This document shows positions 1 to 35,221 of a DNA stretch of 35,221 nucleotides, piece after piece. The notes under the pieces were generated by a model that saw only the letters and a program-made list of their open reading frames with translations, had not been told where the DNA came from and did no database searches. Positions within the stretch are counted from its first letter, which is position 1. Each line of letters begins with the position of its first letter. Source of the DNA: Mesotaenium endlicherianum (taxonomy: Eukaryota); contig WELA01002449.1 of assembly GCA_009602735.1 (NCBI GenBank), forward strand, positions 220,649 through 255,869, read 5' to 3'. A program made the translations under genes and the position numbers.

Positions 1-969
1 CCCCAACCCCTCCCTTCTTTTGAAAAAGAAAAGAAAAGAAGTTAAAAAACCCCACAGGTACCCTCTTGCCCCTCTCCCCAAAGAAGAGCCCCTGATGAGA
101 AGATGAGAGCGGCCACGACTTGCTTCAGAATTAGCAGCTCTCAGATAGTTGTTGGTTGTAGCGGAGCCAATTCTTGGATACTGGATGGCGCAGTGCAGCT
201 GCAGCGGCAGGGATGCACGCGTGCGTGTCTCCTCCTTGCCGCAGGCCTCTAGTCTCGCTGCTTTCTCGCGGAAGTGCGTGGCGAGCTTGCTCGCTGGCTC
301 TCTCTCTCTCTTTCAGCTGCCTTCTCTTAATGTGTGTGTGCGTGCGTGTGTGCTGTGGGGGGGGGGGGAGGAGGGATGCTGGCGCCGCCAGATCATGAGT
401 TGGCTGGACGACTGCGTGGCGAAGGCTGAGCGTTTCGACGGGCCTTTCACTGTATACCTCTCCCCGTTTGCAAAACCCCCCCATACTTGGCCTCTTTTGT
501 ACGTCGCTTGACATACGGGGAGAGGATGTCAATCCCTCAAAGCCGGTGGGCTCGCTTTTCTTGCCTCACTCTTGATCTCGGGAAGACATTCATACTTGTC
601 TCCTGCCTTGACCGCCATATCGTATGCGCACACGCATGCATGCACGGGTGAGCGCGCACAGACACACGTAGAGACACACACGAATGTGTCAATGATCACA
701 CGCTCATTGCATTACGCGTGCATGTTGCCTCTGTGTCTTAGAATACGTCTGTTTCATAGAGCGCCCAAGCAGGCCTTGCAAGCACGCGCCTGTGGCCACT
801 GCAGATCCTGGAGCCCTTCTGACCTGCGCCGAAGCGCAAGCGTTCGCGAGCGATCAAGCGGGCTCATGCACCCGTGCCATTCATGCACGCGGCGGGCCCG
901 TGGTCTCATAGTAGACCGGCGCGCTCTTGGGGGGTGTGGTGCTGGATGGGTGCGGGTGGCAACTGGCAG

Positions 970-1785
970 TCCCTTGTTCCCCCGGAGCTCTTTGAGGAGG
1001 ACATCGTCCCGCTGCTCACGAGAGTGCGCGCGTTCGTGAGCAAGCGCAATGCGCACTTCTACGAGAAGCTCCGCGTGATCGCCGTGGGGCTCCTGTCCTA
1101 TACGGAGGACCCCAGCTTTGGGACGGCGGTGGCCGCCCTCTGCGCGCTGCTGCTGGGCTACCTCTATGTGAACGGGACCCTCGGGAGGAGCAGAAGAGCC
1201 GCAGAGGAGCCCGTAAGCATCGCGGCTGGCAGCCTCTCGCATCCTCCGCCCTTCGCGTCACGCAAGCGGTCTAACTTGGGTCTGCCAGCAGCACGCCTGT
1301 TGCTCAGCCAACTGTTGAGAGTGTCGGGAGTGGGTGTTGCACAGCTCGGTACACACTATGGTACAGGAGTCTTCTTCCATGGTGTGCGTGTGTGTGTGCG
1401 CGGCGGAGGGAGGGGGGGGCGGTGTGTGTGTGTGGGTGTGAATGTGCGCGTGTGTGTGTCGTCGTGTTGTGGTTGTGTGCTTTGGTGTATGTCTGTGCGC
1501 TCGTCGGTGAGGGTATAGGGTTGTGTTTGTAGTGCGCAAGCGGCAAGCATATTCAAATACCATCTTACCACATTCTTATCCCTGGGAATGCATCCGTGTC
1601 AAGTTGCGTGCTGGAAGTGCTTTGCAGTGGGAGTGTCCTCAGAAACTGCCTTCTTCTCTGCCATCTCAAAGGCGAGGATCAACAGAATGCATCGCGGGGC
1701 CATTGTGTATATCTGCAACAGTAGCAAATTCTCGGAGATCCAAAAGTACCAGAGCCTATGGGTCGCCCAATTGCACTTATTTTAG
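970..1785 (+). CDS. 3' exons of an unidentified spliced gene (candidate exons 970-1212, 1345-1381, 1628-1785)
   Basis: The junctions GGCAG|970, 1212|GTAAGC, CACAG|1345, 1381|GTGTGC and TGCAG|1628 have compatible phases (0,0,1). They give one frame: SLVPPELFEEDIVPLL...AAEEP-LGTHYGTGVFFH-VGVSSETAFF...LHLF*. The first exon is GC3-rich and the introns are (GT)n/G-run rich. A further upstream exon near 392 is possible. No family recognised. Confidence 0.55.
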
Positions 1786-3214
1786 ATATAAGTGAGCTTG
1801 ATTGGGGTTTACTCAAACCCCAATGGGCTACCATGAGCTAGCTTTGAAGCATCGTATGATGTGGGCCACTGCGCAGGTAGCCGCAAATTGATGGTGACCA
1901 AGAGGTCGCCAGCTAGACTACAATGGCGTTGTTCATGTACGAGAGGAGTGTTTTTTTCTTGTACCTTATGATGTTTCATAAGTAATATCATATCATGAGA
2001 AGCCTAGTCTCCCTAGTGACAGTAGCAAAGATAGTGCCTATCAATCTATCGTCATCTATGGCCATGTCAACTATCTGACAATGGCGTCAACATTATACAA
2101 GACTCTTAACAGCCCTAGACCAAGCAGAGCAGCCAAGGGCTAGATTCTTATTTCTTTTTGAGTCCATTGAGTATTGTCCAAAAGGTGGAAATATATAGGC
2201 CTAGGATTATGTTACCAATTTCTAGAGCAATTTTTTGGAAGCCATTCAATGGACTTGAGTTAGAGACATACATAAGGCAGTGTGGAGCATACAAGCAGCT
2301 GCCACGAAGGAGTGCCGTGGCTAATTTGAGGATGCTAAAATATAAATATGCAGTAGATTATAGGTGTGTTGTATATCTTCAACCTTGACAACAGCTACTT
2401 AAGTTATCGTTGAGTATTAGACACATGTTGAGTATTATCTGCTACTGTGGTTCTGCTGTAATTCTGTTTTGTCTCATATAAGAGGGTTTTGCATATTCTA
2501 GCTATGGTATGAATTGAGGCAAGTAAGTTCCTAACAAATGAGCAGCTTTTCCGCCTCTGCAACTGCTGGCGCTAATCATCGCATACGTTCCTGGAGAATC
2601 TACAACGCTTCTTGTGAGGGACTTTATGGTAATAAAGAATTTGATGAACGAGGTCGGGGTGATGAAGGACGACAATCTACTTTGCGTGTCTGGTTCATCA
2701 AATAAATGATGTTCAAAGCTTTGTGGCCTAACAACTTCAATTCATCATGAAGAGTTGGATTTCACACAACTTTTGATGGAGAAGTCAGACTCAACAATTG
2801 GACTAACAAAGTGCTCTTTTTCGAAATACAAACAACTTCTAACAAACAGATTCAATCACGTGCACAACAACGTGCTCTCTCACGTCCGTCATTCAAGGAA
2901 AAATTCAACTTTTATTCGACTCGGATTGGCGATGACCCCTTACATCTCTCGAGCATCTTAAGAGCGGAATTTCTTTGGTTACTATAGTCCCTTACACACG
3001 GTTGCCTATACTGTGACATCAAAATGACATCCACAAATTGGATTAGCATTGCCTATGCTTGACCATACTCCATCCTCAAAGGCACGGGACTTCAGATGCT
3101 AGTTTGTCGGGGTGTGGAGCAAAGGAGTCTCTTTTTCATTATGCGGTTCCCTTCTCAACGAGTATATGGTTGTTAGCACGAGTGTAAATTTGCAGCGTGA
3201 CTTTATTGCTCACC

Positions 3215-3591
3215 ACATTGCGTGCCCCTGGTGAGGCCATTTTGCGTGGGCTTGCAATCACGCATTTTGCATGTCACGTGAAATTTCATTTTGCGCGTCC
3301 TTAATATGAGGATAATGTGTTCCCTCCCAAGATATGTTGTCTGCACCTTAGTAAATTTTGCGTGCCCCCAAGAGCATTATGTGTGCCCCCATAAACAGCA
3401 TTTTGTGTGTCCCCACCCTGTAATTGTGCAAAATGCGTTCCTCCCCCCCCCCACACGCCCNNNNNNNNNNNNNNNNNNNNNNNNNNNNNNNNNNNNNNNN
3501 NNNNCCCCCCTCCAAAAAAAAGAAAACAACTATTTGCGTGCCCCCTGAAACTCCCCGCCTGAAATTGCATGCAGTTTGCGTGCCCCCTTAA
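3215..3591. repeat. Degenerate ~22-24-bp minisatellite, core (CA)TTTTGCGTGCCCC, left part (contains an N gap)
   Basis: About ten variants of TTTGCGTGCCCC; the array stops at TTAA 3588-3591. Confidence 0.7.
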
Positions 3592-3888
3592 CACTAGCTA
3601 TACTGTGGGTCCTATTTTGGTTCTGGAATCAAATTATGTCCCATAACTAGGCAAAAATCTACACCCCCTTAGCATACTTTTTTAAAATCAGAATTGTCTA
3701 AAAATAGGCTCATTGGATGTGTCATAACTCAGACCCCTCCGGCAAATTAGTTTTAGCCTAATGGCCAATTTTTGACGAAGTTATGTAAGTTTGTCGGCCA
3801 AGAAGAGGTCACTTTCTGTTTCAATTTTGACCTTCGAACAGGTCTCTTTCTGTCTGACATTTCTTTCGCTTTGTATGCTACAAAAGCC

Positions 3889-5772
3889 ATGGCTGACATC
3901 GCTTCTTTGTCTACAGGCCCCACGGTAGCCGTAGGCACTAAGACACTAACACCTAGTAAGATTTGGTGTGAAACTTGGGCAGCACAAGAGTTTGGAGAGC
4001 ACTACAAAGAGTTTTTTGGTCGGAATTTTAGAGGACGAGGTGCATAAGACCAAAGAAACTAAGTTAAAGATCTATTTTGGCTACGATGGAGAATACAAAA
4101 CATGGGGACGCAAGCAAATACTACAATACATGCCTTCTATCCCCAAATTTTGTTGGTTTTTCCCATATGAGGGAGTTGTTAGAGTTGAGGCCTCTTCGGA
4201 CCCACTTTCACAGCTTCCTGCTTCTCATGTAATTGAAGTTACTCCTAGCATTGTAAACACACACACCCCTGAACCTTAAGATACTCTCACACCACCACCA
4301 CCAAAAGACACTCCCACACCAGTAGCAGACACAATAGACACAAATTAAGAGTTGGAAACAGGCTTAGAATCGGTAGAGGCAACACGAAAAGAGGGAGACC
4401 ATCAATACAGACAGGACCAGACATGTCTGTGCCTGCTAACAGGGAAGAGAGAAGGAACAGGGTGGTAGTGGCAAGGGAGACTGCTAAGAGGAGGGCAAAG
4501 AGGGGCTGCAGCAAGAAGAAACTCAGGCACTCAGATGAAGAGGAGTACAACTCAGACATGGAGCTGGAGTCTGAAGGAGAGCCAATGGTGCCTGCTGCTG
4601 CTGAAGAAGAAGAAGTTGAGGAGCCTGCCAACATAGAGGAGTACTCCTGGAGGCTTGCTGCTGAAGGTGAAGTTCCACCTTGGCTGGTGAAGCCTGTCAG
4701 CACTCTGGCCACAGGACTAGCCAGAGTGAGCACAAGGCACTTTCACAGCTTCAGCCCCTTTGCTGTTCTGTGCCTTCTCATTGGCATAGACTGGTATGAC
4801 TCCATGGTTTTTGCTACCAATGCATATGCACATAGTGAAGGTGCAAAGCAATGGAACCAGCTCACCACTAGTGAGCTCATCATGTGGCATGGCTTGTGTA
4901 TTGCTATGGCATTAAATCCCTTGCCTAGGTACACCATGTACTGGAAGAATGACAATTTTGATCTTGTAAAGTTTCCTGGCTTTGGCAAATACATGTCTAG
5001 AGATAGGTGGGTCCAGATAAAAGCATACTTCATATTATTTCTGATACAAGCAGAGATGTATTTCCTCCTAAGCCTAGAGAGTATAGGCTTTGGCAGTGTC
5101 AGCCCTTCATAGATCTACTCAAAAGAACATTCAAGAATCACTACAATCAAGGTGTGCACATGACCGTTGATGAGAGACTTATCCCAACTAGAAATAGACA
5201 GTGTTCAGTTCGGGTGTATTGTCCAAAGAAGCCTTACAAATTTGGCATTGAGTTGTTCACACTAATCGATAGTGTCACATATTACGGTTGGTACTTTGTA
5301 GTATTTGACAAGGTCAAAAGACCTGGCAGAAATACCACTGTTGTTTTGGAGATGGTCAGCACTTTGCCCGGGGGTCAGACTTACAGCTTTGTATTAGATA
5401 GAGGCTTCACAAGTCCTGTACTTGTGAGAGCACTGTCATAGCTTGGCCATGGAGCAACAGGCACAGTTGTAAATAGAGTGCACTATCCTACTAAGCAGCT
5501 GGTCTTAGACATACTTGCAGGAGAGAAAGAGACGAAGCAAGGTTCATTCATAACGCTTGTGTCAGAATGGCCTGAACAGGTAGCTGTAGTGTGGCAAGAC
5601 AAGAAGCCTGTGTATCTCTTGTCTAACTGTCGAGGTCTTACTGTGGTTGAGGTTGAGAGGAGACAGAAGGGAGGAGAGGCTAAGACTATACCTGCACCTG
5701 AGAATGTGAAACACTATAACATGTACAAAGATGCGGTCGATCAATTTGACAAGTTATGCTTGACAGACAACT
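3889..5772 (+). pseudogene. piggyBac-family DDD transposase, 5' part (frameshifts and stops)
   Basis: Motifs MSRDRWVQIK, MTVDERLIP (D1), PKKPYKFGI, LDRGFTS (D2), GTV and YNMYKDAVDQFDK (D3). Frameshift near 5030 and in-frame TAG at 5439-5441. The N-terminal extension from ATG 3889 is also frameshifted, so the start is tentative. Confidence 0.88.
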
Positions 5773-6275
5773 TGTAGTGAAACAGGTAGATAAAGTACTT
5801 AATAAAGTAGAATACTTTATTTATTCAAGACTAGGATCTTTGAACACAAGTGGTAGCTTCTTGAAAGAGAGATAGCGTCTTGAAAGTTGATATATTTCTG
5901 GAATTTGGCAAGTACAAGAGTGATTCTAGAATGCCTTTCTATTTTCTAGCTCTTGCTTATATACTTGCTACGTAAGTCATTTCTAAGAAGGTGTATGTTG
6001 ATGTGTTGGCACCCAACACATCCCAAAACCTGCCACCTCTTTCAAGAATAATGTACACATGTCCTTTTGACCTAAAAATGGCATATTTGACTTTTGCCAC
6101 ATGGAGTTCTTCTAGGTCCTTCCTCTAAATTCGAAAATGCATCATAAGGTTAAAAGGACATAAACCAAGTCACTAGAGTATCTATTCACACTTGACTGCA
6201 CACAATATTACTCCAAAATTATTCAGAAATATTAAATTGAAAACTAACTAATATATTTTAACTCATATCACTACA
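5773..6275 (-). repeat. 3' LTR of element A
   Basis: Direct repeat of 21566-22065; adjacent PPT (GGGGGAGTGA on the minus strand, 6276-6285). Confidence 0.95.
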
Positions 6276-6310
6276 TCACTCCCCCGACATAAAATGCAAC
6301 GTCTCGGGCG

Positions 6311-6437
6311 TCAAGTCAAGTCTTACACACGTAAAGAAGATTAGTCAAAAGTTGAAGTCACGTGCCACACATGTAAAGAAGACTAGTCAAAGGCTCCAAG
6401 TCAGGTGATACACATGTAAGGCAGATTAGGCAAGGTC
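6311..6437. repeat. Three degenerate ~42-bp tandem units in the 3' UTR of element A
   Basis: AAGTCA..ACAC(A/G)TGTAAAGAAGA(C/T)TAGTCAA-like unit repeated three times. Confidence 0.65.
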
Positions 6438-7171
6438 GTGGCTGGTGGCTAGCCTACTCCTTGATGATAAGGAAAATAGTACAAGTTGGCTCAAAACCTG
6501 CCACAGATTCAAACATTTATAGCGTCCACATAACTAGTCCAAATCAAAAAATTCTAATGGTAGACGGAGCGCGTCAAAGAAATCTACTAGGTTGCCAAAT
6601 TTAAGAGCATTTCAACCTCTGGAGTGTTGTCGAGAGCAGAAAGAGCAGGAACTTCTGAAAATCATAAGTCCTTCTATGCTTCTTCAAATTCTGCAAAACT
6701 AGTTTCTAAATGGGCGCGGTCATATGTTCTACCATGGTCTTAAGTTTCAGAGCATTCCAAGTTCAGGGGAGGCACAATGTCAGAAGGCATATTTTGTCCT
6801 AAAAATGCTAGCAGTCTTACCCCCTCGTGTTCAGAGATTTTTATCTCTCTAACCACAGCTCCAAATTGAGCAAACTTAGACTCTAAAAAATTCCCTACTC
6901 ATGGAATAAAGCCAAGTATAATTTCAGAGACCTATTAGCAGTAGCAATTTTAGTTTTTTGTTCAGAAACTGCGAGAAGAGAAGAGTGTCTAATGTCAATT
7001 TTTCCTCTTTCTGGTTCTTGCAGGCTGCCTCCAAAGGGTCTCCTGCTGCTTCTGGATGATGGCAAGCTGCCTCCCTGAAGTCTTTGGGCTTCTAGTAGAG
7101 AGACTTGGGGCTGGTCCAAGATGGGGGTTGGCGGCATGGAAGCGTCTCAGCTTTCGCTGAACTTTGTCAAG

Positions 7172-10100
7172 TTAGTGCGCCGCCACCCAACTATTTTCAG
7201 AATCTGGATATCCTTTCCACTTGATCAAGTATTGCTGCTGTCTCTTGAAATTTCTCATAGCCAATATGTCTTTCACTTCATACTCCAAATGATCATCCAC
7301 TATTGTTGGGGTTGGTGGGGTTGTCACACGTCCTGGGAACGTGTTGTCGGGTTGCACATATGGCTTGAAGAGCGAAGCATAGAACACAGGGTCGATGTGC
7401 ATAGTCTGGGGAGGTTGTAGCTTGAAAGCAACTGGGTTGACTTGCTGGATTATCTTGAAGGGTCCCAAATACTTGGGAGAGAACTTGCTGCTGGCACGCC
7501 TGTTGTTCGGGAAAATATTTTTGGATGATAGTAACACCGTGTCGCCCACTTTGTATGCAATTTCTCTTCTAGACCTGTTTGCCATTTTTGCTTGAGCATC
7601 TTGCGGGTATTGTAGAGTTTTCGTGGCTGCTGCAAGGGCTTCCTCTAATGTCTCCAAAAAAATATGCCGCTGCAAGTACTTCGTCGTGGCCAGCCGTGAA
7701 GCTCAGTGGCGTGGTTGGATGGAAGCCATAATCGAGGAAGAAAGGGGACTCTAGGGTAGAGGCCTGCGCCGTGTTGTTGTAGGCAAACTCCAAGGGGGTC
7801 AAGTACATGTCCAATCTTGCTCTAAAGTAGATCGTAGGCCGTTAGAGAGGTCTTGAAAGTACGATTCCTACGCTCTGTTTGTCCATCTGATTGCGGGTGG
7901 TAGGCAGTGGGCATCCAGCGATGTACCCAAGATCTTGAAGAGATATTTCCAAAAATGGCTTGTGAATCTCGGGTCGCGATCATACATTATTCTCGATGGC
8001 AGGCCATGTAATCAAAATATGTTGTCAAAGATGAGTCTTGCAAACTGGGGTGCTGTAACCTTGGTCGTTGTTGGGATGAAATGAGCCATCTTTGTAAGTC
8101 TGTCCACCACTATTAATATTGCATTATGGCCGCGTGGTGTCACTGGCAAGTCCACAATGAGGTCCATGGAGATGTCTGTTCATTGTCTCTTGGGGATTGG
8201 TAGTGATTGAAGAAGTCCTCCCGCCTTTTGTGATGATGGTTTGATTCTTTGGCATGTGTTGCAGCTTTTGCAATACTCCTTGACTTGCTTAGACATGCCT
8301 GGCCAGCAATAAGTCCTTGCGAGCACGCCCGTGGTCTTTAATGTTCCAAAGTGTCCTCCAAGTGGGTTGTCGTGTGCTTCTCGAAGTAACAAGAGTTGTA
8401 GCTCTTGATTATTAGGCACGCATCTCTGTCCCGTGTCTTGTCTCACCCAATAATTTCCTTCTTGCTTCTTGTGTGGGTCAAGGGCTGCCTTGCCATTCGT
8501 GTAATAAAGGTCCGTGTCATAGGCGGCAAAAAATCGAGCTTCCAAATCTGTACTCAGGGATGTCATCACTGCATTTAATTGCAGCCTTGAGAGGGGGTCT
8601 GCCAAATTTGTCTTCCCGGGCTGGTACTGAATCGTGAAGTTGTATTGTTGCAAGTATCCACTCCATCTTGCTTGTCTTCTTGAGAGATACGGCTGCGTCT
8701 GGAGGTGCTTCAACGCTTTGTGGTCCGTTGTGACCAGCACCTTGCGACCTTAGACGTAGCAGCGCCAAACCTTCAGGGCATGTATAATCGCCAACGCCTC
8801 TCGCTCCGTGGTTGTATAATTTTGCTCGGCTGAATTCAGCTTTCTTGACTCGTAGGCGATGGGCTGCAGTTCCTTGCCTTGGTCTTGGAACAAGATTGCT
8901 CCTATGGCGTAGGAAGATGCATCGGTGATGACGTGGAAGGGCCAATCTGGGTTTGGACTTGGGAGTGTGAGCACCGGGGATGCCGTCAATCGTTGCTTCA
9001 GTTGTTGGAATGCTTCCTCCTCTTTCTTGGTCCATGTATATGGCCTGTCCTTCTTGAGTAGATCAATCAGGGGGGCTGCAATGCGCGAGAAGCTCTGGAT
9101 GAGTCTCCTGTACCAATTGGCAAATCCCAAGAATGATTGGAGTTCTTTCTTGGTCGTGGGGGTTGGCCATTCCTCCACCACCATGGTCTTCTTGGGGTCC
9201 ATCTTGATGCCATCAACAGTCGCGTGGAGACCTAGGAACTCCACTTCTTATTTGGCAAACTCGCACTTTGACTCCTTTGCAAATAGCTTGTTTTGCTTCA
9301 ATGCTTCGAGGACTTCTTTCAAGTTTCTTGCATGCTCTTCAAGGGTCTTGCTGTAGATAAGAATGTCATCGATGAATACCACCACAAATTTGTCCAACAT
9401 GGGCTGAAATATGGTGTTCATCATAGTCATGAAGTGGCTGGCGCGTTGGTGAGTTCGAATGGCAGGACCATGAACTCAAAATGTCCATATCTTGTCCTAA
9501 ACGCCGTCTTTTCTATGTCCGGTTCTACAATGCGAATCTGGTGGTAGCCGCTCCGTAAGTCATTCTTCGTGAAGTACTTGGCTCCAACCAGCCGGTCCAT
9601 GAGCTCATCCATACGCGGCAGTGGATGTCGATTCTTGATGATGATCTTGTTGAGGGCGCGATAGTCCACACACATCCTCAAGGTACCGTCCTCCTTCTTG
9701 ACAAATAGCACCGGGGCTCCAAATGGCGACTTGCTAGGTCAAATGAAGCCGTGCTCCAGTAGCTCTTTGATTTTCTTCTTGACTTCGTCTAGCTCCGTGT
9801 ATGACATCTTGAACGTAGGCCGAGAGATGGGCTTGCTTCCAAGCTCCAACTCTATCTTGTGGTCTACGAATCTCTTGGGGAGGAGGCCCTTGGGCAATTC
9901 CGGGGAGAACACTTCTTTGTAGTCTTCCAAGACTTCTTGTATCTCCTTGGGTATGGGGCTGTCTTCTTGACTTCGAGTGTCCTTCTTGATATCTTTTGGC
10001 ATGATTAAGGCCAAAATAAGAACGTGTCCCTTCCTCACAAGTCTTTTGAGTTGGAGGGCGGACAAGAGTATCTCGGGTCTCGGCTTCTTGGTGTCTTGGG

Positions 10101-10599
10101 TCTGGATTTTCTGGATTGCGCGCAAAACACAGATTCTTGAAGTGATGACGTTCTTGATCTTGATGGTACCGTCTCTCCAATCTACTTGGAGGTTGTGCTT
10201 GATCAACCAAGGCGTCCCTAGGATGACGTTGTACTTGCCCAATTGCATGGGGGAGAACACTACTCTATCTTTGAAGGACTTGATGGAGAGTGCCAAGGGG
10301 TACGTATTTTTGGAAGGGGTAATATAGGACAATCCATTGAGCATCATAATCTCCTTGTCCTGGTCAAGAGTGCGCATAGTAATACCATGCTTAGTGGCAA
10401 AATCTGCAGCAATGAAATTGCCTTGGGCTCCGCTGTCCACCAAGTTGTGGACCTTCTCTCCTCCAAGGTAGCCTCCCAAACTTATTCGGGCTGGAACGTC
10501 GTCTTCAACGGGGGTCTCCACCTCACTTGGCTTGTTGTCTTCTCGTGAGGTGGGTCTTGGGGTGGTAGGCTCCTGGCCTACCGGCGCTCTCCGTTTTTT
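7172..10599 (-). pseudogene. pol: pol of element A (protease, RT, RNase H, integrase, chromodomain), fragmented
   Basis: [85 protein letters not shown]. Spread over many short ORFs by stops and frameshifts. Confidence 0.95.
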
Positions 10600-11217
10600 G
10601 ACATCTTCTTAGGGCATGAGAGTGCACGGTGACCTTTCTCCTTGCAATAAAAGCATACTCCAGCCTTCATGAGAGTTTCTTTTTCAGCCGAGGAGAGTCT
10701 TGCTTTCACTCCTTGCTGGTTTCTTACATCATAATTGTCATTGGAGGGTCTTCCACTCTTCCAGGCAGCCGCGGGGTCTCTTCCGATGACTCCAATTTCC
10801 ATGGGTGTAGGTCCAGATTCGGATGTGGAAGGGGCTGCGTACACCCGCGTCGTCGGTGCCCGTGGAGATGAAGGCAATGAATGCTTGAAATCCAAAGTAT
10901 CCACCTTTTGGGCCACTTCAATGATCTTTGAGAAGTCCGTCAAGTCGCGTAATTCCTCTTCCTTTGCCACCTTGGGCTTGAGGGCAAAGATGTAGCGATC
11001 AATCTTCTCCTTGAGAGACATGTTGGGGATCTCAAGAGTGAGGGCGTGAGATCTGGATGTATACTCTTGATAATTTGGACGGACGTGGTTTGCTTGAGGT
11101 GGTGGAGCTTTCTTCGAGCAATCTTCTCCGCATTGATGGGCATGAATTGCTTCTTGAGGGCCTCACTAAAATCTGCCCATCTTGCATATGATGGTGGGGG
11201 TTCTTGGCCGAGCACGG
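10578..11217 (-). pseudogene. gag: gag of element A, 3' fragment (zinc knuckle)
   Basis: WADFSEALKKQF, GPTPMEIG, CFYCKEKGHRALSC; cut by the insertion of B at 11218. Confidence 0.9.
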
Positions 11218-11936
11218 TGAAATGAATCGACTTACCAAATAGGCGATTAACAATTAATAAAGATCTTTATATCAGCAAGTAATCTTTATGGTATTTCCGT
11301 TAACTCGTTAAACGGCAAAGGACAATACACTAGCAGGGAATACTACTCGTCAGTCAAATGAGAGTAAACTAGCATCAATAATGCAAATCAGTAAACTCAT
11401 ACATAAGCAAGGTTAGAAGACAGTGCGTATCAATGGCTTCTCGCCTTGGATTCAGATCTCTCTCAGTAAGCTGTACAAGAGAGTTGGCCTCGTTTCCGAA
11501 TGCCGAACTCGAGAGCAATGCCTAGCATATGTACATGGAATGAGTTTACTGTTCAACGGTCAGTGCGATGGCACCGCCTACCCGGGAGTTAACCACGTTG
11601 GTAGGACCTCGGTTAACCAAATCCACCGCCATCTCCCATCATCCCGAATAGCCATCCATCATAGGGATGTCATCTGGCTATTCATCTAGCATATCGCACT
11701 TAGATGCATATCAAGGCAGTTCGCTGCTACCGAGTACGGAAGTCAGCTGGCTGTCAAAGAATGGGTCAGCAAGCTGACTTATATGGACTTCAGCCTGCTG
11801 CTTCCGGCTGAGTCATTAAACTGATAATTATGTAAAGTCCAGCAGACTGACTATTAACTAAAGTTCAGCAGGCTGAACTTAATTAACTATTATATTTAAA
11901 TGAATATTATATCCACTAATATACTGATTCATTACA
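11218..11936 (-). repeat. 3' LTR of element B (719 bp)
   Basis: Repeat of 19292-20037, 32201-32921 and (inverted) 25134-25853. Confidence 0.96.
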
Positions 11937-11950
11937 ATCCCTCCAACTTA
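11937..11950 (-). promoter_or_regulatory. Polypurine tract of B
   Basis: TAAGTTGGAGGGAT immediately before the TGTAATG start of the 3' LTR. Confidence 0.85.
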
Positions 11951-12049
11951 ACTTGTTGTCGCCTCGACAACATTAAACTGCAGAAATTTTAAATAAGGGA
12001 ACTGAACCTGACCAGCCTCCCTTACTGACTGCCTCTTCAGCGTGTCACC

Positions 12050-13726
12050 TTAAGGGGTTGTTCCTGGGGCTTCAGGATCAGGAGACGGAGATCTGGACCT
12101 AGATCTGGACAGCCCTCTAGGTCTGTCAGCTGGCCTTCTAAAGAACCCTGTTTGCTCTAAAGTTGGCCCTCGAGGAGAACGGAGGATGGTGGCCTGCTCT
12201 TCAACCACTTGGGTGTTGATTCCCACATAGACAGGCATTCCAGTAGGATGCTGAAATACATTGGCTAGAGGTACATGCCCCTGAGCGGAGGGGGAGGCTG
12301 GCATACCTCTGGCCCACCCGCGTGTCCCTCTTCTGGCACCCCTGTCCTCTGGGGATTTCTGTCTGTGTCTGCTGCCCAGTACAGTCAGATCAGCTTCTTC
12401 CCCTGCTTGGGCAGGTGGGCTGGGGGAGCGAGCGCGGGGTCCAGTTGTCGCCATAACGGGGATCACATTCCACACACCTGATCGTGGTTCTTTAGGAAGT
12501 GCCACTGCCTGTCCCTGGGTATCCTGAGTACCTGCTGCTGATGCTTCTCCTCTGCCTTGTTCTTCTTCCTCATCCTCCTCATCCTCCTCCTCGGAGAGAG
12601 TAGGGGTCTCGTCCACTAAGTCGTCCTGCTCCCTAGTAGACATGGAGTAGTCTACCGACCTCCCTTTCTTAGGGCGCGCTGGAGGTTGCTTGGCCTTCAG
12701 CCTACTGATATCTATCCGGCCTGCATTCTTTGCCCATTTGACAAAGGCATGCTTTCCCTTAGAGAAGTACTCTCTTCCCCTCCTCCTATGTTCCTTGGTC
12801 TCTGCATTCATATTGCTCAGGCATCCATTCAGCCTGGGGTCCCAAGGGGCAATGTGAGGTGGTAGGATGAGATAGCCGTCTAGGCCATAGTGGAAGTCAT
12901 CCGGTTGGGCTCGGTCACACTCCTGCTTCTTATTTGTGACGGTCATCCACCTCCAGTCTGTTGGCTGCTGGTAGTACTGGGGTCCGTGCTCAGCCTTCCT
13001 CAGTTTACACGGGAACCAGTGGGGAGAGAACATCTGCTGTCCTGCTTCCCTGGCCAAGTACTCCCAGCTCCTTCTCTCAACTTCATTGTAAGCTGGCAGG
13101 AGTGTGAGGTAGAATACCGTATCCTTAAAGCTATCGGGCCGCATGCTCACCATCCGGATGAGTCTCTGATCTCCCACTATTCCCGGTATGGGGACCGGCT
13201 TGTCCTCTGAATCATCTGCGAGATACCGGGCCTGCTCTGCTGTATAGCCCACCATCTTAGCATAATCTTCGTAAAGGACCACGCCGGTGTGTGTCTCGAT
13301 GTACCTGTCCAGTGCTGTAGCTCCTTCCTTCTGTAGCAGTGTTGTCTGTTCCAGCCTGTTGATCTCCTGGGCTGCCAGCAATGCTTCCTTCAGGTTATCG
13401 AAGTTTTGGCCACCCACCACAGTATACCTGTAAGTGGCCAAGCTCTTCTGTCTGTCCGCTTCAATCTTTTTTCTTTTCTCCTCTTCTGCCGCTGCCGCTT
13501 CTTCTTGCTGTTTCTTCTGTCTCTCCTCCTCAGCCTTCCTGAGGTTTTCCGCTTCCTGATCCTTCTTCCTCTGTGCCTCTTCTGCCGCCTCTTGTTGCTT
13601 GCGGACCCTTTCTTGTTCTCTCCTGGTGAGGGACGTCGCCGCCAGCTCCTTCTGGTATTGCTCCATTGTCCTCCTGGCTTCTTCTGCCTTGCGCTTTCTG
13701 TCCTCCTTTTGTGTGGTGGGCGCCAT
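12050..13726 (-). CDS. ORF3 of element B: 558-aa protein of unknown function (charged coiled-coil N-terminus, aromatic-rich core, acidic tract, RS/SP-rich tail)
   Basis: Long open frame, nearly identical in D and with a diverged homologue in C. ATG 13726 was chosen because it follows CAG|G and aligns with the start in C. No signal peptide or transmembrane segment is visible. Confidence 0.9.
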   Translation of the reverse strand: MAPTTQKEDRKRKAEEARRTMEQYQKELAATSLTRREQERVRKQQEAAEEAQRKKDQEAENLRKAEEERQKKQQEEAAAAEEEKRKKIEADRQKSLATYRYTVVGGQNFDNLKEALLAAQEINRLEQTTLLQKEGATALDRYIETHTGVVLYEDYAKMVGYTAEQARYLADDSEDKPVPIPGIVGDQRLIRMVSMRPDSFKDTVFYLTLLPAYNEVERRSWEYLAREAGQQMFSPHWFPCKLRKAEHGPQYYQQPTDWRWMTVTNKKQECDRAQPDDFHYGLDGYLILPPHIAPWDPRLNGCLSNMNAETKEHRRRGREYFSKGKHAFVKWAKNAGRIDISRLKAKQPPARPKKGRSVDYSMSTREQDDLVDETPTLSEEEDEEDEEEEQGRGEASAAGTQDTQGQAVALPKEPRSGVWNVIPVMATTGPRARSPSPPAQAGEEADLTVLGSRHRQKSPEDRGARRGTRGWARGMPASPSAQGHVPLANVFQHPTGMPVYVGINTQVVEEQATILRSPRGPTLEQTGFFRRPADRPRGLSRSRSRSPSPDPEAPGTTP

Positions 13727-13930
13727 CCTGCACATGTAACCAGGGCACAAGTTAGTAGGATATGGACCTTTGTCATAGGGATTGCAGGAAGTATGTTAGT
13801 ATTTAGTATAGTGGCTTCGCTGCTGTTTACCTTACAGGATGATTGCTAAAAGTTGACGTAGTTGCGATGCGCTACACATAAACGTATGAGTGTGTTTTTA
13901 TCGCTCTCGCTCACTAACTGTCATATATTT

Positions 13931-13944
13931 TCCCCTCCAACTTA
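13931..13944 (-). promoter_or_regulatory. Second, internal PPT-like tract just downstream of pol in B
   Basis: TAAGTTGGAGGGGA shares 12 nt with the terminal PPT; also at 35161-35174 (D) and 31192-31206 (C). Confidence 0.7.
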
Positions 13945-13993
13945 AATGGAGACAGGACCGCCTGTCACCTTCCCGTGTCAACTGAAATGACAG

Positions 13994-16900
13994 TTATGGA
14001 GGGACTCCAGCGGCCCGAAGGTGGAACCGTGTCAACGCCCCTTTGGCATTGGTCAAGTGGTCCTTAAACTCCCAAGTGTCCCCAGAGGCATCGTAACCCT
14101 TCCATCGAATGAGGTATTTCATGACATATTTAGACGATCGACGGACCGAGCGAGCGTCTAAAATCTCATCGACCTCATATTCCTCAGGGTCGCCGTCCCG
14201 GACAGCGGGGACCGGTCCCGGTTGGACAGGGAACCGACCTGTGAACAGTGTATCACCTTTGATGTACGGTTCCAGGAAGGAGACATTAAAGACCGGGTGC
14301 CCCTTGTATTCAGCTGACATGTTCAGTTTGTAAGCATTCTGACCGACACGACGGACCACCGAATATGGACCGACCCAGACAGGGCCAAGCTTTTTCTTGA
14401 CCACACCAGGGAGGTACAGGTGCTGAGAATGCAGTTTGACTAAATCCCCCTTGGAAAATGTCAGTTCCCGACGGTGTTGATTAGCGTATTTTTGTTGGTT
14501 TTCTTGGGCCGTGTGCAAGTTTCGTTGGACTTCTGACAGGGTGTCAGCAAACTCCTGAGTTAACTGGAGGGAGACCGGGTTGTCAATCCCTTCAGGGTGA
14601 GTTAAAGATTCCCCTAGCACATCTAGAGGAGACTTAGGGACTCTACCCAGGCTGAGTTCAAAAGGAGTTTTGCCCGTTGACGCGTGCACCGCACTGTTGA
14701 CCGCAAACTGAATTTGAGGCAACAGGTCATCCCAATTATCTTGTTTTTGGTTAATATATGCTCTCAGCACCTCCTGCAGAACTCGGTTAGTTCTTTCAGT
14801 CTGCCCATCAGTCTGAGGGTGGTTTGCTGTGCTGAGCAGCTGTTTGACTCCCATTAACCCCATTAAAGCTCTCCAGAACTTAGAGGTGAATTTTGAGTCT
14901 CTGTCTGAGATGATATTAGAAGGGAGCCCATGTTGGCATACTACATGGTTGTAAAACTGTCTCGCTGTTTCGAGTGCAGTCACTTTGACAGTTGTGGGGA
15001 TAAAAATGACCATTTTTGTCAGTTTATCCACGACTACCAGTATTGAATCATGCCCGTTGGCAGTTCTTGGTAGTGAGACCACCCAGTCCATGGATATAGT
15101 TTCCCAGCGTCCCGCTGGGATGGGTAGCGGTTGCAAGAGACCTCCGGGTGGTGTGTGCCGAGACTTATTTCTCTGACACTGGTCACAGGACTTGACATAT
15201 TTCAAGACCTCCCGGGGTAACCCCTCCCAATGATAATGTTTTGCCAGTTTGCCAACAGTTTTGGCCTGCCCCAAATGTCCACCCAGGAGACTGTCATGAG
15301 CTTGACTCAGTAAGAGAGACCTTATTTCCAAGTTATTAGGAATGACCAGCTTCAGCCTGCCTGAAGTGGTTTCAGTCACCCAGACCCCTCCCTTGAGCTT
15401 ATACCCGAGTGCAGTAGCACGACACACACCAGTAGTGGGGCTGGGCTCAAATGTTGGGTCAGAAAGGTAGGCTTTCCTAAGTTGTTCAAGGAAGGACTTT
15501 TTCACCTTTAGTGAAGTGAGTGCACACAGGACTTTATCTACAGCATGCTGACTAAAGTTCCTTTCTTGCAAGTCAGGTCTTCTAGAGAGTGCATCAGCAG
15601 GATTCAACTTCCCTGGTTTGTAGTCGATCTGGACTTGGAACTGCTCCAGCATCTGGCTCCAGCGGTTCTCCCTCCTCGACAGCTTGGACTTCTTCTGAAA
15701 GTGGGTCAGAGCTAGATGATCTGTAATCACCTTAAAAGCTTTACCATGTAAGTATGCTCTCCACTGTTTGAGTACATGAATGATAGCTAGCAGCTCTTTA
15801 TCATGCACTGAGTAATTAATCTCCGCTGGATTAAATTTCATAGACTCATACAACACAGGATGCCACTCCTGCCGTACCTTACCATCCTTTGTGGTTTTGT
15901 CAGCAGGCTGCAACAAAATAGCACCCATGGCAAAATCAGAGGCATCAGTAACCACCTGCACCGGTTTGCTGGGGTCATACACGGCTAGCACTGGGGCAGA
16001 ACAAAGGGCATCTTTAAGGGTCTGGAAGGCAGCCTGCTGCTCTTCCCCCCACACATACCCGATGTCTTTCTTAGTAAGGTCAGTCAGTTTACTGGCCTTT
16101 GTGGAATAATTCTCAATAAATCTCCTATAGTAGTTAGCCAACCCGAGGAAGGATCTAACTTCAGAGACAGACTGTGGTACTGGCCAGTCCCTTATGGTCT
16201 GGACTTTCTTAGGATCCACACTGATGCCCTCTTTACTGACAACGTGGCCTAAGAATTCAATACTTTCCTTAAAGAAATCACACTTGCTCATTTTAGCATA
16301 CAAGTGATTTTTCCGCAGAGTGTCCAGCACTTTCTTTAAGTGTTCAGTGTGCTGAGCTTCATCTTTAGAGAAAATTAAAATATCATCCAGGAAAACTTGC
16401 ACAAACTTATCCAAATAAGGTCTGAAAATGTCATTCATAGCACCCATAAAGGTAGCAGGAGCATTAGTCAGTCCAAATGGCATCACGTTGAACTCATAGT
16501 GTCCATAACGTGTGCGGAAAGCAGTCTTGTGTTCATCCCCCTCAGCAATTCTGATTTGATGATAACCACTCTTGAGATCTATCTTACTGAACACCTTAGC
16601 GCCAGACAGGGTATCAAGCAAGTCCTCGATCCTGGGTAAAGCATACTTGTTCTTTACTGTAATTCTGTTCAGGGCTCTGTAATCCACACACATCCGCATA
16701 CTGCCATCCTTTTTCTTAACAAATAGGATAGGTGCGCCGTACGGTGATTTACTGGGAGAAATGTAACCATTTTCCTCCAGCTCTGCAATCTGTGTTTTCA
16801 ACTCCTCGCTCTCCAAATAAGACAAGCCATAAGTGCGTTGCCAGGGTGGCTGGCTACCAGGTAATAGATCAATCCTATGATCTACTTCCCTTTTAGGGGG

Positions 16901-17803
16901 TAGTCCTGGAGGCATGTTAAACACATCAGTGTACTGAGCAACAATTTTTGCAGCAGTAGGGTGCTCCGGAGGGCTTACCTTTTTCTCAACCACTTCTTCA
17001 GGTTGAGGAGGTACCTCTCTTAGCAGCAGACAGAACATTCTGTCTTCCTTCTGGTTCCAGCTTTTGACGAACTCCATTGCATTCAGCAACTTGCATCCTT
17101 CTGGAAGCCTCTTCTTTTCCTTCATTTGCCATCCACACAGGACAAGAGGAAGAGCACTGGTGGGTGCCAAGTCAGTCTGCCCATCACTGGCTCCTCTCAC
17201 TTTAACTGTACCTCTGCTCCAACACACTTCAGCTTGATGTCTATTAAGCCAGGACCTGCCTAGCACGAGATCATAAAAGCCAGTGTTGAGTACCTCAAAT
17301 GTAAGCGTTTCAGTTAGAACTGCAATGCCAGAACCTAACTGGACCTCAATAGGCTTGGTTATAACTCCTCCCGGGATACTTGAGGCATCTCCAAGGAATA
17401 TTTTTCTATTCCCTTGGGTGACAGTAGGCAGCCTTAGCCGCTTAACTAAGTCCTTGTGAATAAAAGTATGTGACGCCCCTCCGTCAACAAATGCCCTCAC
17501 CTTCCTACCTGCAATCATGCAATGCAGTAGGATAGGGGGGACTGTCTTTTCCTGACTTTCGCATTGTTCTCCTGACGTAGCAAAGAAATGTTGGACATCA
17601 GGTGGAACAAGAGCATCCAGAGTGTGCACTCTCTGGACGTCTATATTACTGATGGTCTCCTTTATCTGTTTGTCAGGCATGCATAGTGAATCCAGTTCAG
17701 CAGGACCCATAATACCTGCTACGAGGGCAGCTAGTGACGACTCACTATCTCTAGCATCCTCACAGTCAGTAGACTGGATTACTGACTGTTGCTGTCTTTT
17801 AAA
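13994..17803 (-). CDS. pol: Pol polyprotein of B (PR-RT-RNase H-integrase-chromodomain), probably made as Gag-Pol by -1 frameshift
   Basis: [42 protein letters not shown] zinc finger; SMDW/SDRD/QTER catalytic [30 protein letters not shown]. The frame is open upstream of ATG 17710 through the slippery site. Confidence 0.97.
17762..17803 (-). promoter_or_regulatory. Predicted -1 ribosomal frameshift signal of B
   Basis: U UUA AAA in the gag frame (17803-17797), 7-nt spacer, perfect 10-bp stem ACAGUCAGUA/UACUGACUGU; pol is in the -1 frame. Confidence 0.8.
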
Positions 17804-19257
17804 GGCTGGTCTTTTCTCTCGACCTTAGGCAGGTGCTTGACCGGACACTGTTCTCTGTAGTGGCCTTTCTGCTGACAATGGTAGCAAGTAGATTTTGCTG
17901 AGGCTGGTCTCGGCTTAGTCCTACCACCACCCCTTCCATAGCCACCTCGAGAGGGACCACCTCTACCTCTAGACTGAATAGCATTGTACTCATACTCATA
18001 TTCATCACCCTGATTATCCTCAGCCTGGTCTCCTTCAACTGCATTGTAGGAACCGTGGGGCTTTTTGACAATCTTAGACACCAAAGCGTTACTCTGGCGC
18101 TTGTGATTGAACTGCTGCTGATCCCAGGCGTCAGCATCCTGGATCAAGTCAGCCAGTTTCTCATACTTTTTCTCAGCAAAATGACCAGAGACCTCGGATT
18201 TCAAGCCATACCTGAAGTATGCTATCCTATACCGTTCTGGCAAATCAGGCTGCTTCATCATGTTCTCTTGGAACTTTTGAGCAAACTCAGCAACTGAAGT
18301 GGTCTGCTTCAGTGTCAGGGAGATCATCGCATAGATAGCTTTCTCCTGCTGGTTGATGACATCAAACTTCTCATGCAACTTCTCGACAAACTCTACCCAC
18401 GTAGGGTCACCGAGTTGCCGAGCCTTACGCTCTTCCTTCCAGTAAAGCCACCAGTCTGCGGCACTGCCTTTCAGTAGCGCACCGGTGTGCCTGACCTTCT
18501 CGTAATCTTGCAGTTCTGGGTAGTTCTCCAGCCACTGCTCAACATCCGCGAGAAACTTGATCAGGTAATATTTTCTGTTTCCCTCAGGATCATAGTCCTG
18601 GGGAGGTTTCGGCTTGGGCTTACTAGGCCCTCGGCCACCACCACTAGTGGTGTGAGACCCCAGTTGGTCTCTGTCCCGGAGTAGGGACATTATGATTCTT
18701 TTGTCCTCCTGCTGGGACTGATACATGGTCGCCATTTGCGACTGCATCTGAACGAACAATGCTCCCAAGTCTACATTTTGGGGTGGTAGATTAGCAAATG
18801 CAGCAGCAGCATTGGCATCTACTCGCTGAGTAGTGTCCTCAACAATCCCTCTTGCTCCTGCAGCAGCAATTCCTGCCGCATTCAGCCGGTCACGTATTTG
18901 ACCTAGGGGTACATTGAGTTGTACGGCAGGAGGTGGGTTCAGAACATTGGCCCTTGATGCCATAAGTTCTTCAACAGTGCGCTCGTCAGCTGGCTGTCCT
19001 TCCCTCCTTTGTATATCTTCAGCGGCCTTTGCTACTTGTTCAGCTTCTAGTCTGGCTATCTCCTCCTCAGCTTGCTGAGCTGCGACTGAGGCAATAGCAG
19101 CTGCCTCATCTGCAGCCTCCCTAGCTGCAGTATCCGCTACTGCTTCCGAATAGGTACGGTTTCCCGCTACATGGCTTTCCGCCTGGTTTTCGACATTCTC
19201 GTTATCCTGGTTCTCCATGTCTCGGGAGTTGCTAGTTTGAGACCTTGTCCTTACCAT
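17779..19257 (-). CDS. gag: Gag of element B (492 aa)
   Basis: Starts MVRTRS 21 nt after the [39 protein letters not shown] tract and [14 protein letters not shown] knuckle. Confidence 0.96.
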
Positions 19258-19278
19258 ACAAAGAAGACTGTGATAACT

Positions 19279-19290
19279 GCTCCGATACCA
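19279..19290 (-). promoter_or_regulatory. Primer-binding site of B (tRNA-iMet type)
   Basis: TGGTATCGGAGC, 1 nt inside the 5' LTR. Confidence 0.88.
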
Positions 19291-19291
19291 C

Positions 19292-20037
19292 TGAAATGAA
19301 TCGACTTACCAAATAGGCGATTAACAATTAATAAAGATCTTTATATCAGCAAGTAATCTTTATGGTAATTTCCGTTAACTGGTTAAACGGCAAAGGACAA
19401 TACACTAGCAGTGAATAATACTCGTAAGTCAAATGCGAGTAAACTAGCATCAATAATGCAAATCAGTAAACTCATACATAAGCAAGGTTAGAAGACAGTG
19501 CGTATCAATGGCTTCTCGCCTTGGATTCAGATCTCTCTCAGTAAGCTGTACAAGAGAGTTGGCCTCGTTTCCGAATGCCGAACTCGAGAGCAATGCCTAG
19601 CATATGTACATGGAATGAGTTTACTGTTCAACGGTCAGTGCGATGGCACCGCCTACCCGGGAGTTAACCACGTTGGTAGGACCTCGGTTAACCAAATCCA
19701 CCGCCATCTCCCATCATCCCGAATAGCCATCCATCATGGGGATGTCATCTGGCCATTCATCTAGCAGGTGGTACTTAGATGCATATCAAGGCAGTTCGCT
19801 GCTACCGAGCACGGAAGTCAGCTGGCTGTCAAAGAATGTGTCAGCAAGCTGACTTAAGTTGACTTCAGCCTGCTGCTTTTGGCCGAGTCATTAAACTGAT
19901 AATTATGTAAAGTCCAGCAGACTGATTATTAACTAAAGTTCAGCAGGCTGACTACTAACTAAAGTTCAGCAGGCTGAACTAAATTAACTATTATATTTAA
20001 ATGAATATTATATCTACTAATATACTGATTCATTACA
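19292..20037 (-). repeat. 5' LTR of element B (746 bp)
   Basis: Matches the 3' LTR plus one extra 26-bp unit and a 1-bp indel. Confidence 0.96.
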
Positions 20038-20493
20038 CACGGGGTGCACCCGTAGCTTGATATACAGTTGCTTGATAGTTACGCCACCATGATGTTGCTG
20101 CTCCTCTAAGTAAGGTAACGGCAAAGGGAACGTAGTCCTCCTCGGGTACTTCAAGGAATGCGAGGTACGTTTCCACTTGGTAGAGCCATAAGTTCAAGTT
20201 GGCTCCTTTCCCGGGGTTGAAAGTGTTGGGTTTGCCGGGCTTGATGAGTTTCCTTGCTCTCGTAGGCTCTTGTGGAGGCGCTTGAGCCGTGGCTGGATTT
20301 GGAGCGTTGCTTGCAATAGGGGCAGTTATGGCAGCCATAGCTTCTCTTGACGCTTGTACGGTTGCTTCATAGGTGGCCAAGCCCACTTGGTTGTGGATAG
20401 CCATTAGGAAGGCTGCCCACTCATTTGGGGGAACTCCTTGCGATGGGGTCAACCTTGCCAGAGCGGCTATCATGGGATCTGATGGTGCTCCTC
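20038..20493 (-). pseudogene. gag: gag of element A, middle fragment
   Basis: KPNTF..WLYQVETYL..LLRGAATSWW retrotransposon Gag motif; lies between element B and the solo LTR. Confidence 0.9.
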
Positions 20494-21414
20494 TGTAACG
20501 TTTCTGCTTTTCGAGAGGATCTTTCCTCGGTATTCAAGGAATACGTAAATGAAGTGGAAAGAAAATCTACATACTTGTGCAAATTGACAAATCCTCGAGA
20601 AAGCGAAAATGAAAACTAACGTAGAATGTGTGCTTGTGAGAGTTGCACTCACAATGACTCTGCAGGTATTTATACCTGCACGACGTGAGGCACTGGAGTG
20701 CATCGAGTCACCGCCTAGGGCACTGGTTCATGTCAATGAAAACAGGCAAAGGGGTACGACCCACTTTGGCTGAATGCTCGAAACACGCCGTTTGGCCGTT
20801 TGGAGACTTTTCGACGGTTTCCAAAAAACCGTTTCACGCCAAACGGGCGTTTTCGCGTTCTCGCGACTTTCCAAATAGTCGCGACTGTTTGCGGAGTCGC
20901 GTACACATGCTTTTTGTCATGAACCGGTAGTTATAAAAACTACTTCGCCAATCGGTTAGGTGTGAAGGTTTCAAAAGACAGGTCGCGGGTTCAAATCCGC
21001 TCGGATGCAAAGTCGCTTTGCATATTATGTGTCGTTTGACTTTTACGACTATTTGTTTGTATTAACAACTGGTTGTAAATCCGAAATCTGTGACTGTGCA
21101 TTATCCGAAATAATGACAATCAAAGTAACTTAATCAAACAATTATTATTTAAGTCATCATCTCATAATTAATCAAAGTAACTTTATGAATAATTATGTCG
21201 TACTTTTGCGAAGTAGTCGAATTACGTTACGACGCTTCTTGCAATAGTATCTCGGTCATTTTGCCAATCGACGGGGAATTAATCGGCACACGCGTGTGGC
21301 GAATAATTCAATGTGATGCAATCAATTATCAAATAATGTATGATAAATAGTATAACGTGTTTTAGGTAATCGGGAAAACGTCCCAAATACGCCTAAAAAG
21401 CTCAATTTGCTACA
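20494..21414 (-). mobile_element. Solo LTR (921 bp) of a third family inserted in gag of A
   Basis: TGTAAC...GCTACA termini; flanking TCCTC/TCCTT (5-bp TSD with one mismatch); removal restores the gag frame; TATAAATA on the minus strand at 20667-20674 gives the orientation. Confidence 0.85.
20941..21009 (+). other. tRNA-derived segment (A box and B box) inside the solo LTR; not a canonical tRNA
   Basis: TCGCCAATCGG (20945-20955) and AGGTCGCGGGTTCAAATCCGC (B box 20988-20998) at tRNA spacing. D- and T-arm-like stems form; acceptor and anticodon stems do not. Confidence 0.55.
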
Positions 21415-21528
21415 TCCTTGTGGTGGCAGATTTTCTTTATTGGGCTCTCCCGTCGGTGCTGGAGGAGGGTCTTTTAGAGGTGTATTGCCTCCTTCAAAAG
21501 CTTGTTGTTGATCTTGAGGATAGGCCAT
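21415..21528 (-). pseudogene. gag: gag of element A, N-terminal fragment
   Basis: ATG 20 nt after the PBS. MAYPQDQ...NLPPQG joins in frame to APSDPMIAALARL after the solo LTR is removed. Confidence 0.85.
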
Positions 21529-21548
21529 CTTCTTGTGCTACCAAAGTG

Positions 21549-21564
21549 CCTGGCTCCAATACCA
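21549..21564 (-). promoter_or_regulatory. Primer-binding site of A (tRNA-iMet type)
   Basis: TGGTATTGGAGCCAGG, 1 nt inside the 5' LTR; the plant iMet consensus is TGGTATCAGAGCCAGG. Confidence 0.85.
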
Positions 21565-21565
21565 C

Positions 21566-22065
21566 TGTAGTGAAACAGATAGATGAAGTACTTAATGAAG
21601 TAGAATACTTTATCTATTGAAGACTAGGATCTTTGAGCACAAGTGGTAGCTTCTTGAAAGAATGATAGCTTCTTGAGAGTTGATATATCTCTGGAATTTG
21701 GCAAGTACAAGAGTGATTCTAGAATGCCTTTCTAGTTTCTAGCTCTTGTCTATATACTTGCTACGTAAGTAATTTCTAAGGTGCATGTTAATGTGTTGGC
21801 ACCCAACACATCCCAGAACTTGCCACCTCTTTCTAAAATAATGTACACATGTTCTTTTGACCTAAAGATGGCATATTTGACTTTTGCCACATGGAGTTCT
21901 TCTAGGTCCTTCCTCTAAATCTGAAAAGGCCTCAGAAGGTTCAAAGAACATGAACCCAGTCACTAGAGTATCTGTTCACACTTGACTGCACACAATATTA
22001 CTCCAAAATTATTCAAAAACATTAAAATGAAAACTAACTAATGTGTTCTAAGTCATATCACTACA
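21566..22065 (-). repeat. 5' LTR of element A
   Basis: Direct repeat of 5773-6275 with many transition differences; abuts the PBS. Confidence 0.95.
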
Positions 22066-22070
22066 CAACT

Positions 22071-22537
22071 ACTCTGTGGAGCCTGAGCAGGTAGCTAGGA
22101 AGTGGTGGCATCGCCTGTATTGGGGCTTGTTTGATGGTTCCATTGCTAATGCGTACATATTGTATAAGCTGGCCCACCCTGGTGCTGACAGATACTTGTT
22201 CATGTTGCAACTAGTGAGGGAGATGTCGGAGTGGGTACATCCTCGCGACACGCAGACCAGGTCAAGTACAGCAGGAGCTGCTGGAGAGCAGAGGTGGATT
22301 GGGAGGCACTTTTCTGACAAGGTGAAGAAAGGAGAAAGGGCAAGCTGTGTGGTGTGTAGTGCTAAGTACTTTGACTTAGGAGCTGCAGCAAGGAAGAAGA
22401 GGTACCAGTTTATGTGTATACCTTGTAACGTTGCCTTACATCCCACTCCTTGCTTTCAAAAATTTCACACTACCAGAAACATAGAGCATCTAGATTGTGG
22501 TAGGAAGAGGTTGCCCACTGGTGCCCCTAAGCAGTAG
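22071..22537 (+). pseudogene. piggyBac-family transposase, 3' part with C-terminal cysteine-rich domain
   Basis: RKWWHRLYWGLFDGSIANAYILY and CVVC...CIPCNVALHPTPCFQKFH. Rejoins the 5' part in frame (LTDN-Y-SVEPEQ) when element A and one CAACT are removed. Confidence 0.92.
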
Positions 22538-23212
22538 CATAGATGAAAGGTGCATAACTCTAGGTCGATTTTGTTTTTTGCTCACATCATCTGCCATAGA
22601 CAATATTTTCCGACGCGTCAGCCATGGAGCCATATATGACAAGAGTTATAATTTCTGCTTTATATATTTTTGGTGCTTTCATGTTTCAGAGTGCCTGTGT
22701 AGGGTATACTAAGCATGCCTGAACTTGTTTCTATGATTTCCATTACAAAAGTTATGCACCAAACAATAAATCTGCATGATGCACTTCTTAGTTTCCCCAT
22801 GAGACTAATGACCAAAAAACTTGGAATCAATATGGGTCCCAAACTTTGGGTTGGTGTAGCAGCTAGGGTACTGAATGAATCGTATATCTGTAAAGTGCAT
22901 TGTCCTCCTTGCATCAGGATGTATACTGGAAAACATCAGAATCTAAAAATTAGTTGTACTTTTTTGAATATTATGCTGAGAAGAAATGTACTTGTGGGAC
23001 CTCACACGTGTGTTCCCCTTGTAGTACAAAAAAAGCAGCCAAAACAATCCCGAAAAAATCGGAAGAAGTACATTGCCAGATTGCTTACCCAAAGTAGATT
23101 CAGTACATGTATGGCTTTATGTACCACATAAGCACTAATTTTAGTATGAGCATTCAAAGATAGGCTGTTGTAGTGTTCGTTTTGGTCCTAAAGGCAGTAA
23201 ATATAATATTAA

Positions 23213-23555
23213 AAACCAATTTGCTTGCCCCCTGCAATTTGCGTGTTCCAAAAAAATGCATTTTACGTGCCCCATAAAAAGTGTGTGCTGTGTGCCCCCC
23301 TTGATCATCGCATCTTGTGTGCCCCGGTGGACACCGTTTTGGTGCGGCCCCAAAAATAGCATTTTGCGAGCCCTTGGTATAAGCATTTTGCGTGCATAAT
23401 GAAATTGCATTTTGCTGCATCATCAAATTGGTGTTATGCGTGGCCCCTTCAACATTAATTTTTGTGTCCCAATGGAAGTATTTTGCGTGCCGCCTTAAAC
23501 AATGCAATATGCGTGCTTGCATGCTCCCCAAAAAAGACTTTATGTGCCCCCTACA
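23213..23555. repeat. Degenerate ~22-24-bp minisatellite, right part
   Basis: More than ten variants of CATTTTGCGTGCCCC, in the same orientation as 3215-3591. Confidence 0.7.
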
Positions 23556-24734
23556 AATTAACTTGTGCCGTTCAAGGGCTCAAACGAGGTCTTTTGCCTG
23601 TTCCATACAAATTGGAAAACGTACCCTTGTGGAGTGTGGACAAAGAGTGTATACATAGAGACCATTTTGTTTTGTGAATCAAAGCTAGTCAAAAAATAGG
23701 GTACCTTACATAAAAGTATAATAAGATCTAGCTCCCTCATTCCCAATAGTGTTACATTAATTTATTTCTAAATGTTCATATATTAATGTTTTGAACATTA
23801 AATGCCATTATGATTAGGCGACCTCTGTTGAAGTAGGAGATTACATTGTCCTATACTTGACAACAAGTATTGAAAAATAAATCATGTTTGTTGCTGATTG
23901 ATTCTAACCGTTGGCTGTTGACATCGTGTTTGATCTTAGGAGGCATCTCACTGACACAAGATGCTAGTAAGTGTTTATTGCCTAACTTTGTTTATTTTAC
24001 AATAAGGAAGTTTGACAATTTTGCTTCTTGTCCATTTGTTGTTCGTATTGTAAACCAAAAAGTCAACCACATTAATGCTTGTGTCCTGTTTCATGGAGGC
24101 AGACTCGAAGACACTAGAAATACCTTGTGCACAAAGAACTATTGTTTGATGTTTGCATGAAATTAGTCATTCCAAAAGTCCACCATCTATTTGTCACTCA
24201 TATCGGTCTTTTCTCTTATATTCCGTAAACAAGTTGTAGGGATATATGGAGAAACAGACCACTTGGCAACGAGTCCACCGATCATTGCAAAACGCAGGAT
24301 TCCCACTGGTCACATCCAAAAGCCAGCCATGCAGTGCAAGTGTGGAACGGCCTGGTTGCATCGCACCTCTCACGTGCAGCACAGGTGACAACATTACTTG
24401 TGTCACACCATAGATGAAAAAACATGGAGAAGGTCCTCCTAGCAGTAGCCACACATGCTGCACCTGCTCACGGGTGCTGGATGGGCAACACAGAGAGGAG
24501 CCATCGACGGTAAGTGTGTGAGCGAAGATCAACACGTGCCTTGCAAGATTCCGGTGCCAAGCTGTTGTAGGAGGTGTTGCAAGAGGAGGGTATCCTCTGT
24601 TGGCCAACACAACAAATTTCACTAACTCCAAAGTTTGCGTGCGTCATGGTATCTTGCAAAAAAATTGGCACAATTTTCATTTGGGAATTAGTGAAAGACA
24701 CTGAGAGGAACTACAAGGAGATGCTATTGTTACC

Positions 24735-25077
24735 ACATACTCATTTTCATGATGGGAGAAGATCAAAGCAAGGACGTTATCTTGCAGACGATTGAACAAC
24801 AAAGGAATACAAGTGCAAAACATTGGATTGTTGGGCAGCCAAATCTAGCACAAAGTCAACATTAAAGTATGATCTTGCAAGAGCCAAAGAGCTGAAGACC
24901 ATTTTTGACACACTCACTTTCACGGTGGGAGAAGGTCAAGGCGAGGCCGTTATCTTGCAAGCAGTTGGAACAACAAAAGAATACGAGTACGGCAAACCAT
25001 TGGATTGTTGGCCAACTAAATCCAGCACACAGTCACTATTTAAGTATGACTTTGCAAGAGCCAAAAAGCTGAAGAAC
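24735..25077 (+). repeat. Two diverged ~175-bp tandem copies, apparently decayed coding repeats
   Basis: TTGGATTGTTGG at 24823 and 25000 (177 bp, 59 codons apart); peptides DCWAAKSSTKSTLKYDLARAKELK and DCWPTKSSTQSLFKYDFARAKKLK. Confidence 0.7.
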
Positions 25078-25133
25078 TCTATAGAAATTCAAGCCTTGCA
25101 ATTTAACCTCTAGTGCAAAAACTCAACAATAGC

Positions 25134-25853
25134 TGTAATGAATCAGTATATTGGTTGATATAATATTCATTTAAATATAACAGTTAAATAAGTTCAGCCT
25201 GCTGAACTCTAGTTAATAATCAGTCTGCTGGACTTTATATTTAATATCAGTTTAATGACTCAGGCGAAAGCAGCAGGCTGAAGTCAGCTTAAGTCAGCTT
25301 GCTGACACATTCTTTGACAGCCAGCTGACTTCCGTACTCGGTAGCAGCGAACTGCCTCGATATGCATCTAAGTGTGGTATGCTAGATGAATGGCCAGATG
25401 ACATCCCTATGATGGATGGCGATTCGGGATGATGGGAGATGGCGGTGGATTTGGTTAACCGAGGTCCTACCAACGTGGTTAACTCTCGGGTAGGGGTTTC
25501 CATCGCACTGGCCGTTGAACAGTAAACTCATTCCATGTACATATGCTAGGCATTGCTCTCAAGTTCGGCAATCGGAAACAAGGCCAACTCTCTTGTACAG
25601 CTTACTGAGAGAGATCTGAATCCAAGGCGAGAAGCCATTGATACGCACCGTCTTCTAACCTTGCTTATGTATGAGTTTACTTAGTGCATTATTGATGCTA
25701 GTTTACTCGCATTTGATTTACGAGTGTTGTTCACTGCTAGTGTGTTGTCCTTTTGCCGTTTAATCAATTAACGGAAAATCCATAAAGATTACTTGCTGAT
25801 AGAAAGATCTTTATTAATTGTTAATTGCCTATTTGGTAAGTCGATTCATTTTA
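25134..25853 (+). repeat. 5' LTR of element C
   Basis: Reverse complement of the B LTRs; TGTAATG start, terminal CA mutated to TA. Confidence 0.95.
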
Positions 25854-25887
25854 GTGGTATCCGAGCAGTTATCACAGTCTTCTTTGT

Positions 25888-27366
25888 ATGGTAAGGACAA
25901 GGTCTCAAACTAGCAACTCCCAAGACATGGAAAACCAGGATAACGAGAATGTCAAAAACCAGGCGGAAAGCCATGTAGCGGGAACCCGTACCTATTCTGA
26001 AGCAGTGGCAGATACTGCAGCTAGAGAGGCTGCAGATGAGGCAGCTGCTATTGTCGCAGTTGCAACACAGCAAGCTGAGGAAAAGAGAGCCAGATTAGAA
26101 GCTGAACAATTAGCAAAGGCCGCTGAAGATACATAAAGGAGGGAAGGACAGCCAGCTGACGAGCGCACTGTTGAAGAACTTATGGCAGCAAGGGCCAATG
26201 TTCTGAACCCACCTCCTGCTGTACAACTCAATGTACCCCTAGGTCAAATACGTGACCGGCTGAATGCGGCAGGAATTGCTGCTGCAGGAGCAAGAGGGAT
26301 TGTTGAGGACACTACTCAGCGAGTAGATGCCAATGCTGCTGCTGCATTTGCTAATCTACCACCCCAAAATGTAGACTTGGGAGCATTGTTCGTTCAGATG
26401 CAGTCGCAAATGGCGACCATGTATCAGTCCCAGCAGGAGGACAAAAGAATCATAATGTCCCTACTCCGGGACAGAGACCAACTGGGGTCTCACACCACTA
26501 GTGGTGGTGGCCGAGGGCCTAGTAAGCCCAAGCCGAAACCTCCCCAGGACTATGATCCTGAGGGAAACAGAAAATATTACCTGATCAAGTTTCTCGCGGA
26601 TGTTGAGCAGTGGCTGGAGAACTACCCAGAACTGCAAGATTACGAGAAGGTCAGGCACACCGGTGCGCTACTGAAAGGCAGTGCCGCAGACTGGTGGCTT
26701 TACTGGAAGGAAGAGCGTAAGGCTCGGCAACTCGGTGACCCTACGTGGGTAGAGTTTGTCGAGAAGTTGCATGAGAAGTTTGATGTCATCAACCAGCAGG
26801 AGAAAGCTATCTATGCGATGATCTCCCTGACACTGAAGCAGACCACTTCAGTTGCTGAGTTTGCTCAAAAGTTCCAAGAGAACATGATGAAGCAGCCTGA
26901 TTTGCCAGAACGGTATAGGATAGCATACTTCAGGTATGGCTTGAAATCCGAGGTCTCTGGTCATTTTGCTGAGAAAAAGTATGAGAAACTGGCTGACTTG
27001 ATCCAGGATGCTGACGCCTGGGATCAGCAGCAGTTCAATCACAAGCGCCAGAGTAACGCTTTGGTGTCTAAGATTGTCAAAAAGCCCCACGGTTCCTACA
27101 ATGCAGTTGAAGGAGACCAGGCTGAGGATAATCAGGGTGATGAATATGAGTATGAGTACAATGCTATTCAGTCTAGAGGTAGAGGTGGTCCCTCTCGAGG
27201 TGGCTATGGAAGGGGTGGTGGTAGGACTAAGCCGAGACCAGCCTCAGCAAAATCTACTTGCTACCATTGTCAGCAGAAAGGCCACTACAGAGAACAGTGT
27301 CCGGTCAAGCACCTGCCTAAGGTCGAGAGAAAAGACCAGCCTTTAAAAGACAGCAACAGTCAGTAA
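25888..27366 (+). pseudogene. gag: gag of element C (premature stop)
   Basis: Collinear with B gag; CAA->TAA at 26134-26136. Confidence 0.94.
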
Positions 27367-30300
27367 TCCAGTCTACTGACTGTGAGGATGCTAGAGATAG
27401 TGAGTCGTCACTAGCTGCCCTCGTAGCAGGTATTATGGGTCCTGCTGAACTGGATTCACTATGCATGCCTGACAACCAGATAAAGGAGACCATCAGCAAT
27501 ATAGACGTCCAGAGAGTGCACACTCTGGATGCTCTTGTTCCACCTGATGTCCAACATTTCTTTGCTACGTCAGGAGAACAATGCGAAAGTCAGGAAAAGA
27601 CAGTCCCCCCTATCCTACTGCATTGCATGATTGCAGGTAGGAAGGTGAGGGCATTTGTTGACGGAGGGGCGTCACATACTTTTATCCACAAGGACTTAGT
27701 TAAGCGGCTAAGGCTGCCTACTGTCACCCAAGGGAATAGAAAAATATTCCTTGGAGATGCCTCAAGTATCCCGGGAGGAGTTATAACCAAGCCTATTGAG
27801 GTCCAGTTAGGTTCTGGCATTGCAGTTCTAACTGAAACGCTTACATTTGAGGTACTCAACACTGGCTTTTATGATCTCGTGCTAGGCAGGTCCTGGCTTA
27901 ATAGACATCAAGCTGAAGTGTGTTGGAGCAGAGGTACAGTTAAAGTGAGAGGAGCCAGTGATGGGCAGACTGACTTGGCACCCACCAGTGCTCTTCCTCT
28001 TGTCCTGTGTGGATGGCAAATGAAGGAAAAGAAGAGGCTTCCAGAAGGATGCAAGTTGCTGAATGCAATGGAGTTCGTCAAAAGCTGGAACCAGAAGGAA
28101 GACAGAATGTTCTGTCTGCTGCTAAGAGAGGTACCTCCTCAACCTGAAGAAGTGGTGGAGAAAAAGGTAAGCCCTCCGGAGCACCCTACTGTTGCAAAAA
28201 TCGTTGCTCAGTACACGGATGTATTTAATATGCCTCCAGGACTACTCCGTAAGAGGGAAGTAGATCATAGGATTGATGTATTACCGGGTAGTCAGCCACC
28301 TTGGCAACGCACTTATGGCTTGTCTTATGTGGAGAGCGAGGAGTTGAAAACACAGATTGCAGAGCTTGAGGAAAATGGTTATATTTCCCCCAGTAAATCA
28401 CCTTACGGCGCACCCATCCTATTTGTTAAGAAAAAGGATAGCAGTATGCGGATGTGTGTGGATTACAGAGCCCTGAACAGAATTACGGTAAAGAACAAGT
28501 ATGCTTTACCCAAAATCGAGGACTTGCTTGATACCCTGTCTGGTGCTAAGGTGTTCAGTAAGATAGATCTCAGAAGTGGTTATCATCAAATCAGAATTGC
28601 TGAAGGGGATGAACACAAGACTGCCTTCCGCACACGTTATGGACACTATGAGTTCAACGTGATGCCATTTGGACTGACTAATGCTCCCGCAACCTTTATG
28701 GGTGCTATAAATGACATTTTCAGGCCGTATTTGGATAAATTTGTGCAAGTTTTCCTGGATGATATTTTAAATTTGTCTAAAGATGAGACTCAGCACGCTG
28801 AACACTTAAAGACAGTCATGGACATTCTGAGAAAAAATCACTTATATGCTAAAATGAGCAAGTGTGATTTCTTTAAGGAAAGTATTGAATTCTTAGGCCA
28901 CGTTGTCAGTAAAGAGGGCATCAGTGTGGATCCTAAGAAAGTCCAGACCATAAGGGACTGGCCAGTACCACAGTCTGTCTCTGAAGTTAGATCCTTCCTT
29001 GGGTTAGCTAACTACTATAGGAGATTCATTGAGAATTATTCCACAAAGGCCAGTAAACTGACTGACCTTACTAAGAAAGACATCGGGTATGTGTGGGGGG
29101 AAGAGCAGCAGGCTGCCTTCCAGACCCTTAAAGATGCCCTTTGTTCTGCCCCAGTGCTAGCCGTGTATGACCCCAGCAAACCGGTGCAGGTGGTTACTGA
29201 TGCCTCTGATTTTGCCATGGGTGCTATTTTGTTGCAGCCTGCTGACAAAACCACAAAGGATGGTAAGGTACGGCAGGAGTGGCATCCTGTGTTGTATGAG
29301 TCTATGAAATTTAATCCAGCGGAGATTAATTACTCAGTGCATGATAAAGAGTTGCTAGCTATCATTCATGTGCTCAAACAGTGGAGAGCATACTTACATG
29401 GTAAAGCCTTTAAGGTGATTATAGATCATCTAGCTCTGACCTACTTTCAGAAGAAGTCCAAGCTGTCGAGGAGGGAGAACCGCTGGAGCCAGATGCTGGA
29501 GCAGTTCCAAGTCCAGATCGACTACAAACCAGGGAAGTTGAATCCTGCTGATGCACTCTCTAGAAGACCTGACTTGCAAGAAAGGAACTTTAGTCAGCAT
29601 ACTGTAGATAAAGTCCTGTGTGCACTCACTTCACTAAAGGTGAAAAAGTCCTTCCTTGAACAACTTAGGAAAGCCTACCTTTCTGACCCAACATTTGAGC
29701 CCAGCCCCACTACTGGAGTGTGTCGTGCTACTGCACTCGGGTATAAGCTCAAGGGAGGGGTCTGGGTGACTGAAACCACTTCAGGCAGGCTGAAGCTGGT
29801 CGTTCCTAATAATTTAGAAATAAGGTCTCTCTTACTGAGTCAAGCTCATGACAGTCTCCTGGGTGGACATTTGGGGCAGGCCAAAACTGTTGGCAAACTG
29901 GCAAAACATTATCATTGGGAGGGGTTACCCCGGGAGGTCTTGAAATATGTCAAGTCCTGTGACCAGTGTCAGAGAAATAAGGCTCGGCACACACCACCCG
30001 GAGGTCTCTTGCAACCGCTACCCATCCCAGCGGGACGCTGGGAAACTATATCCATGGACTGGGTGGTCACACTGCCACGAACGGCTAACGGGCATGATTC
30101 GATATTGGTAGTCGTGGATAAACTGACAAAAATGGTAATTTTCATTCCCACAACTGCCAAAGTAACTGCACTCGAAACAGCGAGACAGTTCTACAACCAT
30201 GTAGTATGCAACATGGACTACCCTCTAATATCATCTCAGACAGAGACTCAAAATTTACCTCCAAGTTCTGGAGAGCTTTAATGGGGTTAATGGGAGTCAA

Positions 30301-31142
30301 ACAGTTGCTCAGCACAGCAAAGCACCCTCAGACTGATGGGCAGACTGAAAGAACTAACCGAGTTCTGCAGGAGGTGCTGAGAGCATATATTAACCAAAAA
30401 CAAGATAATTGTTGCCTCAAATTCAATTTGCGGTCAACAGTGCGGTGCACGCGTCAACGGGCAAGACTCCTTTTGAACTCAGCCTGGGTAGAGTCCCTAA
30501 GTCTCCTCTAGATCTACTGGAGGAGTCTTTAACTGACCCTGAAGGGATTGACAATCCGGTCTCCCTCGAGTTAACTCAGGAGTTTGCTGACACCCTGTCA
30601 AAAGTCCAACAAAACTTGCACAAAGCCCAAGAAAACCAACAAAAATACGCTAATCAACACCGTCGGGAGCTGACATTTTCTAAGGGCGATTTAGTCAAAC
30701 TGCATTCTCAGCACCTGTACCTCCCTGGTGTGGTCAAGAAAAAGCTTGGCCCTGTCTGGGTCGGTCCATATTCGGTAGTGCGTCGTGTCGGTCAGAATGT
30801 TTACAAACTGAACATGTCAGCGGACTATAAGGGTCACCCGGTCTTTAATGTCTCCTTCCTGGAACCATACATCAAAGGTGATACACTGTTCACAGGTCGG
30901 TTACCTGTCCAACCGAGACCGGTCCCCGTTGTCCGGGACGGCGACCCTGAAGAATATGAGGTCGATGAGATTTTTTAGACGCTCGCTCGGTCCGTCGATC
31001 GTCTAAATATGTCATGAAGTACCTCATCCGATGGAAGGGTTACGATGCCTCTGGGGACACTTGGGGGTTTAAAGACCAGCTGACCAATGCCAAAGGGGCG
31101 TTGAAACGGTTCCACCTTCGGGCGGCTGGGGCACCGCCCTAA
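27342..31142 (+). pseudogene. pol: pol of element C (frameshifted in integrase and chromodomain)
   Basis: Collinear with B pol; same slippery site and hairpin (27342-27383); 1-bp deletion near 30210, 10-bp deletion near 30410, extra Ts near 30975. Confidence 0.95.
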
Positions 31143-31477
31143 CTGTCCCTTCAGTAGACATGGGAAGGTGACAGGAGGTCCTGTCTCCATATAAGTTGGA
31201 GGGGGATGTGACAGTTAGTGACAGTTGTGACAGGCAGCCCACCTTTATAATTAAGTTGGAGGAAGTGGTATTCTGTTGCGGGATCAGCCGGAAAATCTCT
31301 GATAACCATATTACACACTCAACCTGCGCTCACACTCACTTTCTCTCCCTTATATTCACTCACACCAGGTATTTCACACTAGGAACTCTCTCGATCGCGT
31401 TCCTCTTCATCAAGAGCATTCAGTAGCGGCAAAATATCATGACTTCACTAACTGCATTGTGTTTATGATTGAGCAGG

Positions 31478-32200
31478 ATGACTCAAAAGTCGAAACTCAA
31501 GAGGAAGAGAAGGGCGGAAGAGGCACATGCAGAATACTTGCAATTCCGTGGAGACATCGAATCATCCTCCATCTCCGCTCGGGAATCACAACGACTCCAA
31601 CAACAGCGAGAGGCACAGAAGAAGAAGGAGGAGGAGGAACAGGCCAGACTGAGGCAGGAAGAACTGGACAGAAAAGCCACAGAGGAGGCCAAGAAAGCAG
31701 AGGAGGAGAGGCAAGCTGAGGAGAAGCGGAAGCAGCAGGCTGAAGAAGAGCAAAGGAGAATCAGCAGCTACCGCTACACAGTACTGGGCAAGGGCTTTGA
31801 TCTACTGGAGGAGGCCTTCAAGTATGCTCAGAGAAGTCGCAGTGAGTCACAGAAGGACATCCTCCAGAGGGAAGGGGAGACATCCGAAAACTTTGACAAG
31901 TATATAGAGGTCAGCACGATTACGCCAAGATGGTAGGATTTACGGTCAGAGAGGCCAAGGCAATGGCCCAGGTGAACGAAGCAGGGGCTGTATCAATTCC
32001 TGGTATCTGGGGGGAAGATAGGGTCATCAGGATGATCCCCATGGACGCGGACAGCTTTAAGGACTCTACATCCCATAACAGGTTCAAGGCCATGTATAAT
32101 GAGGTGGAGAGAAGGAGGTGGGAATTCTTGGCCAAGGAAACCAGTCAGCTAGACTTTGCATAGCACTGGTACCCTTGTACTCTTAAAAGGACAGACCCTA
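31478..32200 (+). pseudogene. Divergent ORF3 homologue of element C (frameshift ~31915, stop 32161, cut by D)
   Basis: YRYTVLG, DYAKMVG, IPGIWGEDRVIRM, DSFKD, YNEVERRRWEFLAKE and HWYPCTL align with B ORF3 YRYTVVG, DYAKMVG, IPGIVGDQRLIRM, DSFKD, YNEVERRSWEYLARE and HWFPCKL. Confidence 0.9.
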
Positions 32201-32921
32201 TGAAATGTATCGACTTACCAAATAGGCGATTAACAATTAATAAAGATCTTTATATCAGCAAGTAATCTTTATGGTACTTTCCGTTAACTGTTTTAACGGC
32301 AAAAGGACAACGCACTAGCAGTGAATAATACTCGTCAGTCAAATGAGAGTAAACTAGCATCAATAATGCAAATCAGTAAACTCATACATAAGCAAGGTTA
32401 GAAGACAGTGCGTATCAATGGCTTCTCGCCTTGGATTCAGATCTCTCTCAGTAAGCTGTACAAGAGAGTTGGCCTCGTTTCCGAATGCCGAACTCGAGAG
32501 CAATGCCTAGCATATGTACATGGAATGAGTTTACTGTTCAACGGTCAGTGCGATGGCACCGCCTACCCGGGAGTTAACCACGTTGGTAGGACCTCGGTTA
32601 ACCAAATCCACCGCCATCTCCCATCATCCCGAATAGCCATCCATCATAGGGATGTCATCTGGCCATTCATCTAGCATATCGCACTTAGATGCATATCAAG
32701 GCAGTTCGCTGCTACCGAGTACGGAAGTCAGCTGGCTGTCAAAGAATGTGTCAGCAAGCTGACTTAAGTTGACTTCAGCCTGCTGCTTCCGGCTGAGTCA
32801 TTAAACTGATAATTATGTAAAGTCCAGCAGACTGACTATTAACTAAAGTTCAGCAGGCTGAACTTAATTAACTATTATATTTAAATGAATATTATATCCA
32901 CTAATATACTGATTCATTACA
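32201..32921 (-). repeat. 3' LTR of element D
   Basis: Direct repeat of the B LTRs. Confidence 0.96.
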
Positions 32922-33034
32922 ATCCCTCCAACTTAACTTGTTGTCGCCTCGACAACATTAAACTGCAAAAGCTTTAAATAAAGAAACTGACCCTGACCAG
33001 CCTCCCTTACTGACTATCTTTTCAGCCTGTCACC

Positions 33035-34711
33035 TTAAGGGGTGGTTCCTGGGGCTTCAGGATCAGGGGACGGAGATCTGGACCTAGATCTGGACAGCCC
33101 TCTAGGTCTGTCAGCTGGCCTTCTAAAGAACCCTGTTTGCTCTAAAGTTGGCCCTCGAGGAGAACGGAGGATGGTGGCCTGCTCTTCAACTATTTGGGTG
33201 TTGATTCCCACATAGACAGGCATTCCAGTAGGATGCTGAAATACATTGGCTAGAGGTACATGCCCCTGAGCGGAGGGGGAGGCTGGCATACCTCTGGCCC
33301 ACCCGCGTGTCCCTCTTCTGGCACCCCTGTCCTCTGGGGATTTCTGTCTGTGTCTGCTGCCCAGTACAGTCAGATCAGCTTCTTCCCCTGCTTGGGCAGG
33401 TGGGCTGGGGGAGCGAGCGCGGGGTCCAGTTGTCGCCATAACGGGGATCACATTCCACACACCTGATCGTGGTTCTTTAGGAAGTGCCACTGCCTGTCCC
33501 TGGGTATCCTGAGTACCTGCTGCTGATGCTTCTCCTCTGCCTTGTTCTTCTTCCTCATCCTCCTCATCCTCCTCCTCGGAGAGAGTAGGGGTCTCGTCCA
33601 CTAAGTCGTCCTGCTCCCTAGTAGACATGGAGTAGTCTACCGACCTCCCTTTCTTAGGGCGCGCTGGAGGTTGCTTGGCCTTCAGCCTACTGATATCTAT
33701 CCGGCCTGCATTCTTTGCCCATTTGACAAAGGCATGCTTTCCCTTAGAGAAGTACTCTCTTCCCCTCCTCCTATGTTCCTTGGTCTCTGCATTCATATTG
33801 CTCAGGCATCCATTCAGCCTGGGGTCCCAAGGGGCAATGTGAGGTGGTAGGATGAGATAGCCGTCTAGGCCATAGTGGAAGTCATCCGGTTGGGCTCGGT
33901 CACACTCCTGCTTCTTATTTGTGACGGTCATCCACCTCCAGTCTGTTGGCTGCTGGTAGTACTGGGGTCCGTGCTCAGCCTTCCTCAGTTTACACGGGAA
34001 CCAGTGGGGAGAGAACATCTGCTGTCCTGCTTCCCTGGCCAAGTACTCCCAGCTCCTTCTCTCAACTTCATTGTAAGCTGGCAGGAGTGTGAGGTAGAAT
34101 ACCGTATCCTTAAAGCTATCGGGCCGCATGCTCACCATCCGGATGAGTCTCTGATCTCCCACTATTCCCGGTATGGGGACCGGCTTGTCCTCTGAATCAT
34201 CTGCGAGATACCGGGCCTGCTCTGCTGTATAGCCCACCATCTTAGCATAATCTTCGTAAAGGACCACGCCGGTGTGTGTCTCGATGTACCTGTCCAGTGC
34301 TGTAGCTCCTTCCTTCTGTAGCAGTGTTGTCTGTTCCAGCCTGTTGATCTCCTGGGCTGCCAGCAATGCTTCCTTCAGGTTATCGAAGTTTTGGCCACCC
34401 ACCACAGTATACCTGTAAGTGGCCAAGCTCTTCTGTCTGTCCGCTTCAATCTTTTTTCTTTTCTCCTCTTCTGCCGCTGCCGCTTCTTCTTGCTGTTTCT
34501 TCTGTCTCTCCTCCTCAGCCTTCCTGAGGTTTTCCGCTTCCTCATCCTTCTTCCTCTGTGCCTCTTCTGCCGCCTCTTGTTGTTTGCGGACCCTTTCTTG
34601 TTCTCTCCTGGTGAGGGGCGTCGCCGCCAGCTCCTTCTGGTATTGCTCCATTGTCCTCCTGGCTTCTTCTGCCTTGCGCTTTCTGTCCTCCTTTTGTGTG
34701 GTGGGCGCCAT
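33035..34711 (-). CDS. ORF3 of element D (558 aa)
   Basis: Differs from B ORF3 at only three visible residues (S/P, Q/E, V/I). The start region is duplicated around an N (assembly join). Confidence 0.88.
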   Translation of the reverse strand: MAPTTQKEDRKRKAEEARRTMEQYQKELAATPLTRREQERVRKQQEAAEEAQRKKDEEAENLRKAEEERQKKQQEEAAAAEEEKRKKIEADRQKSLATYRYTVVGGQNFDNLKEALLAAQEINRLEQTTLLQKEGATALDRYIETHTGVVLYEDYAKMVGYTAEQARYLADDSEDKPVPIPGIVGDQRLIRMVSMRPDSFKDTVFYLTLLPAYNEVERRSWEYLAREAGQQMFSPHWFPCKLRKAEHGPQYYQQPTDWRWMTVTNKKQECDRAQPDDFHYGLDGYLILPPHIAPWDPRLNGCLSNMNAETKEHRRRGREYFSKGKHAFVKWAKNAGRIDISRLKAKQPPARPKKGRSVDYSMSTREQDDLVDETPTLSEEEDEEDEEEEQGRGEASAAGTQDTQGQAVALPKEPRSGVWNVIPVMATTGPRARSPSPPAQAGEEADLTVLGSRHRQKSPEDRGARRGTRGWARGMPASPSAQGHVPLANVFQHPTGMPVYVGINTQIVEEQATILRSPRGPTLEQTGFFRRPADRPRGLSRSRSRSPSPDPEAPGTTP

Positions 34712-34993
34712 CCTGCNTTCTGTCCTCCTTTTGTGTGGTGGGCGCCATCCTGCACATGTAACCAGGGCACAAGTTAGTAGGATATGGACCTTTGTCATAG
34801 GGATTGCAGGAAGTATGTTAGTATTAGTATAGTGGCTTCGCTGCTGTTTACCTTACAGGATGATTGCTAAAAGCTGACGTAGTTGCGATGCGCTACACAT
34901 AAACGTATGAGTGTGTTTTAGGGTGAGTTAAGTGATGTAGTGTTATGCGAGGCCCTTTTTCCTTCTGCTCAAGGTGCGTTATGTGGGCCAAGT

Positions 34994-35163
34994 TGTCCCC
35001 TCTGTCATTAAGTTGACACTTAGGGTTCACGTAACTGTTCTTTTATCGCTCTCGCTCACTAACTGTCATATATTTTCCTGTCCCCTCTGTCATTATGTTG
35101 ACACTTAGGGTTCACGTAACTGTTCTTTTATCGCTCTCGCTCACTAACTGTCATATATTTTCC
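34994..35163. repeat. 85-bp tandem duplication in the pol-ORF3 spacer of D
   Basis: 34994-35078 and 35079-35163, with one mismatch seen. Confidence 0.9.
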
Positions 35164-35221
35164 CCTCCAACTTAAATGGAGACAGGACCGCCTGTCACCT
35201 TCCCGTGTCAACTGAAATGAC

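What the first reader, a model, noticed from the sequence alone, without database searches (positions are those of the whole stretch)
12050..13726. Chromovirus family with a conserved, non-Env third gene (ORF3) downstream of pol
Seen: B and D carry an intact 558-aa sense-strand ORF between pol and the 3' LTR, and C carries a homologue at the same position. The protein has an E/K/R/Q coiled-coil N-terminus, a W/Y/F/P-rich core, basic clusters (KEHRRRGR, PARPKKGR), an acidic run and an SRSRSRSPSP tail. No signal peptide or transmembrane helix is visible. Established: chromoviruses normally encode only gag-pol, and Env-like 3' ORFs of errantiviruses, Athila and SIRE are typically membrane-type. 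Inference: motif conservation between distant variants implies selection for an element-encoded nuclear accessory factor. Candidate roles are anti-silencing (by analogy to the VANC proteins of VANDAL), transactivation, or RNA splicing/export control. I do not recognise the family.
Basis: partly seen in the sequence, partly recalled or inferred. Interest (0 to 1): 0.9.

Follow-up and report, generated by a model that had tools for sequence, protein, structure and literature searches.

The report
Swappable extra gene in algal-type retrotransposon
An abundant gypsy-type jumping gene carries, behind its usual genes, an intact extra gene that matches nothing in the databases searched and occurs in two long-separated versions on an almost identical backbone; it likely has its own promoter and intron, and its protein is predicted to act in the nucleus to help keep the element active.

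Summary
Confirmed and extended. Element B (11218-20037, minus strand) is an intact chromodomain Ty3/gypsy element with a 558-aa sense ORF3 between pol and the 3' LTR. D holds the same ORF (99% aa). C holds a broken, truncated homologue, 49% identical in the core. Gag-pol and LTRs of B and C are nearly identical (dS 0.03-0.09), but their ORF3s are saturated at synonymous sites (pS 0.75, pN 0.33). So two ancient, selected ORF3 types ride one recombining backbone; in one public DNA run their depth is roughly 0.56 and 0.38 of pol. Their unalignable leaders keep colinear donor, branch-point and acceptor words, implying a ~105-nt leader intron and an internal promoter (inferred; no spliced read seen). 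A second polypurine tract follows pol. ORF3 has no transmembrane segment and no homologue among 1.84 billion proteins; folds failed (pLDDT 34-36). Two poly(A) libraries show no reads on B-type ORF3 and a handful on C-type. Extra ORFs in chromoviruses are known (Tekay, Boty), so the class is not new. The protein family and the two-type cassette were not found in my searches. Likely role: nuclear regulator of its own element; untested.

The parts
19292..20037 (-). Element B 5' LTR (TGT...TCA); 5-bp target-site duplication at 20038-20042 and 11213-11217
   Evidence: 96.9% identical to the 3' LTR outside gaps
19279..19290 (-). Primer-binding site, tRNA-Met type
   Evidence: sequence; tRNA type recalled from plant elements
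17779..19257 (-). gag of B (492 aa, capsid + CCHC knuckle)
17797..17803 (-). Slippery heptamer (T TTA AAA, X XXY YYZ register) with downstream hairpin; predicted -1 gag-pol frameshift
   Evidence: pol frame open across the gag end
13994..17710 (-). pol of B: protease, RT, RNase H, integrase, SH3, chromodomain
13932..13943 (-). Internal copy of the polypurine tract just behind pol (also in C at 31193 and 31253, D at 35173)
13887..13895 (-). 9-nt word shared in register with the C-type leader (31313-31321); candidate initiator of an internal promoter (inferred)
13728..13830 (-). Predicted 103-nt 5'-UTR intron (donor, branch point 13751-13756, acceptor one base before the ORF3 ATG); would remove two upstream ATGs
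   Evidence: no spliced read seen
12050..13726 (-). ORF3, B type, 558 aa: charged helix 1-95, folded-looking core 96-345, basic/acidic 346-400, disordered tail with RS-like end
11938..11949 (-). Terminal polypurine tract
11218..11936 (-). Element B 3' LTR
25134..31221 (+). Element C: 5' LTR (25134-25851), gag (25888-27366), frameshifted pol; 96% identical to B in nucleotides
31369..31476 (+). Predicted 108-nt 5'-UTR intron of the C-type leader
31478..32198 (+). ORF3, C type, 5' part only; broken in this copy (frameshift near 31917, stop 32161-32163) and cut by D
32199..32921 (-). Element D 3' LTR, inserted in opposite orientation into C's ORF3
33035..34711 (-). ORF3 of D, B type, intact, 99.5% identical to B
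34712..35221 (-). D leader: same splice words, an 85-nt tandem duplication and ~209 nt that B lacks; internal PPT at 35173

Best explanation
ORF3 is a selected accessory gene of a high-copy chromodomain gypsy element, present as two ancient types on one backbone, and it is likely expressed from its own spliced mRNA as a nuclear protein predicted to bind the element's nucleic acid and help keep it transcribed against host silencing. SHOWN: intact ORF in B and D; purifying selection between types and among copies; two types on near-identical gag-pol/LTR; no Env features. INFERRED, fairly strong (~0.75): an internal promoter behind the first polypurine tract makes a short mRNA whose ~105-nt leader intron is removed, so that the ATG at 13726 comes first. 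INFERRED, moderate (~0.6): the cassette entered between pol-PPT and the LTR, leaving two PPT copies, and template switching during reverse transcription of co-packaged RNAs swaps it between backbones. INFERRED, weak (~0.45): the charged N-terminal helix oligomerises, the basic clusters import the protein into the nucleus, the core binds DNA (a helix-turn-helix-like stretch at aa ~146-172 is the block best kept between types), and the acidic and disordered tail recruits host transcription or chromatin factors, i.e. a transactivator or anti-silencing factor.
For: Between types, over 135 aligned core codons: identity by codon position 0.63/0.70/0.42, pS 0.75 (saturated), pN 0.33, Fisher p 1e-12. 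Gag dS 0.03 and pol dS 0.09 for the same two elements; LTRs 94-95% identical. B-C identity is a mosaic of 100% and 92-95% blocks and collapses behind the internal PPT. In DNA run X1, summed contig depth relative to pol is 0.56 for B type, 0.38 for C type and 2.0 for the LTR (a rough ratio, not a copy number). Run X7 (another organism label) holds both types: B type by word share, C type by laid contigs. The breaks in the window's C copy are not shared by most other copies. Of 15 listed variant places in C-type ORF3, 10 are synonymous; of the 8 that segregate, 6 are. The unalignable leaders share colinear words 169/165, 106/111, 30/31 and 5/5 nt upstream of the ATG; 4 of 300 shuffles reach this. 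The branch-point/acceptor/ATG pattern occurs 3 times in 35 kb, at the three ORF3 starts, against 0.25 expected (pattern chosen after seeing B and C). No transmembrane segment or N-glycosylation site. Other extra ORFs of LTR elements are nuclear or predicted nuclear (PMC7264820; PMC11728184).
Against: No function is shown. No homologue or domain was found. Both models are unusable (pLDDT 34 and 36). The NUMOD1/Bro-N/HTH rows from one model are non-significant (best E 0.22; I-TevI HTH Z 2.8, rmsd 3.1, 46 residues), did not recur with the other model and fail a profile comparison (probability 0.2%). In two poly(A) runs B-type ORF3 has zero depth in all 6 bins of 12215-13834; C type has about 8 reads from about 2 starts in one run; no splice joint was seen, and the few leader reads are unspliced and mostly of the opposite direction. 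Both types share one LTR, so a sequence-specific LTR binder would have had to keep its target while its core diverged to 49%. The VANC-type array of repeated target motifs (recalled feature) is not evident: only an 85-nt duplication in D's leader and a ~26-nt one in B's 5' LTR. The segregating-site test ignores transition bias and uses 15 of 99 differences (40 were shown).
Confidence: 0.45

Rival explanations
1. ORF3 works on RNA, like a Rev/Rex-type or SR-like factor: it binds the element's unspliced RNA through arginine-rich stretches and promotes its export, stability or packaging, with each type matched to a cis-element in its own cassette.
For: Arginine-rich stretch at aa ~313-320, RS-like tail and SP sites. 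A cis-element inside the cassette would explain why leader and ORF move as one unit and why almost all copies keep an ORF3. The retroviral accessory analogy is drawn in PMC7264820.
Against: No strongly structured response element in the cassette: best 150-nt window z -2.3 of 20 windows. The RS-like tail is only about 10 residues long, and the C-type tail is not in the window, so its conservation is untested.
Confidence: 0.25
2. ORF3 is a structural or targeting cofactor (particle, pre-integration complex import, or integration-site tether alongside the chromodomain).
For: Long charged helix plus basic clusters fit a linker or tether. Sunflower Tekay groups with and without an extra ORF differ in insertion pattern (PMC11728184, passages). 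B, C and D all lie in a nest of other elements.
Against: A cofactor that contacts Gag or integrase should co-evolve with them, yet two types 49% identical ride on gag and pol that are 97-98% identical.
Confidence: 0.15
3. The gene is real, but the two-type state is historical, not functional: two host lineages each carried their own family, met by hybridisation, and one backbone captured the other's cassette; ORF3 acts on the host or on rival elements, not on its own element.
For: A single old recombination plus later mosaic exchange explains the sequence pattern. Five organism labels hold the B type, which fits a species complex.
Against: It does not explain why both types rose to high copy and both still show excess synonymous change.
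Confidence: 0.1
4. ORF3 is an Env-like protein or a recently transduced, functionless host gene.
For: It sits in the env position, in sense, and has splice signals like an env message. The host's own gene set could not be searched.
Against: No signal peptide at the 13726 start, no transmembrane segment, no glycosylation site. Saturated synonymous divergence between types excludes a recent capture. No match among 1.84 billion proteins.
Confidence: 0.05

Closest known systems
Sense additional ORFs between pol and the 3' LTR (aORF-3S / eORF-3'F) of plant LTR retrotransposons: Athila, Bagy2, SIRE (PMC7264820, read parts 1-2 of 3; PMC6317226, passages and two supplements)
   Same: Position, orientation, presence in most copies, probably a spliced message, no clear origin.
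   Different: No transmembrane segment; no Pfam ATHILA ORF-1, Transposase_28 or plant mobile domain hit; the carrier is a chromodomain element of the algal grade; two deeply split types on one backbone.
Extra ORFs of Tekay chromoviruses (REXdb table; sunflower Tekay 13-2 5' aORF, PMC11728184 passages)
   Same: Chromovirus carrier; ~400-560-aa protein with helices, predicted nuclear signals and long disordered parts; no Pfam domain; kept in ~95% of copies.
   Different: The characterised Tekay ORF lies 5' of gag. The REXdb table lists 18% sense 3' ORFs for Tekay, but its Athila row looks column-shifted, so that figure is uncertain. This element's RT falls outside the angiosperm clade. Sequence homology to Tekay ORFs was not tested directly.
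Maize Grande gene23 and Botrytis Boty antisense ORF (PMC7264820)
   Same: Accessory gene between pol and 3' LTR; Grande gene23 has its own promoter and a nuclear product.
   Different: Those are antisense; this one is sense with a predicted leader intron.
Bdelloid rotifer LTR elements with varied ORF3s (PMC5408684, abstract and discussion read)
   Same: ORF3 behaves as a module that moves by template switching.
   Different: There, unrelated enzymes or Env occupy the slot in different families. Here two homologous, diverged types share one near-identical gag-pol and LTR, and selection on ORF3 is clear.
VANC anti-silencing proteins of VANDAL DNA transposons (passages in PMC13547354, PMC12859917)
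   Same: Element-encoded, fast-evolving accessory protein with a coiled-coil part; the proposed mode of action.
   Different: No sequence or fold link found; class I carrier; no evident array of target motifs; activity untested.

Membership tests
Chromovirus (Ty3/gypsy) | gag, then PR-RT-RH-IN order, LTRs, 5-bp target-site duplication | tested here: met
Chromovirus (Ty3/gypsy) | Chromodomain at the integrase C-terminus | tested here: met
   Pfam Chromo E 2e-8, above cut-off; aromatic-cage residues by eye
Chlamyvir clade (algal chromoviruses) | RT groups with algal chromoviruses | tested here: inconclusive
   60-sequence FastTree. B pairs with two unnamed environmental pols (0.91), outside the angiosperm clade (1.0), in an unresolved grade with Haematococcus, Closterium and Chara. 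No curated Chlamyvir reference was in the tree.
Chlamyvir clade (algal chromoviruses) | tRNA-type primer-binding site (Met in 41%) | tested here: met
   against the REXdb table
Chlamyvir clade (algal chromoviruses) | gag and pol parted by a single stop codon (80% of elements) | tested here: not met
   Overlapping frames with a -1 slippery site; this is a prevailing, not an absolute, feature
Tcn1 clade | Self-priming, no tRNA PBS (83%) | tested here: not met
   tRNA-Met-type PBS present
Env / Env-like ORF3 | Signal peptide and transmembrane helix | tested here: not met
   Highest 19-residue hydropathy 0.73; charged N-terminus; no N-glycosylation site
Env / Env-like ORF3 | Expression from a spliced subgenomic RNA | tested here: inconclusive
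   Splice words conserved; no joint in RNA reads at very low depth
Described plant eORF families (ATHILA ORF-1, Transposase_28, plant mobile domain) | Pfam domain match | tested here: not met
   No such hit at E<=1 or E<=10; domain list
NUMOD1 / Bro-N / helix-turn-helix DNA-binding modules | Profile or fold match of core aa ~136-195 | tested here: inconclusive
   Non-significant rows from a low-confidence model; not reproduced
VANC-type anti-silencing factor | Sequence-specific binding and demethylation of its own element family | not testable with these tools
   Needs binding and methylation assays

The most novel reading that the evidence does not exclude
A genome-dominating algal-type chromovirus keeps two ancient alleles of a self-promoted, spliced accessory gene as an exchangeable cassette bounded by duplicated polypurine tracts. 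The alleles are held by balancing selection because each defeats a different arm of host silencing or serves a different cell state: an allelic anti-silencing system in an LTR retrotransposon, built on an undescribed DNA-binding protein family.
Probability: 0.2. Interest if true: 0.87.

Novelty: new variant of a known kind. Interest (0 to 1): 0.62.

Why it matters
Thousands of plant LTR elements carry extra ORFs, and almost none has a known function (PMC7264820, PMC6317226). This family gives an unusually clean test case: an intact, young, very abundant element, clear selection on the extra gene, a predicted promoter and intron, and two natural versions of the gene on the same gag-pol and LTR. 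Differences in copy age, insertion site, methylation or expression between the two types can therefore be assigned to the cassette. If ORF3 counters silencing, it would extend VANC-type anti-silencing from DNA transposons to LTR retrotransposons and could help explain how one family came to fill so much of its host genome.

Tried and rejected
Homologue searches, all blank for ORF3: word-index search, whole protein and residues 93-345 (only proteins of 306-977 aa searched); HMMER over 1.84 billion representatives with the 261-aa core, 0 at E<=0.001; metagenome and viral contigs; phage records, 6 records at E 5-10 only; PDB by sequence and profile, best E 0.24 and 0.26; Pfam and PHROGs, whole and in pieces (best row Obc1_C E 0.0008, below its cut-off, over a helical piece, rejected). 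Of 80 metagenome loci related by pol, 0 match ORF3 at E<=1. 45 of 80 reach the pol end. Of 7 loci inspected for long sense ORFs behind it, those ORFs were gag/pol of neighbours or unrelated; many loci have under 1 kb downstream, so this does not show that relatives lack extra genes. Folds: two low-confidence models, five fold searches, nothing significant. The ESM Atlas could not read the sequence. No host genome is held. No RNA holder listed. A long splice from the gag start codon donor (19254) was considered and set aside because it would place that ATG out of frame with ORF3; a splice from the U5 donor (19309) is not excluded. The 561-aa start in B and the 587-aa start in D were rejected: both upstream ATGs lie in the predicted intron, and D's depends on a duplication at an N. 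The sigma-70 promoter scan is irrelevant to a eukaryote. Eight paper searches showed no report of this family or of two ORF3 types on one gag-pol; subscription papers and Repbase are not covered, and REXdb Additional files 1 and 3 (element list, sequences) were too large to read and could hold relatives.

Full report
Observation. The window is a nest of transposons. Element B runs from 20037 to 11218 on the minus strand, with LTRs 96.9% identical outside gaps, a 5-bp target-site duplication and a tRNA-Met-type primer site (tRNA type recalled). Gag (492 aa) and pol (protease, RT, RNase H, integrase, SH3, chromodomain) are intact. The pol frame overlaps the gag end at a heptamer in -1 frameshift register with a hairpin behind it. 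Between pol and the 3' LTR lies the 558-aa sense ORF at 12050-13726; 500 shuffles of the region give at most 236 aa. D carries the same ORF at 99.5% identity, but only D's 3' end is in the window. C carries a homologue at 31478-32196 with a frameshift and a stop, cut by D's insertion.

Two types on one backbone. B and C are 96% identical over 6.1 kb of LTR, gag and pol, as a mosaic of 100% and 92-95% blocks. Similarity ends a few dozen bases behind pol. Over 135 alignable core codons of ORF3 (two pieces of C compared separately), amino-acid identity is 49%, identity by codon position is 0.63/0.70/0.42, pS is 0.75 and pN 0.33. For the same two elements dS is 0.03 in gag and 0.09 in pol. The two ORF3s are thus much older than the backbone they share, and they diverged under purifying selection.

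Both types are abundant. Twenty of 24 listed runs, from 7 studies and 5 organism labels, hold the B type (one may be the window's source). In run X1, 65,113 contig records lie on 8.1 kb of B. Summed depth relative to pol is 0.56 for B-type ORF3 and 2.0 for the LTR (90% likeness), and 0.38 for C-type ORF3 (85% likeness; ratios). The tool warns that such depth is no copy number, so I read it only as: most copies are full length and carry one type or the other. Run X7 shows C type at 25.9 against 64.2 at the pol end. The frameshift and stop of the window's C copy are absent from most other copies. Of 99 differences found on that stretch 40 were shown, 16 of them in ORF3. I left out the stop place; 10 of the other 15 are synonymous, and 6 of the 8 that segregate (p 0.001 against a neutral 0.20, which ignores transition bias).

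Cassette anatomy. A copy of the polypurine tract follows pol in B, C and D, besides the terminal one; in C it is followed by TGT, like an LTR start. I infer that the cassette was inserted between an original pol-PPT and the LTR. The B and C leaders do not align, yet their longest shared words are colinear: a 9-mer 169/165 nt upstream of the ATG, a donor word at 106/111, a branch-point word at 30/31 and an acceptor directly before the ATG; 4 of 300 shuffles reach this sum. The branch-point/acceptor/ATG pattern occurs three times in 35 kb, at the three ORF3 starts (post hoc pattern), and B has only one such branch-point/acceptor in its sense strand. This predicts introns of 103 and 108 nt, each removing two upstream ATGs, and an internal promoter. 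A long splice from a perfect donor in U5 (19309) remains possible.

Expression. Two poly(A) runs with the same species label as X1 were read in part (6% and 12%). They laid 229 and 344 reads on B, mostly 90-99% alike, on LTR and pol, in both directions and often running on into unrelated sequence. Depth on B-type ORF3 was zero in all six bins of 12215-13834. On C type one run gave about 8 reads from about 2 starts whose direction fits the sense strand, and both runs gave a few unspliced leader reads, mostly of the opposite direction; no splice joint appeared. The family looks silent in these samples, which neither confirms nor refutes the predicted mRNA.

The protein. Residues 1-95 are a charged helix (51 of 95 charged), 96-345 an aromatic-rich core, 346-400 basic then acidic, and the rest a Pro/Gly/Ser/Arg tail. 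There is no transmembrane segment. No homologue was found by any route, including HMMER over 1.84 billion proteins. Models have pLDDT 34 and 36. By eye the block best kept between types (aa ~146-172) resembles a helix-turn-helix (resemblance recalled). One model ranked NUMOD1, Bro-N, HNH-associated and excisionase-like domains at the top of the viral library (best E 0.22) and aligned to the I-TevI helix-turn-helix at Z 2.8. The other model did not, nor did profile comparison or Pfam and PHROGs on the fragments. It is a lead only.

Placement. The best full-length pol relatives are 48-54% identical: unnamed environmental sequences and algal elements. In a tree of RT-RNase H (window, all 34 named and the 25 best unnamed of 109 sequences that covered the region, out of 120), B lies outside the angiosperm clade in an unresolved algal grade. 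An algal host is likely but not shown.

Mechanism. I commit to a self-promoted, spliced accessory gene whose nuclear product acts on the element's own DNA as a transactivator or anti-silencing factor (0.45). A Rev-like RNA factor (0.25) and a particle or integration cofactor (0.15) are the main rivals. That the gene is real and selected I put at about 0.95, the leader intron and internal promoter at about 0.75.

Comparison with what is known. Extra ORFs are common in plant gypsy elements (3372 in REXdb) and mostly lack domains (PMC6317226, passages). The per-clade table lists them for Tekay among chromoviruses and for none of Chlamyvir, Tcn1, Reina, Galadriel or CRM (Additional file 5; column assignment uncertain). 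Sunflower Tekay elements keep a 5' extra ORF with predicted nuclear signals in 500 of 523 copies (PMC11728184, passages). Grande gene23 is nuclear with its own promoter, and Boty is a fungal case (PMC7264820, parts 1-2 of 3). Bdelloid elements exchange ORF3 modules (PMC5408684, abstract and discussion). PMC13547354, PMC12859917, PMC11963269, PMC9289625, PMC12477816 and PMC2864245 were seen as passages only. Earlier unchecked notes of this scan describe several other chromoviruses with orphan 3' genes, so the class recurs; none is similar in sequence. What I did not find in eight searches is this protein family, or two homologous, deeply split ORF3 types on one near-identical backbone.

Verdict. 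A real feature and a new variant of a known kind.

Noticed in passing
window 4423-5112 and 22202-22537 (+): A piggyBac-like transposase (Pfam DDE_Tnp_1_7 and zf-Tnp_2) is split by element A, which in turn holds element B: three nested layers.
   Followed up: partly
window 5773-22065 (-): Element A, an older decayed chromodomain gypsy element (LTRs 91% identical; pol 39-40% identical to B), has about 850 nt between pol and its PPT and no ORF3 match.
   Followed up: partly
window 34712-34750: An N at 34717 beside a 37-nt duplication of D's ORF3 start puts a hydrophobic upstream peptide in frame; probably an assembly join, not a signal peptide.
   Followed up: partly
window 34900-35165 versus 13895-13900: D's leader has an 85-nt tandem duplication and about 209 nt that B lacks, with telo-box-like and GGCCCA-like words (motif names recalled); loose ends in run X1 show the longer form in other copies.
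   Followed up: partly
window 19235-20040: Poly(A) reads on the LTR change direction near 19500: one direction over U3, the other over U5, with recurring flanks at the LTR end, suggesting host transcripts that end in, or start from, particular LTR copies.
   Followed up: no
window 24735-25075: A 177-nt-period two-copy repeat (82-86% identical) lies just outside C's 5' LTR.
   Followed up: no
window 1-1560: GC-rich stretch with CA/GT microsatellites and several overlapping ORFs of 100-211 aa, possibly a host gene end.
   Followed up: no
L009, L033, L034, L035, L039, L062, L067: Several metagenome contigs show chromovirus pol end, LTR and gag in tandem, as expected from collapsed or circular assemblies of high-copy elements.
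   Followed up: partly

Follow-up and report, generated by a model that had tools for sequence, protein, structure and literature searches.

Extra open reading frames are common in LTR retrotransposons, and their expression and role are mostly obscure. The window analysed here, a 35,221-nucleotide stretch of Mesotaenium endlicherianum DNA, contains retroelement copies A-D, and in B, C and D a third ORF (ORF3) lies downstream of pol, raising the question of how such a gene might be expressed. The original prediction was that ORF3 is read, in the manner of a retroviral or errantiviral env, from a regulated spliced transcript whose branch point and 3′ splice site lie directly before the ORF3 start codon.

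The copies carrying ORF3 are chromodomain Ty3/gypsy LTR retrotransposons (chromoviruses) with gag, pol and the third ORF. Element B (11218..20037, minus strand) has two LTRs (11218-11936 and 19292-20037) that are ~97% alike and end in TG..CA; it is flanked by the target duplication CACGG (11213-11217 and 20038-20042), and the empty-site joint of its insertion (11214->20053) is present in reads. A primer binding site, TGGTATCGGAGC (19290-19279, minus), which we take to be that for initiator tRNA, lies one base past the LTR, and the purine-rich tract TTAAGTTGGAGGGAT precedes the 3′ LTR; LTR ends, short target duplication, primer binding site and purine tract are together those of an LTR retrotransposon. 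The gag of copy B (17779..19257, minus) encodes a Ty3 capsid-like domain and a CCHC knuckle, as expected of a gag (Ty3_capsid 4e-10, Retrotrans_gag 3e-8, zf-CCHC 8e-4). Its pol (13994..17710, minus) encodes protease, RT, RNase H, integrase, an SH3 domain and a chromodomain (Pfam: RVT_1 2e-41, RT_RNaseH 2e-33, Integrase_H2C2 2e-18, rve 1e-5, SH3_Tf2-1 4e-15, and Chromo 2e-8 at residues 1178-1230), and this order, with the chromodomain at the integrase C-terminus, is that of a chromovirus. For the pol C-terminus, a metagenome search returned only three short distant loci (32-41% identity, without the ORF3 region), and a search of viral contigs returned none.

ORF3 occupies 12050..13726 (minus) in copy B, with 558 codons plus stop, and 33035..34711 (minus) in copy D, where 3 of the 558 residues differ and the start is the second copy of an ATG doubled by a 37-nt duplication. 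Copy C holds a diverged homologue (31478..32200, plus), disrupted by a shift of frame near 31897-31933 as well as a stop codon at 32161-32163 and truncated at 32200/32201, where copy D's LTR cuts it off. Homology between the B and C versions runs from the first methionine onward, with a pS of 0.78-0.79 (saturated) and a pN of 0.31-0.37 (137 and 81 aligned codons). Because silent sites are saturated and replacement sites are not, ORF3 is a real protein-coding gene under purifying selection, and it is therefore expressed somehow.

An env-like nature of this protein, with the signal peptide and membrane anchor of an env glycoprotein, is not supported: the highest 19-residue Kyte-Doolittle mean is 0.73, with no hydrophobic or membrane segment, and Pfam gave no family, env families included. 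Residues 5-98 are predicted to form one long helix, followed by low-confidence and disordered sequence (AlphaFold model from a 4-row alignment, mean pLDDT 41). The env analogy of the original prediction thus finds no support at the level of the protein. Relatives of ORF3 were absent from a word-based protein search (whole protein and residues 98-345, among proteins of 306-977 aa only), from a full HMMER scan of 1.84 billion representatives (0 matches), from the ESM Atlas and from metagenome, viral and prokaryote-genome contigs, and these searches gave no further family members.

Directly before the ORF3 start codon of copy B lies GCAG|G (13727..13731, minus; CAG 13730-13728, G 13727, ATG 13726-13724), a putative 3′ splice site which would be cut between 13728 and 13727. 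Upstream of it is the branch-point-like motif TACTAACT (13750..13757, minus; TACTAAC 13757-13751), whose candidate branch A at 13752 is 24 nt upstream of the G of AG, and the candidate local donor AAG|GTAAAC (13825..13833, minus; GT 13830-13829) would complete an intron of 103 nt (13830..13728). Copy C holds a corresponding GCAG|G (31473..31477, plus; AG 31475-31476, G 31477, ATG 31478-31480), the branch-point-like motif CACTAACT (31446..31453, plus; CACTAAC 31446-31452) with its A at 31451, 25 nt upstream of the G of AG, and a candidate donor CAG|GTATTT (31366..31374, plus; GT 31369-31370), giving an interval of 108 nt. In both copies, therefore, the motifs and their spacings, including the 24-25 nt from branch to AG, are where the original prediction had placed them, and the signals of a 3′ splice site (a YAG preceded at 15-40 nt by a branch motif, and an upstream GT donor) are present. 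Its further statement that copy D is the same as B holds for the arrangement of the motifs (34749..34851, minus; GT 34851-34850, TACTAAC 34779-34773, AG 34751-34750, G 34749, ATG 34748-34746), but the donor-to-acceptor interval in D is 102 nt, one base under that of B, and the 37-nt tandem duplication, around an N (34717), doubles GCAG|GATG.. (34753 and 34716) and leaves the first ATG out of frame. Copies B and D have an extra TACTAAC farther upstream (13801-13795; 34823-34817) and no other AG between the branch motif and CAG; in copy C a GAG (31471-31473) stands three bases before the CAG, in a tandem ..GAG CAG|G, and CAG is not the first AG past the branch motif. The stretch from branch motif to AG is ~50-60% pyrimidine in copies B and C, as counted by eye.

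The spacer between pol and ORF3 in copy B (13727..13993, minus) contains a second copy of the polypurine tract (13945-13932), the 13-mer TGACAGTTAGTGA (13923-13911) and the 9-mer ACACACTCA (13895-13887). The sequence of copy C had been called otherwise unalignable; this does not hold throughout, the 13-mer and the 9-mer being common to B and C as well. Both local donor-like sites score 7/9 against a generic consensus, a score equalled at 26 of the 474 GT sites of element B, and additional donor-like sites are common to both spacers, at 13969|13968 and 13919|13918 in B and at 31167|31168 and 31213|31214 in C. For copy C, an 18-bp stem between the branch motif and the 13-mer is predicted. We rejected a conserved long-range RNA stem as the explanation of ACTAACT, since the prediction does not extend to B and folding of both spacers is no better than that of shuffles (z 0.22 and -0.51). 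No upstream coding exon for ORF3 is evident. ACTAAC as the relic of an old pol stop codon was likewise rejected: the resembling CACTAACTTG of the older element A (7176) stops the frame prematurely within the chromodomain, and stops abound in the frames upstream of the branch motifs.

Six raw-read RNA runs bearing the species label were consulted, 6-24% of each being read (X10, X13 and X16 on B; X16, X17, X18 and X14 on C and D). In this organism, RNA from this family of retroelements does undergo splicing at ordinary GT..AG sites: joints 26647->29236 (7 reads) and 29237->29444 (12 reads) are GT..AG, with acceptors TTGTTGCAG|C and GTCAGCAG|G. Joints elsewhere in the window were detected with 5-13 reads in the same runs, and none is listed at 13728/13830, 34750/34851 or 31368/31477, where a sense depth of ~0-2 gives no power, so that this split-read check on the ORF3 acceptors neither supports nor refutes the original prediction. 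Sense reads on the 5′ part of ORF3 in copy C in X17 (depth 4.55) were rejected as an ORF3 message, since a rearranged copy, shown by an opposite-strand joint 29911/31540 (13 reads), can account for them. As to copies lacking the intron, the one contig set examined (X1, probably DNA although its kind is uncertain) gave the colinear form only, with one long record (12515-13990) spanning the site of copy B colinearly with the window.

Could the motifs before ORF3 be a resemblance arising by chance, without function, ORF3 being expressed otherwise or not at all? The splice-like signals were sought after the fact, spliced reads were not seen (at a sense depth of ~0-2), and under the loosest rule applied (an AG within 5 nt of ATG, with YTRAY 15-40 nt upstream of it) comparable arrangements turn up in 14% (B) and 13% (C) of 20,000 dinucleotide-preserving shuffles per spacer. 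The proportion falls to 3.0% (B) and 1.2% (C) with a rule of intermediate looseness, and to 0.97% (B) and 0.47% (C) for a CTAAC whose branch A is 20-30 nt upstream of an AG that ends 0-1 nt short of ATG. What the two versions of ORF3 have in common is ACTAACT at -30/-31 and GCAGG at -5..-1 from ATG, and when the last 110 nt of C were shuffled 20,000 times against B, 2.2% of shuffles gave a 7-mer in common at an offset of at most ±3 positions, 0.6% the same last 5 nt before ATG, and 1/20,000 the two together. All four occurrences of GCAGGATG in the window (both strands) are at ORF3 starts, and ORF3 is itself under purifying selection. Since silent sites are saturated, leftover neutral similarity cannot explain the shared non-coding blocks, and comparison of the two independent ORF3 lineages alone (B/D and C) indicates that both blocks are conserved beyond chance and under constraint. 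A chance origin is, to our minds, improbable.

Constraint could serve a purpose other than splicing. It is conceivable, if rather unlikely, that ACTAACT/AGTTAGT recurs as a binding site for an internal spacer promoter, which may act in both directions, and that GCAGG belongs to the start context; ORF3 would then be read from a sub-genomic RNA that begins within the spacer and is not spliced. The conserved 13-mer contains AGTTAGT, of which ACTAACT is the reverse complement, so that B, C and D each have this core also in inverted form (D twice), and TATA-like stretches are seen by eye upstream of the 9-mer in both variants. TAACTG/CAGTTG-type motifs recur just past the pol stop; ACTAACT overlaps this recurring spacer motif and could be a protein-binding site, which counts against splicing, although in B the motif is TAACTT and not TAACTG. 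In the stranded runs X16-X18, where strandedness was taken from 6/6 reads at two GT..AG-oriented joints, most reads over the 3′ end of pol and the adjoining start of the spacer are antisense; they outnumber sense ~10 to 1 over 30170-31521, and the depth is 12-17 in 30846-31183 and 3.6-5.9 in 31184-31521, then ~0. Such coverage would fit a start inside the spacer, but no transcription start was mapped in the RNA runs. Upstream ATGs near the ORF3 ATG in both spacers would hamper translation from an unspliced leader, and the 5 conserved nt ahead of the ATG are an exact match to YAG|G; the gag start context (TTTGT ATG) is different, and GCAGG is therefore not simply the start-codon context of this element. 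The same antisense RNA, together with the use of an antisense GT..AG intron of the minus strand (29444..29238), might instead suggest that the blocks are start-region or first-exon signals of an antisense unit over the 3′ end of pol, unconnected with the expression of ORF3. We consider this the least probable of the explanations, as antisense depth seems to end near 31290-31320 (a rough figure, from 338-nt bins), upstream of the blocks at 31446-31477; the spacing of these blocks to the ORF3 ATG is constant in the two variants, an indication that they belong to the sense gene.

The conserved features (CTAAC, a distance of 24-25 nt, a pyrimidine at -3, AG, and an exon opening with G) are those that a 3′ splice site needs, and the splice reading is therefore favoured. 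We put at about one half the probability that ACTAAC and CAG|G would be the branch point and 3′ splice site from which ORF3 is expressed by way of a spliced sub-genomic RNA. In this respect the proposal of a regulated spliced transcript survives in part: the motifs are conserved across two lineages with the identity and spacing of a 3′ splice site, but the spliced reads themselves were not seen at a depth of ~0-2. The GAG 3 nt before CAG and the stem pairing in copy C, the average local donors and the modest pyrimidine content are observations on the other side. Were the conserved blocks to act in splicing, the full-length RNA would stay unspliced, as genome and gag-pol message, and in the fraction that is spliced the ORF3 ATG would become the first usable start. 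Splicing would remove the two upstream ATGs of each putative intron (13776 and 13735 in B; 31439 and 31465 in C), one of which, in copy C, opens an out-of-frame reading that overlaps ORF3. For the donor there are three candidates. The first is local, AAG|GTAAAC of B and CAG|GTATTT of C at a distance of ~103-108 nt, with transcription from an internal promoter; the second is one of the further donor-like sites that the two spacers have in common; and the third would lie far away, within the leader or gag.

Splicing of this kind has several known counterparts. The env of insect errantiviruses (gypsy-type) is made from a spliced sub-genomic mRNA, and in Ogre elements the production of pol depends on a spliced intron within the coding region, which lies between pol domains. 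The candidate intron of ORF3 would resemble that of Ogre as a short sense intron kept because only part of the RNA is spliced, and would differ in lying in the 5′ leader of an accessory gene. As for retroviral and errantiviral env, the acceptor would sit just before the start codon, with full-length RNA unspliced as genome; unlike the errantiviral case, ORF3 is not an envelope protein, the element is a chromodomain Ty3/gypsy and its splicing is a prediction. One paper describes retroviral env as expressed from a spliced message, the full-length RNA remaining unspliced as genome, and CERV of Cer1, a Ty3/gypsy element of C. elegans, as a nuclear protein that is made from a spliced message and combines a basic motif with a helical, zipper-like region (PMC10309623). 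For related species, it notes consensus acceptors before the predicted initiator ATG from alignment only (PMC10309623), as is the case for the acceptor before ORF3. As there described, CERV is a five-exon product sharing exons with gag, whereas ORF3 homology begins at Met; CERV has no sequence similarity to ORF3, and an RNA-export role for ORF3 would be pure analogy. We think it unlikely, though conceivable, that ORF3 is an accessory-gene cassette of this chromovirus lineage for which no relatives can be detected. In that case its product, described as a long basic/acidic helix, a middle domain and an SR-rich tail, would be an independently evolved, Rev- or CERV-like regulator of the element's own RNA; the cassette, lying behind the second polypurine tract copy, would be exchanged whole at that tract among gag-pol backbones that are almost the same, and would be expressed through the conserved acceptor before its ATG.

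Among plants, splicing in barley Bagy-2 is cited in a review (PMC7264820), according to which Bagy-2 and other plant elements have, like the elements here, an extra sense ORF after pol, with a spliced transcript reported. Those ORFs are there termed env-like for their membrane segments, and ORF3 is without such a segment. Plant chromoviruses are described as carrying extra ORFs 5′ of gag-pol, extra 3′ ORFs being typical of Athila (PMC11728184). An extra ORF downstream of pol is not the usual pattern in chromoviruses. The general picture would be unchanged by our proposal, because spliced accessory messages are already known in retroviruses, errantiviruses, Cer1 and some plant elements; if the proposal is true, the acceptor at the start of ORF3 would mark a regulated accessory gene of a chromovirus.

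Immediately before the ATG of ORF3, the extra gene that follows pol in the chromodomain Ty3/gypsy elements of the window, copies B, C and D all carry what would read as the end of an intron. The branch motif, acceptor and local donor lie where the original prediction had placed them: in copy B (minus strand) TACTAAC occupies 13757-13751 and the AG of CAG|G ATG 13729-13728, and the donor-like AAG|GTAAAC (GT at 13830) gives an interval of 103 nt; in copy C (plus) CACTAAC occupies 31446-31452 and the AG of CAG|G ATG 31475-31476, and the donor-like CAG|GTATTT (GT at 31369) gives an interval of 108 nt; and copy D (minus) repeats the arrangement of B, one base shorter. The predicted distance from the branch A to the G of the AG was also confirmed, at 24 nt in B and D and 25 nt in C. 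ACTAACT thus stands at -30 (B) or -31 (C) and GCAGG abuts the ATG in both, a start codon context unlike that of gag, and GCAGGATG occurs four times in the window, each time at the start of an ORF3. The non-coding spacers between pol and ORF3 share further blocks, TGACAGTTAGTGA and, at -169/-165 from the ATG, ACACACTCA; those of B and D hold a second TACTAAC, and in C a GAG lies three bases ahead of the acceptor CAG. Copy D has 37 nt repeated in tandem around a lone N (34717; 34709-34753), a duplication that may be genuine or an assembly seam; it doubles GCAG|GATGGCG and shifts the first ATG (34748) out of the ORF3 frame. The spacer of D also has an insert of 209-210 nt (34917-35125) that includes two copies of an 85-nt unit (tandem repeat 34994-35163) holding the 13-mer TGACAGTTAGTGA. 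RNA reads jump this insert (5 reads with the joint 34916->35126), which shows that it is B-form copies that are transcribed.

The ORF3 of copy C is broken by one frame change and one stop but is a true homologue of that of B (tblastn 2e-35), the alignment beginning at the first Met. Over 137 and 81 aligned codons, silent-site differences between them reach 0.78-0.79, the level of random sequence, and replacement-site differences only 0.31-0.37. This argues that ORF3 has long been held by purifying selection and is a real gene, which must be expressed. With silent sites at the random level, non-coding likeness between B and C would itself need constraint. When the last 110 nt before ORF3 in copy C were shuffled 20,000 times, preserving dinucleotides, and compared with B, 2.2% of the shuffles had a 7-mer in common with B at an offset of at most +-3 positions, 0.6% matched its last 5 nt, and a single one did both; pure chance is therefore an unlikely source of the motifs, even though a very loose splice-like arrangement appears in 13-14% of shuffled spacers when single sequences are tested (the strict one in 0.5-1%). 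Over both strands of the whole window, the first AG found 15-40 nt downstream of a CTAAC is a YAG in 8 of 46 cases, the sites of B and D being two of the eight. We conclude from these comparisons that the ACTAACT and GCAGG blocks are constrained, and in appearance they match a branch point and a YAG|G acceptor exactly.

The window holds a nest of LTR retrotransposons, of which copy B is complete (11218-20037, minus), with TG..CA LTRs of 719 and 746 nt that are ~97% alike, a 5-bp target duplication (CACGG) and the primer binding site TGGTATCGGAGC. In Pfam its gag (17779-19257, minus) has a Ty3 capsid-like domain and a zinc knuckle, and its pol (13994-17710, minus, -1 frame) has protease, RT, RNase H, integrase, a Tf2-type SH3 and a C-terminal chromodomain; ORF3 (12050-13726, minus) has 558 codons. 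At 17710-17830 (minus) pol lies in the -1 frame relative to gag and is open ~14 codons ahead of the gag stop, which suggests that gag-pol is made via -1 frameshifting. Copy B sits within the gag of an older, decayed chromovirus (about 5773-22070, minus; pol 7175-10608, gag 10581-11162 and 20033-20473, many stops; LTR remnants 5773-6280 and 21566-22070, 91-93% alike), and ORF3-like sequence is absent from this surrounding element. A decayed piggyBac-type transposase (DDE_Tnp_1_7) in three frames lies at 4273-5774 (plus), adjoining an N run (3461-3504). Copy C (plus) runs from 25134 to 32200/32201, where it is cut by the 3' LTR of copy D (minus, B type, 32201 to the window end). C and B are 98% identical in gag-pol but differ after pol, and their likeness stops exactly (13932/31204) at an internal copy of the polypurine tract, TTAAGTTGGAGGG, ~50 nt after the pol stop (13945-13932 in B, 35175-35162 in D, 31192-31205 and 31251-31262 in C; the true tract is at 11951-11937 in B and 32936-32922 in D). 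Such near-identity of gag-pol beside saturated silent sites in ORF3, with the break at the tract, suggests that the ORF3 region acts as an exchanged cassette, perhaps by template switching at the internal tract.

To look for splicing, we mapped raw-read RNA runs that carry the species label of the window. On the copy B region (11100-20100), 6% of X10, 13% of X13 and 24% of X16 were read and yielded 160, 626 and 380 mapped reads, respectively, with likeness >=94%. Neither X10 nor X13 covered 13207-13808 at all, X16 reached a depth of about 1-2.5 there, and the only joints listed were 14229->14519 and 11214->20053, an empty site that represents reads from an uninterrupted copy of the older chromovirus. 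On copies C and D (25100-35221), 18-24% of runs X16, X17, X18 and X14 gave 459-1346 reads at >=90% likeness, and none of the seven joints listed was at 31368->31477 or 34851/34750, where sense depth in X16-X18 was 0.6-0.8 (bin with the C site) and 0.07-1.3 (bin with the D site). Because sense depth is so low, the absence of joints speaks neither for nor against splicing. The mapping is able to detect it, since two GT..AG joints were found, both with ordinary acceptors: a sense joint 26647->29236 (7 reads), skipping 2588 nt between gag and the RNase H/integrase region, and an antisense joint 29237->29444 (12 reads, a 206-nt intron) whose acceptor abuts the end point of the sense joint. Either cryptic splicing or transcription of deleted copies may account for them. 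In X16-X18 the first mate was opposite to the RNA in 6/6 reads at the two joints, and strand was assigned by this rule. Sense reads of X17 on early ORF3 that lacked upstream reads had hinted at an ORF3 message, a hint undercut by an opposite-strand joint, 29911 / 31540 (13 reads, three runs), which indicates a transcribed rearranged C-type copy with part of its ORF3 inverted beside pol. A long record from run X1, of uncertain kind and probably DNA, is colinear across 12515-13990.

We put the probability of a functional 3' splice acceptor before ORF3 at about 0.5. Its donor could be the local site, another site shared by the spacers or a distant one. The local donors lie at nearly equal distances from the acceptor and have AG|GTA in common, and they match the generic consensus at only 7/9 positions, as do 26 of the 474 GT sites in copy B; two further donor-like sites are common to both spacers, AAG|GTGACA close behind the pol stop and ACA|GTTAGT within the 13-mer. 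The gag donor at 26647 (AAG|GTCAGG) appears to be joined in vivo to a pol acceptor, and so a distant donor is also possible for ORF3.

The conserved blocks might instead serve another function, for example within an internal promoter, perhaps a two-way one, as its binding sites. We regard this as the main alternative, though a less probable one: the conserved 13-mer contains AGTTAGT, of which ACTAACT is the reverse complement, and motifs of the TAACTG/CAGTTG type recur soon after the end of pol. Antisense RNA over the 3' end of pol and the early spacer reaches a depth of 12-17, versus below 1 for sense, and ends within the spacer, which fits a promoter located there. However, the five bases before the ORF3 ATG are exactly YAG|G, and an unspliced leader would be hampered by the upstream ATGs that shortly precede the start, one of them opening an overlapping frame in C. 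In three stranded runs antisense reads predominate from the integrase/chromodomain end of pol into the early spacer (29832-31521 in C, 14110-15012 in B). It is very unlikely that the blocks are signals of the antisense unit itself. An 18-bp long-range stem (31209-31231 with 31435-31456) that would hide the branch motif is predicted in C and not in B.

The splice reading, in which ORF3 is made from a regulated spliced transcript, thus keeps the constraint that fits a 3' splice site, with no joint at the acceptors in six RNA runs of low sense depth, and loses the analogy with env that had accompanied it: ORF3 contains no membrane segment (top 19-residue hydropathy mean 0.73), and we reject it as an envelope protein. 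Pfam finds no family in ORF3, and searches of 5.8 billion clustered proteins close to it in length, of 1.84 billion representatives (HMMER) and of the ESM Atlas found no relative. AlphaFold models ORF3 poorly (mean pLDDT 41) save for one long helix, residues 5-98, rich in E, A, K, R and Q; the middle (about residues 100-345) holds the stretch best conserved between B and C, and P, R, G and S abound in the tail.

Spliced third-ORF messages occur in errantiviruses, and Ogre elements carry an intron. Spliced third-ORF messages are also established for retroviruses and Cer1 (PMC10309623), and a review cites one for barley Bagy-2 (PMC7264820). The CERV protein of Cer1, a nuclear accessory protein made from a spliced message and needed for export of unspliced genomic RNA (PMC10309623), would be a closer parallel to ORF3 than an envelope protein. 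Extra ORFs of plant chromoviruses are described as 5' of gag-pol, 3' ones being typical of Athila (PMC11728184), whereas ORF3 lies 3' of pol; a thin literature search on chromoviruses with an ORF3 found nothing like it. The less ordinary parts of this system are the cassette swap and an ORF3 protein without detectable relatives; the acceptor, if real, would add this element to those already known to express a third ORF from a spliced message.

Follow-up and report, generated by a model that had tools for sequence, protein, structure and literature searches.

Two anciently diverged ORF3 versions on a near-identical gag-pol backbone in a chromovirus family of Mesotaenium endlicherianum, probably brought together by recombination

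That LTR retrotransposons recombine in a modular fashion is ordinary and well documented. The grass centromeric chromoviruses CR/CRM are described as including recombinant subfamilies, whose segments are joined at discrete breakpoints and which have proliferated to high copy number; as their source, either template switching after co-packaging or recombination within nested insertions was proposed (PMC4079200). Envelope genes of retroviruses and endogenous retroviruses are reported to have phylogenies discordant with those of gag-pol, which is ascribed to recombination (PMC10536682). In plants, a sense ORF located between pol and the 3' LTR is known as aORF-3S ("env-like"). Its expression involves splicing in some elements, for example in Bagy2, and many aORF-3S carry transmembrane segments; a search of this review by term gave 0 mentions of chromoviruses (PMC7264820). 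Captured ORF3s that are shared between diverse element types were described in LTR retrotransposons of bdelloid rotifers (PMC5408684).

The locus presented here is another example of such modularity, with a layout bounded by copies of the PPT. It resembles CR/CRM in that chromodomain-bearing Ty3/gypsy elements appear to combine segments of mixed ancestry at a discrete breakpoint. The segments exchanged in CR/CRM, however, come from the LTRs, UTRs and polyproteins of parents that can be identified, whereas here it would be a gene downstream of pol, together with its leader, that was swapped; the divergence is also far deeper (it reaches saturation of synonymous sites) and no parent was seen whose backbone is diverged to match (PMC4079200). 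As in envelope swapping, a 3' module downstream of pol is discordant with gag-pol, although our ORF3 is not an envelope protein (PMC10536682). Like an aORF-3S, it is an additional sense-strand ORF downstream of pol and upstream of the 3' LTR; unlike many of them, it has no transmembrane segment (PMC7264820). The rotifer case is alike by description, since ORF3 behaves there too as a module moving between backbones, but in rotifers one ORF3 is found across different backbones, whereas we find two ORF3 classes on one backbone (PMC5408684).

The window, i.e. the whole analysed stretch of 35,221 nt, is a nest of LTR retrotransposons, in which we distinguish elements A, B, C and D. Comparison of B, C and D covers three copies in this single window. 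Gaps (a single N and a run of 44 N) are present elsewhere in the window. The elements and the parts of their backbones are located as follows.

5773-6280 and 21566-22070, LTR-like repeats of element A, 91% identical to each other
11218..20037, minus strand, element B, chromovirus-type Ty3/gypsy with B-type ORF3 (self-BLAST, ORFs, Pfam, flanks)
19292..20037, minus strand, 5' LTR of B, 746 nt
17779..19257, minus strand, gag of B, 492 aa, with Ty3_capsid, Retrotrans_gag and zf-CCHC
13994..17710, minus strand, pol of B, 1,238 aa, with protease, RT, RNase H, integrase, SH3_Tf2-1 and chromodomain in this order
11218..11936, minus strand, 3' LTR of B, 719 nt
25134..32200, plus strand, element C, decayed, with B-like backbone and C-type ORF3, left flank ATAGC, cut by D
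25134..25851, plus strand, 5' LTR of C
25888..27366, plus strand, gag of C, with an in-frame stop at 26134
27435..31139, plus strand, pol of C, with three frame breaks (near 30209-30224, 30409-30451 and 30969-31002)
32201..35221, minus strand, element D, 3' part only, inserted into ORF3 of C, flank CCCTA
32201-32921, minus strand, LTR of D

Element B is complete and intact, with the 5-bp TSD CACGG on both sides. Its LTRs are direct repeats of the TG...CA type that begin with TGTAATG and end with TTTCA, and they are 96.8% identical over 660 columns. Reading of the sequence places PBS-like TGGTATCGGAGC after the 5' LTR and the PPT AAGTTGGAGGGA before the 3' LTR; no tRNA gene that might be the source of the PBS primer was found in the window. 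Ty3_capsid and Retrotrans_gag exceed the Pfam cut-offs in gag, and zf-CCHC scores 19.8 bits, just below its cut-off of 20.8, with CX2CX4HX4C visible. Pol has matches to protease (residues 60-170), RVT_1 (331-490), RNase H (554-691), Integrase_H2C2 (795-851) and rve (871-965), and PF00385 Chromo is located at residues 1178-1230 of 1,238 with E 2e-08 and a score above the gathering score. Because of this order of pol domains with the chromodomain, B is a chromovirus-type Ty3/gypsy (Metaviridae) element, with an extra sense ORF, here called ORF3, between pol and the 3' LTR. Element A is an older, different chromovirus; B sits inside its gag, and the pol of A (7136-10506) is 39% identical to that of B. 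Element D aligns with B over 2,516 columns at 98.7% identity. The flanks ATAGC, left of C, and CCCTA, at D, are as the first-pass annotation had given them.

Starting inside the 5' LTR, C aligns with B from 25194 to 31221 with 96.4% identity over 6,045 columns. Proteins encoded by gag and pol are 97-98% identical between the two elements, pol having 97.0% over 930 residues. It had been claimed that the last ~390 residues of Gag are identical, and at nucleotide level the two elements do match completely throughout C 26220-27476, a stretch of 1,256 nt that holds the last ~382 gag codons. Two other statements about the backbone were too generous. Pol of C does not differ by scattered substitutions only; the three frame breaks split it into four tblastn pieces in different frames. 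Neither do the LTRs align base for base, as 6-7% of positions differ (the 5' LTR of C is 93.0% identical to the 3' LTR of B and 94.0% to the LTR of D). Three difference-free blocks, of 1,256, 471 and 325 nt, stand out in the B/C alignment, the 99.9th percentile of the longest gap between differences in simulation being 383 nt. As private decay amounts to at least 2% elsewhere in C, the blocks are suggestive of local gene conversion between inverted copies 5 kb apart, or of homogenisation during assembly. They exaggerate the impression of an identical chassis, and when they are removed, the contrast with ORF3 is unchanged.

Identity of B and C, taken per 200 columns, is 0.90-1.00 before C ~31221, which equals B ~13911, and 0.43-0.66 after it, the drop itself being from 0.93-0.98. 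Loss of similarity beyond a PPT-like tract at ~31220, as noted from the letters alone, is therefore borne out. The break is non-coding and lies ~80 nt past the stop of pol, directly 3' of AAGTTGGAGG. The region on its far side is organized as listed here.

13934..13943, minus strand, post-pol PPT core of B, AAGTTGGAGG; the B/C similarity ends just 3' of it
13724..13756, minus strand, ACTAAC...GCAG/GATG motif of B, ending in the ATG of ORF3 (13726-13724)
12050..13735, minus strand, B-type ORF3, intact, 561 aa
11940..11949, minus strand, 3' PPT core of B, directly upstream of the 3' LTR
31193..31202, plus strand, post-pol PPT-like core of C, AAGTTGGAGG, common to B and D; backbone-like sequence ends at ~31203-31221
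31253..31262, plus strand, second PPT-like core, in C only, 60 nt beyond the first
31222..31477, plus strand, leader of the C-type ORF3, 257 nt, unalignable to the B leader save for the motif at its 3' end
31447..31480, plus strand, ACTAAC...GCAG/GATG motif of C, ending in the ATG of ORF3 (31478)
31478..32199, plus strand, C-type ORF3, N-terminal ~250 codons only, ATG at 31478
35164-35173, minus strand, post-pol PPT core of D
33035-34798, minus strand, B-type ORF3 of D
32925-32934, minus strand, PPT core of D

Six copies of the PPT core AAGTTGGAGG are present in the window, while 0.16 are expected. B and D each have one directly before the 3' LTR, at the position of the functional PPT; B, C and D all have one ~50 nt past the end of pol, and C has an additional one at the junction. 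From the positions of the cores it follows that a PPT copy stands on either side of ORF3 with its leader, and that the junction in C has a doubled PPT block. The block around the second core of C is similar to the first post-pol block as well as to the 3' PPT region of B, and the doubling is possibly a footprint of the joining of two blocks.

Second copies of the PPT inside an element, upstream of the 3' PPT, are known as cPPT in lentiviruses and as PPT2 in Ty1, and internal plus-strand priming is familiar from retrovirology. The post-pol copy described here is comparable as an internal PPT copy. It is a candidate primer, and its position coincides precisely with the edge of the variable block.

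Beyond the break, the same order is kept in C as in B: leader, ATG and a homologue of ORF3. The C-type ORF3 is a true, collinear homologue of ORF3 of B (tblastn E 5e-32), with identical residues at 59 of 139 and 46 of 94 aligned positions; these 42-49% agree with an earlier estimate by eye of under half. In C the gene is damaged. There is a frameshift near 31915-31933, where C is 19 bases shorter than contigs from sequencing runs X5 and X6, and a stop at 32161-32163, where at least 98% of the depth in run X1 carries other letters; then D cuts the gene at 32200. Both lesions are private to C and missing from most other C-type contigs. Contigs of X5 and X6 continue beyond 32196-32199 for at least 255 letters; over the 30 letters inspected, they keep the frame of ORF3 and resemble the next motif of the B-type. 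As these contigs read on in frame, D interrupted a C-type ORF3 that was longer.

ORF3 reads open over 561 aa in B and over 559 aligned aa in D. Its N-terminal ~100 residues are strongly charged and rich in A/E/K/R/Q. They are followed by a central region of ~250 residues, which holds the motifs conserved between classes, and by a tail of ~210 residues rich in P/R/S/G/E, which includes an acidic run and ends in an RS-rich stretch. Single-sequence AF2 gives a mean pLDDT of 42.6, with only a helix at 8-105 predicted confidently (pLDDT ~80-90). No hydrophobic segment is present (the maximal Kyte-Doolittle mean over 19 residues is 0.73) and no signal peptide was noted. Because of the missing hydrophobic segment ORF3 is not envelope-like, and its identity as an envelope glycoprotein was rejected, the protein being without a transmembrane segment and without a Pfam family. 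We predict an intracellular accessory protein instead.

Relatives of ORF3 were sought in several collections. A word-index protein search with whole ORF3 and with residues 95-350 gave 0 matches; since residues 200-480 of gag, used as control, were equally blank, this reflects missing coverage of the transposon proteins of this host in the database and is uninformative on how rare ORF3 is. Exhaustive phmmer with residues 95-350 against 1.84 billion representatives gave 0 matches at E <= 0.001. There was nothing above cut-off in Pfam, the best E among PDB sequences was 0.99, and the best scores in the ESM Atlas (0.86 and 0.75) were both below the lead level of 0.9. The ORF3 protein and the B/C/D alignment had 0 confirmed matches in metagenome contigs, and ORF3 had 0 confirmed matches in viral contigs. 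Blastp against gag and pol of its own element found nothing (best E 3.9). On a limited literature search ORF3 is undescribed; we do not claim its absence from print.

How deep the split between the two ORF3 classes is can be judged from Nei-Gojobori counts, which were used for ORF3, gag and pol. Between B and C, ORF3 has pS 0.81, which is beyond correction, and pN 0.35 over 232 aligned codons. On the same counts, the 491 codons of gag have dS 0.032 and dN 0.0096, and the first 930 codons of pol have dS 0.090 and dN 0.015. Within the B class, ORF3 of B and D differ by 3.5 synonymous and 3.5 non-synonymous changes, i.e. dN 0.0027, dS 0.0093 and dN/dS ~0.29, a ratio based on 7 changes only. Judging from the open frames of B and D, from this ratio and from the private nature of the lesions in C, ORF3 is coding. 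Its central region appears functional, having stayed conserved since a split so old that synonymous sites are now saturated. Signs of positive selection on ORF3 are absent both between the classes (pN < pS) and between B and D (dN/dS ~0.29).

Saturated synonymous sites, together with an unalignable non-coding leader, mean that the common ancestor of the ORF3 blocks is far older than that of the backbone, and hence that the elements are of mixed ancestry. The first-pass annotation had offered two explanations, both held to be typical of host-conflict genes: an exchangeable cassette swapped by recombination between lineages, and strong diversifying selection. The former is upheld by the abrupt non-coding break, by pS of 0.81 and by the abundance of both classes. 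The latter supposes a single lineage, in which ORF3 diverged in place while gag-pol was conserved, and it could draw on the sharing of only 42-49% of residues by the ORF3 proteins as against 97-98% in gag and pol, and on the low complexity of the N-terminal coiled-coil and of the tail, which are able to evolve fast. But selection that raises dN neither saturates synonymous sites (pS 0.81, with pN lower, against dS of 0.03-0.09 in gag-pol) nor erases the leader upstream, and so it is insufficient. The abruptness of the break, its position outside the coding region and the low dN/dS of the B class speak against divergence in place as well, and we give it almost no credence.

We therefore turn to recombination between element lineages, which would have produced a mosaic of ORF3 blocks on the near-identical backbone of one high-copy family, and which we regard as the probable explanation. 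Data from other sequencing runs are relevant to it. X1 contains tens of thousands of short contigs of the family, mostly ~100-300 nt long. Contig depth summed at a likeness of at least 85%, which is a crude and poor measure of copy number, has means of ~283k in C-type bins (31284-32179) and ~506k in B-type bins (33076-34716), and it amounts to 451k in the junction bin 31156-31283, 614-755k at the end of pol and 1.0-2.2M in the LTR. As a rough guide, both ORF3 classes are thus abundant and jointly about equal to the depth of the backbone. Both were also found in runs of three organism labels, X5 and X6 having other labels than X1 and coming from other studies. B-type contigs in X5/X6 are 1,248 nt long with 4 differences and 602 nt long with 1 difference. 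Of the C-type contigs in these runs, one has 907 nt with 26 differences plus indels, the other 417 aligned nt with 24 differences. The 907-nt contig, from X5, spans 31162-32057 and so crosses the break, with ~60 nt on the backbone side (in the shared post-pol block, not in pol) and 836 nt of C-type sequence.

These data bear on the simplest objection, that the junction in C is an assembly chimera, or that a deletion or ectopic recombination at this single locus joined a B-like element to a fragment of another family. A dense nest of near-identical repeats, interrupted by the gaps mentioned above, invites such suspicion, and so do the blocks of 100% identity that are shared by B and C, two inverted copies with 5 kb between them, and that suggest conversion or homogenisation; moreover, contigs from short reads are unable to span whole elements. 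Yet a chimera is unlikely when a contig from another organism label and another study crosses the junction. The depth of the junction bin in X1 is high, the depth at the end of pol less that of the B-type roughly equals that of the C-type, and the replacement is collinear throughout (post-pol block, leader, ATG and ORF3), which is hard to reconcile with an accident at one locus. We hold an event or artefact of this kind to be very improbable.

It could also be argued that C once belonged to a separate diverged family and that, after it had inserted, gene conversion from B-like neighbours replaced its gag-pol and 5' LTR. The difference-free blocks, the longest of them well above the simulated limit, and the private changes of C elsewhere would be in accord with that. 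Letters of the wider population of contigs point in a different direction. Of ~120 differing places in LTR-gag-pol, the 36 best supported ones were printed and compared with the letter of B. At 31 of these 36 the letter of B is the "other" letter of the population. Its share is at least 0.85 of the depth at 21 of the 31 places, which are private decay of C, and 0.23-0.66 at the remaining 10, which are shared haplotypes and possibly linked to the class of ORF3. In the C-type block too, the population letter departs from C at most of the 30 printed places, which marks C as an old copy. The 21 places where the letter of B prevails lie outside the identical blocks; because old private changes are found here on B-like sequence, these parts of C were B-like long ago. 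Conversion would in addition have to span all 6 kb and to halt exactly at the post-pol PPT, and the same junction was found in X5, with C-type depth being high. Overwriting of C is accordingly a highly unlikely source of the pattern. Divergence of the backbone between the two classes is of the order of 1% or less, compared with ~45% for the ORF3 block. That C-type elements also have a B-like 3' LTR is inferred from the 5' LTR of C, the 3' part of C, with the 3' breakpoint, the 3' end and its TSD, lying beyond D, outside the window.

As for the way in which lineages recombined, the evidence fits template switching and ectopic recombination at DNA level alike; most plausibly, reverse transcriptase switched templates between co-packaged RNAs. 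Homologous switching would then keep gag-pol and LTRs homogenised across the whole family. The two ORF3 blocks would be too unlike to recombine internally, and each would be inherited as a unit. Plus-strand priming, or short homology, at the bounding copies of the PPT may favour junctions at these positions. No donor lineage, i.e. one with C-type ORF3 on equally diverged gag-pol, was seen among contigs that are too short to link the class of ORF3 to the backbone.

A bolder version of recombination between lineages can be imagined. ORF3 would be an undescribed accessory gene of chromoviruses, expressed from a spliced RNA and maintained as two ancient, non-recombining cassettes by frequency-dependent selection, for example because they evade a restriction or silencing factor of the host. 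The PPT copies on both sides of the cassette would then act as a recombination hotspot and provide any backbone with either cassette. We consider this combination unlikely and mention it as a speculation.

Whatever the route, one locus shows a homogenised replication backbone that carries two old versions of an accessory gene. Family names based on RT would mask the two classes of ORF3, and divergence of LTRs or gag-pol is uninformative on the age of ORF3. Having no detectable relatives and a conserved centre, ORF3 is a reasonable target for learning about roles of non-envelope accessory proteins in chromoviruses.

Expression of ORF3 might depend on a short motif at its start. ACTAAC followed 15-30 nt later by GCAG/GATG is present at the ATG of ORF3 in B, D and C; these are the only 3 matches in the window, compared with 0 expected, and the motif is kept inside leaders that are otherwise unalignable. 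It resembles a branch point with a 3' splice site, which suggests that ORF3 is expressed from a spliced subgenomic RNA. In such a case, the acceptor would be located directly before the ATG, at 13727/13726 in B and 31477/31478 in C, and ORF3 would be translated from the spliced molecule. PolyA raw reads from X22 and X23 (6-12% of each run) have depth 0 on the B-type ORF3; a few of them cover the C-type region, a larger number the LTRs, and at this very low depth they contain no joints. A 30-letter loose end at 25952 has no match within the window. Many of the LTR reads share common loose ends and may stem from few loci. Apart from the LTR retrotransposons, the window contains a fragment of a piggyBac-type transposase, and CpG depletion is seen in it.

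The intact element B and the decayed copy C, which share a gag-pol and LTR backbone, do not differ from each other at a single position within three blocks of 1,256, 471 and 325 nt, listed here with the other annotated features.

Features of the stretch
3461-3504: assembly gap of 44 N
4423-5112, plus strand: ORF encoding part of a piggyBac-type transposase (PF13843 DDE_Tnp_1_7, E 9.5e-13), which hints at a host not necessarily among the land plants
5773-22070, minus strand: element A, an older and different chromovirus
24735-25075: imperfect tandem repeat of ~165 nt, two copies, 82% identical, just upstream of the 5´ LTR of C
26220-27476, 27686-28157 and 29027-29352: the difference-free blocks as they lie in C, each with its matching part in B

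In simulation, the 99.9th percentile for the length of such a block was 383 nt. Because the blocks stand against this benchmark and C carries 2% or more of private changes outside all three of them, we suggest that they arose either by gene conversion between neighbouring copies or by homogenisation during assembly or polishing. The two copies lie in inverted relative orientation, with 5 kb between them.

From one copy to another, the ORF3 leader is unstable in structure. In D, the third copy, of which only the 3´ part is present, the leader holds ~180 nt absent from B, and an 85-nt tandem duplication is found at 34994-35163 (minus strand; copies 98.8% identical). A further short duplication of D at ~34717-34757 (minus strand), which adjoins a single N at 34717, extends the ORF3 frame upstream to an ATG at 34798, for a reading of 587 aa.

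Directly after the gag ATG, both B (19255-19250) and C (25888-25896) carry GTAAGG (ATG|GTAAGG), a sequence similar to a 5´ splice donor. This motif could be the partner of the acceptor-like motif before ORF3; no RNA joint was found in polyA reads, the depth of which is very low. Since many polyA reads have identical loose ends, much of the RNA signal of the family may originate at a small number of loci, chimeric or read-through, instead of reflecting element transcription. One common loose end lies at 25952 (18 and 4 reads in the polyA runs X22 and X23), another at the LTR edge, 32201 (13-60 reads in these runs).

Element A received the insertion of B in its gag. Its pol (7136-10506) contains a Chromo domain and is 39% identical to that of B. 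Between the LTR-like repeats of A, at 5773-6280 and 21566-22070, identity is 91%. By tblastn, no ORF3 homologue was detected 3´ of A pol.

Outside this transposon nest, the first 2 kb have a higher G+C content (55-58%) and a weaker CpG depletion (o/e 0.78 vs 0.30-0.62 in the nest).
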